64,000 nt of DNA, taken from Antedon mediterranea (taxonomy: Eukaryota; Animalia; Echinodermata). Of this stretch, positions 1-64,000 are shown in pieces. Below the pieces are notes generated by a model, which saw only the letters and a program-made list of their open reading frames with translations, was not told the origin of the DNA and searched no databases. Location of the stretch: positions 33,415,648-33,479,647 of the forward strand of contig NC_092673.1 of assembly GCF_964355755.1 (NCBI RefSeq), given 5' to 3'. The translations under genes were made by a program, and so were the position numbers. Position 1 is the first letter of the stretch. Each line of letters begins with the position of its first letter.

Positions 1-2618
1 ATTTACCATTTTCAAGTCCAGTGCGAACAAGGCTTTACAATTGAAAGTGTTTGCTCTAGTCGTGTATCATTTAGCAATTTCCTGCCTAACAAACTATTTG
101 GATTAATAATGGTATATTTCTAAAATCACCAAAATAAATCTTTTTCTGTCGGTTTTCTGCTATTCTTTTTTCTAAGCTGTTAAAATGATTGCAGGAGACT
201 ACATATACAGTAGACTAATGGAATAATAAACAACAAACCTTAGATAGAAGGCGCTACATATGTTTTTATATCAATACAAATTACGATTACCATAATTGGA
301 TAGATAAAAGTTATATATTCTGTTTAGTGTCACTAAATGATCAGTTTTAATCTGTGTTCTAACCAAGTACCAAACAAAACTAACATCCATGTATGTTGAT
401 AAGATACTAAAAGCAACATAGGCCTACTGTCAATTTTACAATCATGTATCATGCAACTGGAATATTAGGCCTAGAGACTTGTGTTAAAATCTTGTTATGG
501 ATATGTAATCGATACAGCTAGATAAATGAAAATTAAACTAGATATAATAAGGATATGTTGTTAACCCTCAAAGATGGGTACATTGCAATTTGAAAATTCA
601 GTTGATATTATAAACATATTACTTCCTGCTTCAAGTTTAATCTACATTGATAATCTGCTACTAGTTAGCATTGCTGATGTGGTCACAAAAATACAGTAAA
701 TCTATCCACCTACTGTATATATACTGTTACCTACAAAGACCATACTTACAGTTCATTAAATAGAATTTAAAACTACTATTAGATATGGACAGGTTAGACA
801 ATTTTGAGGTAAACCACCAAACAAACATTCATAAAAAGAGAAAAATAAATAGGCATAAAAATGGAAGAGTAATGAAAAAGCTATGTGCATATCGAAAGAG
901 GTTACTACACAGTAATGTAATGAAGGTAATGAATTGTACTGGGATCGATAACTGATACCATAAGAAAAGATCTTAAAATCGCATCTCTAAAATACAAATT
1001 TAATTTGTTAATGAATTTCATCATGGACCTATATGATTTCATTTTAAAATTGACCTTAATTCACTTACAGAACCTCAAACTAGACATGGCTAAGTACAAT
1101 TGTAATAGTAATTATTTAAAAAAATCTTTTATTCATTTTAGAATTTTTCTTCTACTACTAGTATTAAGGATTTATTTAATGATTTGGTATATTTCCACTC
1201 CAAAAAAAAAAATAATGCAGGAAAATATAACTTCCATTTTCTTGGCAGCAGGAGGAAAAAGTTTTTAAAATGACATTCACTTGATTAATAGTGAAAGATG
1301 CAATTCCTATGTTTCTTGATATCAAATTTAAAACTTGGTTACCATATAGCATACGTTAACCTCCTCTGTGTCAAAAAAATCTGGAGAATTGATTTAAAAA
1401 ACAAGAAAAAACACAAAAAAAAGTTTGATGATTCATGAAATTAACTGTTTCTTGTTCAATGTTAGCTACTAGAATTGACCTTTAACCTTGGATGGACGCT
1501 ACTTTTAATCTGGCAAAGTGAGCCATTGGTCGCAACATTCTATTTGAAAGTTGCATTTTTGTTTATTTCATTGTCGTGAAGTTAAAAAAATATGAATACT
1601 GTATATTGCAAATTTACTAATGGTCCTAATCAATCACATTTATTCAAAAATTGTACTACCTTGCAGGGAAATCGTAAAATCAGAAATATCAGATGAAAAT
1701 TACATTTTATTAAGAGACAATAACAATTGAGTGGTTTTTTTTTTACTGACCGGGAGAATTGTTATATTTGTTTTAACATTTTGTGACACTGAGAGAATCT
1801 GCCAGTTATTTTGAAGAAACAAACAAACCTTAAATCTTTGAAAACTGAAAATAGAAAAGGAGAAAGACTTGTTACAGTATTGATAGAATTGTTTTTTAGA
1901 TTTTTTGTCCTCGTCAGATTCAAGTTAAGCAACAAGTTGTTACATGGAGTTATAGCTCCATGGCATGGTTGTTCAATGACGAAATAGTTATTTTACCAAC
2001 GTAGAAAACGGAGCATAAAAAAAACATTTTTTACCAAAACAAACACTGTATAGGTAGGATACCCTGCAAATATTTCAACACTTAGGTTATTAATTTAATG
2101 GTGATTCCACTCATTTTATGAGTATACTGTACCACCATCATGTTTATGAGGTAAAATGCAGAAAATGATTCCAACCAAAATAAAACTTTTTTTTTAAATA
2201 TTAAAAGTAAAAACAATTATATTATAACCAAAACAAAACTTTTGAGAACAAAGTATACTGCAGTTATACAAATAATGTATGAAAGCATTCCCTACGGAAT
2301 TATGTTTCTGATGTTTTCAACAAAACTCTAGTCGTTCCTGCAACTTCGGCAAACTTGACATCTCAAAAATTGTATTCTTTTATGATGTACAGTTTACCGG
2401 CCACGCTAGCGTAGGGGCTTGAAAACAAACCACACAGAGCCTACTCAAAACATAAAGCGACCAGTAGATTAAAGATATCTAAACTAATATAGGCATTTAA
2501 ATTAAACTGAACATCGTACAATTAGAAGTATTTATTGATAAAACTGACACCAACTACAAGTGACATACTATTCATAAAATATCGAATAAAACAAGTATCT
2601 GTAAGCTGCAGTTCTCAC

Positions 2619-2636
2619 CTTTCGATCGGTCGCCAT
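2619..2636 (-). CDS. Probable first coding exon (MATDRK) of an unidentified gene running off the left edge
   Basis: Minus strand reads aaataATGGCGACCGATCGAAAG|gtgaga: good start context and a phase-0 donor in a locally CpG-rich patch, with GCATGCGCGC (NRF1-like) just upstream at 2661-2670. No downstream exon confidently found. Confidence 0.4.
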
Positions 2637-5021
2637 TATTTTACCGCGTCGAGAGACAGAGCATGCGCGCTGAGTCTTTAAAGTCCACTGCTTTCGGTAC
2701 TAGAAGTTCTACCCACATTTTTAAAGATAAAAGAACGCCGAGCAAATTTCAAATATTTATTGTTTAAAAAAAATTAATTTTGAACGATTTTTGTTTGGTA
2801 TTTAAAACTACATATTGATGTAAATGTATGTTATTGAACCTGGCAATAAAATAGGTCTAGCCTACATGTACATCAATTGTTCAGACTTAAATATAACATG
2901 TCACTTTTCTGGAAATGTTGGATGTTGCCATCAATATATTGCAATGCTTCCAGCATTCTTTAAAAAAAATTAATCTCCAAGTTGTCAATAATTATTTTAC
3001 ATAGCAGATTAAAGAAAAATGTAGAAATTAATATATTTTCACCTCACTGAATAATTAGCTTATTATGATTAACAAGACCCATCATAGGTTTAAACCGGTT
3101 TAGGCGGCGATTAAATAAATCTTGGCCTATGCAATTAAAATAATATAGGAATTTAAACTGACATATATGTCTAATTATTTAACATTTCTTAAAGTAAAAT
3201 ATGACTCACTATACACAAAAATTACATGTAAATATGCACAGAAATTAATATCCATAGAGGTTTCAATCTGGAAAAAAGGATAGCCAGGCCTTAGCACGCC
3301 ATCTTTAAATTTGATTAGGCAGGGAGAATAAACTTCACGACTAAAAATGGTTAAGTTGACATGAATATGTATTCCTAGTGATTCAAATACTTCTTTAGAC
3401 AACAACCACGTTTTCATGAAGAGCGTGGCCAATATAATGGAACTACTTTTCTTGCACCGCCGCCATATTGATGACGTCAGTACAGTTGTAACCAACAATG
3501 ATTATTGGTGAATATGCTGTTTCATGCAAATACTAGGCCTACTCAATATTCAAACATCTGTAAACATGATCCATGAAGTTTTTGTATACACCCCTGTACA
3601 TTTTCAGCAATCATCAGGGGTGAAACTAATCTCACATTATCTCGCTATAATCGGAAGTTATTTTTTAAATCAGACGTTTCTATTGAGGCCGTATACACAT
3701 TTATCATAAAACACAAATAATGTATTTATTTATTTCATGGGATTAACTTACCTTGCATTGCCTTGGTTTGAGATAATAGCAATAATTTATTGACCATAAT
3801 TAGGCTACACCTTTTGTAACAGTGACAACATTTACTAAAAACTAACTATAAAATGTATAACAATAATAGTGAAATGTAATAATAATTATCAAACTGCTTG
3901 TGGGCTACAAACCGCCCCATACCCCATCCCCAATCTTATAGCGTCTAAAAATCCCCAATTTTCTTTACTCAACATATTTAAATTAATACAAATAACAAAG
4001 TTTTATACAACACAAACAGTTTTAATTTAAGAGATATCAGATCTTTTTTAACGTTTTTCGACAAGGCTCTTACATAATTTATCAGTCAATTCACAACAAA
4101 TATGGTCGTTTCCAAGATAAAATACTTTTGATACAAATAACATTCCTTTAAAACTAAAATGATTAATTAAATTCATAATGTTCATTAGAAAAACAAATAA
4201 TTTATCTACTATACTAGGCTAGTCTTGCGTAATAGGTCAATAAACATTATTGTTTTTGCAGAAAGAATAGGCCCTACATAACTAGGCCTATTGGAATCCA
4301 CCTTCGAAATTGAAAGATCGGAAGCTCAATAAAGTTTAAAAGTGCATTTGTCATTGGTAATGATTTCATGAAAACAATTCAATGCATAATCATTACCATA
4401 AAGAAATAATTTCTCCGTCGACATACCGATCATTTCCGGGCTAGGCCTAGTAGGCCTAAATTGTATCGATCGAAACACATAAACACCATAAATAAACAAT
4501 ATAAATCAACACGTAATACCGACTGTAAAATAAACATATAGGCATAAATGACTCAGGTATAGCGTTAATAACGGCCGTAAAATAAAACTCACAGTAATAA
4601 ATACAAATAATATACAAGTTATTTATTATTTTTTGTTTTCGAATAAACAAAGTTTTATTGGCACGCGCGCGTGTTCCTGCGCTAATAAAAGTCGTACTGT
4701 ACCAATATCATATTTTTACCTCGCAGTACCCTTACTACTGTAATTCAAGGTCAATACGTTTAGTTTCTATAATTCATTGTTGTTTTCTATGAAATCTAAA
4801 CAAAAGTTACCTATAATAATGATCAGTACAAATAATTGTAAAATAGTAACCTGGTTCTATTGATATATAAAACATGCTATAGAGTTTGTATGGGTATAAC
4901 CAACGACCGGACCACTCAAATAAACGGTGAAGATCAATCTATTTTGAATAGTGTTTGGTTGAGTTATTATGGAACGATTGTTTGCATAATAATGTATTTT
5001 TGTATTTGTATTTATTTATTT

Positions 5022-5332
5022 AGCGGTTAAGGCAGTGGAACCGTAATTACGTAGCCATAACATCGGCAGGGGTTCGAGGCTCACTCACTCCATGGTTCTG
5101 GTGGTAGAACGAGTCTTCTCGGATAAGGACTATAAACCGTAGGTCCAGTGTACACATCTAGCTCGTGTGCACTTTAAAGAACCTAGTACATCTTTCGAGA
5201 CGAGTAGGGGGCTACCCCGGTGTATTAGTACATCACAGCCACTGATCACCAACTGAGCCCTCTGGGAGACCAGTCTTTGACTGTGAAGAGGTTACCCAGT
5301 ATAAATATAAATTTCAATTTCAATTTCAATTT
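5022..5332 (+). mobile_element. tRNA-head SINE with Deu/Nin-like central domain
   Basis: B-box GGTTCGAGGC near 5070. The core GGATAAGGACTATAAACCGTAGGTCC...TTAAAGAACC...GAGTAGGGG...CCCCGGTGT resembles the DeuSINE domain from memory. The 3' tail GCCCTCTGGGAGACCAGTCTT...CCCAGTATAAATA also occurs near 18040 and 57800. Ends in (ATTTCA)n. Confidence 0.75.
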
Positions 5333-8300
5333 AATCACACTCTTGTTTACAACAAGACCAATTAATTGTGGCTTATGAGTGAACAAATATACAATATAGA
5401 AATTAAAATAAACACGAATCATCAAACAAAATAGCAAGTTGCAAATGTGAAACCTCATGACGTAACCTAGACCAGTGCTTGAATTTTGATTATGTCATAT
5501 CACTACCATTTGGAAATATCACTACTATATTTGGCACATCAAACACACCTTTTTTTGTCTAACTAGTTTGATAGTGTAAACAGAAATTTAGGCCCATTTC
5601 CACTAGAACAATAAAGATTGACGATAAAAAGTAAATATCTTTATGTACTGGATGTCTAAGGATGGATAAGCAAGCCTGCGAGCTACAGCGATTTTAATTG
5701 CTTTTGCTTATCCTTGCCTCCTTAGATTTCCACCTGTCTTGTTTTTGTTACCTTGTTTTAAATGTATTTCGATTTTAAAGGGTAAATAAAGAATGAATGA
5801 ATGAATGAATAAACATACGTTTATAACCATTTGTGCTGTCTTTGATAAAAAAATATTTGTTTTAATCCAATCAAATGACGTCATGATCAATAAGAACAAA
5901 AAATCATCGTTATTACTCTTACTCATGTAGTCATTTGATTGGACGTGTGAAAATATTATTTTCATCAAAGACAGCATAAATTGTTATCTTATTGTTCTAG
6001 AATGAAAAGTTTATAATTTCTTTTATTTTATGTAACAAAAATGTATGTTTACCACTTTATCGTTCCTAGTGTGTGTAAACAGTCTTTTAAGCGGCAATTT
6101 CTAAGATTTTTCATTCCATTCTTCGACACAATTTCTCCTGCTAGTTTTTCGTACAATATTCTTTTTAGGCCTACTGACCATGAGTTAAAAAAAATTTTTA
6201 CCTCCATACTGACGGTTTTCCATTTGAACCCATAAATTAAGTCGATACATTTTAGTAACTCATCAGCGCACGGATTGGTTTTGAAAGTAACGTCAAATAG
6301 ACATTTAATGATACAAGGCTTAGGGTTCATATACAAAACTTTCTCAGATATAGGCCTATATATTCTGGGTAAAAGCCTACCATGAGTAGGCCTATCAAGA
6401 CTCAAGACGTTTATAATAAGTAGGGCCTATATTATGGAAATTAGCTATTTCAATGTTTAACATGGGAATTCGATTCATTTAATTATATGGTTGCAGAAGA
6501 AAGGATTGGTGAGACTTTTAGTTTCTGTAGATTGTGAACATTTTTATGTTTTCTGTTGTTATTGTAATGAGCCGATATTGAACAAATCAAATCAAACATC
6601 ACGGAGACGATTACTAACAATAGTTATTCAAATATAGATTGAAAAGGTAATATAGTTTATTGATGTGACCGTTCAATCGCTCTAATGACTTCATTGAACC
6701 AAACCGTATGAACTTCCGGATATTGAGCAGTTCTGAGTGGGCCTAACCTATCAACTGTAACCATGAACGAATTATATTATAATTCCTTCGTGCTGTGATA
6801 ATATTTATCATTCGAACGTTTAAAACTATGATACATGATTAGCAATGCTGTGTAAAAATGTATACCGTATAGGCCTAATGAACAATATGATATCAAGTGG
6901 CATGACGTGGCATTATAAAATATCCCATAATGCAATTTTCGTAGCAATTGTGATTGCTAACAAAGATGGAAATCGTTATGGATCATTCATGGACCTATAA
7001 ATTGATAGATTAATTAATAGACCTAAGTTATAAGCACGTTGATCATATGGAGATACCTCCATAATGGATCATTGTCTTAAAAACCTTCCCGAACAACTTT
7101 TCTTGGTAGGCCTACTCTGGCCTACATCAGTCTATAGAAAATCTGCAGTGTTCCAATTTCTTCCTGAGTACGCTTTTATTTATTATGTGAATGCAAATAT
7201 TAGCAAAAGATAACACATTGTTATTGAAATTAATATATTTTGTTGTACTGGGAAATCATCCCACACCGGAGATGCCCTAAATGAATCTTTGAGAAGCACG
7301 AGCCATGGCAGCTCAATTACGTAATCATGAAAAACAATAAGCAGCATTACCGGTCCGGGGTTTCTTTGACGTCTAGGCCTATTAATAATAGATTATAATC
7401 AATCAACGCGTAACTGTTGGTGGTGTTCCTGTAATCTGTTACCAAAAAATAACGATTCTGCCCCTTGTACCAAATAACCGTTTTTCAAGTTGTTCATGAT
7501 GCCTCCCATGATGATGCTGGGGAGGAGGTTGATCGACATAAAAGAAATGCCGATAACTTATGTTCTGATTCTCCTGACCTTTTCAAATGGTAGGCCTCAA
7601 ATTTTGTTACGCCTCTGGCTACAACTTTTGAGCAGGAAGAGATAAAATGAGAGTTAACATAAATTCAATCCAAAAAAAATGTGATACAGCAGGCGAATAA
7701 CTTGCACTTACACTATGATGGAATATTGTTTTCTAGTTAATTGATGATTTGGTTGTAGGCCTACTTAAATGTCTTTCTTGCTGGACAAAATGCATCTATT
7801 ACTCAAAACTACAACTATGGAAAATATTTACATAGGCTACGAAAAAGAAAGTAGAAACATGCATCTCAGATCGCATATACTGTAGTGGTTAGCATGTATA
7901 TGCCTTATTTGTTTGTATATATATACTTTTCTTTCTTATTATCTATTTTCCCATCGCTAATAGTTCATTTTTTCACCCAGGCTTAATCTGGTAACATCAA
8001 CACAAAATAACAACATTTATAGGTATCTAGGAATTTCAACGAATTATCTTTTGTGCATTCTTTCTTGGGTGCACGTGACCAAATGCAAGATTCTAATCAT
8101 GGTAATTGTAATGTAATGTCATTTCCATAACATCGAGTTCTCAAAGCTGTGTATTAACATTTTTTAAGGAACAGGGTAGCCGAATTATTAAGTACCCTAG
8201 CCTTCCATTAAAAGAGTAGCTATCTTATTTTTATACTCATTGCTTTTATATTCACTTACATAAGATATTTTGTTTAAATTGTAAAGTAAAATTCACACTT

Positions 8301-11300
8301 TTTACGTTTGACGGAATGGAAGCCCTCTTCTGTTTCAGCCACTCCTAATATTGAATTATCTATCGATTAATTCGTGATGTCTTGTGTAGTTATTAATATT
8401 AGCTATCGTATTTTCTGTTTCTATTGTATTTTAGCATTGAGAGAATGTTATTATTGCTCATATCACAATGAAAACAGTTATTGTGTATATGCTATTTGCC
8501 ATGATATTACCGTTTGAGTCACTCCCGTGTTCATTAAAAATGAGTAAATAAAAACATATATTTTAAAATAATTATTAAAACTTTATGTAGGCCTATAAAG
8601 AGTTATGCCAGACTTCACCACGTTTAATGATGACATGCATGTTGGCGTTGCACGAAACCAATGTGACGAGTTCATATCTAGGCTTAGTTATTAATTATAT
8701 TTTATGAATTGTTTATGTTGACTTGATTTACTTTTATTTATACGTTTAAGTGTCTGTTCGAATGTAGAATATTCAATAGCAAATAAACTGTAATTTCGAA
8801 ATATTGATGAAAATGTGAAATTTTAGTTATACTAATTTTTTTTTTATTGAAAATCATAGGCTGAATTTTAATATTGTTTTGCTTTACAGTTTTGTAAAAC
8901 TACATCACCTGATTGATTAACCTTTGACCATACAGTAGATAAAGCTACGATAAATAAGAAACAGTGTATTTACACAGTAACACTCATAATATATTTATAA
9001 TATATGAAGCCAAATGGCACAGTGGCAGCTTTTTAAAAAAAGGGAATTGTTTTTCATGTTAAGATTGCAGGAACATTTTAATTTAAAAATGCAAGATACG
9101 CCTATAGAGGTTTATGCGTCAAAAAACAAAAGTGAAGACCACTTGTCTATATTTATCTAGAAACATTATCTACAAAGTCAACGGTCCTTATCGAGTACTA
9201 TTATCCTAAAGGCGCTTTTCCAATTCCCATTAATTGTATACCTCCATGCTCCATTCAATTTTTGGTTCTCCCTTTCAGCATTACAACTTAAAAACAATCT
9301 ACCTATATAGGTGTTACAAGTTGGTAACACTTTTCAAACAGAGGACTACAGAAATCTAGCGGTGGCATACATAAATAACTACACGTCTGAAAAGTTCCTC
9401 TTTATCGCATTATTCATTCATAATAATATTCTAGCCTACAGACTAATATTTTCCACCAGAGCACTGTTTTATAAACATCTTTTAGACAATTGGAATAGAG
9501 CAGGGAAGAGTGAAAATTACAAATAGAGAGAATAATTCGTCGATCATATGCTCTTGTACTTTTACAATCCTCGGAATCTGGATTGATTTATTGTTAATTT
9601 AATAAAAATGAAGTATACAGATAAAAATAGGCCTCAATAGAAATAGTTTTAGGACTAAGTATCAATGATAAATTATAAGTGAACAGCTGAATGCAAGACA
9701 ATTGTTTCTGAGTCAGTTCTCTCATGTAGCCTGTAACATCAAGTTCTTTATATTTTCTATAGGCTAGGCCTATTCAACAATTTTTTAAATATATACAGCA
9801 CTTTTTCTCATGTTTTATATGCAGAGCTAGCTCTGTACCGAGCATGGATATATATTATTAAAGGCACGTTTTATAGCCTTTCTTCTTATCAAGTCATGTG
9901 ACATTTTACGCCACTCCCGTACGTCTGCCTTTGTTAAAATATCAATGCGCGAGCTCATACTGAGATCCCGGATCATCTGACGTCATCGGCTATATGCTAA
10001 TTATACAATGGTTGCCACCACGAGCAGAATAACAAGTTTTAGAATAAAAATTTACATTAGGCCTACTGTTGGTAATTTATTAAACTAATATAATCTTCCG
10101 TAAATAACAACATATTGACTGTAACCCTTCCAGCGGGTCATATTTTGGAAATTATGTCGCCTTCTAATCCACCTACCATACACACGTTGGGTTGTTTCTC
10201 AAAATATTTTTTTTAAATATTACAAATATATTACTTATTAATCTATCTCACAAAAGTTTCTGTGTGACCGTAGAATATTCAATAGGAACTAAACGTTGCT
10301 CGTTGAAATATTGATGGAAATGTAAAATCAAATTTGTTTCTCGCGCGATTAAGAAAAATGCAGAGCAACACAAAGTTAGTTAGACAATTGCTTTTTCTCT
10401 TTTGTAATAAAGTCGTCATTAATAATTCGATGATATTGAGGTCTTATACAATTCTAGGTTTCATTCGAATTTTAAGACGTCATTTTGGAAGTAGACCTAT
10501 AGAATTAATTAACGTTGTCATGTGATGCGATTAATGTCAGTCTTAGGCCCGAATTGTTCCCATGAGTCTGGGACTTTATTCATAAATGTATGACTGTAAG
10601 GTCCGATGATTATACAATGCATTAATGATGTATAATTGTATGTAAATGTAAAAAAATACATAATGCATAATGTATAATTTAATAAGAATGTTATATATAA
10701 GGGCCAGCTATTAATGCAATGTTTTGGCATGAAAAAAAGAGAAACGCCCTGTGGTAAAGTCACACGTTGTTACGTACGTTACTACCGACCTCCTGGAAAT
10801 ATCAATGCGCGATCCAAGCAACACCTAATAGAACCCGGATGGTATGACGTCGAATACTATGCAAATTTTTATGACGCCATGTTCGAAATGAAAAGGCTAG
10901 CTTTGCCAATAGGTAAAAATATATGCTACAATGACTTGTATTTTTGCAAATAAATTTAAATCAAGAGAGATTATCACACACAAAGGAAGGAGATGACGTG
11001 AACCAAACAATTGGTCACAGAAATCCAAAATTGTCAAAAGTAATTGTCCAAACTAAGGAATAAATATAGATCTAGGCCTATCTCCACGTGATTTGGAGGC
11101 ACAGGCCTATATGTCCGATTTGTTTGTTTTTTTCATTTTACAGTAAACCCAGCTCAAACGTACACATTTACGTACAAGAAATGATATAGGCTACACCAAA
11201 CAAAAACAATGAAATTTTCGGTTTGAGGAGAATTTGATTATGAAGGCTACAGTAGGGCGGGTTGTGTCACAAACACAATATAAAATAGGGTCTACTACTG

Positions 11301-13278
11301 TTTGTTTAACTTTAATCTAATTTGGAGACCCAATTTCTGGTTAATGTATTCATGTGTGACCACATATTGTTAATATTATAAATTATCATTGTGCCCAAGG
11401 ATTACCAATATGTAAAATGATAATACTGTATTGTATGACTATATGGTGTAAATTCATCGGGTTACATAAGCACTGAAGTTACCACCTAGATAATAGCGCA
11501 AGATGTTTGTTACGAATAACGTTTCGTCATTTTTTTAAATTTAGCATCCATCGGATTTAAAGATGTATTGTCCCCCAAAAACATGAAAAAATGAAGATTA
11601 ATTAAATCAGACTTTGAGTATTTTATTTTATAGTTTTAATATAGTTATGTCTGAAGACGGAAAACGTTAAGAAGAAGAGATGAGAAGAATAGGCTTCCAT
11701 AGAAAAAATATTAAAACAAATAATGTTTTCATTTATAAAATAACAAAATAAATGGTTAAATTCAACCAAAAATCCATTGGCTGGCATTTTTTGCTTTAAA
11801 TTACATTTTTTATTCAGGTAAATACATTTTTTTAGATCAAATTTTTGGTCAAAGTGGATAACTATTATGTTACATTAAAATGAAATATTTAAAAAAGACA
11901 GAATTCATTATCATGACAGTTGTACTATAGTCTAATCATGGAAATATATTTCCTCCGTGATCTTAATTAAAACCACCTCATCCAAGCGTTGATGCAAATT
12001 GAGATTTTAGGTTGTTTTTGTGGAAGATAATATTGCTAATTTCCTGGTGACATTTTTTTCTATTTTTTATTTGTATTGTATGGATGCACTATCAAGGAAA
12101 TGATGATGATATATCACCATTCTTCATTGGCCTCGTTCCGTTCGACTATAACTGTTTTATTCTGTTTCGAATTGGCCTACTTGTAGAACAATTCAAACCA
12201 TACGTGTTTATCCATTTAAAAAAAAATTGGGTTTGTTTTTTTATTTTCTCTTTTTAGATAAAAGGATTTCACTGTTTTCATATCTCTGCCAATAAAATTA
12301 AGACAACATACCGGTACTAAATGTTGTGTTAATATAAAAGCAACGGGCCTAACATAGACTAAATGAATTTGGACCAGAATACCAAGTTTGCTTTTCTATT
12401 TTATCTTACATCATTTATTAATCAAAATATTGTTCAGAAAGCATTTGTTTTTATGTTTGAAGGACCTCTTCACAGGATATATTTCGGATTTTTAAAAATA
12501 GGCCTATTATATAAAAAATAACGAGAACAGCGTTGTAAATGTTCATCGGATTTGTAATCACACATGAATTTATATATTTCTTTCTATCAACCAATGGTAT
12601 TTTATCATTACGGTTTGATAACAATAATCTATAGGCCTACATTCAGAACATTGTGTATATCAACATCTAATTAGCATTTCCTCTCATGCTAAATGTTTCT
12701 TTCTTTTTGACACTTAGCCGAATGTGTAGGATGCCGGGTCTGTTTTAAAGATCTAATTCTAAATTCATAATGGAGACAGTCTGCATGAATTAGTCTGTAT
12801 TGTACATTAGGTAGCACGTACATTTCTATTGATCATAATACATTCCAATAATTATAGTTTACAATATCGTTTCATAATTGTGGGACTTTTTTTCATTTGA
12901 TAGTTCCGAATTACACAATACGAATCCCTATTCTTTTGTACTATTTGTAAATAGAAAGAAGTATTTTAAAAAAAAGGAAATAAACGGTGTTTTATCAGAG
13001 GACTATAAAATGTAGGTATAATAAAAAATAATTTGATTTTTTTATTCAACTTCCCAGAGTCACCAGATCTAGTATAGGCTATAACTAAAACGGTCTGTGG
13101 TTTTTATATTCTAATAGTTGTACATTCATTTTAAGTTAATCATATTTACTTTTGTATGCCTTTTATGTTGTGTATTTCACAACATTTATTTTGTTTCAAG
13201 TTAATATTATGACGCACCTTTATCATCAAAGTGTGACCTGTTATAAAAGTGAAGTTTATTATATTTATAGCAGTGGTT

Positions 13279-13578
13279 TTAAAGATATCTTGTCACCCAC
13301 CCAAATTTATTTTTAGTTTAATATGCCATTTCAATGTCATATAATAATTTAAAAAAATTATTTAAGCTGTAATTTAAAGCAAAAATAGTCAAATTGTCTG
13401 AAATCAATGAGGTTTTTAATTTAACCGTTTATTTTGTCATTTTATAAGTGAAAACATATTTTTAGGTGTGTTTTTTTTCTACGGAAGTGATTCTTTATTA
13501 AAACTTCGAAAATGGCCTATTCAAAGTTTTCTTTTATTAATCTACTTTTCATATTTTTGGGGAACAATACATCTTTAA
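13279..13578. mobile_element. TTAA-flanked MITE (Kolobok-like family AAAGATGTATTGTCCCC)
   Basis: TTAA|AGATATCTTGTCACC ... GGGAACAATACATCT|TTAA. Related copies or ends at 11557, about 38230, 40834 and 43453-43689. Confidence 0.6.
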
Positions 13579-15259
13579 GATGAATTCATGTGTTTTCTTC
13601 GTGATAACGAATAATATTATAAAAAGAAATGTTATAAACTTAAGAAAAACATTGTTTTATTATCAAAAAATAATTGTTATATCATCATATTATGGCATAT
13701 GAAAATATATGCAAAAACAAATAAATTTAACTGATAATGTAGGTCTGTTTATTACATTTTACTATAATTGGCTAACAACTATTATTGTATGGTACTATTC
13801 AAAGAATGTGTATGTTGGTTGTTGTTCGTTGATACGTACGATAAACTTTCCAAAGAGATACAGTATCTGAATCAATTATTACAGAGGGCGTTTTCATTTT
13901 TAAAATCCTGTCACAACTTCAATAGTCGTTTATTTAATAGTTCAGTAATGTACATAATATTATAATGTATTAATTCATATTTGTGTAATATCTAATGCAA
14001 TTTTCAATAGCTTATCAAAAGAACAGAAATGCAGAATATGAAATTTGTTTAAACTATTGCGTTGTTGACAGGTCTAGTAGTAGCAATCCGAATGAACTTT
14101 GATTAGGCCTAAAGTAAAACATTTTTTTAATCGGGGAACTTCAATATTTTTCGTTCGATTAAATTATTTTTATTTTAATGAATGTTAACCTGACTAGTGA
14201 CTTGTGAATTTACACCCAATGTAATTTGTTTTCCTTTCTATGGGCCTAACCCTATAAATAAAAGGGACCGGCACATAGATTTGGTTAATTCATAAATAAT
14301 TTCAATAACATTTCTTCACAACAAAGAAAACGTATGAACAATTAGTTATTACAAGCAAGTGTTTCATAATTAATTTCTAAAGCAACACCAATACATTTTT
14401 TTGGCTAAATGAGTAAACAGATATTTTAAAGATCATAATTAGTCATTGACATTCACATGATGGAACAACCAGAAGGTTCTGGTGACAGAGGGATGAATGA
14501 TGTTTATCAGAAATTCCCAAACCACGCAATATAACCGGCTGCCTGGGAAATAACAGTACTACCTAGCTAGCTTTATGGGTAATTAAAGAACGAAAACTAC
14601 GTAGGCCTAGCGTAGTACGCGTTTCTGACAAATTGATTTGTATTTCAACACAACATTTTGAATAATAAACTGACTGCATTTGTTAACTTTTACTCAATTA
14701 GGACGTTGGTTAAATTATTTAGCCAAGTTTGGCTTGTGTAAGTACGTTATTAAAGATTATTTTGTGGCCTTTTCAGCGAAAAATGCTAGGCCTAGGCCCA
14801 TCTCTTGACAGATTATCGCAGTTATTTCTGGTGTGCTTATTATTGGGTTGGATCCGGCTACATATGCTGCCTGTCCAGTCTTCAGTTGGGCCTAGCTCTT
14901 AATACGATTTCATTTCCTTGTTTTAGTTTGGTTTATTTTTGTTTTACAGAAAAATATATTTACACTGTCGCAGAAGATTCTGTTCTACCTCCTGCATATT
15001 AACGCTACGCTTTGTTAAGTTGTTGTTTGTGTGTGTTTTTTTTATTTGTTTTTGCTTTTTTTACTTGACACCCCTACCCTCCTCCTAGTTGGCCTATAGT
15101 AGCTAGGCTAGTAGGCCCTCTAGTCTAGGGCTAGGCATAGACTGGCCTCTAGACTACGGTAGCCTAGGCCTAGGCCTTATACAGAGTATTACTAATTCTG
15201 AATCTATTTATATTTATTTTTAGTACAGTACTGTAAATTTGTGTAGATTTGAAAGAAAT

Positions 15260-18200
15260 ATGATAGAAGTGACCATCAAAACGTTGGACTCTAAAACCCA
15301 ACCATTCTCAACTTCAGATGATGTAAGTAGTGAATAAAAATAATATAAATGATCTGTAGCCTATAGGCCTATATACCCAAAAACAAATATAAATACAGTA
15401 ACCCATATTAGGGTACACCTTCGGTACAAACAAAGTGTCAGCCCAAAGGGTATCCCCTAAATAGGGGTTGGACATAGGAGTGTTCAGACATGTCATATAT
15501 TGCCTCTTTTTTTGCTTGACCTTGATTTACCTTAATAGGGTTTTTCTCAAAGAAAAGGTTTCACTGTTTTCTGTTCTATCTGAGAAATGAATTTTTTTTC
15601 TCCAATTGGTTAATAATAATGGTAGTGAATATTGATAGTTGTGTTATTGATTTTGTTATCAAATGTGAAAGCAGATTTGTATGAACATTATTTCTTTCTT
15701 TGTTTATATAGATCACAGTCCAAGGATTTAAGGAACAGATAGCAGAGGATGTGGTAGGTAGAAATATATGTACATGTACATACAAATAGCTATTGAACTT
15801 CAGAAAATAGGTATACAAAAATAATAGCATTCAACACTATCTTACACTTTATATAATAATTGTTTATTTTATTCTTTGCACATTGGCACAATAAAATAAG
15901 TGTTGTTGTGCATTCAAGTTAATTAGTAGTCAAGGATATACAGTAGCTATCATATTCCTATTGTGTACAGTAGATAATTATTTTTGGGTGTTTTGTATTA
16001 TGAATGTTGATGTTTTGTGTTCCTGCAATCCTCTCTTCCCCAGCACAATTCCATACATAGATAAGAGTAAATTTAACCAGTTATACTGTACTGTTAGCAG
16101 AATACAGAACAACTATTTTCTAGTAAATTATATGGAAATTGGTATATTATTGTAAAGAGCTATAGTACATTAAACCTTCTGGGTGTATTTTATATTGCAT
16201 TCAGTTAATAAACATTGCTGTAATATATCTTAATATCTTTAATAATATAAAACAATGTTTATATTACTAAAACATTGTATATTATTTTTTCCTATAGAAA
16301 ATTACAGCGAACCTTCAACGTTTGATATACCAAGGTCGGGTTCTTCAAGATGGAAAGAAACTTTCCGAATACAACGTCGATGGAAAGGTTATTCACTTAG
16401 TAGAGCGCCCTCCACCATCAAAGCGACCTGCTACGAGCACCAATGCAGAATCAAGCAGTTCCACCTCGTCCAGCTCACATGCTTCTAACGACAGTAACAT
16501 TTTTGTTGGATCCATATCATTGCCTTCAGATTTGCAAGATCAGGTCGAAGTTCAGGTCAGAGTTCATGTCATTCATCATTTTTCTTTTGTCACTACTGTT
16601 GAACCTTTTTAGGACAGCCTTATTAGAGGGCACTTTCCTTTAATTAAAGGGGCAATTAAACTATGGCCAATCCCTATTGCAAATGTCTTTTGTGGATACT
16701 GATCTCCTATTTCTGAAATCCTATATGAAACAAGATTTCTCACTATTGGCATGCTTGTGTAAAATTCAGGGGCCTCTATTGCTAATACAAACTTAGAAAA
16801 TGTTTTACCTTCAAGTTTTTTTATTTATAGCGTATAGTTCAGCAAGTTGTATCTGACATGGGAGAGTTGGGTCGCAATGCTCGTGTCACATCAAGATCTT
16901 CGGTACCTATTAAAATCTTATTTATTTGATCAATATTTAAAGAGGGAAGCACTTCCAGTTCCTTGTCATAGAGGAGCTGATTATTTATCGTTTTACTTTT
17001 AAAAATAGCTAACTTTAAATCAATTTATAGCAATATTAATTGTTATTGTTAATTTTGTGGAAATTGTTCGAAATTTTTACCTAACATTCACTGTCTTGTT
17101 TTTGTTGTTTAGCCCGATGGTTCGTCCGTAGATGTTCACATTAATCTTGGTCAAGTTCCGATACATCAGATCAGCGCATCACAAGTTAGAATTAACCAAT
17201 CACGTAACATGATACGGCAAGCCAACGCTATTATTGATCGTCTAGAGGTATTTAATCATCCATAAATATATTGTTTTTAAATTTTAGTTTGGTTAAATTT
17301 TTTTTTTAAATCATACTCTTCAATATAAACTATTTATTATATTTTAATATGTGACATGACAATATACGTAACGCTCTCTTATAAAAATGTACATCTGAAG
17401 AAATTAAATTTTACTTAAACGCAAAAAAAGAACGTTCTACTTAAAAGGCCTTTAGAGAACAAAAAAAATGATTAGGCATTTATAGTTTTATATAATAATA
17501 ATAATAATTTTATATAATTATCATGAGCGGGAAAGCTATTCTAAGAAAAATGTGATTTTGATTACGATATTTTATACTTTTTAGTCATCTGTAGTGTTAA
17601 TTACAAATTAATTGCATTGAAAACTATGCTTCTTTAGAATCCACCACAACAGGCAGAAAATCAAACTGAAGGTTCCAGCAGTGAGAGTGGTGCCACAGCA
17701 TCATCATCTGAAGCTGCCAACTCCGTTTCTTCTGCAGCCACTGAGGAAGAACCAATGGTTACTGATACAAGTGATACTACAACACAAGAAGATAGCCAAG
17801 GTGGTGCCCGAGCCTCTAACACACAGTCAGGTACATCAAGTAGAGGTAGTGGACAGAGCATGTAAGTATTATTGTAGATAAGTTCATCTCTGGATTGACC
17901 TTAGCAAAATGGTTGATAAGTGGTAAATTATATATAAACTATGAACCTGGTAGAAATTGGACAGGATACCTTCTGAAAATATTGGTCACTATTTGAAAAG
18001 AGTGGAGTTGCCTCCCGCTGGGCTGTACATGGCGCTCTGCTGGGCCCTCTGGGAGAACAGTCTTGTGTTGAAGAGGTCGCCCAGTATAAATATACATTTT
18101 CCGTTCCATACTTAAACATTCTTATTATTTATTCGACAGACATCCACCTATAACTGCAATGGCGGACATTTTAGATGAAGTGATGCGATTGAACGAACGA

Positions 18201-21200
18201 CTACGACCTCATATGGAGAGTTATAGAGACATGATGAGAGCTGATCTTCCTTACGATGGCAATGTATGTATTTTCTACAAACAAAAAATATTGTAGTACA
18301 GGCATTCAACAGTCCCTTTATTCACCTCTTTTTTTAATTACCGTAGTATGATTGCTTAATATGATAATTTTATATTTACATTTAGTCACGGTTAATGCGA
18401 GATGCGCAGCGTTCACAGAATCTGGTTGGTCAAGTGATGCATCTCATCAGTCATGTGTACCATTCGCTCTCCGACTGCGGTTCAAATATGACATCACCAC
18501 CACCAAGAAACCTACGAGTACCGCAGACAGGACCACCGGTTCCAATACAGGTACTGTGGTACACAGTTATACTGTAGCACATTAATTTACCTTGGTTTAT
18601 GATAGGTTAATATTTTCATGTGTCAAAATATTGTATTTTGTTAATGCCTGGCAAAACAATAGACTCACTTCAACCTCTATAATATAATTTTAGGTAATAA
18701 TTAGTATGTAAAAAAGATTTTCAATTAAATAACAATAGTCGCTAGGTGGTTGCATTTGCTGCAGGATTTTTAATTTGCAGACTGAACAGGAAAGTATCTC
18801 AGAAATATTCTGTTTGCCATTTCTACCCTTCTGTTTCAGAGCCATTATAAGCTTACAGCTATGATTACATTTTGACTAAATATTAGTTTTTTATTCTGCT
18901 TTTTCAATTAAAAAATTATACTGTACTACTAATAAGAATGTGAAATTAGGGATTTCATTGTTTTTTGTTTTAGATTAGTCTACCGCCCGCAATATTTGCC
19001 TTCAATGGTTCAAGACAAGGGGGAAATAATCAGCAATCTAGAGACATCAATGCCAACCAGACCATGCCACCAGGACAAGACCAAAACCACAACCAAACCG
19101 GAGAAGCTGCAGCCTCTCAGGCTTCAGCATCTACCCCTGAATCAAGCAGCACAACAGGTTCCTCAACCACAACATCAACACCTACTGCTGCAACAACCAG
19201 ACCAACAACAACAGCTAGCACCACTAACCCTAGAGTCTCAAACATGGTTGTGTCAAACACCCAGACGATTGTTATCTCACCTCAGGGGATATCAAACATT
19301 CCTGGTCCTCCACCAAGGATGATGGGGGCACAGCAGCCGCAAGGAGCATTTGGTAGGGGTGTAATAAGACCCGGAAGAGGCGGTGGTAGTAATGGAGGTA
19401 AGCGACAAGTTACATTAAGCATTAATACTCAGAATGTGATGTAAAACTCTGTAAGGTAAATTAAATGTTTTACTAAAGCTCTGTCTGCACTATCAAACTT
19501 TATGTGACAAAAAAATGTGATATGCCCATATATGGACATGATGATGTCATATCACTACCATATTTAAGCATATTACTACCATATTTGGGCACATCACACT
19601 TTTTTTGTCAAAATAGTTTGATAGTGTAGACAGAGCTTTAAATCTAAATTGTGATTAACTCTTTCCAGGAGCTTCAATACATATACATCAAGTTCCGCAT
19701 CAAGGTGGACCAATCACACCGCAGGTTATGTCGGCTCTAATGGGGGCCATTTCAGGCCAACTACCAGGTGTACAAATGACCGGAATTCGGTCGAATTTAG
19801 GCCCAATTGGATCTAGGCCAAATTCAGGCCCAGCTGGAGCTAGGCCCAATTCAGGATCTAGATTTCATTTAGGTCCTAGGCCTGCTTCAAGTTCTGGTGG
19901 ACCTCGGCCGTCTATGAGTCCTGGTTTGTCTGTACCTGCTTCAAGTCCTGCTGGACCTAGACCAGCGTCAAGTCCTGCACCGGCTTCAAGTTCAAATGCA
20001 AGTGCTACCACAGCATCTAGTGAACAAGGAGCGCAACCAAGTGGTACGTATCTTGTAACTCTTGAATGATAAATAAGATATTTATAGTAAGGCCCAACTT
20101 ATGCCTATTTCACGCTCAGACCGCTAATCTTAAAAGTTAATTTCAATGTGTTCACACCATCTACCTTGTAGACTTATTTAATTTACTGTGCCTGTTATAG
20201 TTATGTTGCTCATTTTGCTAGTAAGTTTTTTCACAAATGGCAAATGTTTGGCACTGGGTAAAAAAGAAAATAGCCTAATTACCTGTATCTCAATTCAAGG
20301 CCGTACGTCAAAACTAAAAGGCGGATCTTTATCCCGATTATTGACTCTTTTTAATCCTGGCGGAAGTGTCAACTCTCTGATTGCTCTTGTTTTTTTTTAA
20401 CTTGCCACCAGTAGGCAGCAGATCAAGCACTACCACTACCAGCACCAATTCAACCAGTAGCTCTACCAGTTCCAGGTCACAGACAGCACCAACAGGTGCA
20501 AACCAACAAAGAGCTCATTCACCATTAGGAATGTTTAATCTGCTTTCCGGTAACGGTAATTCGTTTGATGCGTTTTTACCTTGTCAATCACGCCACATTC
20601 CAAGTCAGTCTCAAGGGACCAGGCCAGCACCAGCCCCGAGCTCAAATGTAGGACCAGTAAGTATATAACATTGGTCAATTTTTGACATTCTGGAAAAGGC
20701 AACACCACTCACAGTATCAAACATTCTTTTAATTAATTTTTCTAAATAGTTTACTATTATTTTTTTGTTTTACTGTATTTTAGTAATTTTTTTACCCTGC
20801 TTCTGAGATCCATTTGAACTCCAGAGCCCCTTGTTTTAGCCAGTGAGTGCTCGTATCCGTTTGGCCACTGGTTCTATGTTATAATTACCTGAAATCATTA
20901 TATATCATTTTTATTATGACCTGAATGTACTTATTTTACTATCGGTATTTTTCTTGATCTTAGCAAGGCCTTTGATACAATTGATCATAACATTCTCTTG
21001 AGAAAACTTGAATTCTATGGTATCAGAGGCCTTGCTCTTAATTTTTTTAGGAACTACCTAGGCAACCGTAAACAATTTGTCTCAGTTAAATCCTACTTTT
21101 CTTCTCATTCTAAAATTACATGTGGTGTTCCACATGGCTCTATACTTGGACCTTTACTATTTTTAATTTATGTTAATGACTTACCTAATTCCTCTTCCCT

Positions 21201-24200
21201 CTTAAATTGTGTTCTTTTTGCTGATGACACTAACATTTTTTTTTCACACAAAAATATTACTGAACTTGTGCAAACTACAAATAATGAATTAGTTAAGATT
21301 TCCAATTGGCTCAATTTAAATAAATTATCTTTGAATATTAATAAAACTAACTATATTTTTTTAAATTATAAAATAAAAAATATAGACTCTGTTGTTATTA
21401 AAATTAATGATAGTGTAATCAAACAAGTTAATGAAACAAAATTTCTCGGTGTTTTCCTAGACTCAAAGTTATCCTGGCAGTCCCATCGTAATAATATTTC
21501 AAATATAATTTCTAGAAACTTTGGAATAATGAATAAACTAAAGCACTATCTCCCACAGCACATTCTTTTATCTTTATATAACACCTTAGTTTTACCCTAT
21601 ATTAATTATTGTAACATATCTTGGGCTACCACAATTGATAAATTTCTTTACTTGTGTCCCTGGACGAGTCCTGAAGCAACCAATATTGACAACATCTTCA
21701 AACTACAAAAACGTGCTATCAGGATTTGTGCAGGGTCAACCAGAATAGCTCACACCAAAAACTTATTTAATAAATTTAATATACTTAATGTATTTGATTT
21801 ACACAAATTACAAACTTATATTTTTATGTATCGTCTAAAAAATCACTCTTTACCAAATCATATTATTTCTTTATTTCCTAAACAACAACCTGATAAATTC
21901 ACAATTACAATACAAGATTTGCTAAAACAAATATTTTATCTGAAAAGCATACATTTCATTTAAGAAGAAAATCGATTTTTTATAACAGTCCAAAAATATG
22001 GAATTTATTAAGTATTTCATTAAAATCTCTTCCTAATCTACTTTTGTTCATCATTCGCGGTACTATATACGTACCATTTATTTGTATCAACAACAAAATA
22101 ATACAGTATTTCTTTCACAAGAATATTTCTATAAACTTATTTGATACAAAACGGGTATGCAATGAGCCGAAGCTCTTAAACGCATTACCCTATAATACAG
22201 ATATCTAATTAGCAAATAAAACAATAAAAGTACAAATAGAAATAAAAAGTAAAAGTAACAAAAGTGAACTCTACATGAGTGAGTATTTATTTATTAATAA
22301 TTGTTGTATTTCCTTTTTAAATTTTCCGATTTTAGTTTCACACTTTATGTTTTCAGGTAAACGGTTCCAAATATTTGCCCCTCTATAGGCAATACTTCTT
22401 TGTCCTATATTTGTTCTTTTTAGAGGAATACGGAAATCACTCTTCTTCCGCGTACCATACTCATGTACAGATTCCATTTTTGTAAAAAAAGAGTTAAATG
22501 AAACTGGTAAATTGCCCATACGGAATTGAAACATAAATACAGCAGTGTACTTTTCATACAAGTCAAAAATATTCAATAGGTTTTTGTTATAGAATAAATT
22601 TGCTGATGGATGCTGATAATGCACTTTACATATAATTCTGATCGCTCGTTTTTGAAGTATATGTATTCTCTGTAGCTTTGTTGCCCCCGCAACTCCCCAA
22701 ATAGTTATTGCATATATTAGGTGAGGTAAAATTAACGAGTTGTACATTATTAACAAAACATCTGATTGAACAATATATTTAAGTTTGTTCATTACACCAA
22801 TGACCCTTGCAATTTTCATAGTAATGATATCTATGTGATCATGGAATGTTACAAACTCATCAAGAATGACACCTAAGAACTTAATTTTACTAACTCTTTC
22901 AATTTCAACATCATTAATAAATAAAGTATAGTTATTGGTATCTTTTTTCTTATACATGCTTCTAAATTCGATAAACTTGGTCTTCTTTGTATTCAGACTC
23001 AATTTGTTTGCAGTAAACCAATCACTTAATTTACTTAATTCTGTATTTAAAGTGTTAATTAAAAGGTTTATATCTTTGTGCTTAAAAAATACGTTAGTAT
23101 CGTCAGCAAAAATGACAAATTCTAAATATTTACTACTTTCAACAATGTCATTTGTATAAATTATAAAAAGTAACGGCCCAAGAATTGAGCCTTGTGGTAC
23201 TCCATATTCAATCAGTTTTAATTCTGATTTACAATTTCCCATGTGAACATATTGTTTTCTCATATATAAGTAGCTCTTAAACCATTCAAGAACAATGCCC
23301 CGAATACCATAAAATTTGAGTTTTTGTAAGAGAATCTCATGATCTATCGTATCAAATGCCTTAGAAAGGTCTAGGAAGACGCCGATACTTATCATTTGTT
23401 CATCTATTGCTGAAGTAATTTTTTCTATTGTTTGTGAAAGTGCATGACTCGTAGAGTGGTTTTTTCGAAAACCAAACTGTGATTTATTAATGATGTTAAG
23501 TTTGTCAAGGTATTGAGTCGTTTGATCATACACAACTCTTTCATAAATTTTAGAAATACAAGGCAAGACTGAAACAGGTCTATAATTTGTTATGTCATTT
23601 TCATCGCCACCCTTAAATATAGGCACAGTTCTGGCAATCTTTAATTCATCTGGAAAGCAACCAGTTGTCAATGATATATTAACAATATGTTTAATCGGTA
23701 TTGTTAGGCATTGCGAAAATGGTTTAATATAACGAGCACCAATTCCATCATTACCAGGTGACTTACTTATATCTAGATTATCAATATATTTCTTAATGTC
23801 ATGTTCATTTACTGGCCTAATAAACATAGAATTGGCGTAATTGCCAGACATTAACGTTAGTGGATCTATTCTATTACTTCTTTTATTTTTTAGATCAGTT
23901 GCTATATTTTTGCCAATATTAATAAAATATGAATTCATTGCTTCCGCTTGATCTTGTTCATTGTTGTAATAGTTTGTATTTAAGAACATCTTTGACGGTT
24001 TTCCCGAATTGTAATTTTTTCCTAATAAATTGTTAATATTTCGCCATGTTTTTTTAGAGTTATTTTTATTTTTCTCAAATTCTTCATTCAGGTAATTCGT
24101 TTTTCTTAGTCGTATTAGTTTAGTTAATTTATTTCTGTAGTTAGTGTATCTACTTTTGTTCAAATCTAACCTAAAAAAATCTTTGGTCGCAGCATATGGC

Positions 24201-27200
24201 AGCTAAATCTCCTGTTCTTGTTCTTCTTGTTTCCTTTCTTCTTCCCTTTATTGAATTGAATACCTTATCATATTGTTCATCTTGTAATTGTACTATTGTC
24301 TTAGCAATTTAAGCTTCTGTATTTTTTATGTAAGCCGGACTGCTATTGTATACCTTCATTTTTTTTTTTTTTTAACTGGTGGTCACGACTTAAAGTTGTC
24401 CGCAACTTATTTTGACCTCCATCCGTACATTTTTGATGTTTTTCTTTTATATTGTAATTTTCTTTTTTGCAATTTGTAATTTTTATCTTTTATTTTAAAA
24501 TGTGTGGAGAAACTAATAAAACAAACAAACAAACTTATTTGTAAAATGCTATTTTTTTCTCATATACAGCCTCTACATGGCATATTTCAAGATATTGTTG
24601 GAGCCTTTCAAAACCTGCCCAGCCAACAGCAGCAACAACAGAGCTCTAGGCCTCAGCCAACCACTCCATCAACCACATCACAAGGCACTTCATCAAGTAC
24701 CTCTTCAACCAATTCACAGTCACAGACAAGGGCTCAAGCAAGCTCTATTGCCAATGCTTTTATTGGAACGTTTATGAACCAACAGACAGCAGGTGGAGGT
24801 AAGCTTATGATTAAAAACATAGAGGTGTTTTATATAACTTGAGAGTGAACTAGATATAGCGAAGTGATGCAAACTCAAAATGACCCCTCAAAATGGCAAC
24901 CGTATCTGTTAAAAAATATTAAGATATAAATTGATAATTGAAAAAAAAATACAGTACAGTTTTTATAAAATTATTTATATTATTAATGATAATCAAATTA
25001 ATAATGTTTTGGTTAATGTATAAAGTTGATAAAATACTGACTGGTGTTAATATACTCAACATGATATATTATAATAACTCTATGATTAAACACAATTATG
25101 TGTACCTAATATGGGAATGGAGATGTAGCTATTACTAGTAAATATAGCAGTGTGTTCGGCTTGTTCATATAACACATGTTTTGGTTCACATTTTATAGGA
25201 AGTAATTCATCTGCAGGGGGCAACCCGTTTGCCCAGCTTCTACTGGGAGGAATGGGACAAGGAAGATCGGCAACCGGAACCCCAAATGCGTCAACATCCA
25301 CTGGGAACCAAAACAGATCATCTAGTCAACAAAGTGGCACAACATCAAGCGAAGGTCTCTTAGAATTAATGCAGCAATTTGCACGAAGAACCCCAAATAT
25401 GTCGCCTGGTAGCGGTCCAAACACAGGAAACGGACCCACGTCTTCAAGTCAACAAAGCAACCAAGCGCCCTCAGCTACCGAGACTATGTTTTTTGATTTG
25501 GTGCAAGGGATCTCAGAGCATGTCGCCATGGCTGCAACTGGTCAAGATTCAGCATTGACCATTCATCAATTTTTAAGTGGTCTTGACCAATCTTATGCTG
25601 AGCAGCATGTTGAAGGTACTTTGTTTTTTTTCTATTTTTAGACCTTTCTTTTCATCAGGTTCATCTATTCCCAAATAATGAATACATTTATTAGTACTAT
25701 AATATTTTAGAGTACTACCAAACCCGTAGTCAGGAGGGAGTTGAAGAGTTCGAACAAACCCTTTTTTTCTTAAGTGCCCCTCTTCATACTAGAGACAAGC
25801 ACCGAAGATGCTGGTAAACAAGGCCTAACAAGCTTACCTTACAATGGAAATAACATCCAGATAAAGCTTGACTACAACATTTAAATAATGCCAAAAATAA
25901 CACCCCAACTCCCTATAAAATTTGAATTTCTTTACTTCACTGCATTGTGGGAAATTAACAAAATCTGAAAGTCAGTTGGTTTTATTTAACATTAATGCAT
26001 TTGGAACCAGACCAGCTAGTTCAGTAGTAATTGTACTAAAATACAATACAGTATTTAGTTTATTTTTTTTACAAATGTTTTTACTTAATAGGTTTCTTTT
26101 ACGAGGCATTTGATTATTACGCAAGAAACTTTACGATGACAGATCTGTCGCATCTTATATTTGGACGTTCTGAACCACTCCAGCAAAATCGGCAGAGTCT
26201 TCGTAGATTTGTGAACGAGAAAGTATTAAGAGGGCGACAGCCAAGTGAAGAAAACATTACAGTAGGTTTTTTTTTTCATTTATTTTTTAATATTTTATTT
26301 TTTTATTTAATTAAATTGGTTTAATTAATGTGTGGATTGGGTGTTTGATAGATTGATTTTATGGATTACTAGCTAATTAATACTGTAATGGAATCATTAA
26401 TTGGTTTAATTAATGAATTGACTGATTTTATTTTATTTCTTATTTATCATGCCAGTGATTGAATGAGATTAGTGTGTTCATAGGATTAATAGATTGATTG
26501 TTTTTGTATTGATTTCCATTTATCATGACGTTGAATTCTTTTACAGTTGGCAGTGAATGAGATTGCTTTGGAAGTGATAAACCAACTGGAAGAAGATGCA
26601 CCAGAAATCACAAGTGTCAGAGAAGGGGTTGACATCAAAGCTACTAACCTTAAATTTGTTCAGAGCGCACTCTTAAAAATGGTTAAATACATTCTTGATG
26701 ATCGTAAGTACCTTAGTTGATTACTAAATCTATTCCTGCTTATAATAACTGGCCGTTAGTTATCAATATCACTATTGAATTTGACCGACAATGCTTTTAT
26801 TGAAATGTTGAAAATTAAATTATCATTTTAAACAGAATTATCAAAAACATATTATAGGTAGACCTGTGAGACTATGGGGAAATCTAACAGGAGGAGACTT
26901 AACATGCTTGCCTCTAATCCCAAGGTCCAGGGTTCAATCATGACCTAGTGCCAGAGTTGTAACTCAAATCTTTTAACTCCACTCCCTACGCTTCTAAAGA
27001 GACTTAGTTTATAAGCACACGATAAATTATAAAATAGTTTATCCATCCTGTAAATGGCGAGTTGCTTGATGTTGGATACGTATGCCTATAAACATACTAC
27101 AATAGACCCATTCTTTGAGACAACACCATAAAGGAGCACACTTTTCTGTGAAAGGAATGAGTGGAAATATATGTTTTAAACCTACAGCCAATCCCTGTTC

Positions 27201-29949
27201 AGAGGACACTTTGTTTTGTCCTAAAGTTATCTCTTTAAGAGGGATTCTATTGTAATTTTTAACATTTTTGTTTATCTATAGATGATCCTAGCTTTGGAGT
27301 CACTCTGCACAACATGATACGTGATAGTTTACACAGATGGATTGTTTTAAATATTTACTGTATGAACGGACAACAACCAGTTCTTGATACAATGGTAGCT
27401 TGTATGGTACGTTCACACTATAAAGAATTTCTTAATTGAAAAGCCGTACAGCAATTATCATTCTTTTCGCTTAAGTCAAGACAGTTATATCTTAAGTGAA
27501 AAACGGAGGCTTGATTTCTTTTTATAATATGGAATGAAGAGAATGAAGATCTAAGATTTAAGAGAAAAATAATTTATTTTGACTTAAAACAAAAAAGTTT
27601 AGATGATTATTTTTTAGTTACATCTGATCTCTGGTTTATCACAATTATTTCAATATTCCTCAATGTGAATAATATACTCATGATTTGAGTTAGTTCCTCC
27701 AGCGTAACATTTTAAAATTTGTTCTCAATTTGTTCAATTAGCGCACTTGGATGGGGAATATTAACTCTGGATTTAGTAACATAATGATCTCAATGACAAC
27801 GCAGAATTTTGGTCAAATTATCAGCAATCTATCGATAACAGAGGCAGACATTCTTGAACATGTTGTAAGGACAGACACACAGCAAGAAATGGGTAAGCTA
27901 GAAAATTGTTTGAATTGGGCACACAGTATCTAAATTATTACTTTAGTAACAGACAGCATGAAACACCATTTGCAGACCAAGAACTGAGGCTTAGAGTAGT
28001 TCTATCAAGAATTTAAAGCTAGGTCCAAGCTTATTTGTTAACTACTTTGCTAATATCTTCAGTAACTTAAAATATATATGAATGTGTAAAAATGTTGAAT
28101 TATTTATTGTGGTTATTTTGTAGAAAGAGAATCAGAAGCTGTTGCTAGTTCTACATCTGAAGTTGAAAGAAAGACGTCTCGAAATGGAAACGCAAATAGT
28201 ACACAAGAAAACAACAGACCAGATGTAATTCTTTTTACATTTTTAAAATTATTTATGTATGAAGTCCACTATACTGTAAAGATTATTCCTTCAAAGTTAT
28301 GGATGGCTGACTTCATGAATATTCATGGTTAACTTGCCTCATGAATATTCATGGTTGACTTGCTTCATGAATAAGTAATGTTCTTTAAGTAAAAAAAATT
28401 TGAACACTATGAAAATAACTTAATTGAACTTGAATGTAATATTGCGTTTAGGCAATGGAAGTTGATGATGATGCAAATGAGGCGTCTGCTAATCTGGTAT
28501 CCTCAACTGTCTCGGAATCAGAACCAGACCGATCGACAATGAGGCAGTCTTCTAGAATGCAGGCAAATGGTGTTGACAGTACTGGAACGGTTCTTCTTGG
28601 AACTGAGAGATGGCATGCATCTGTACCAGTTGTACGTCAATGTTTTTCTTGCCTTGTTTTGTCATACTTACACAGACAAGTGGTAACGTTAAGCAGGAAA
28701 ACAAAATATAGAATTTATGTTGTTTTCTATGCTGATTTATGCAAATCACGGACGATATCCGGTTATGATTGATACATATTATACGTGAGATAAGCTATGC
28801 GGTTTCCCGCTTACCGTTAACGCAATGCTGTCTCAGTCAATGTCAACGAACTGTATTTTTACAACATTCCATTTCATGATATTTTTTGTAATGGCCTAAC
28901 CTTTGTTAAGAAAGTGTCTTATACCTGTTCAATTTGTTAATCATATATCATATTGGTATTAGAATAAATCAAAAAAGGAAATTGTAAATTGTGCCATTTA
29001 AAAAAAAAAAATCTTTATTTTGATGTTACCAGGATTGGGTTCCAGTTATTGAGCGTGACATCAATCGACAAAGACGGCAAGCTCCTCAAGCGGCCTTTAG
29101 TGATGCTTATCTTAGCACACTCCCTCCTAAGCGCATTAAGGTAAGTACATCTAGAATCTGAATCTGGAATGATCTTGATGACAAACTAAAGCATTTTAAA
29201 TCTCTATACTTTTTGTAAAAATTAAAAACAATATCTTATTTCTTTATACTAATTTAAATATTATTATGATTGTGGTACACTGAATGTATCTATTTTTATT
29301 GTCATTTTTATTGTCATCCTTTTTGTTTTTTTATTATTATTTTTATTATTATTTTTTATTATTTTAACAAGTAAATGTTATTAGTTTGTATGTATTGTTT
29401 GTGGGGTCTTTCTCGAGACAAGAAACTTGATTTCTTTTACAGAAGACCCCAAATGATGGTTTATTACCATGTTCATTTAAATACACACCTATGTTATACT
29501 CTACAATAATATGCCATTATTGAATAAATAAATGTTATTTTGAACATGATTATATTAGGAAGGTTTTGATTCAATGGCCAACTAACTAGGTCATGTCAAT
29601 CCCCCACTTTTTTCAATCCAATTTTTAGTTAAATCTTGTTTATTTCATAGAATTCTGTAACTTTTTAAATTATTTTATATGTTTTCTTTAGCTAATGCAA
29701 GATACTAAAGCACACATACAGAACGGTACCGATAAATTCCTAGAAGAGAGTTTATCCCGAGCGGTGAGCAGCGCGGGCGTGCAGCCCACGACCAGCCTTT
29801 CTGCGCTCATGCAAGACGTGAGAGAAGACGAGCAACTACAGGCAGCATGCGAAGACCAGGTGAAGAACGTCCTTAAACAACGTATACAAAAGGATACCGA
29901 CTATGACGCCACAAGATTTCCAAGTACAGAAAAATACTTGCGTAAATAG
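15260..29949 (+). CDS. BAG6: BAG6/BAT3/Scythe, large proline-rich ubiquitin-like chaperone, about 1340 aa, 21 coding exons
   Basis: Phase-consistent exons: 15260-15322, 15712-15753, 16298-16555, 16831-16902, 17113-17247, 17638-17861, 18140-18263, 18386-18550, 18974-19397, 19669-20043, 20412-20656, 24570-24798, 25199-25615, 26092-26261, 26547-26703, 27282-27406, 27742-27892, 28124-28224, 28452-28631, 29033-29140, 29692-29949. N-terminal UBL ([11 protein letters not shown]...[34 protein letters not shown]), SVDVHINL, the DUF3538-like helices, DWVPVIERD...[15 protein letters not shown] (NLS/TRC35-binding region) and C-terminal BAGS ([10 protein letters not shown]). Probable 5' UTR donor at 14738 and acceptor at 15223. 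Confidence 0.95.
17990..18100 (+). mobile_element. SINE 3' fragment in BAG6 intron 6
   Basis: GGGCCCTCTGGGAGAACAGTCTT...GAAGAGGTCGCCCAGTATAAATA matches the tail of the SINE at 5022-5332. Confidence 0.6.
19477..19637. mobile_element. About 160-bp MITE (TIR AGCTCTGTCTACACTATCAAAC), TA/TWA-flanked
   Basis: Terminal inverted repeats visible directly. The same family recurs at about 5490-5590, 36444-36599, 41753-41910 and 61507-61645. Confidence 0.8.
20937..24532 (+). mobile_element. 5'-truncated CR1-group LINE (outer element, interrupted at 22050/24148)
   Basis: RT from [16 protein letters not shown] through [12 protein letters not shown] and FADD, with a frameshift near 21890. The frame resumes after the insertion ([14 protein letters not shown]). 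3' UTR stem-loop at 24377-24421, (AAAC)n tail, candidate TSD ACTTATTT at 20929-20936 and 24533-24540. Confidence 0.85.
22051..24147 (-). mobile_element. 5'-truncated CR1-group (Crack/Daphne/L2-like) LINE, inner element, with an uninterrupted RT ORF
   Basis: ORF 22271-24163 contains [45 protein letters not shown] and FADD. No endonuclease domain. Flanked by the 15-bp direct repeat ATCTACTTTTGTTCA at 22036-22050 and 24148-24162. Confidence 0.92.
29150..29533 (+). mobile_element. Short 3' end of a third CR1-group LINE in the last BAG6 intron
   Basis: Degenerate ORF2 terminus ([15 protein letters not shown]...), T-rich UTR, stem-loop TGGGGTCTT...AAGACCCCA at 29402-29451, then AATAAATAAA. Confidence 0.6.
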
Positions 29950-30879
29950 GTATGACTAGATAGATAAATCATGCAATGTTGATTCTGTTCTGTACTTTAT
30001 TTTCTCTTATTATATTGCCATAGTAAGGTAACTGTTATTATTACAGTATATAATTGGATGTTAATAAGCAGTCAATATAATTTTAAGGGGGTACTTTAAA
30101 AAAAATAGTGACCTTGAAAGAGACTTAATTTTTAAATTTCATTATACATATTTGAAATGGTTTACTGCACGTGATACAATAATTACACTTAGTAGTGCAC
30201 ATTAGTAGTGTACCTTTCAGAAACTTCATAAAAAAATGTAACATTGTATATACATTTATTACTCAAGACACAATTGTAGTGTTGCTATCTTTCGTTGGAA
30301 TAAGTCTAAACCTATTCATTTAATGAGACTATTTTAAGGCAATTAATTAAAGCGTCTTTCACACCTGCTCAGGTCTGGCTCCGGCTCCAGTTCAAGTTTG
30401 TGTCAGATTGCGCGAACAGCATTAGTAAATTCAGCTACATGCATATCAAGTAAAACGATTAGGCAAATAGCTGCTTAGAGCGTCGTGAACGAACGAAACG
30501 AAACATTGACATGTGATTTTATTTGCCAGAGCCGCACCACCAGAGAGAAAGTGTTGAAGACAATTAAGGCTGTACAAGCATATAAAATATCAATCATTTA
30601 ATTATATTGACGTCTTAATATAAAAAATAAAAACATATTGTACAAAAATACCTAAAATATAATAAACTAAAAAAATAAAATGATAAGAATAATAATAATG
30701 ATAAACTAATAAATATAGAAACAGTTATAATCTTGTCATTCAAGTTCCAAAAAAGTAATTTGAATAATGAATAGAATACTGCATTAATTATCATCAATAT
30801 TATATAATCAAATATAAAGTTAATACAATCGGTAAACATACCTTAACTTTTATTTATGTACAAATGAAAATTGGTTATA

Positions 30880-31105
30880 CAGTTGAGTCTCCGTGAGCGG
30901 CCACCTATCGTAAGCGGCCACCTTTCTTTACGGCCTAAACAATAAAATACAATTAGCTGGAGGATTTAGAGGCCTGTTGCGTTAAGAATGCCAACAAATA
31001 TCGTGCATAGCCATATATGTGATTTTGTCCCTCTATCGGTAGAACCTCCCGTAAGCGGCCACTTTTCCCGGTCCCAAAGGTGGCCGCTTATGGGAGTTTC
31101 AAGTG
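30880..31105. mobile_element. TA-flanked Tc1/mariner/pogo-type MITE
   Basis: TA|CAGTTGAGTCTCCGTGAGCGGCCACC ... GGTGGCCGCTTATGGGAGTTTCAAGTG|TA, with internal repeats of TAAGCGGCCACC. Confidence 0.7.
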
Positions 31106-32782
31106 TATACTGTAACACTGTAAACTTAGCTTAAGTGAGAAGATATAAATTGTTTAGGCTGACTAGTTGGGCAAGAGTGGGGTTTGTGAGGAGTAGGGTA
31201 GGTACAACCGAAAGACTGCTGTGAAATCTGTTCAAAGTTGCTCAAATGTGGAGGGGTTGGCAAGCCTAGAACCATAATATAGAGTTTGGACGGTTGCCTG
31301 GCTAAGAAATTGTAGGTAAAAGTTTTCTAAAACCCAGTGAGGCCCTTTTTCTTGGTTTTTTAGATCAAGAAAACTAAGTCTTAGTTTTCTAGAAAACAAG
31401 GTTGGGCAGTGACGATCATACGATGATTTGTATTTTAGGAAAAGTTAAGAAAATTAGTTTTTTAGACAACCTGTTTAGGCCCCAGTGACAGTTAATGATG
31501 GTCTAAAATATCTAAATACTGTACCTAGTGGACACTCTTCATGTTCCAACTGCTTGAACAAGTTGTTACCTTTGCATTCCTATTGTTTATATAGGTGTAA
31601 GCTAATAGTGAAAATATATGCCTATCATATTTGAAATATTTTATTACAGTATTTAGTTTTTAGTAACATCTGTGAGTATCAAAAGTTGGTGAATTACATT
31701 TTAAAATTTCGTTTTTCTGTGTATGTACAGTTTAGGGAAAGACTTCTTTTAATTATTTAAACCTGAACATGCTTCTGCTAAAGGTGACTCGATTTTAATG
31801 ATTTTTATCATTAAAATCAAGTCTACTTTTAATACTAATAAAGCTTGACACATTGTTGAATTTTGTGTATTCTTCAAATTTATGCTTTTTGGTTTTTATA
31901 TTTAAGTTTAGGGTTTGCCTCAAGTCTGTAGTTATTGTCTTTTTTATGTTAGTCCACCAGTCGGCGTTTTGATTTTTTTAGCTCAAGTATTATACGTATG
32001 AAACGCCATATGTGGAAAAGTATATATATTTACTAATTTCATTCTAGAACTTTGACCACGGGAAATTTGTAATGTATGTTTATAGATGCTAAAAAGTGCG
32101 TTAATTAGAATCAAGATGTCCAAAAGTATCAAGATGTCCAATATTATGGTCATTTATTAATTCAGTAGATTCCGTTATTGATTCTCATTGCTGTACTGTA
32201 CATATGGAAATATATGTCCAGTATCAAGTCAAATTTCGTGATACAGCGTCCCATGTGTCATCACGTGTGGTCCAGTATCATGAAAAGTTAGATTAAGGGT
32301 TTAGGATCTATGATACAGGCGTCACACATGAAACACATGAGATACTGTATCACAGATTTTGTCTATGATACTCACATTTAGAAACAGTACCCGAGAATCG
32401 GCTGCCATCGAAGACAAAAAATAATGAAAGGACATTATCATGGCAACTTAGATATACTGTACATACAGTATCATTGCGTACACTGTAAACAACCATTTAA
32501 AAATATAACTTGTTGGTGTTCAAAGAGAGGGCTAGAACAGGCCTCACAATATTTGACCAAGGTAATCTACAACAAGAGCTGAGCTCGCTTTGCCAAGATA
32601 GACACTCGTAACCATCCTTTGATCTTATGTATGGCTGCGACAAATACCAACAGTACCATACATATTCTCCGCAGTGAACGGTGTCTTTTAGTGCCGTGAT
32701 GTATCGCAGCCTCAGATACACAAAACACTTTGATCTCCGGAGCTCAGCATCCTGTTAGATTGCCTTGATTGGACGAACTACT

Positions 32783-34153
32783 TTACGCTTCAGTCGCAGA
32801 AGACGCATTGATATCAGAAAGGTCAACATCTTTGTTTTCTGGAGGAGGAGCACCAGTTTCCTCATTAACTTTTGCTGTGTCATCTTCATTTACAGCTTTA
32901 TACTTGTTTTGGACAAATTTCACATAAACCAGATAGCCCAACACTAGAGTACATCCTTCGATAAGCGTGGTAATGGTGATTAACAGAGGCATTCGAGAGA
33001 CAAGATCAGCCTCCGGTTGAGGGTATGCAAATCTGATAACAGTCGTCGCCAGAACACTGTTTTGAATTCCTGTCTCCAGTGCTATTGTGATGGCTTGCTC
33101 ACGCTCTCGTCGTGTGATCTTCGAAATGCCGAAACCAAGTAAGCCGCCTACGAGTGGGTATAGGAAACAAACGAGCCATATCTGCCAGGAACCTTGGAAA
33201 ACGTAAAGATTCGACGGCACACCTAGACCCGTTGAAACAAATATCAGAACATACGCGAACGGTTTTAGGAGACAAAGGCATACGTTTTTAACTTTTGAGA
33301 GTTTGTATCGGATGAAGATTCCTACTAAGGCAGGCGCGACCATCAGCGCAAATTGTTGAATCATTTCCTTAAAAGGCGTTTTTAAAGCTTCGTCACCGTC
33401 AACAAATCTCTCCGCGTAGATAAAGAGATTCAAAGGCATGAAGGCGAGCGCAGCTATCGTTGAACAAAATGTCATTGTTAGGCTTAAGATAAAGTCACAA
33501 TCAAGAAGCAACGTAAATATGTTACTGAACCATCCGCCTGGGCATGACCCCTCGACTAAGAGACCGACGGCAGACTGACGGTTATCTGATAAGATAGCAT
33601 TAGCTAAGCAAAATGCTAACAACGGCATGACGATGAACTGGCATAACATGCCAATAGAAACGCCTACTGGACGTCGAAGATGTCCCCAGATGACCTTCAG
33701 GTCAAGTTTAGTACCCATACTGACGTACGATATCAGTAACCATATTAGAAGAAAATACGTGAAGATGAAATTTAGTATCGTTGGTGTACGTAGAACTTTG
33801 ACGACTTCTTCGAATTCGCTTGATTCAGAGCTAATGATTTTGATGGTTAGGATTTCGACTCCTACAGACAAGCCAATGATGGTGGCATTGAAGGATACGG
33901 TATCTGATGGCAGGACATCCAAGGATATGACGTCAGGTTCCACTGTGAAAACGTGTTGATCCGAACTTTTAAGTTCTATGGTAATGTTGTGTCGTGCTTG
34001 GTCTTGCTTGACGTGGAAGGTAATTGTTTTTGTTAATTTCTCAAATGTTTTGAGAAAGCCTTCATCCATCCCTTCATAGGTAGCTTCCAGAGTATACCCA
34101 TCTACGGGTACAGTCAACGCCATCATAAGAAATGGAATAATTTCTTTAAACAT
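32783..34153 (-). CDS. SLC10-family sodium/bile acid cotransporter (SLC10A3/A5 'P3'-like), 456 aa, single coding exon
   Basis: Signal-peptide-like N-terminus and about 100-aa ectodomain, then the SBF domain: MGTKL, RRPVGVSIGMLCQFIVMPLLAF, CPGG..SN, LSLTMT..ST..ALAFMPLNL, TIALETGIQN. Splice acceptor TTCTAG|A immediately precedes the ATG. Confidence 0.93.
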   Translation of the reverse strand: MFKEIIPFLMMALTVPVDGYTLEATYEGMDEGFLKTFEKLTKTITFHVKQDQARHNITIELKSSDQHVFTVEPDVISLDVLPSDTVSFNATIIGLSVGVEILTIKIISSESSEFEEVVKVLRTPTILNFIFTYFLLIWLLISYVSMGTKLDLKVIWGHLRRPVGVSIGMLCQFIVMPLLAFCLANAILSDNRQSAVGLLVEGSCPGGWFSNIFTLLLDCDFILSLTMTFCSTIAALAFMPLNLFIYAERFVDGDEALKTPFKEMIQQFALMVAPALVGIFIRYKLSKVKNVCLCLLKPFAYVLIFVSTGLGVPSNLYVFQGSWQIWLVCFLYPLVGGLLGFGISKITRREREQAITIALETGIQNSVLATTVIRFAYPQPEADLVSRMPLLITITTLIEGCTLVLGYLVYVKFVQNKYKAVNEDDTAKVNEETGAPPPENKDVDLSDINASSATEA

Positions 34154-36443
34154 TCTAGAAGATAAAAAGTAGAAACAAAAATAAATATTTTAATTCTTGT
34201 ATTCCCTTATTATTAAAACCGTATTGATTGTGGAATTCACACAACCACTACAATATACTATTACATGACCGTATACATTTTCCTAGAATTATTTTTTATT
34301 CAATCGTACAGTGACGTAGGCCGATCTTTTAAGAACATTTTACAGTATTTTTTTTTCTGATACCGTTCAGGAGTTACGATTATTTAATTAACATGGTGTC
34401 CTGAAATCCCTTGACACGCTATGTTATTTTTGTTTTTTACGCTCGTCTGGTTACGATTTTTTGTTATCTCTGGAAGATGGCTTCCGTAGCATGAACATGT
34501 ATTATTATTATTATTATTATTATTTCAGAATCTCTGGTGGTCCAAAGAATTCGTATGAATTTAAACAAATTTAAATAAAAGTATTTAAGTGACAGACATA
34601 CTGTGCCTATATTCGTCATTCTGTTTCGTTAAACAATTTATTCTCAATTGGTACTTCTTGTTTTCTTTTCTACGATTTTTAATTTTACCACCAGGCGCAA
34701 AGTTTGCGCGCACGTATACAAGCTGTCATAACTACAGAGTAATTTTAACGCGTCCGTACACGTCACAAACGGTATTATATCCGACAGTTCAATATCGTTT
34801 ACTGAACTTTACTAACCTATGCCGTGGTCCTCGAGGCTTCTTTTAGCCTAGGCATACCGGTACGTTTTCTCCGGGGCACAAAAGTTCAACCAATAACTTG
34901 AAACTAAAGATATGTTTTGAGTTATTTAATCTGCACTCGTTATAATGAAATTATCATATCAAAATGTCACGGTTGTGAATAACAGTGAGCTAAGGTCCTT
35001 TATATTGTGGCACCCATGGGAGCTAAAATTCCCGCAGGCCAAGTATCGTATTGGATTAATATTTCCTATAGACTTACCAAAGAACGAAGTGAAATATAAC
35101 TTATTTAAAGTTATACTTTCCTAATGTATCACTCAAACTAGGTTTGATAATAATAATGTATAATTTTTTAATTTAAATTATTATTATTATTACACAACTA
35201 TTTCGTTTTAGAGAAAGATTACATTATTCATTTTTGTTTTCATTATTTAAATCACAATAATGTATAATATGGAGGGATAGTATGAATATCTTTTATTTTA
35301 CAATTCCTGCTTAGAGTCCAAAGTCCACAATATCGACCGATGTGTGTGTACGCGCGCGTACCAAAGTTTTGACTTAAATACCATTTTCACAACGTTTAGT
35401 ATCGAAGTGAATTATGGTAGGGCACCCACTAAACTAGGCCTATATGTACAGGATTTTTCAGGGACTGACTTATGGTAAGTTTTGTCATACAATTGTTATT
35501 TACGTGTTTGATGTTTTGTGGATAGGCATGTTTTAGAACACGTATAAAGTTAAATGATTCATTGAATTTTCATCGAGTCAGTCAATAACCTATTGAAATT
35601 ACACGGTGTGGTTACATTTTTCTTACATTTAGATTCAGTTTGAACATACAAATTATAACAATAACATAGAGGAGGAACGAAATTGACAGGATAAATTCGT
35701 GTTTTCAAAACGTTACGTTTTAAAGAGTTACTTTTAATCAATATCCTATTATAGGCCCATTATGTTTTTTTACTGTATTTTTTTACGATTGCTCAGTCTA
35801 TTATTAGTTGGATCATATATTTTTCTTCTTATACTTACAACGTAGTGCCAGGAAAACTTTTCATTCATCATGTTCTTAACAATTTCGGGTGAATATCCTT
35901 GCATAGTCCTATAATGTTATTTTTTCAAAATTGAGTAATATAGTTTCGTTGAATTGTTTTGTCATACATAACGATCCAGTTTTATGACACGATATAACTG
36001 GGGTACCGAATAATTGTTTCCTAAATGTCTACGTCAGATGGGTAACCTAAAACATGTTGGTGTTGTTGTTATTTATTATTTGTATACAACTTAATGCATG
36101 ACAAATCTAGAAAATACGTGTATTCAAACGGCTAAAAATCAAAAATTAAAAACGAATATAGCCTACCGCTACATATATTTTTTCATCGCTGGTTCAACAA
36201 CAATTAGCCGCTTCTGTGTTCTGATGTCTATAGGTAAATTATATGATACAGTACCGCCTGTTTCACATGTAACGCGTGGCACATACTATAATAAACAAAC
36301 ATAATACGACGTCACATGTTATGGTGCCTATATTACCGGAGAGTGCCATGTGGAGATGATACAGGGAATCATATACAGTGTAAACCTCTTTTGGGGAAGA
36401 AAATACCGTATTATAATGGTCATCCATAAAATGTTCTTCTTTA

Positions 36444-36599
36444 AGCTCTGTCTACATTATCAAATTAGTTTGACAAAAGAAGTGTGCCCAAATAATGGAA
36501 GTGATATACTTAAATATGGTAGTGATATGACATCATCATGTTCATATATGGGCACATCACATGTTGTTATCACATAAGTTTGATAGTGTAGACAGAGCT
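36444..36599. mobile_element. MITE, same family as 19477-19637
   Basis: AGCTCTGTCTACATTATCAAA ... TTTGATAGTGTAGACAGAGCT. Confidence 0.8.
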
Positions 36600-36675
36600 T
36601 TACAGCAGGTTATTAATATCCTACGGCTTTGCTTGGACAGGACAAATCTCGTTTTTTAAAGAAAGGGCAGAAAGG

Positions 36676-37309
36676 TTAAAGACCCCTTCCCTGCAATTTT
36701 GGACGTTTTTTGGAAAATAATACATATATATCACTTTAAAAACATTAAACCATGTCATTCCTTGTCTTAAATGTACGTTTTATGGTAAATTATGATAAAA
36801 AGTGAGAAACAATGCACTACCTAAGTAGCTCGCGGCGATCGACCTCTCGTGGACGGTCTTAGGCCTAGCCTAGCTAGGCTTAGTTTTGTAGGCCTAGCTG
36901 GTAAACATCGGTAACGTACGAACATCGTACGCTACCTATATACCTAGCCTGACGTTGTATAGTTGCTGCATTAATTGTCTTTCTATTTTTGCCAGACTCC
37001 GTTGATACAAATTGGGGAAAACCCGGTATTTTCGCTGAAAAGTTAGGAGTCTTCCATTTGTTTTGGCCTCACGATCGATCGAAAAGTGGGCGAATTACAG
37101 GTGAAAAACAAAAATATCAATCCGCGCGCAATGCATTTTGGGATTTATAGCGGGCCGCTATAATTATTAGAATCGACTTATTTTTCACATTTTTAACCGT
37201 TTAAAGACGAAAAAAGTTATCGCAATAGGACCATATAGTATTATTTTTACATTAAATATAGTTTGTGATCTTAAATTAGATCTAAAAAACGTAGGGAATG
37301 GGGCTTTAA
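36676..37309. mobile_element. TTAA-flanked non-autonomous DNA transposon (Kolobok-like)
   Basis: TTAA|AGACCCCTTCCCT ... AGGGAATGGGGCT|TTAA imperfect TIRs, with a CpG-rich interior. Confidence 0.6.
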
Positions 37310-38615
37310 GTGAAGCGGAAATAAAGATCACCAGTACATTTGTTTTTCATTGCTGCAAGTCAATTCAATTTCTCTATACAGTTTGACATAAATCATTTTG
37401 CATCAACCAACTTCTTTTATAGACAATGACATGACATATACCCCACTCCATCTTAATCTGTTTTTAATATAGGTAATCGAATTTTGATGAACTTTAGACA
37501 TCTTTATTCGGTTGAATGTTTTTTTTTTTTTATGTGTCGCCATAATATAGGCCTACTATGTCCAAGGGTTTGGATGGATGGCCGTATAGTGTAAAAAAGC
37601 ATGTTCCCATCCCTCATTCGTTTCATGGGAAAATGTTCCCATGGCCCTAAATAGAAGGGCTGTCCCAGGTATAGGAGTGCCCCCTTCTTTCATTATCATT
37701 ATATTTATGTTATATCATAATTCAATGCCTTGTTTATTTAAAGAATCGCATTCCATGCACTGTGCTTGCGGGATTACGACCCATCAGCAGGTGCAACTAC
37801 CCGAGTTGACAGTAACAATAATAATATTCCCTTAGTGAATACTGAAATTTCAGACTAAACCACCTGCACTATTTCTTACATAGTAAAAAGTTCATAAATT
37901 TTGTTTTATTTTCCGTGAACATGAAGACTGTCTCTATGCTAGAAATGTCACTGTACCTTAAAATAGCCTAAATTAGGGTTTGAATAATAATAAAATTAAT
38001 GTTGTTCGTATTTATAAATTAATTATTATTAAATTATATTTTTTAAATATATGTCAGTACATTAGGCTAAACGGCTCAGTTCTTTAAATATGTATTGTCA
38101 CTATGGAAAAAATAATTCTTAATTAAAACAATTTATGTTGTCATTTTATAAATAAACACTTTTTTTTCGTTTTATTTCTATGGAAGTGATTTACTTTATT
38201 CAAACTACAAACTCATTTTCATGATTTTGGGGAAGAATTCATCTTTAAGTGTTCTTAAAAAACCATACTCTAATGATTTGGGAAATTGTCTGAAATGTTA
38301 TACATCGGTATTCCGCAAGATCAAACCGTGTTTTACTCATAATAGTTATACGGTATCTTTCGTTTATTTGTTGCTCCAAATGCTATACTTCCTGATATAA
38401 TAAAGTAGCCTACAGCTTTTCCTTTATATTCATTTTGTATTCAATAGAATTTAAAATTACAAATAATGTCACACAATCCAAGTAACCTGTCTTGTAAATG
38501 CAGGAATTACAACAAGAAACTCATTCAAAAGAAAAACAGATAGTAGATCATAATAAAGGTATTGTTAATAAGGTAGACACATAATTCACATATTCACTAC
38601 CGTATATAGTACTTC

Positions 38616-38827
38616 AGCGTGGTTCCCACTAGCGACGCAACGCAACGCCACGACGTATTGACGCAAAGTGCTGTATTGCGTAATCACAAGTAAGAACCGA
38701 CGACGCAAGAATGCTGCAAACATCACAGGTTTTATTTCACGCAGAAGGGGGAAACACAATTATTAGAAGGGCATTTTCTTACGTTGTATGGGTTGTGCTA
38801 CGTTGCGTCGCTAGTGGGAACCAAGCT
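38616..38827. mobile_element. PIF/Harbinger-like MITE
   Basis: AGCGTGGTTCCCACTAGCGACGCAACG ... CGTTGCGTCGCTAGTGGGAACCAAGCT. Diverged relatives at about 39240-39390 and 47608-47768. Confidence 0.75.
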
Positions 38828-40362
38828 TTAGCATTCCAAATGATTCTGCATTTAAGCCAATTCACACGGACGACCGGCAGCGATGAGCGGAAAATCTAGG
38901 CTAAGCAGGTTTCAGGTTTTCACTTATATGTTTTTGTTAGTAAACATGTTGCTCTATTGGCTACCCTTGAGGGTAAATGTGATTTTAGTGACTTCACATA
39001 AACTGTTGAATAAACACATGCATAGACATTCCAAGTCCATGTATTTGGAGTAAGATTCCTTGGATGAATGAAGTTCTGGCTTAGAAAAGAAAAATGTCCG
39101 TTCGCTCTAAAGGCCAATTTACACAGAAGAGCAGTATACGGTAATAAAACATATAGAATTATAGTATTATTCCTTATGACTATTTAGGCCTAAACATAAC
39201 GCAGACGGGCGGTTCCTTGCTCTGTGTAAATTTGTCTTTGGTTCCCCCCCCCCCCCCCCCATAGGACGCAACGCAGGTACGTAAGCGCAACGGAAGTGAG
39301 TTGACTCAGGCAAGCTACAGTTCAGATGAGACGAAATTGGTCAAATTACTTGCGTTCAAATTACTTGCAACCAAGCTGGAACTCCATAATCAACATTATA
39401 AATTATCTAATTTCCATAAAAAAATACCATCTGTAGGCCTGCATTCATTATTGCTAATAGCCGTTAGTTACTCGTATCTTATCGATCATAAATAAATCCC
39501 AGTAAAATAATATTTTCTAAACCATATTGTCGATTATGTGAAATCTAGATAAATAATCAATAAACATATCAATAAATTAAACATTCAAGTATGGTAATAG
39601 GCCTACAGAAATATTAATAGTAATTTTATGTTTTGTTTTATGAATTACATTTTTGTCACTATAATAATGTTTATTTGTGAGAGATTCTTAAAATATTTCC
39701 TGTATAATATTATTTTATGTCCGTCATAGCGTTCCATACTATACCGAATCTTACTTTCTAACAGTTTCATTATTTTGTTAATTGTTAAAAGGGTTTATTA
39801 TCAATCGTTTCCTATATTTAAAAAATTAAGGCCTATATTCTAAAACATTCAACGTTTTGCAATTATTGATTTTACCTTAATTCTCAATAGATGCTCAATT
39901 TGAATAAGTGGGCGATAAAAAATAAAATAGACCTTTTGTCACCAGGCAGAATGAGTTCCACACTTCTATGACAAGACAATGCAATCAATGTACTGTATGT
40001 GAAATAAAATAAAATAGGCCCATTGGCCAATGTTACTCATACAATAAATTTGAATGAAGAACGTTGAGTTTTTTTAAATAAGAAAATGACAACAGATTAC
40101 GGAGACTCAAGAAACAAGAACTAAGAAACATGAGTTTCGATCGGTCGTCGTCATATATTGAAAGAAAAACTAATTATACTGCGATTAATGTTAATTATAT
40201 AAGTAAATGTTATATAATATAAGAATATCCAACATAAATAAAGTAGCTTGAAGAATTATTTTAATTCTTCGTATAAAATTTAAGTTTATATATTTCACAG
40301 ATTCAAATGTAGTTAATTATTCGCGGTTAATAATAATAATAGGTTAATAATAGGTTACCTAC

Positions 40363-40461
40363 CTGGTTTCAGAAACGTTTGTTAGTATTAACCTGTTGAC
40401 TCGGAGGCGAACAGACAACTAAGTTATCTATAGAAAGTCAGCGTTTATATAGGCTACCAAT
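40363..40461 (-). promoter_or_regulatory. Probable promoter and non-coding first exon of the SLC10 gene
   Basis: CCAAT at 40457-40461, minus-strand TATATAAA at 40444-40451, donor CCAG|GTAGGT at 40363/40362. Fits the otherwise unpaired acceptor at 34155. Confidence 0.55.
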
Positions 40462-41752
40462 CACGAAGCGAAATCAATTCCCACTTGGTCGACTGGCGTG
40501 CTAAAACTGATATAAAACTAGCCCGGATGGAAAGTTATATTTCATATTTTATTTGAAAAAAACCCTGAGTTTGCTGTTGGAAGTATTGCACCCTGAGGAG
40601 GTGCTTATGACCCGCTTTATGACAGTAAGCTTATACCGTTTTTACGGAGAAGGAAAACAATATTTCCTCGGCTGACTTTAAAAACGGTCCTTTTGAGAAG
40701 GGATATGTTTGTCAATTGTCATAGAGATGTCACGTCAAATAATATTTTACATATTTTTGACGAATACGAATATACAGTAGTTTACAAAAGTAGGCATAGA
40801 GACAAGTTTTAGAAACAATGGACGATTTCTCATTTAAAGATGTATTGTCCCCCCCCCCCCCACCCCCCGGACAAAATCATTTTCAACATTTTTTTGTTGT
40901 TGAATATGCAATTTTAATGTCAGACAAAAATTAATAAAAACAATGGACCTAAACAAATTATATTTACCTTTAAATGAAAAATTAGTCAAATTGGATTTTT
41001 TGTTTATTTTGTCATTGTATAAATTAAAACAATGAGGTTTTTTTCTACAGATTTAAGCTTAATAGACGCGGTTGTCATAAGTTGGCATACTCTACCTGAT
41101 GGGAAAGATTATCAAGGCCCAGTTTTTATATCTTTCAAATATGTTTCTTTGATAATTTATGAATGTATGCAAAAATTCCCAGACATAGACTGATTCTCTG
41201 GTAAAACGTTGTTCATTTGTGAACATACGTTTTGTCTGACTTTGGAGAAATTATTATAAATAATATAATGGTTTGGCTGTTCGTATTTTTTGGTGTTATT
41301 TTTTTATTAATTTTTTTTTTTTTTGCGTTGGCTGCCTTCCATAATGAATTAGGTCTCGAACAATCTGTTGGCGTCAAACATTACTTGATTGTCACAATGA
41401 CAGAATGTTTCTTTAAATCATATTAGAAATAATGTCCCTTTATAGGCCTACTGCAAAATATCCACATAAAGTGTTAGCGCAGTAAATGAATGTAAATAAA
41501 TAACATAGGCCTACTCTGGCGGAATTCCTTTCCTTTTGTCTTTCAAACTATGTTTCTATCGGCCTAATTAAAGTGTTGGTTTTTATTTGGTAAGGCCTTA
41601 AAGAAATTTTACTTTCATATCAAAAAATCCATTTAATGTTTTATATTTGTTAAGCGTTAAAGCATACATGGAATACCAATATTAAAGGGAAAGTTTCAAT
41701 TTAAACGAGGCAAGAAAAATGTACTAGGCCTATGTTTCCATGACAATATAAC

Positions 41753-41910
41753 GCTCTGGCTACACTGTCAAACTGTATCTGACAACAAAATGTAATGTGC
41801 CCATATATGGACGTGATGATGTCAGTATCACTATTAGTGCATACCACTGCCATATTTGGGCACATCACACAGACATGTTTTGTCAAACTAGTTTGATAGT
41901 GTAGACAGAG
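41753..41910. mobile_element. MITE, same family as 19477-19637
   Basis: CTCTGGCTACACTGTCAAAC ... GTTTGATAGTGTAGACAGAG. Confidence 0.75.
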
Positions 41911-42299
41911 GGGACAATTGGTTGTGGTGTCTCTTTCTAGGACGTAGGCTCAGTAAAACGCAAACTTCCTTACACTCAGCACAAATAATTTGACCAATAC
42001 AATAAAGAACATGGAATGACGATCACATTTTCAATGATTCTTAAGCAAACAGATTACCAATTTATTTTGCCGCACAAAGAAAAATTAGATATTGATGTTT
42101 TAGCACGATTCAGATTTTCCTTTTTGATTTGTAAATCGAAATTAAAAGAAAAGCTCAGTAGAGGGCGTCATAAGATCGTCACAAGATACTGGAGGTATAT
42201 TCAGAGCGTCATTTCGACGATCGAGCATTCTCTACTTCTACGGAGCGCCATTTATGCCTTTATTTACTTCCGTAATAGAAATAGTACTACGGTAACTGG

Positions 42300-42850
42300 T
42301 TCAGTGGACCAAATTTAGCACCAGTGGAGCACAGTGATATAAAATAGAAATAAGTCACTAATTTTAATATCTTTTTGTATGTTAATACACTGTGCTCAAG
42401 TGTACCCAATTTGGAGCCAGTAGTGCATAGTGATATAAATAGAAACAAGTCATTTAATGTTAATATCTTTTCGTATGCTAGTACACTGTGCTCAAGTGGA
42501 CACAATTTGGCGCCAGTGGAGCACAGTGATATAGAATAGAAATAAGTCACTGAATTTTAATATCTGTTCGTATTTTAATACACTTTGCTCAATTGAACCC
42601 TATTAGGAGCCCAGTGATATAAAACAGAAATAAGTCACTGAATTTTAATATCTTTTCGTATTTTAATACACTGTGCTCAAGTTGACCCAATCTGGTACCA
42701 GGGAAGCACATTGATATAAAATAGAAATAAGTCACTGAATGTTAATATCTTTTCGTATTTTAAGACACTGTGCTCAAGTGGACCCAATTTGGCGTCAGTG
42801 GAGCACAGTGATATAAAATAGAAATAAGTCACTGAATTGTAATATCTTTA
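42300..42850 (+). repeat. About 97-bp tandem repeat, about 6 diverged copies
   Basis: Unit GTGGACCCAATTTGG..CAGTGGAGCACAGTGATATAAAATAGAAATAAGTCACTGAATTTTAATATCTTTTCGTATTTTAATACACTGTGCTCAA. Confidence 0.85.
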
Positions 42851-42854
42851 TACT

Positions 42855-43689
42855 TTAAAGGCCAGGTGCGGGCAAAAAATTTCTATTGATCATACATTCC
42901 AATAATTATCGATCTTTAGTTTCCCCTATGTTTCATATTTTTTTGGATTTTATTTGTGTTACACGAGCTTGTTGAAAATAAGCACTTTCTTATCAGTGGG
43001 GGGATAGTTCAAATTACACAGTAAAATCTCTATTCTTTTGTACACAAATTTTGTAAATAGAGAGGCATTTTAAAAAGCTATAAAAAATAAATGGTGTGGT
43101 AAAAAATGTTATCAGATGACTAAATATAGGTAATATAACTTGAATATTACATTTCTGATATTTTTATTCAACTTCAGATTTTTATTTTCATGCTATAGCA
43201 AAAATTATCCACCGTATATCCACCATCTTTTTTTACCATCTAGGGAGTCACCAGACATGTTATTACATTAGGTTAACTACCTAACTACTGAAAAAAAGTC
43301 TTCCTGGTTTTTATGGAATAATTTTGCCAAATTTTGTATTTGACCATATTAAGGGAAATTCATGTTTTTTCGTCTTAATTTTTTTTACAAATATTTGATT
43401 TATGTACAATTAACCAAATATTATATTTAAAATTCATGCCTGTACCTGAGCTTTAAAGATGTATTATCCCCCAAAAACATGAACAATGAAAATTACTAAA
43501 ATCAAACTTCTGTAGAAAGAAAAACTCCGAAACAATGTTTTCACTTATAAAAAGACAAAATAAACGGTTAAATTCAACCAAAACCTGGCAACCAATCTGA
43601 CTATTTTTGCTTTAAATGTTTTCAAGTAAATTTTTTTTTTCCGAGTATTAAAACATTTTTTTTTTTTTTGGGAGACAATATATCTTTAA
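42855..43689. mobile_element. Two abutting TTAA-flanked MITEs sharing the TTAA at 43453-43456
   Basis: TTAAAGGCCAGGTGCGGGC...GCCTGTACCTGAGCTTTAA, followed directly by TTAAAGATGTATTATCCCC...GGGAGACAATATATCTTTAA. Confidence 0.6.
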
Positions 43690-44536
43690 CTTTAATCTTT
43701 AGATTCGATTGTGAACGGTATATGTAATATGATGCATTTATTTGTAAATGTGTTCTTTCATATTAATTGGTCTGGTTTTATTATATATTAACCCACCATA
43801 TTATATTATGTTTTTTATTTACTAATTGTGTATACAATGACTGTAGCCAAATGATGTATATATTATTGGTGCTCTTTCTTTGGCTACGGTACGGTCGAGG
43901 CGGTCATTATAATGTGTGCGCATTATCCGCGTTCGTTTAAAAGGTGCGGACATTGACTATGTAGGCCAATTGAATGTGGATATCCGTAAGTTGATTGGTG
44001 GAATGTTTGTGAATATTTGAAGACGTTTGTCATGTGACACATCTTCATAACGAGGCTTTCATTCATAGGCGTATACGTACGCAGTGACGGTGTGCGTTTA
44101 TGCACATCAACAAGTGTAACGTACGGACATTGAATGTGTAGGCCGATCGGATTGGTTTGTGAATATTTTACTGTGTTTGTCATGTGACACGTCTTCATAA
44201 CCAGGCTGTCATCACAATGTGTACGCAATACATGTGAGAATGTGTGTATACGCTTAAACCTACTACATACAGAAAATGTGTAATATTTTATATTATACAA
44301 TTATTACAGGTTTCAGGTGATGTATTATTTCTTAGAATGACTTCCAAGGAATTGTAATAAAAGTTGTTACGAGATAATAAAGGATGAGAATTGATGAATT
44401 ATTATTTTAAAAGAATTTTTACATCGATTAAGCATATTTGAATACCTACCAGTATGGTACCATACATGTTCGACAATACAGTGTCACATATCTCTCTTTA
44501 CAAAAAAAAACAATATTCATTAAAAAGAAATATTCG

Positions 44537-44600
44537 TCGAGGTTCGAACCCCAGCCGATAGCACTCAAACCTGAGCATTACCCGTTACGCCACCAAGTAC
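44537..44600 (-). other. Degenerate tRNA-like Pol III head (A and B boxes)
   Basis: Minus strand TGGTGGCGTAACGGGTAATGC...GGGGTTCGAACCTCGAC. Confidence 0.5.
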
Positions 44601-44694
44601 ATGACTGAAAAGCTGATAATAGTCTATTTATACGTGTATTACGTAATTGATCCTTACGTCATAAATATCCTATTAACCTTGCTAAAACCAAAAT

Positions 44695-44960
44695 GATCAG
44701 TTAGCTCAGTCGTCTGAACGTCGTGTTAACAACACGTATGTCGTGGGTTCGATTCCCACGCTGGTCGGTGGAATAGAGTTAAGGCTATGCGAGCCACTGT
44801 GTTTGAGGTTCATAGCATTATACGTCCCCCTTTCCACCACACATCTTGAGAAGGCACTAGCAATGCATCTGGTAATGATGTGGTGGAAACGAACCCAAGG
44901 CTGCTGTAGAGGGCCTTAGTGCTGAGGCAAGGAGAGCACAATTTTTACTCTTTTTTTTTG
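44695..44960 (+). mobile_element. tRNA-Ile-like head (44695-44767) with about 190-bp body ending in oligo-T; probable SINE
   Basis: GATCAGTTAGCTCAGT...GTGGGTTCGATTCCCACGCTGGTC folds as a near-cloverleaf resembling tRNA-Ile(AAT), but has anticodon AAC and a damaged D-loop. No terminator directly after the head. Confidence 0.65.
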
Positions 44961-46814
44961 GCTTTCGCTACATGTATTTGATCTCGTAAATTTTATGTTT
45001 AGCGGCCTCAATTTTAATGTAAAAAAAGGAATTAATTATCTTCGTTACGCGTTACGTGTTGAGAAGAGAATGTATCTCTCATCATAGTCTGGTATGCCGT
45101 TCGTTGTTATAAAAAATGAGTGTGTGCAGGTGTAGTGGGAAAGATGGTATTGTTAGTCATTCGCGGTCAACGCGCCCCAATGTTAAATTTATATTTTGTT
45201 AATCAATGTTGCAACATTGGTAGCGAAATGTCCGATTCTTCATAGCAGTTGGTGTGTATGGCCGCACCGTCCCAGAATAAACATGTTTTAAACAGATAGT
45301 TTGTCTCCGATGGTTTTTGTATGGGGTTAATCATGGAGTTAACTCCATGGGTTAATGGAGAGTGAAATAAGATCAAATATAGAACATTTGCAAAGATGCC
45401 GATTTCCAGACCAATTCCGCCGCCGGGCTAGGCCATAGGCATATACGAAGTCGAGTTTTTAAAGTAGAAAACCCCACCTAAAATGTTGAAGTCGCATCTG
45501 GATAGTTGAAATTTTAACATTATCATAATTATCATAGGTGACTATGTATAGTAATAAGTATAAGTAAGTGCATTTCTGGGCTATATTTTCATTGCTCTGC
45601 CTCAACCATGAATGGGCTAGTACTGGAGACTTGTTATTTAATTAATTTTATATTTCAATTAATAGGTGCACTTTCCGGGGACAAGCTCATATATTGTACT
45701 GGTGAGTCTTATATAGTTTGTTTCATTCAAATTATGTAACGCTATTTTTTCGGGCGGGAACCTACTGTATACAGCTCTTTTTTTCAAAATTGTCTTTGCT
45801 CAGCCCCAAGCATGATGGGGTACTGAAGATTCTTATGCATGTTGTTTGAAAACATAAAAGATAAATTTGAATCAATATGAATGCCAGGATGTTTCTGTTT
45901 GTCAGGTTGTGATATGGGTATATACGAAACGATATTAAAAGTAGTGACTTTTATTTCTATTTTATATCACTGTGCTACCCTGGTGCTAAATTGGGTCCAC
46001 TTGAGCAGTTACCGTAGTACTATTTTTATTATTAAAGTTAATAAAGGCATAAATGGCGCTCCGTAGAGAAGTAGAGAATGCTCCAGTCGTCAGAATGACG
46101 CTCTGAATATACCTCCTGTAGGCCTACAAACGATTAAATCAACGCATATTACATTTTTGAAAGAGTTTTAGTAGTGCGCTTATAGTGGCTCTTCTTTAAG
46201 CAGTCAGGCAGCATCTATTTTAGGCTAACTTTCAGTTTCCACTTAAAACCGCTTCTCTTCCGAATTTATTCGTATGAAACCGACAGCGCATGTGTAAAGA
46301 ATTTCTTTTCTAATATAGGTTGCGGCAAACAGGAATACTACTCTGAACAACAATGGTCTAATTTAAAATTCAGCAAACCTTTTTATTTCAAATAATTCTA
46401 TAAGCAATCAATAATATAAAAAGCTAATTATTACGGTAGCTTTTAAAAAAATGTAAAATAATTACCACAGTGACGACGACCAAAGTGGTTTACAAAAACA
46501 AAAGTTATTTTAATTAACAATATACAAACATTTTTATAATTTCAACTAAATATTTTCTGCTATTAATTCCAGTTTAGGTAATTTTCTAATTACATAGTAC
46601 AACACTACCAAAAAGAAGTGTAACATAATTATATGGAATATACCACTGGAATTTGGGGTCGGGTTAGAGAGAATGAGCAGACAATTTTGTCACACTTCAT
46701 TGTCTGATCTTCTTTAATATCGAGTCCCTGCAGATTATGGTGTATACAATTAATAATAAAAACGTATATAAACGAAATAGTTATGTTATCATATCTTAAA
46801 ATATGAGGTACAGT

Positions 46815-47466
46815 AAATACAGAGAGGATTTAGTTATAGGCCTAGATATAGGCCTCAATACAGAGAGGATTTAGTTATAGGCCTAGATATAGGCCTAAAT
46901 ACAGAGAGGATTTAGTTATAGGCCTAGATATAGGCCTCAATACAGAGAGGATTTAGTTATAGGCCTAGATATAGGCCTCAATACAGAGAGGATTTAGTTA
47001 TAGGCATAGATATAGGCCTAAATACAGAGAGGATTTAGTTATAGGCCTAGATATAGGCCTAAATACAGAGAGGATTTAGTTATAGGCCTAGATATAGGCC
47101 TAAATACAGAGAGGATTTAGTTATAGGCCTAGATATAGGCCTAAATACAGAGAGGATTTAGTTATAGGCCTAGATATAGGCCTAAATACAGAGAGGATTT
47201 AGTTATAGGCCTAGATATAGGCCTAAATACAGAGAGGATTTAGTTATAGGCCTAGATATAGGCCTAAATACAGAGAGGATTTAGTTATAGGCATAGATAT
47301 AGGCCTAAATACAGAGAGGATTTAGTTATAGGCCTAGATATAGGCCTAAATACAGAGAGGATTTAGTTATAGGCCTAGATATAGGCCTAAATACAGAGAG
47401 GATTTAGTTATAGGCCTAGATATAGGCCTAAATACAGAGAGGATTTAGTTATAGGCCTAGATATAG
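46815..47466. repeat. 41-bp minisatellite, 16 near-identical copies
   Basis: Unit AATACAGAGAGGATTTAGTTATAGGCCTAGATATAGGCCTA, with only two variable positions. Confidence 0.97.
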
Positions 47467-47943
47467 ATGATGTACTTTCAATGGACTGGAAATATTACTA
47501 AGAAAAGTAGAATCTTCGTGTGTACGAGAGTTTCGATTATCTTGGTATATTACCATACCTGACGTGAATTTTCTAAACCAGCCCAGCCGTTATAAGCATT
47601 TTATAAAGCTTGGTTATCAATTGGACGCAACGCAACGGCGTAGGTACAACCGCAAGCAAGTTGACCAAGCACAAGTGACAGTTCGGATGATCCGCCGCGT
47701 CCTGATTGGTCAAATTACTTGCAGCGCGCTTGGTGCTTGTGTTGCGCTTCCAAGGACGAACCTAGCTTAATTTTAAACCCATCTCTCTTTTATTCAAGAC
47801 TGTTAGGCCCTATGCGTTTTTTATAATACTAAGATTAAGAAGAAAGATTTACCAAAATGAGATCATGGAATGGAGACGATTGAACATGAGAGGATTTGAG
47901 AAAAGCAGAAATTTGATTTAATTGTAATTAACACTGTAAAATA

Positions 47944-50900
47944 TTAAACTTCAGTATCTTCACCATCTGAATATTCTCGATTAAGAACTACGTGATCCTG
48001 ATTGTCACTTATTCCATTTTCTACGTTTCCATTTAATTCGCCAGCATCTTCTCCATTTTCCATAAACTTTAAACTGACAGATGATGACCTTTCCTTGACT
48101 TCCTGATCATATTCGTCTTCCTGAACTACCTCCTCTCCCTCGTCATAATCTTGCTTGCTGCTTTGATCGTCATCAAACTCTTCCATGTCGCCTATACCAT
48201 TCAATTGTTCCCAATCTTCTTCGCTTAACTTATTCGCTAAACTTCCTTCCTCGTGCAGTTCCCCATTATTATATTCTGCTTTAATAACCTCCTGTTGTAC
48301 AACGTCTTCTGAAATTACATCCGTCCCAACCGCGTCGCTAGCTGCGCGTTTAACGCTTTCTTCTCGTTTTCGTACAATCTCCTCAGCTTTCCTTTTTGAC
48401 GGTGTTCGCGTCAACGGTGAGCGTTCATGTTCCGGTTCTGGTTCGGACTCTGGGTCTGACTCGGGCTCTTCTTTAACATCTAATGATACGTTAACTTTGT
48501 TAGCAGGAACGTTCTTTTTATATTCACCCGGCATGTTTCCATTACCTATAGGCTTGTAATGCGCTACAATAACATATTTATTTTTGTTCCTCATTTTGGC
48601 TTTAGCGACTCCAAAGTCGGTGGAATTTTTCCAAACCATTTGTGTGAAGTGACTGGTATCTGTGGAACAAAAAAAAAGGCATGCATTAATATCAAATATT
48701 GTTGATTTATTAAATAAATAACCAAAGATGCCAATACAAGATTTTGTGAGATAGCTAGAAACTTGATATTTAGTGTCTTTAATGGGATAGAAAAAGAGAC
48801 AAAAACTGAAGTTTTAGGTTACATCATCCAAGATACGATTGTATTTTATTACACGATGAAGACTAGTCTAGGTTCCATACTTTTTTATATAACAAGATAA
48901 ATATTTTGGCAAACATGACGTTTCATACGTAAAATACTTTATCTCACGAAGAAGCGTGGGGCGTGCAAGTCTAGATATAGACGTTTAACCAATCAGAAAC
49001 AGAGCAGTCAAACAGCACCCGGATGTTAAATATTTTCCGCTCGTCTTTTTGAACGTGTAAGAAACATCAAAAAACGGGCAAAGAACTTAAACTTCTTTGG
49101 AAACATTGTGGAGAAACGAACAATAAAGAAAACAATTATGTTTTATATTGCAAATTTTACCTGGATTTTAAAACTACTTTTTACAAGAGAGATGTCTGTT
49201 ACATGGAGACTGCCACAGACATAGAATGAATGGTGAGTAGGCACTTCATTTTGTATTCAGAATGCCTATGTTAACACTATGGGATATGACCGGTTGGGCC
49301 GCCGACAAGTTGAGCCGCCGGTGATTTCTATGAAACGCCCAGTGCATGCGTCTTTTACGACATTTCGCGTAGTGATTAGGATGTTGTCCTAGCCTAGTAG
49401 CCTACACAAGTTCATGGTCTTGGTTTATTGGTCATGAAAATGAATAATATATAATTACATATTACAATTTACAACAAAGCAAAGGAAAGTAGTAATATTT
49501 AATAATTTAATTGTTTTAATCTTTCGAGGAAAAAATTCAGTGCACTCATAATTTTTCTCGCGTGTAGGCCTAGGCCTACTACCACGTAAAGCTTTACGTG
49601 GTATATATGTTATGCGCGATTTGAACGATTTGCGCAATTTGAAATTGCGCAAAAAAAATCCTTGCGCAATTTGAATTGAAACATGTGTTTCAAATTGCGC
49701 AAGCAACGTATTAAATTGCGCAAGTAATCTGCAAATTGCGCAAGGTTTTTCGACAGATTGTGAAATCATGCACACCCATATTTTTATAGTAATTTCTAAG
49801 AATGATTCAAAATTAAAGATAAATATCGCATTTCCTTATTTTAGTAGTGCAAATATTGTTATAAGTTAGCATACCGTCGAAGAACCGACGAAGGAAAACG
49901 AAGCGGTGGTGTTCCACCAGGCGGGCGCGGCGCGGGCTGCCGGCTATACTACTCTAGCCTAGCTAGGGTCTGGACTACTGATACTGACTAGGTTACATGG
50001 CCTAGCTTAAACTAATATTAAAAACTTAATTTTTACATTTATTTTGATTTATTTCAAGTTACAGTGATAATATTATTTAATTGTAATAATAAATGTTATG
50101 TATTTATTATACACATGTTATCTTCGCATTTATTATGTTTTATTTTGAGTTATTTAGTTTCCAATAAATTATTATAATACCCATTGTCTGGTAGAATTTT
50201 GTTGCGCAATTTGAAAATTTACAGTTCGTTTTCAAATTGCGCAAAGGTGTCATATTGCGCAAGAACTATCTTGCGCAATTTACAAATTGTGCAGCGCAAT
50301 TTAAAATTGCGCAAAGATTTTCTTGCGCAATTTGAAATTGCGCAAGTTGATTGCGCAATTTGAAATTGCGCAAAAAAATCCTTGCGCAATTTTAAATTGC
50401 GCAAGAATTCTTTGCGCAATTTTAAATTGCGCAAGAATTTTTTTGCGCAATTTCAAATTGCGCAAATCGTTCAAATCGCGCATAACATATAGTTAGTAGG
50501 CCTACACGCGAGAAAAATTAAGTCACGTTGTCTCTCAGGACTAATTAATAGAGTATTAACATTCTTCGAATGAGGTTAAATAAATACTATTTTTTATTTA
50601 CTAATCTTTTAATATAATATTTTATTGAATTTTACAATTTTAATACACAAAATATTTTACTAAAAAACGTGATTTTATGTAATTATTTTACCGAAAAATG
50701 GAGTAGGCCTAGCCTAGTTCATACAACTGCCGACTGCTGAGGGGCAACATGTTTACGTCATTTTTGGCTAAAAACGATCACTTTCGGTGATATATATTTT
50801 GGAATCTACAAGCAAGATTTTCATAATTATTTAAATATAATATTTAATAATGTATATACTAAAAACCATGATATATAAACTTTTGAATGTACATCGTTAT

Positions 50901-52344
50901 CCCTATATATAAATAGAACGAGCACCGGCGGAAAGTTAGCATTTGGCGTTCCATAGAAATAACGTTTTTCTGGCGGCGGCTCAAAATTGTCGGCGGCTCA
51001 ACTTGGCCTAATCCAAAACTATGTGACCGTGCCGAACATGTTGATGGCGTAGGCTAATTCGCTGACCTGACACCGGGTCAGACTACTTTAAGCATAGCCT
51101 ACATACACAGGGCCTAGAAACATATCCTAATTAATTACTGAGAATTTAATAGACCGCTCCTAAACTGCTGTCATTGGCGCTAATGACAAATAGTATATTT
51201 GAAAAGTACGTTTTAAGAAACCTAATAGGCCTAGCCTAGGCTAGGCCCTATTTTTGTACGTCAAAACAAATTTCATATCAGGCCTAGCTAGCCCAGGCCT
51301 AGGCTAATTCGTCTAACCTCGTTCAAATACTTACTATATTGCCACATAGGCATGTCAAACTTGTAGGCATCTACTTCTTCAAGCCACGATTCCACAACCT
51401 GACTTCCAGACACATTTTCTTTGTCTTCGGTTATCAAAATATTCTCACCATAAACTAATAATATACAAACATAAAAATAATACAATTATTAAAATCGATG
51501 TGTGGTGTTAAAAATGGCTTAATATTTGTTGTTTATTAATATAATTACAACCCAATGACGTTTCGATTAAATCTTTTTTTAACAATAAATTGTACTGGTG
51601 AAGGGGTAGTTTTGCCCGCTTGCTCTGTTAATTGTTCTTTGTTTTACGTTATCGTTTTGATTTAGCTTTTTGCTTATTTTATTTTGTACTCCATTGAGAT
51701 CCAGCCACGGATACGTACCCACACCATTATCAGTTTTCAATAATGTGCCTTTGGATTTAATAAATCGTAATCAATTAAATTAATTCATTATACATATCTG
51801 GTTAATACAGTAACTTAAACCACTGATAAGTTGTGATTAGGCCTACAGGTATTTTATTATCAGTCAATGAGTAGGTGTACTGTATAAAACTTAGATGATG
51901 AGGATTTAGCCAAAACTGATAGAGTAAGGTCTACCGCGGAATTAAAAACATGTTTGAAAGATAGTGTTCACAAACTTGTTAGAGCTGTGCATTATGCAGT
52001 ATTATGATTGATTTGTGGGAGCCAGTTAGTATTTGCCTCCAATAGAAACTAAGAAAACATCAAAGATAATGCAAAACTCTAAGTATAGTATAATAAGAAA
52101 CAAAAGTGAAAAGATTGCCAATATTAGGGTCATTCTTTGTCTTAAGTTTGATAGGGAAAATAATAGGTAAATAATATATAATCACCTCTATTTTCACTAT
52201 GTTGTAAATATCCTTTGTTTGCCAGTTTTTTTGCCCATTCTTTAGCAGTGGTGGCAGCGTCATCAGACCAGTTCATTTGTGGAATACCAAATTCCTCTCG
52301 CACTGTATTATGAGCCGTCAGACAGGCTGATTGAAACTTGTTGG
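47944..52344 (-). CDS. CAP/SCP domain exons (Golgi-associated plant pathogenesis-related protein 1-like) and acidic C-terminus
   Basis: FQSACLTAHNTVR..MNWS..AKEWAKKLA..LQHS / YGENI..VESWLEE..Y / SHFTQMVWKNSTDFGVA..VIVAHYKPIGN. The His-Glu-Glu-His tetrad is present and there is no signal peptide. Confidence 0.92.
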
Positions 52345-55300
52345 CTAAAATTAGAAAAATGAAGAGAAAAAATGTTGTAATTACAAACAGAAACTATTGG
52401 TTGTTAGGGAGTTTTAGGGACAGTCCTTTGGTTGTTATGGAATTTAGGGACAGTCCTTCTTCTGATTAGCGATCACTTTCAGAACAAACGTTTTACACTT
52501 TGTAGATGGTTTAGTATTCTTTGAGTACTTTTGAACGACCTTTATAGCGACCACTTTTATTTATTTTCCTTAAATTATTTCACTTAATAAATAATAAGTC
52601 TTTCCTTTCCATTAAATTGAATTTATTTGGATAGGATATTTGTTTAATTTTAAGGGTAGCCCAAGTGTGAATGGTGAATACGGCCACTACTGTCTTTAAA
52701 TTTCGAATTTAAATTACTTTAGGAAAGCTTTTTTCTAACTAGCGATCACTTTCGGAACGAATGTTCTAAACCTCTTCGAGAGTTTAGTCTCTACTTGTTG
52801 AATAATCTTTTTCTAATTAGCGACCAGTTTTTTTTCTCGGATATTTCGCGTGTCAAGTTTAACGTCGGATTTCACCTGCTCAGAACCGTGGTATTATGAA
52901 CGCCTTGGTTTGGAGAGAATAATGCAAATTACTCAAGACTATTAGGAATAAACCACTTCATATACATGATGCATTCGTTGTTATTTATTTAATCATAGTA
53001 GCAATCAACTGATTTTACTACTGTTGTAATTTGATTGATATAGCAAATTAACATCATGATTTCTCTGACAATTTTATCAATATACTGTACATAGCAGCAC
53101 GTAATCATGTAGAAAGCTCAGGCGTCGGAGGAGCAATTTCATATTCGAGTATTATTATCCTTCATAATTTGGTCTCCACATGTTTACCATTTGCTTATTA
53201 ATTTTACAAACGATACGCAGTTAATGGTTCATAAAGCTGGAAATAGGTATAATTGCATTGGTGTACTAGTTATTAACGGTTCAAACTTCAGTCAGCCGCG
53301 GTAACAGCAGGTTGATGGGCCTTGGTCACGAAACAGTGTAGAACGTAGTTAAATCCCTATTTAGGCCTAACTTTGTAAAAAAAAAAAGATAGGTATAAAT
53401 AATATAAAGCCTACGACAAAAGTGCAAATGTGATAATCAAACGTATATTTTATATAGACAATTGTACATTTTTTTAACATATAGGTATGGTCGCCCTTGT
53501 TACAATAAACTACCGGTAATTCAATCTCAGCTTGATATACATACACACACATACTTCGGATCGAAATGCAAAGAACAAAATGTTTTAATAATTTTGCTTG
53601 TAACTGTAGCTTGTTTAATAAAGATATATGTAGCTTTGTATAAACAGATAATACAGTAAACATCTTACATTTAAATTACATTGTACAACATTCCTCCTTT
53701 GTTCAACAGTAAATTAACATAAAAACAGAACTTACTGTACAAGTAAATGCAAAGCTATATAGCTGATTATTATTATGGTCATTATGGACATGCTTGATAT
53801 TACCAACACCTTACAGTACATTACTGATAAATACACCCAATGGTATAATACCATTTAGTCAGCCTTAAGCAGTAGCCTACACTCAAAGTACACCAGACTC
53901 ATTACATTAATATACACATACTAGACAACCAACATCAGTGACGTCACGAAGGATACGCAGCCGATGCGCGCGCATGACGTTGAAATCTGCGCGTGCGTTA
54001 ACTGTATGTCCCACATTTTTTCACTGACGATTTGCATACATACCGTATAGATAATAGGATTATTAGAAAACATATTGTTTGTATACAATAATTACTCCAT
54101 AAAAACGTTTATCGCCGTGTTAAAATGCATAAACATAAATTATCTAAATGGAGCTATTATTTACGTATGCATATGCAAAATAACTGTATAACTATAATCT
54201 TGTTTTTAAGAGAAAAGGATGCATGTGCTGTGCTTTCAAAGTGTGTGTATTCATTTAGCCCTAGAATACAAGCAGTTTGAAAATAAGTTCTTACGCTTTG
54301 GTGTGTTATCCTCTGTTTCTGGAGGCTGGAAAATAATATAAATATATTTATTATGAAAATATTAATAGCCTATTAAAACCAGTAGTATACTCTGATTTTC
54401 TAATATCATAATTTATATTCATAAATTGCGAAATCGAACAATTAATGTTGTTCTCCAAAATGCAAAAACAGAGAACCATTCCTTTGGTTCGGTGGACACT
54501 GCTATTGAGAGGACATTTTCCCGTGGAACGAATGAGAGGAAATAAGTGTTTTGAACTCTATGGCCAATCCTTATTCAGAGAACACCGCATTATAAAGGGT
54601 TATCAAACGAAAAATACATAAAATATTATTCTGTTGGTAGATCATTGTTTAATATCTCATATGATTTTAACTGCCAGCATCTTTCCCAAATATATTTTAA
54701 CATGTTTAGTGTTGTGAATTGTAAGGCCGGTTAATATGTATTATTCTGTTTCAAACGTGTGTAAAGAGTTGTTAAATAGCAGTTGATTGTTGAGTAGTCT
54801 GTTGCCGTAACATTGTGTGTTTTCACACGCCATAGTGCCAAAAAAGTCAATGGATTATGGTCCTGATCTCAATTAATTGTCCTTCATTGTCTTCTACGTT
54901 TTATTAATTAATAGTGTTTGTTTTTGTAATTGTGGTCGGGAAGATATTTAAACACCAATTATATAGGAGTTATTTAAGTTTTAAGGACGATAATGAGGCC
55001 TGAAGAGAGATGATAATGAGAATGTTAGGAAAGTGGAAGTTTCTAAACGAATTTTTTATTGGAAAAGAACTTATTTTCCAAAATGAAATATGATTAAAAT
55101 AAATAATTATTTACAGACCTACTTTATACAGTAAATCCGATATTATAATTCTGTAGGCCTACCTGAGGAATGTCCTCGGGAAATACAAATATTGTAGGAA
55201 TAGCAGTATGTTTAAGACGAGTTTTTCCTTTATACATTTCAAAATTATCTGGAGTAAAATGTCTGGAGCACAACAGTGTCCTTGCTTTTGGCATCCACTT

Positions 55301-56014
55301 GCCCACATTCATGTTCATTACCCATATCCACAGTCTGTTTGAGTCTCGGTGGGGAAATCTAAAAAGACGATCATTCATACATTTCAGCATTATATAATAT
55401 CCTGTTAATCGTTGGCGGTAAACGCTTAACAGACTCTTGCAGAACTAAGATTGTTTGGCCAAAGGAACCGTAGTCTATTATTTTATTTAAGTCAAACCTT
55501 GTGAGCTCAGACCTACTCTAGGCCTACCTTATATTTGAATAAAATGTATAGGATACCGTATTCTAACAAGAAGCAACTAGCCCTTTTAAAATGGTTTATA
55601 TATACGTACTGTCATAGCTTACTCATGTCACCTAGGCAAAGACAATCACAACAGCTATTCGGTAACATTAGACTTTCTACCACAAAATTAACAGCTTTGT
55701 TAGTTTAGTTTTAGTATTATACAGTACATTGTTGTCGGTTGGTTATTTTCCTTTTTTTTAAATTAATGACGAATTCACATTCTATATAAACTCCATGACT
55801 ATCAGTTAAAGATATTTCTATCTCCCATCAGTGTTGAAGTTAGCCCAGACAACTATCAGACATTTGTATTTTATAGATCTAAACACAATCGTTACATTGT
55901 GCAATGTGAAATTAGATGAAAGACGGTGCCTTACCTGTGGAACGTAATTCCTTTCTCTCTAGGTATAGTCTTATCATGGTATTTACAACCCTGAGCTGAA
56001 CACTGTAATGGCAT
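47944..56014 (-). CDS. THAP zinc finger + CAP (GAPR-1/GLIPR2-like) domain + acidic tail protein, predicted 433 aa, 6 exons
   Basis: Exons 56014-55935, 55358-55163, 54325-54295, 52344-52186, 51454-51335, 48659-47944. All GT-AG, phases 2/0/1/1/1 consistent, 1302 nt with no internal stop. Confidence 0.72.
49604..50491. mobile_element. Non-autonomous element with long TIRs built from TTGCGCAA repeats
   Basis: TATATGTTATGCGCGATTTGAACGATTTGCGCAATTTGAAATTGCGCAAAAAAA at left and its reverse complement ending at 50491. About 6 TTGCGCAA palindromes on the left and about 15 on the right. Confidence 0.85.
55163..56014 (-). CDS. THAP-type C2CH zinc finger exons
   Basis: MPLQCSAQGC...GITFH|RFPHRDSNRLWIWV...WMPKARTLLCSRHFTPDNF...RLKHTAIPTIF. 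All four Zn ligands, the invariant P/W/F/P and the AVPTIF box are present. Confidence 0.92.
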
Positions 56015-59000
56015 TTGGCTGCAAGATGATGTTGATAGCTTCAGACTTTAAACTGACAATACGGTTTCAATCTATCTTCTCAATCGCCGTCAAGCGTTTT
56101 TAGACATACATCCGTTTAATGGTACCACTTTACACATGTACCATCACAGTCGATAATAGTTGTTGAATTTAAGGTGATGTATTCTGCAAATGCGTGACTT
56201 ACCATGGCGGTTACACAACTGGATATAATCCAAATGGACACTATTATATAAACATTCGAACGTTACTAATATCAAATGTTCATTTGCATTTTATTCACCA
56301 TTGGTTTTCAAACAGATCAGTCGCGTCTCCGTCCGTCTGTACGCACTAATAATATCGCATTTGTTAAAATAAGCCTTTTAATTACAGGTCAGCGAATCAA
56401 ACAATATAGCCAACTTTAATCAATCGCACTTCGGTAATCAATATTTTACAGTAAGCATAAAGGAGGCCATATCGTTAGATCATCTTCAGCATTGATATTC
56501 ATATATACATTAGGCCTATGATAGTCATACATTCAATGTATCAGACCCGAAATAACATTCGTTCGCATGGGAGCAAATTTAATCGTCCCCTGTAAGAGTA
56601 CAATTGCAATGAGATAACATTGTTTTGCGGCATGTTCACACACGAGTAAATTAAATACCGTGATATGCAGCTCTAAACGCTATATACGCACATTGAATGC
56701 GGTGCACATTAGATCAATTCTCCACAATTTTTCTATCGAACTTAGCACCTTGATGCAAATATACATAACGATCGTTCTCGTGTGAAAGAACCGTTAAACA
56801 TTGACAAATATAGTTGAAAATTGCTCCAGTGGGAACCAAGCAAGTGAATGTGTTGGACCTGCAGTAAACTGTTTTATTACATTGTGATTATATAGCAATT
56901 TTAGACTAACGATGCGTGTTAATTGTAAAGTGCAATTTAGGCCATTGGCTAGCGATAGGTATGTTTCAGTGTCTATCCCGGGAATATGCATTTCCCTTTT
57001 GTATACAGTTTTTAAAGTAATTTTTTTGTGTAATTTGTATGGACGCACCATCTACGCATGTGTGCCACTGTTAAAAAAGTGTTGTTCCAAATAAACATTA
57101 TGTTATACATTGACAGTTGCTTCAGGTTGCCAGTCTTATTAATAGTTTGGACATGAATTTCCATTATGACGACGCGTGTTTGTTGTCAATATCGCAGATT
57201 TCCCCATACATACATTTTACATACCTTATTTATTTCAGCACATGGCGGCAGGTTTAGTTTCATTCTTTTAACTGATATGAGTTTGTGATAGGCTTATGTG
57301 TATAGTTAGATGGATGTGTTGTGTGCGAATGGGTATTTAGCTATGATGGGTACTGATATGCATGTTGTTGTTAATATCACACCATCAGATATCGTATATA
57401 ATTTAGTCTTCATCATTTTTACACTATTATTTTTTATTAACTAGTGTCTCTATTATAATTAAACTTCATTGTGACTTAGCTAGCGTGTAATATTGCGTAA
57501 AAATCCCTGTTTGTTAATCTGAAACTTCGACCCAGGACTATGGGGCGCCATAAGCAGCAAATGATGTGTATAAGCCTTGTATTTAAAACGAATAATGTGT
57601 GCTACATCAAATAGGCTGTGGAATGTGTAAATGACATGGTAGGCCTAGGTCCCAAGTCTCTATAATTGTTGCTAATTTTGTTATTAGGCCTACTGTAGTA
57701 GGCATACTGTACAGTACGGTATTCATTTTATCATGTGCGCAAATAGTCGGGCATTTTGATTTTAGTCTGTAAGCTAATGTTTCAGCTCAAGTGTTATGGA
57801 CCCTCTGGGAGAACAGTCTTAAATGATATGATTGATTATGATTAAATTATCTTTTACCAATATTAACTTGAATCGTCGTCTAGAACCATGGACCTATAAT
57901 ACTGTAGGTCCATGCTAGAAACTAGACTAGTAATTGGGTACAACAACCGTACAAGCTAGGTTACTGTACATAAGTGTGTGATATGCGTAGTTAACTAATA
58001 ACAGTCCCTGTCATGACGTGCTTGCATCTATAGTTTGTAAAAAATCAAATCTATTTCCATATTACATTAAAGATAACAGAATACATTACGAGTGACAGTA
58101 TAATTAATATACGCAATCATTAGCACAATCCAACACGATCGAACATAATGATTTACGTATTCTGTCGTGTCTACAATTAGAAACAAATCCAAAAGGGCTC
58201 TTTTAAAATCCTTGCCATCGTCCGTACGTGCAAATAGACCACATTCCGTCTATTTTGAGTACATACACGTTGCTCTAATATATAACACCTTTAATCCCCC
58301 TTTCAAAATAACATCAAATCTAAATGCACATGACAGGTGTGATCTATATTAAACATCGTATAGAACAGAAGCTATATATTTTATGAATACGTCAAGGAAT
58401 TTTATTAACTTAAAAACAAAAATGGAAATTTTAATTTTTGTGTTAATCGTTATAGTAGAATTAGAAAATTAGAATACATTTATAAATAAAAATTTTCAAT
58501 AATTGTTACTATACTTTTTTTCATTTTGAAATTGTCATCTCCTCCAACAGCTTAAAAGGAGTGATTTATTTTTACTATTTTAACCTATAATAATACAATA
58601 GGCCTACAAAATATACATCACATGATAATACCATCACTTCTCTACTGTACTGTATCTCCACCTATACTGTATGGCTTGTATTTGTTCATATCATAGGTAA
58701 ATTATGTAATACAATGTCACTTGTATCACATATGCAGCCTGTATTATGTTATGGTTAGGGATAGGTTAGGCTTATTACATATCATACATGCGTCACATGT
58801 GATACATTATGTGATACTGTGTTTACAGGATTTGCCTATGATACTCTGTACAAATGGATACAGTACTGATAGTTGAATAAAGTTTACAGAAAAGGAGTGG
58901 CAGTCAAGAGTTAATCTTTCCTTACATTCATTCTAGGCCTACGTGCTGTGTCAGTGACACCAGAGTCCCATAATGATGCTTCAGTTGTAGTTGTCATAGC

Positions 59001-60178
59001 AACATGACAATGCACTCTACAACATATAGATTACATTATGGCAATAGATGAATATTTCTCTTGTAAAACTTATGATTTATATTTGTAATGTCTTATTACG
59101 TTTAACACATTTTGTGGAGTATATGCGGTGAATAATTTGTAGTTATATGTCCGATGGCAGTGTTCTTCCGTAAAGTTAATTTGTTTGTACTAATCGGCAG
59201 TGTAGCGTAGCACAATTCGCGTACAAAAAACTAAACTACCACACATTTATAAAATAAAATGCAGTAGGCCTAGCCTTCAAAACCATGTTTCAGACATTAG
59301 ATTGATTATCAATTATTGCTAATCAAACGTTTAAAATGGAACTTTTCCATGTAACACACGGTCATACAGTACTTTAGCTTTCTTTAGCAGATATAGTGGC
59401 ATTTTAGTACGTAGGCCTAGCCGCCTATTATCTTAAATAGTAATAGGATCATACATGGTACTGAGAGTAGTAGACCGTTTAGTAGAATTGTATCCCACAT
59501 ACGTACATAGGCCTACGATGTGTCTATTTAAAAGATTTCAGAGAAAAGATTATAAAAGACAACTGTTGCATGTCATGACCTCTCACTTTATTTGAACACT
59601 TGTAAGACAGACAAGTACGTGATTAAACATTTTAATTGTACTTCATATTTCCTGAAATACTAATATCATAGACCAGGACTATTGGCTTACCAGCTGTACA
59701 GGTCTACTGTAACTGTGTTTACGCTTAGAGATAATATATTCACTAGGCCTATAGTATAATTATTATCTATGGTAGACTAATAAATAGTGTCTACATGTAT
59801 ATAACAACTCCTGACGTTTTAAAAACTATAAGTTCATACTTCCTATTTAATGGTCTTTTAAAGTTGGATCACTATAGAAATCCTTATTTAAAATAAGTGT
59901 ACCGTGTGTAAGAACAGTTAGCATTGGTCTTGAAATCAAAGACACTTGTCTGATTGTGTTGGTCTAACTCCAATTAAAAACTGGCTCCACATCCATTCAT
60001 TGGGAATTGTACTCTGTTAGTCTTTAATTATGTAAATTTACAGAGAAAATATTGATAACCTGGCAGAGATATGTAATTTCATGGTTGATTAAGCCACAGA
60101 GAAACTACACTACCGTTCTTTGCCATGTAGCTTAACCATGTGGAAATAGTAATGTATTAAAAGTTATCTGCGCCTTAC

Positions 60179-60330
60179 CTGGCATTTTGGCCACTTTGAG
60201 ATATGTATATCCACAAGTGAAAAAGCTTCAACTATCTGTGTGTTGTAGAAGTGTCCAAGAAACTTGTTTTCTGTAATTTTCCGTACAGTAGTAACGTTTC
60301 GAAACAGTAGTAGTATTGCTAGGTTTTATA
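60179..60330 (-). promoter_or_regulatory. Candidate distal promoter and first exon (ATG CCA G) of the CAP gene
   Basis: Minus-strand TATAAAA at 60324-60330, then gccaaaATGCCAG|GTAAGG (ATG at 60185). Phase 1 matches the acceptor at 52344. Confidence 0.55.
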
Positions 60331-61506
60331 TGTGCTGGTAGCTGATGTCCCTGGTGTCTGATTTGCTGTTTGTCGTGTTAAGTCCAAAGTCGACTAGTCA
60401 TGACTAATCACAAACTTACACCACAATGTACTCTTGCCGAATATAATAATAGAACAGGTAAAAGGCTATATAGAATACAATACGTTTGTTAGGTTGGTAG
60501 ATACCTGCCAAGGTTAAAGACCGGTGCTTAGTTTCTCGTAGTATTTTCAAAAGGCCTTTTTATAAAGGTTTTGTTTAGTTTGTAAGGTAAAAGAAACTAC
60601 TTTCTGAATAAAGGATCTGAATTGAAAGCAAATACGTCACGCTTCGGTAGCTTGATATGTCACAGTGGTTGCATCACAAACACTGTCGTATAGACTTATT
60701 TGCTATTTTTAATATAGGTCTACTTTGCGATTAGGGCATTTTTGAAAACAATATATGAGCAGTATTTCCTTGTTCATGCTTAATCCCGTACTTTTTGAAA
60801 ATGTATCATATTATAGGCCTATGCAAATTAATTTTGACATTCCTATTATAATATAATATTGTTGTATAACGATCCTTCATTAATTAGCAGTAGGCCGATT
60901 AAACTATTTTTGAAAAATGAGCCTTATTATGTATTAACAATTTTAAGTCACATTCAACAGAATACAGTCATGGGCGTTCCATACCTTCGTTTTATTAGAT
61001 TTGAAAAATCTAATTAAATTAAAAAAGTTATTTTGTCTTTATGGGGTACTTGTATGTAGTATCAATATTATGGTTTTTAAGATTCCTAAATTCTATAGCG
61101 TAGCAGTTCCTCTCTTCCAGCCACACATCCACCACAAGCACCTACTCGACCACCCTTTTAACTCAATGTGGGCTAGGGTGGCTGCATCCCAATGTGTTAT
61201 AAGCTGTATTTCGTAACTATAATACAAATGGACGATTGGAAAATGCGCGTGTATAATAAATATTCAGACAATTTTCATATTCAAGTCATTTGTGGAATTT
61301 CACCTCATCTAATTTGTCCTATATTTTTATCGAGCAGTTTAAGTAATGGTAATTTGTGGTTAACACAATTTTTGATGCGATATAAATTACGAAAAATATC
61401 GCCATCATTCCACTATTTGTTCGATTCAATGGTAGGCCAATTTAAATTATCTTTATACTTATATTAAGCATATCATAGCTTATCTTTGATGATTCTGTCT
61501 GGTTTA

Positions 61507-61645
61507 AGCTCTGTATACACTACGGTATCAAACTAGTTTGACAAAAACAATGTGTGATGTACCCAAATATGGCAGTGATATGCCCACATATGGATGGTAG
61601 TTAGGCCTATATGACATTTTGTTTGATAGTGTAGACAGAGATTTA
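61507..61645. mobile_element. MITE, same family as 19477-19637 (diverged)
   Basis: AGCTCTGTATACACTA...GTTTGATAGTGTAGACAGAG. Confidence 0.7.
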
Positions 61646-61833
61646 GAGGGTTCTGCTAAGCACTGTATCCCATTTTAGCAGACATTTAATCATCGTATCT
61701 CATCACAATCATCATAATCATCATAATCATTATAACATCAACAGTAACACTTATTTGAACATTATTATATGATAATAATAATAATAATTACATTAAAAAA
61801 AGACCACACTGATCCAAGGTTTATATTCTTTTA

Positions 61834-62163
61834 ATTACTAAACATGAACAAATAAATTGGTGAATATCACCTACCCACTTCAGGGTGCATTACTAAACAT
61901 GAACAAATACATTGGTGAATATCACCTACCCACTTCAGGGTGCATTACAAAACATGAACAAATAAATTGGTGAATATCACCTACCCACTTCAGGGTGCAT
62001 TACAAAACATGAACAAATAAATTGGTGAATATCACCTACCCACTTCAGGGTGCATTACAAAACATGAACAAATAAATTGGTGAATATCACCTACCCACTT
62101 CAGGGTGCATTACAAAACATGAACAAATACATTGGTGAATATCACCTACCCACTTCAGGGTGC
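61834..62163. repeat. 55-bp minisatellite, 6 copies
   Basis: Unit ATTACAAAACATGAACAAATAAATTGGTGAATATCACCTACCCACTTCAGGGTGC, head to tail with no spacers. Confidence 0.97.
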
Positions 62164-63229
62164 GTTACATTGTAATGTATACAATAAATATCCTTTAAAA
62201 TAAAGGTACTATGGTGTTTTTTCCTTTAAAGTTCAATAAATAATCCTACTCAACTATTAATAATACTGTATACGAAAATAGTCATGTGAACCTTACAGTT
62301 ATACCTTCAAGATGAGTCAATCATGAAGTTTAGGGCTACGGGGTCCGGTTGGGTGACTCGAGACTCACTCTCGTCGTCTCCAAATTACAACGGGACTTTT
62401 TTTTTTATAACGACGGAAAGCGCCACGGAAGGCGGCAAAAGCTCCCGTTCACATTAGGAGTGATAAGTTACATATGTGCCGTCTTCTAATAACGTTAAAA
62501 TGACTGAAGTAGATATTATTCTTAAATACCTCTACAAAATTTAAATTTCGTTAGCTTAAATAAAAGGCCTACTATTGAAATATTTAATTTTTAAAAAGTA
62601 ATATTTCACTAGACTAAACTGTAGTTTGTGGACACTTGATATGATTGACAGGGCATTGGATAAAATGATTTTTTCACGAATACATCCGTTTCTCCCGTCC
62701 TGATGTGTAAAGTCCCAAAATGACTGCGTAAAGTCCTTGAACAAGGTAACGATCAGCACTATTGCCGCAGAGGGGAAATCACCAAGGAGAATTTACCTTT
62801 TTTGTTTTATTAACTTCATGAAATATTATTAAGGTGAACGCTGCTTACAACAATCGCAAGTGAATATAACTTTAATAACCTAATTACGAATCTTACAGAA
62901 ACGGAAGGTTGGAATCCGTTTTCGTTATCGTATTTTGTGCGTTTTCGAATTTCTTTTGACATCTATTTTTGTTTACGTGTTTTTCTCTAATTTATAAAAA
63001 TAAAGTTATTGAAAGTACAGTACTGTCTTTATACTAATTTATAATAAACTTAATTACTTCAATAAATAGCATTAACTATTATAAATATAAATACAAGAAT
63101 GAATATTTTTTTTAACTACACATTTGAATTAATAAATATGATTAAATATACAAAAGGTTTGGTTATAACGAATGGATGATTACGAGGTACAATTGGAACA
63201 TTGACCCACTACCAAAAGAGGCACCGTTT

Positions 63230-63334
63230 GGAACATTGTCCCGTACCAAAATGGCGGAACATCTTCCCGTACCAAAATGGCGGAACATTGTCCAGTACCA
63301 AAATGGCGGAACATTGTCCCGTACCAAAATGGCG
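63230..63334. repeat. 26-bp tandem repeat, 4 copies plus a degenerate copy near 63194
   Basis: Unit GGAACATTGTCCCGTACCAAAATGGC. Confidence 0.9.
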
Positions 63335-64000
63335 CTTACGTTATGAGGTGTGTATGAATCGTATGACGTCATCCTTCATTTGACTGATGTAGTCCGTAAA
63401 ATTCTGCAGAATACCCAACGTTAAACGATTGATGATAACAGAGTTGACCAAGGGTGTTAGATGAACAGAAGAGGGTGTTGTTGAAGAAGCCAGTGTCGAT
63501 GCATTTAGCGACGTAAGCTAAAAAGATGGAAAAGAAATAACTACGTCAAAACATGCGTACACACAAATCCGTGCCGTCATAGCATGCTTTTCAGCGACTA
63601 CAAAAAGTTGTGTGCATGCGCAGTTAGGCATATTTCATGTTAAAATGTAAACGTATACAAAATTGACGACATCAATATTGTTTTAATAGTTGTAAATGCT
63701 TAATAGGCTCTAATTTTATTCGTTTAAAATCGGTACGCTTGATAACCGTGAAAATCAGTACTAACTACGTTCACACTTTGTCTCAGTTCGAGTACGGTGG
63801 CCGGATAACTTAAATATAATGTAAATAATAGTATCCAGGAGGAATATGAAATTTGCACACTAACGCATTCCATATTGCGTACAAAACGCACGTGTGTGAT
63901 TCAAAACGTAACGCTGCCTGAAGTTTCTGGCCACCGGACCAAAACCAGGCTCATTTTGAACGTAGCCTTAAACAAAGATGGCCGCCGGCCGTACTTACCA

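What the first reader, a model, noticed from the sequence alone, without database searches (positions are those of the whole stretch)
47944..56014. THAP zinc finger fused in frame to a GAPR-1/GLIPR2-type CAP domain
Seen: two THAP exons (intact C2CH ligands, AIPTIF box) link through a 31-nt micro-exon (PPETEDNTPK, 54325-54295) to three CAP exons. The micro-exon converts phase 0 to phase 1 exactly as required, giving a stop-free 433-aa protein: THAP-CAP-acidic tail. No transposase catalytic region or TIRs accompany the THAP. Known: THAP is a sequence-specific DNA-binding domain shared with P-element transposases, and the phase-2 intron at FH(R/K)|FP is typical of host THAP genes such as THAP1. 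GAPR-1/GLIPR2 is a cytosolic lipid-, metal- and Beclin1-binding CAP protein. I know of no described THAP+CAP architecture. Inference: exon capture produced a DNA-binding protein with a CAP ligand or oligomerisation module, possibly a lipid- or metal-responsive transcription regulator.
Basis: partly seen in the sequence, partly recalled or inferred. Interest (0 to 1): 0.88.

Follow-up and report, generated by a model that had tools for sequence, protein, structure and literature searches.

The report
THAP finger nested in CAP gene
In a feather star, a DNA-binding-type THAP zinc-finger unit sits inside the first intron of a GAPR-1-like CAP gene that has its own start; the two likely also splice into one fusion protein, predicted in two crinoid species, but that joining splice was not seen in the one RNA run examined.

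Summary
The six-exon, stop-free 433-aa THAP-CAP-acidic tail frame is real and equals RefSeq XP_071948442.1 of Antedon mediterranea. A 467-aa THAP+CAP model exists in a second crinoid, Anneissia japonica. In RNA contigs (run X1) the CAP gene has its own first exon at 60326-60179, spliced to 52344 (333 aa, no THAP). The THAP exons lie on the same strand inside that 7.8-kb intron. Four of the five fusion junctions are RNA-supported. The decisive one, 54295->52344, is not: the THAP contig reads through that weak donor (116-aa THAP-only product). Contigs drop rare joints, so this is not disproof. For the fusion: two species' models, linkers differing by three codons and both ending PK|P, and an intact THAP 70% identical. 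The closest stand-alone CAP (brittle star) lacks THAP. No other THAP+CAP protein was found, nor any paper describing one. Best reading: a crinoid alternative-splicing capture of a THAP domain that coexists with the parental CAP transcript (0.55). Main rival: two nested genes merged by leaky splicing or annotation (0.3). Metal or lipid sensing has no support; one metal-site His is Arg in Anneissia.

The parts
60179..60326 (-). Own first exon of the CAP gene: 5' UTR plus ATG at 60185 (Met-Pro and one base), phase-1 donor CAG|GTAAGG; spliced to 52344 it gives a 333-aa CAP + acidic tail protein without THAP
   Evidence: X1 contig positions 1-148 lie here with 0 differences; joint 60179->52344 skips 7834 nt with GT..AG ends; ORF and upstream in-frame stop
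55935..56014 (-). THAP coding exon A (ATG at 56014; C5, C10), phase-2 donor. The X1 contig extends 5' to 56488, but that stretch holds 13 upstream ATGs, so the true start is unknown
   Evidence: joint 55935->55358
55163..55358 (-). THAP coding exon B (C57, H60, AIPTIF), phase-0 donor
   Evidence: Pfam PF05485; both flanking joints in X1
54295..54325 (-). 31-nt linker piece. Acceptor shown. The donor AGC|GTAAGA at 54294 is weak (rank 40 of 467 GTs in the intron) and is the unproven fusion donor
   Evidence: acceptor: joint 55163->54325; donor only in the RefSeq protein; scores
53761..54294 (-). Read-through beyond the donor: stop ending at 54251 (116-aa THAP-only product, PKRK at the donor), then non-coding sequence to the contig end at 53761; terminal exon or retained intron
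   Evidence: X1 contig piece 53761-54325 unbroken; translation
52186..52344 (-). CAP exon 2 (shared acceptor, phase 1); first helices and His151
   Evidence: X1 contig positions 149-307; its loose end matches the start of the next exon; Pfam PF00188
51335..51454 (-). CAP exon 3 (GEN and W-x-x-E motifs)
   Evidence: loose-end letters; contig arithmetic 148+159+120 = 427, last exon starting at position 428
47944..48659 (-). CAP exon 4: end of the CAP domain plus a 183-aa acidic tail (31% D+E) with conserved TPSKRK and C-terminal DTEV; 3' UTR runs on past 47600
   Evidence: low pLDDT over most of the tail

Best explanation
The locus is a GAPR-1-like CAP gene with its own first exon, and a spliced, intact THAP zinc-finger unit lies on the same strand inside its first intron; a weak donor in the third THAP exon likely also splices to CAP exon 2, so that feather stars likely make a THAP-CAP-acidic-tail fusion beside the CAP-only protein. 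Shown: the CAP-only transcript, the spliced THAP exons, read-through of the donor in one run, and the open fusion frame. Inferred: a THAP gene or transposon remnant landed in intron 1 after crinoids and brittle stars split. The Arg-Lys codons (CGT AAG) of its post-THAP basic motif supplied a phase-1 donor matching the phase-1 acceptor, and the junction has been kept since Antedon and Anneissia diverged. The fusion would be the less abundant form. Predicted working: THAP binds DNA; the conserved KRK motif in the tail would serve nuclear import; the CAP fold would act as an oligomerisation or partner-binding module in place of the coiled coil of most THAP proteins; the acidic disordered tail would recruit cofactors. 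Donor use versus read-through would set the ratio of fusion to THAP-only protein.
For: Open 433-aa frame, identical to RefSeq XP_071948442.1. Anneissia LOC117120299 has the same order, with two accessions for one protein. The linkers differ by exactly three residues, are only 4 of 10 identical, and both end PK|P at the junction. THAP core 57 of 81 identical with all zinc ligands and AIPTIF, close to CAP (114 of 148) and above the tail (86 of 183). tblastn with the Anneissia protein does not find the 31-nt exon in the window, so the Antedon model probably did not place it by protein likeness alone (inference). Four of five junctions are in RNA. The crinoid CAPs group with a 172-aa stand-alone brittle star CAP at 96/92 support, consistent with THAP added on the crinoid side. 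Logan contigs are simplified by SPAdes-like heuristics and reported only above 150 bp (10.1101/2024.07.30.605881, passages). A short, rarer joint into a deep contig could therefore be removed (inference). Coexisting fusion and parental transcripts are the usual state of young domain captures in tetrapods (10.1101/2020.05.07.082677, passages).
Against: The 54295->52344 joint is absent from the 4 joints listed for X1, and both contigs pass unbroken through its two ends. The donor is the weakest of the six scored, 0.2 against 1.7-8.7. Both fusion proteins are automated gene models. The later one may have been guided by the earlier. The same collection lacks the CAP-only form that X1 shows, so these models are demonstrably incomplete. 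Conservation of PK at the donor could reflect a PKRK basic motif of a THAP-only protein. The Anneissia exon boundaries and DNA could not be seen. Only one RNA run of one study was available. DNA binding, localisation and oligomerisation were not tested. Only one outgroup orthologue was seen, so loss of THAP elsewhere is not excluded.
Confidence: 0.55

Rival explanations
1. Two separate genes: a short THAP-only gene (116 aa, terminal exon from 54325) nested in intron 1 of a CAP gene. The fusion is an annotation merge or low-level leaky splicing without function.
For: This is literally what the X1 contigs show: one CAP contig from 60326 and one THAP contig 56488-53761 with two introns removed and no joint between them. 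Weak donor. Single-domain THAP genes are the commonest class in a sea cucumber, 37 of 51 (PMC13228809, passages). THAP conservation is explained equally well.
Against: Two species' models use an equivalent junction with a frame-preserving linker difference. The read-through tail carries 2 substitutions in 44 nt in X1, one of them Arg to Met, whereas 0 of the 12 located substitutions fall in 307 nt of THAP coding sequence (weak, as 2 further substitutions are not located). No AATAAA lies near the contig end at 53761; the nearest ATTAAA is at 53619. Patchy intronic cover at depth about 4-7 abuts both contig ends, so the read-through may be unspliced precursor.
Confidence: 0.3
2. The THAP exons are a cassette of the CAP promoter: exon 1 splices to an acceptor just upstream of the THAP ATG, then through the 31-nt exon to CAP exon 2. 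The exon-1 ATG becomes a short upstream frame, so inclusion switches the product from CAP-only to fusion, or lowers output.
For: AG acceptors lie 4-64 nt upstream of the THAP ATG and none gives an open in-frame extension. The 474-nt 5' flank of the THAP contig has 13 ATGs and looks intronic. Anneissia has two accessions for one protein.
Against: No 60179->THAP joint among the 4 listed; the THAP contig runs unbroken to 56488.
Confidence: 0.1
3. The THAP exons are a decaying P-element or Harbinger-type transposon fragment whose frame with CAP is accidental.
For: THAP domains are often transposon-linked in echinoderms (PMC13228809, passages); the intron position fits an insertion.
Against: Present in two genera with 70% identity and every signature residue intact; spliced in RNA; no transposase remnant, TIR or 8-bp duplication found.
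Confidence: 0.05

Closest known systems
GAPR-1/GLIPR2 (PDB 1SMB, 4AIW) and invertebrate 'GAPR-1-like/ectin-like' CAP proteins, e.g. Amphiura filiformis XP_072015667.1
   Same: Best PDB match by sequence (E 5.6e-19) and by fold (TMt 0.88, rmsd 1.4); single CAP domain, no signal peptide, no cysteine-rich tail; Antedon keeps His151 and His199, which align with GAPR-1 His54 and His103.
   Different: No Gly2 at either start; 183-aa acidic tail absent from the 172-aa brittle star protein; N-terminal THAP in the fusion model; His103-equivalent is Arg in Anneissia. Orthology to human GLIPR2 was not tested (no human row in the tree).
Host THAP proteins (THAP1 PDB 2JTG/2KO0, THAP2 PDB 2D8R)
   Same: N-terminal C2CH finger with P, W, F, P and an AVPTIF-type box; matches at E 5e-11 to 1e-9.
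   Different: No [DE]HxY HCF-1 motif (pattern recalled). The only long helix after the CAP is at 285-304. A CAP domain as partner is not among the echinoderm THAP classes in the passages read (transposase, zinc fingers, LdhA, C-type lectin; PMC13228809).
Host-transposase fusion genes (KRABINER, SETMAR, PGBD3-CSB; Cosby et al., 10.1101/2020.05.07.082677)
   Same: DNA-binding domain of a transposase-related family on separate exons inside a host intron; parental transcript coexists.
   Different: Here the DNA-binding domain is N-terminal and replaces the host's tiny first exon; the host domain is a CAP fold, not a chromatin domain; no cognate transposon is traceable; the word THAP does not occur in that preprint's main text.
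C. elegans CTBP-1 (THAP fused to a CtBP corepressor)
   Same: THAP added at the N-terminus of an older host domain (seen only as a cited title; details recalled).
   Different: CtBP was already a transcriptional corepressor; for a CAP domain I know of no transcriptional role (recalled; none seen in the listings).

Membership tests
THAP domain | C2CH motif Cys-X2-4-Cys-X35-50-Cys-X2-His (10.1101/2021.02.01.429122) | tested here: met
   C5-X4-C10-X46-C57-X2-H60 in both crinoid proteins
THAP domain | Invariant P, W, F, P and C-terminal AVPTIF box | tested here: met
   P29, W39 (assigned by eye; W37 also present), F61, AIPTIF 79-84 in both; Pfam profile 1-87 of 87 matched. The Arg reported as conserved in human THAPs seems absent (by eye)
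THAP domain | beta-alpha-beta fold | tested here: inconclusive
   AlphaFold2 with few THAP rows: helix 30-42 and short strands, block pLDDT 52-83; no THAP structure among the listed Foldseek rows, which are all CAP
THAP domain | [quoted passage not shown] | not testable with these tools
   needs a binding assay
GAPR-1/GLIPR2 subfamily of CAP proteins | Single CAP fold without signal peptide or cysteine-rich C-terminal domain | tested here: met
   signal peptide judged by eye from the N-termini
GAPR-1/GLIPR2 subfamily of CAP proteins | N-terminal Gly2 for myristoylation (recalled; GLIPR2 as a myristoylated substrate seen in a listing) | tested here: not met
   residue 2 is Pro in the CAP-only and in the fusion form
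GAPR-1/GLIPR2 subfamily of CAP proteins | Metal-site histidines His54 and His103 (PMC7554809) | tested here: inconclusive
   both present in Antedon (H151, H199); the second is Arg in Anneissia
GAPR-1/GLIPR2 subfamily of CAP proteins | Orthology to vertebrate GLIPR2; Beclin 1 binding | not tested
   tree of the 40 best CAP domains had no vertebrate reference row
P-element/THAP9 transposon | Transposase catalytic region behind THAP | tested here: not met
   0 of 78 stop-free pieces in 52345-60178 match a transposase family
P-element/THAP9 transposon | Terminal inverted repeats with 8-bp target duplication (PMC7776569) | tested here: not met
   0 of 26 exact 10-mer inverted pairs flanking THAP carry a matching 8-mer; no convincing pair among the 25 longest of 200. 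Old repeats could have decayed
Host-transposase fusion by alternative splicing | Captured domain on exons distinct from host exons, inside a host gene | tested here: met
Host-transposase fusion by alternative splicing | Fusion transcript exists beside the parental transcript | tested here: inconclusive
   parental form shown, fusion joint not listed; fusion only as gene models
Host-transposase fusion by alternative splicing | Captured exon and splice site traceable to a transposon family | tested here: not met

The most novel reading that the evidence does not exclude
Feather stars evolved a new transcription factor by splicing a nested THAP finger onto a CAP protein. It would be the first CAP-superfamily domain brought to DNA, acting as the oligomerisation or small-ligand module of a THAP-CAP-acidic activator. 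One locus would switch among CAP-only, THAP-only and fusion products through promoter choice and a weak donor.
Probability: 0.2. Interest if true: 0.8.

Novelty: new variant of a known kind. Interest (0 to 1): 0.5.

Why it matters
If the fusion is real and selected, it is a lineage-restricted domain capture caught with the parental transcript still in use, and it joins a DNA-binding finger to a fold for which I found no transcriptional role. CAP domains still lack an agreed general biochemical function (recalled); a CAP tethered to DNA would make its partners and ligands testable with reporter assays. If the fusion is not real, the case shows how same-strand nested genes create false domain architectures in two RefSeq annotations while the shown CAP-only form is missing from the protein collection.

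Tried and rejected
No whole genome was held, so copy number and other THAP loci were not checked. The run search listed no holder on record as RNA; X1 was judged RNA from its GT-AG joints. All laid runs were contigs, so no read counts, starts, ends or strand were available; contig depths (188.5 and 17.4) are not used to rank genes. The 60179 joint has no DNA control, because DNA runs were laid only on 47600-56600. A first idea that the CAP gene starts near 53960 (motifs TGCGCGCGCA and TGACGTCA; candidate ATG exon 53854-53815) was rejected: the CAP contig's 5' 148 nt map to 60326-60179. Assembly error was rejected for 51672-56600, where DNA contigs of one sample run on in overlapping pieces. 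The search for shorter relatives gave 1 CAP-only hit of 8 candidates and no THAP-only crinoid protein. The polymorphism test is weak: Fisher p 0.04 holds only if 2 unlocated substitutions are non-coding. Three look-ups of earlier findings returned nothing. Rfam on 44000-64000 gave only a tRNA. Literature: 'THAP domain'+'CAP domain' 1 paper, on a mosquito promoter, listing only; PF05485+PF00188 0 papers; Anneissia+THAP 1 paper, with no CAP, SCP or GLIPR term; nothing relevant; PMC12062965 has no THAP or CAP term. Supplements were not read, and InterPro/CDART could not be queried; a THAP+CAP row may stand there, since the RefSeq proteins are public.
Full report
Observation. With boundaries fixed at 56014-55935, 55358-55163, 54325-54295, 52344-52186, 51454-51335 and 48659-47944 (minus strand) they give 433 codons and one stop. 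Pfam finds a complete THAP domain at residues 5-84 and a complete CAP domain at 111-230. The same 433 residues are in the protein collection as XP_071948442.1, an uncharacterized protein of the feather star Antedon mediterranea, a cluster of one member.

RNA evidence. The run search listed 5 holders, none on record as RNA. Run X1 behaves as RNA: its contigs skip GT-AG introns at exon edges, whereas X2, X4 and X5 (one sample) run through the same places as DNA. Laid alone on 52120-61000, X1 gives 4 joints. Three are introns: 60179->52344 (7834 nt), 55935->55358 and 55163->54325; the fourth, at 58666-58784, has non-splice ends. Two contigs tell the story. A 1646-nt contig begins at 60326, uses a 148-nt exon ending at 60179, and continues through the three CAP exons: the loose end at 52186 matches the start of the next exon, and the last exon starts at contig position 428 = 148+159+120+1. 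That first exon has an ATG at 60185, seven bases before a strong donor, with an upstream in-frame stop. The product is 333 aa, CAP plus tail, with no THAP. A 1321-nt contig covers 56488-55935, 55358-55163 and 54325-53761. It uses the micro-exon acceptor but runs through the donor at 54294, which gives a 116-aa THAP-only frame. So the THAP exons lie on the same strand inside intron 1 of a CAP gene with its own start. Four of the five junctions of the fusion model are supported; the one that makes the fusion is not listed.

How much that absence weighs. The tool states that contigs show presence, not absence. Logan contigs come from Minia3 with SPAdes-like graph simplification, and only contigs over 150 bp are reported (10.1101/2024.07.30.605881, passages). 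A junction path of some 60 letters joining a shallow contig to a deep one is the kind of link such cleaning can remove, after which the THAP exons would merge with whatever flanks them (my inference, not tested). Some features fit that. Patchy intronic contigs of depth about 4-7 abut both ends of the THAP contig. The 5' flank holds 13 ATGs, and no AATAAA lies near 53761. Against it, none of the four inner intron edges of the THAP unit extended the contig, and the donor AGC|GTAAGA is the weakest of six scored, rank 40 of 467 GTs in the intron (generic recalled matrix). One run from one study cannot settle this.

Comparative evidence. Residues 1-255 found 2 of 218 candidates of 238-758 aa: the query and Anneissia japonica LOC117120299, 467 aa, also THAP+CAP, with two accessions for one sequence. 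Identity is 57 of 81 in the THAP core, 4 of 10 in the linker, 114 of 148 in CAP and 86 of 183 in the tail. The Anneissia linker is three residues longer, and both end PK|P before the CAP, which fits a homologous 3n+1 exon with the same donor. I could not see the Anneissia DNA. The donor is made of the codons CGT AAG of a read-through PKRK motif. This suggests how the donor arose, and also offers an alternative reason for the conserved PK. The two models need not be independent, though tblastn with the Anneissia protein does not find the 31-nt exon. They are also incomplete: the CAP-only form shown by X1 was not found for either species in length ranges that would include it. In the 50%-identity library 8488 proteins matched at E up to 0.001. 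Of the best 150 shown (down to 100 bits), 149 were not the query; 3 of these had THAP and none had both domains. Weaker-scoring fusions could lie below the cut. The best stand-alone CAP is a 172-aa brittle star protein. It groups with the two crinoid CAPs at 96/92 in a tree of the 40 best-scoring CAP domains, one per protein (other proteins and domains left out; midpoint root). It has neither THAP nor acidic tail.

Anatomy. THAP meets the published sequence signature. No transposase, TIR or target duplication was found in the intron. In X1, 0 of 12 located substitutions fall in 307 coding bases of THAP and 2 fall in the 44-base read-through tail; 2 more are unlocated, so this is weak. The CAP domain folds confidently (block pLDDT 81-97) and matches GAPR-1 best. 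THAP is modelled at 52-83 and most of the tail is below 50. Antedon keeps both histidines of the GAPR-1 metal site (PMC7554809, passage), but Anneissia has Arg at the second, so metal sensing is not a shared property of the fusion. The tail is 31% acidic and keeps TPSKRK and a C-terminal DTEV in both species; reading these as a nuclear import signal and a PDZ ligand rests on recalled motifs.

Mechanism. Shown: a CAP-only transcript, a spliced THAP unit in its first intron, read-through of the donor in one run, and an open fusion frame modelled in two genera. Inferred (0.55): the weak donor is also used, giving a conserved, probably less abundant THAP-CAP-tail isoform that binds DNA through THAP, with CAP as an oligomerisation or partner module. 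Most human THAP proteins dimerise through a coiled coil (PMC13631171, passages). Rivals: two nested genes merged by leak or annotation (0.3), a cassette from the CAP promoter (0.1), a decayed transposon (0.05).

Comparison and novelty. The route resembles transposase capture by alternative splicing, where young fusions coexist with the parental transcript (10.1101/2020.05.07.082677, passages), but no source transposon is traceable and the order is reversed. THAP joins varied partners in echinoderms (PMC13228809, passages; PMC10027918, passages), so a new partner is a new variant of a known kind. No description of THAP+CAP turned up; the library lacks most subscription journals and supplements were not read. 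The architecture is already present, unnamed, in RefSeq.

Noticed in passing
window 60179-60326 (-) and protein collection: The CAP-only 333-aa form shown by X1 was not found in the protein collection for either crinoid; the RefSeq models appear to miss this first exon.
   Followed up: partly
window 60185-60171 and 56014-55927 (-): The CAP first exon and the first THAP coding exon both start Met-Pro after CCAAA-like context, and both end in the donor CAG|GTAAGGC. Chance or shared origin is unknown.
   Followed up: no
window 53939-53974: TGACGTCA and TGCGCGCGCA (CRE- and NRF1-like; labels recalled) lie side by side in the read-through stretch; the second occurs once in the window. Not the CAP start seen in X1; unexplained.
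   Followed up: partly
window 49306-51005: Nested inverted-repeat elements in the last CAP intron (arms near 51005/49306, 50520/49549, 50491/49604) with summed DNA contig depth in the thousands or more; likely nested MITE-like repeats.
   Followed up: partly
P0100 and P0126: Two 864-875-aa representatives combine two THAP domains, integrase H2C2 zinc-binding stretches and a C-terminal D-Tyr-tRNA deacylase domain: another THAP fusion to a host enzyme; source not looked up.
   Followed up: no
window about 16298-28772 (+): Multi-exon gene with an N-terminal ubiquitin domain (Pfam) and long S/T/P/Q-rich exons; resembles BAG6 (recalled, not tested).
   Followed up: no
window 20920-21963 (+) and 22271-24202 (-): Two reverse-transcriptase frames (RVT_1) facing each other, apparently inside an intron of the BAG6-like gene.
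   Followed up: no
window 32783-34189 (-): Single-exon 468-codon frame of a sodium/bile acid symporter family protein (PF01758).
   Followed up: no
window 44694-44768 (+): tRNA-Val(AAC) gene or tRNA-derived repeat.
   Followed up: no
window 46814-47466, 61834-62169, 63230-63334, 42303-42849: Tandem arrays: 41 nt x 15.9 (98% matches) just 3' of the CAP gene, 55 nt x 6.1, 26 nt x 4, and 97 nt x 5.8.
   Followed up: no
alignment A2: Several invertebrate relatives in the same CAP clade have Tyr at the His54-equivalent and Arg or Asn at the His103-equivalent, so the metal site is often degenerate in this group.
   Followed up: partly
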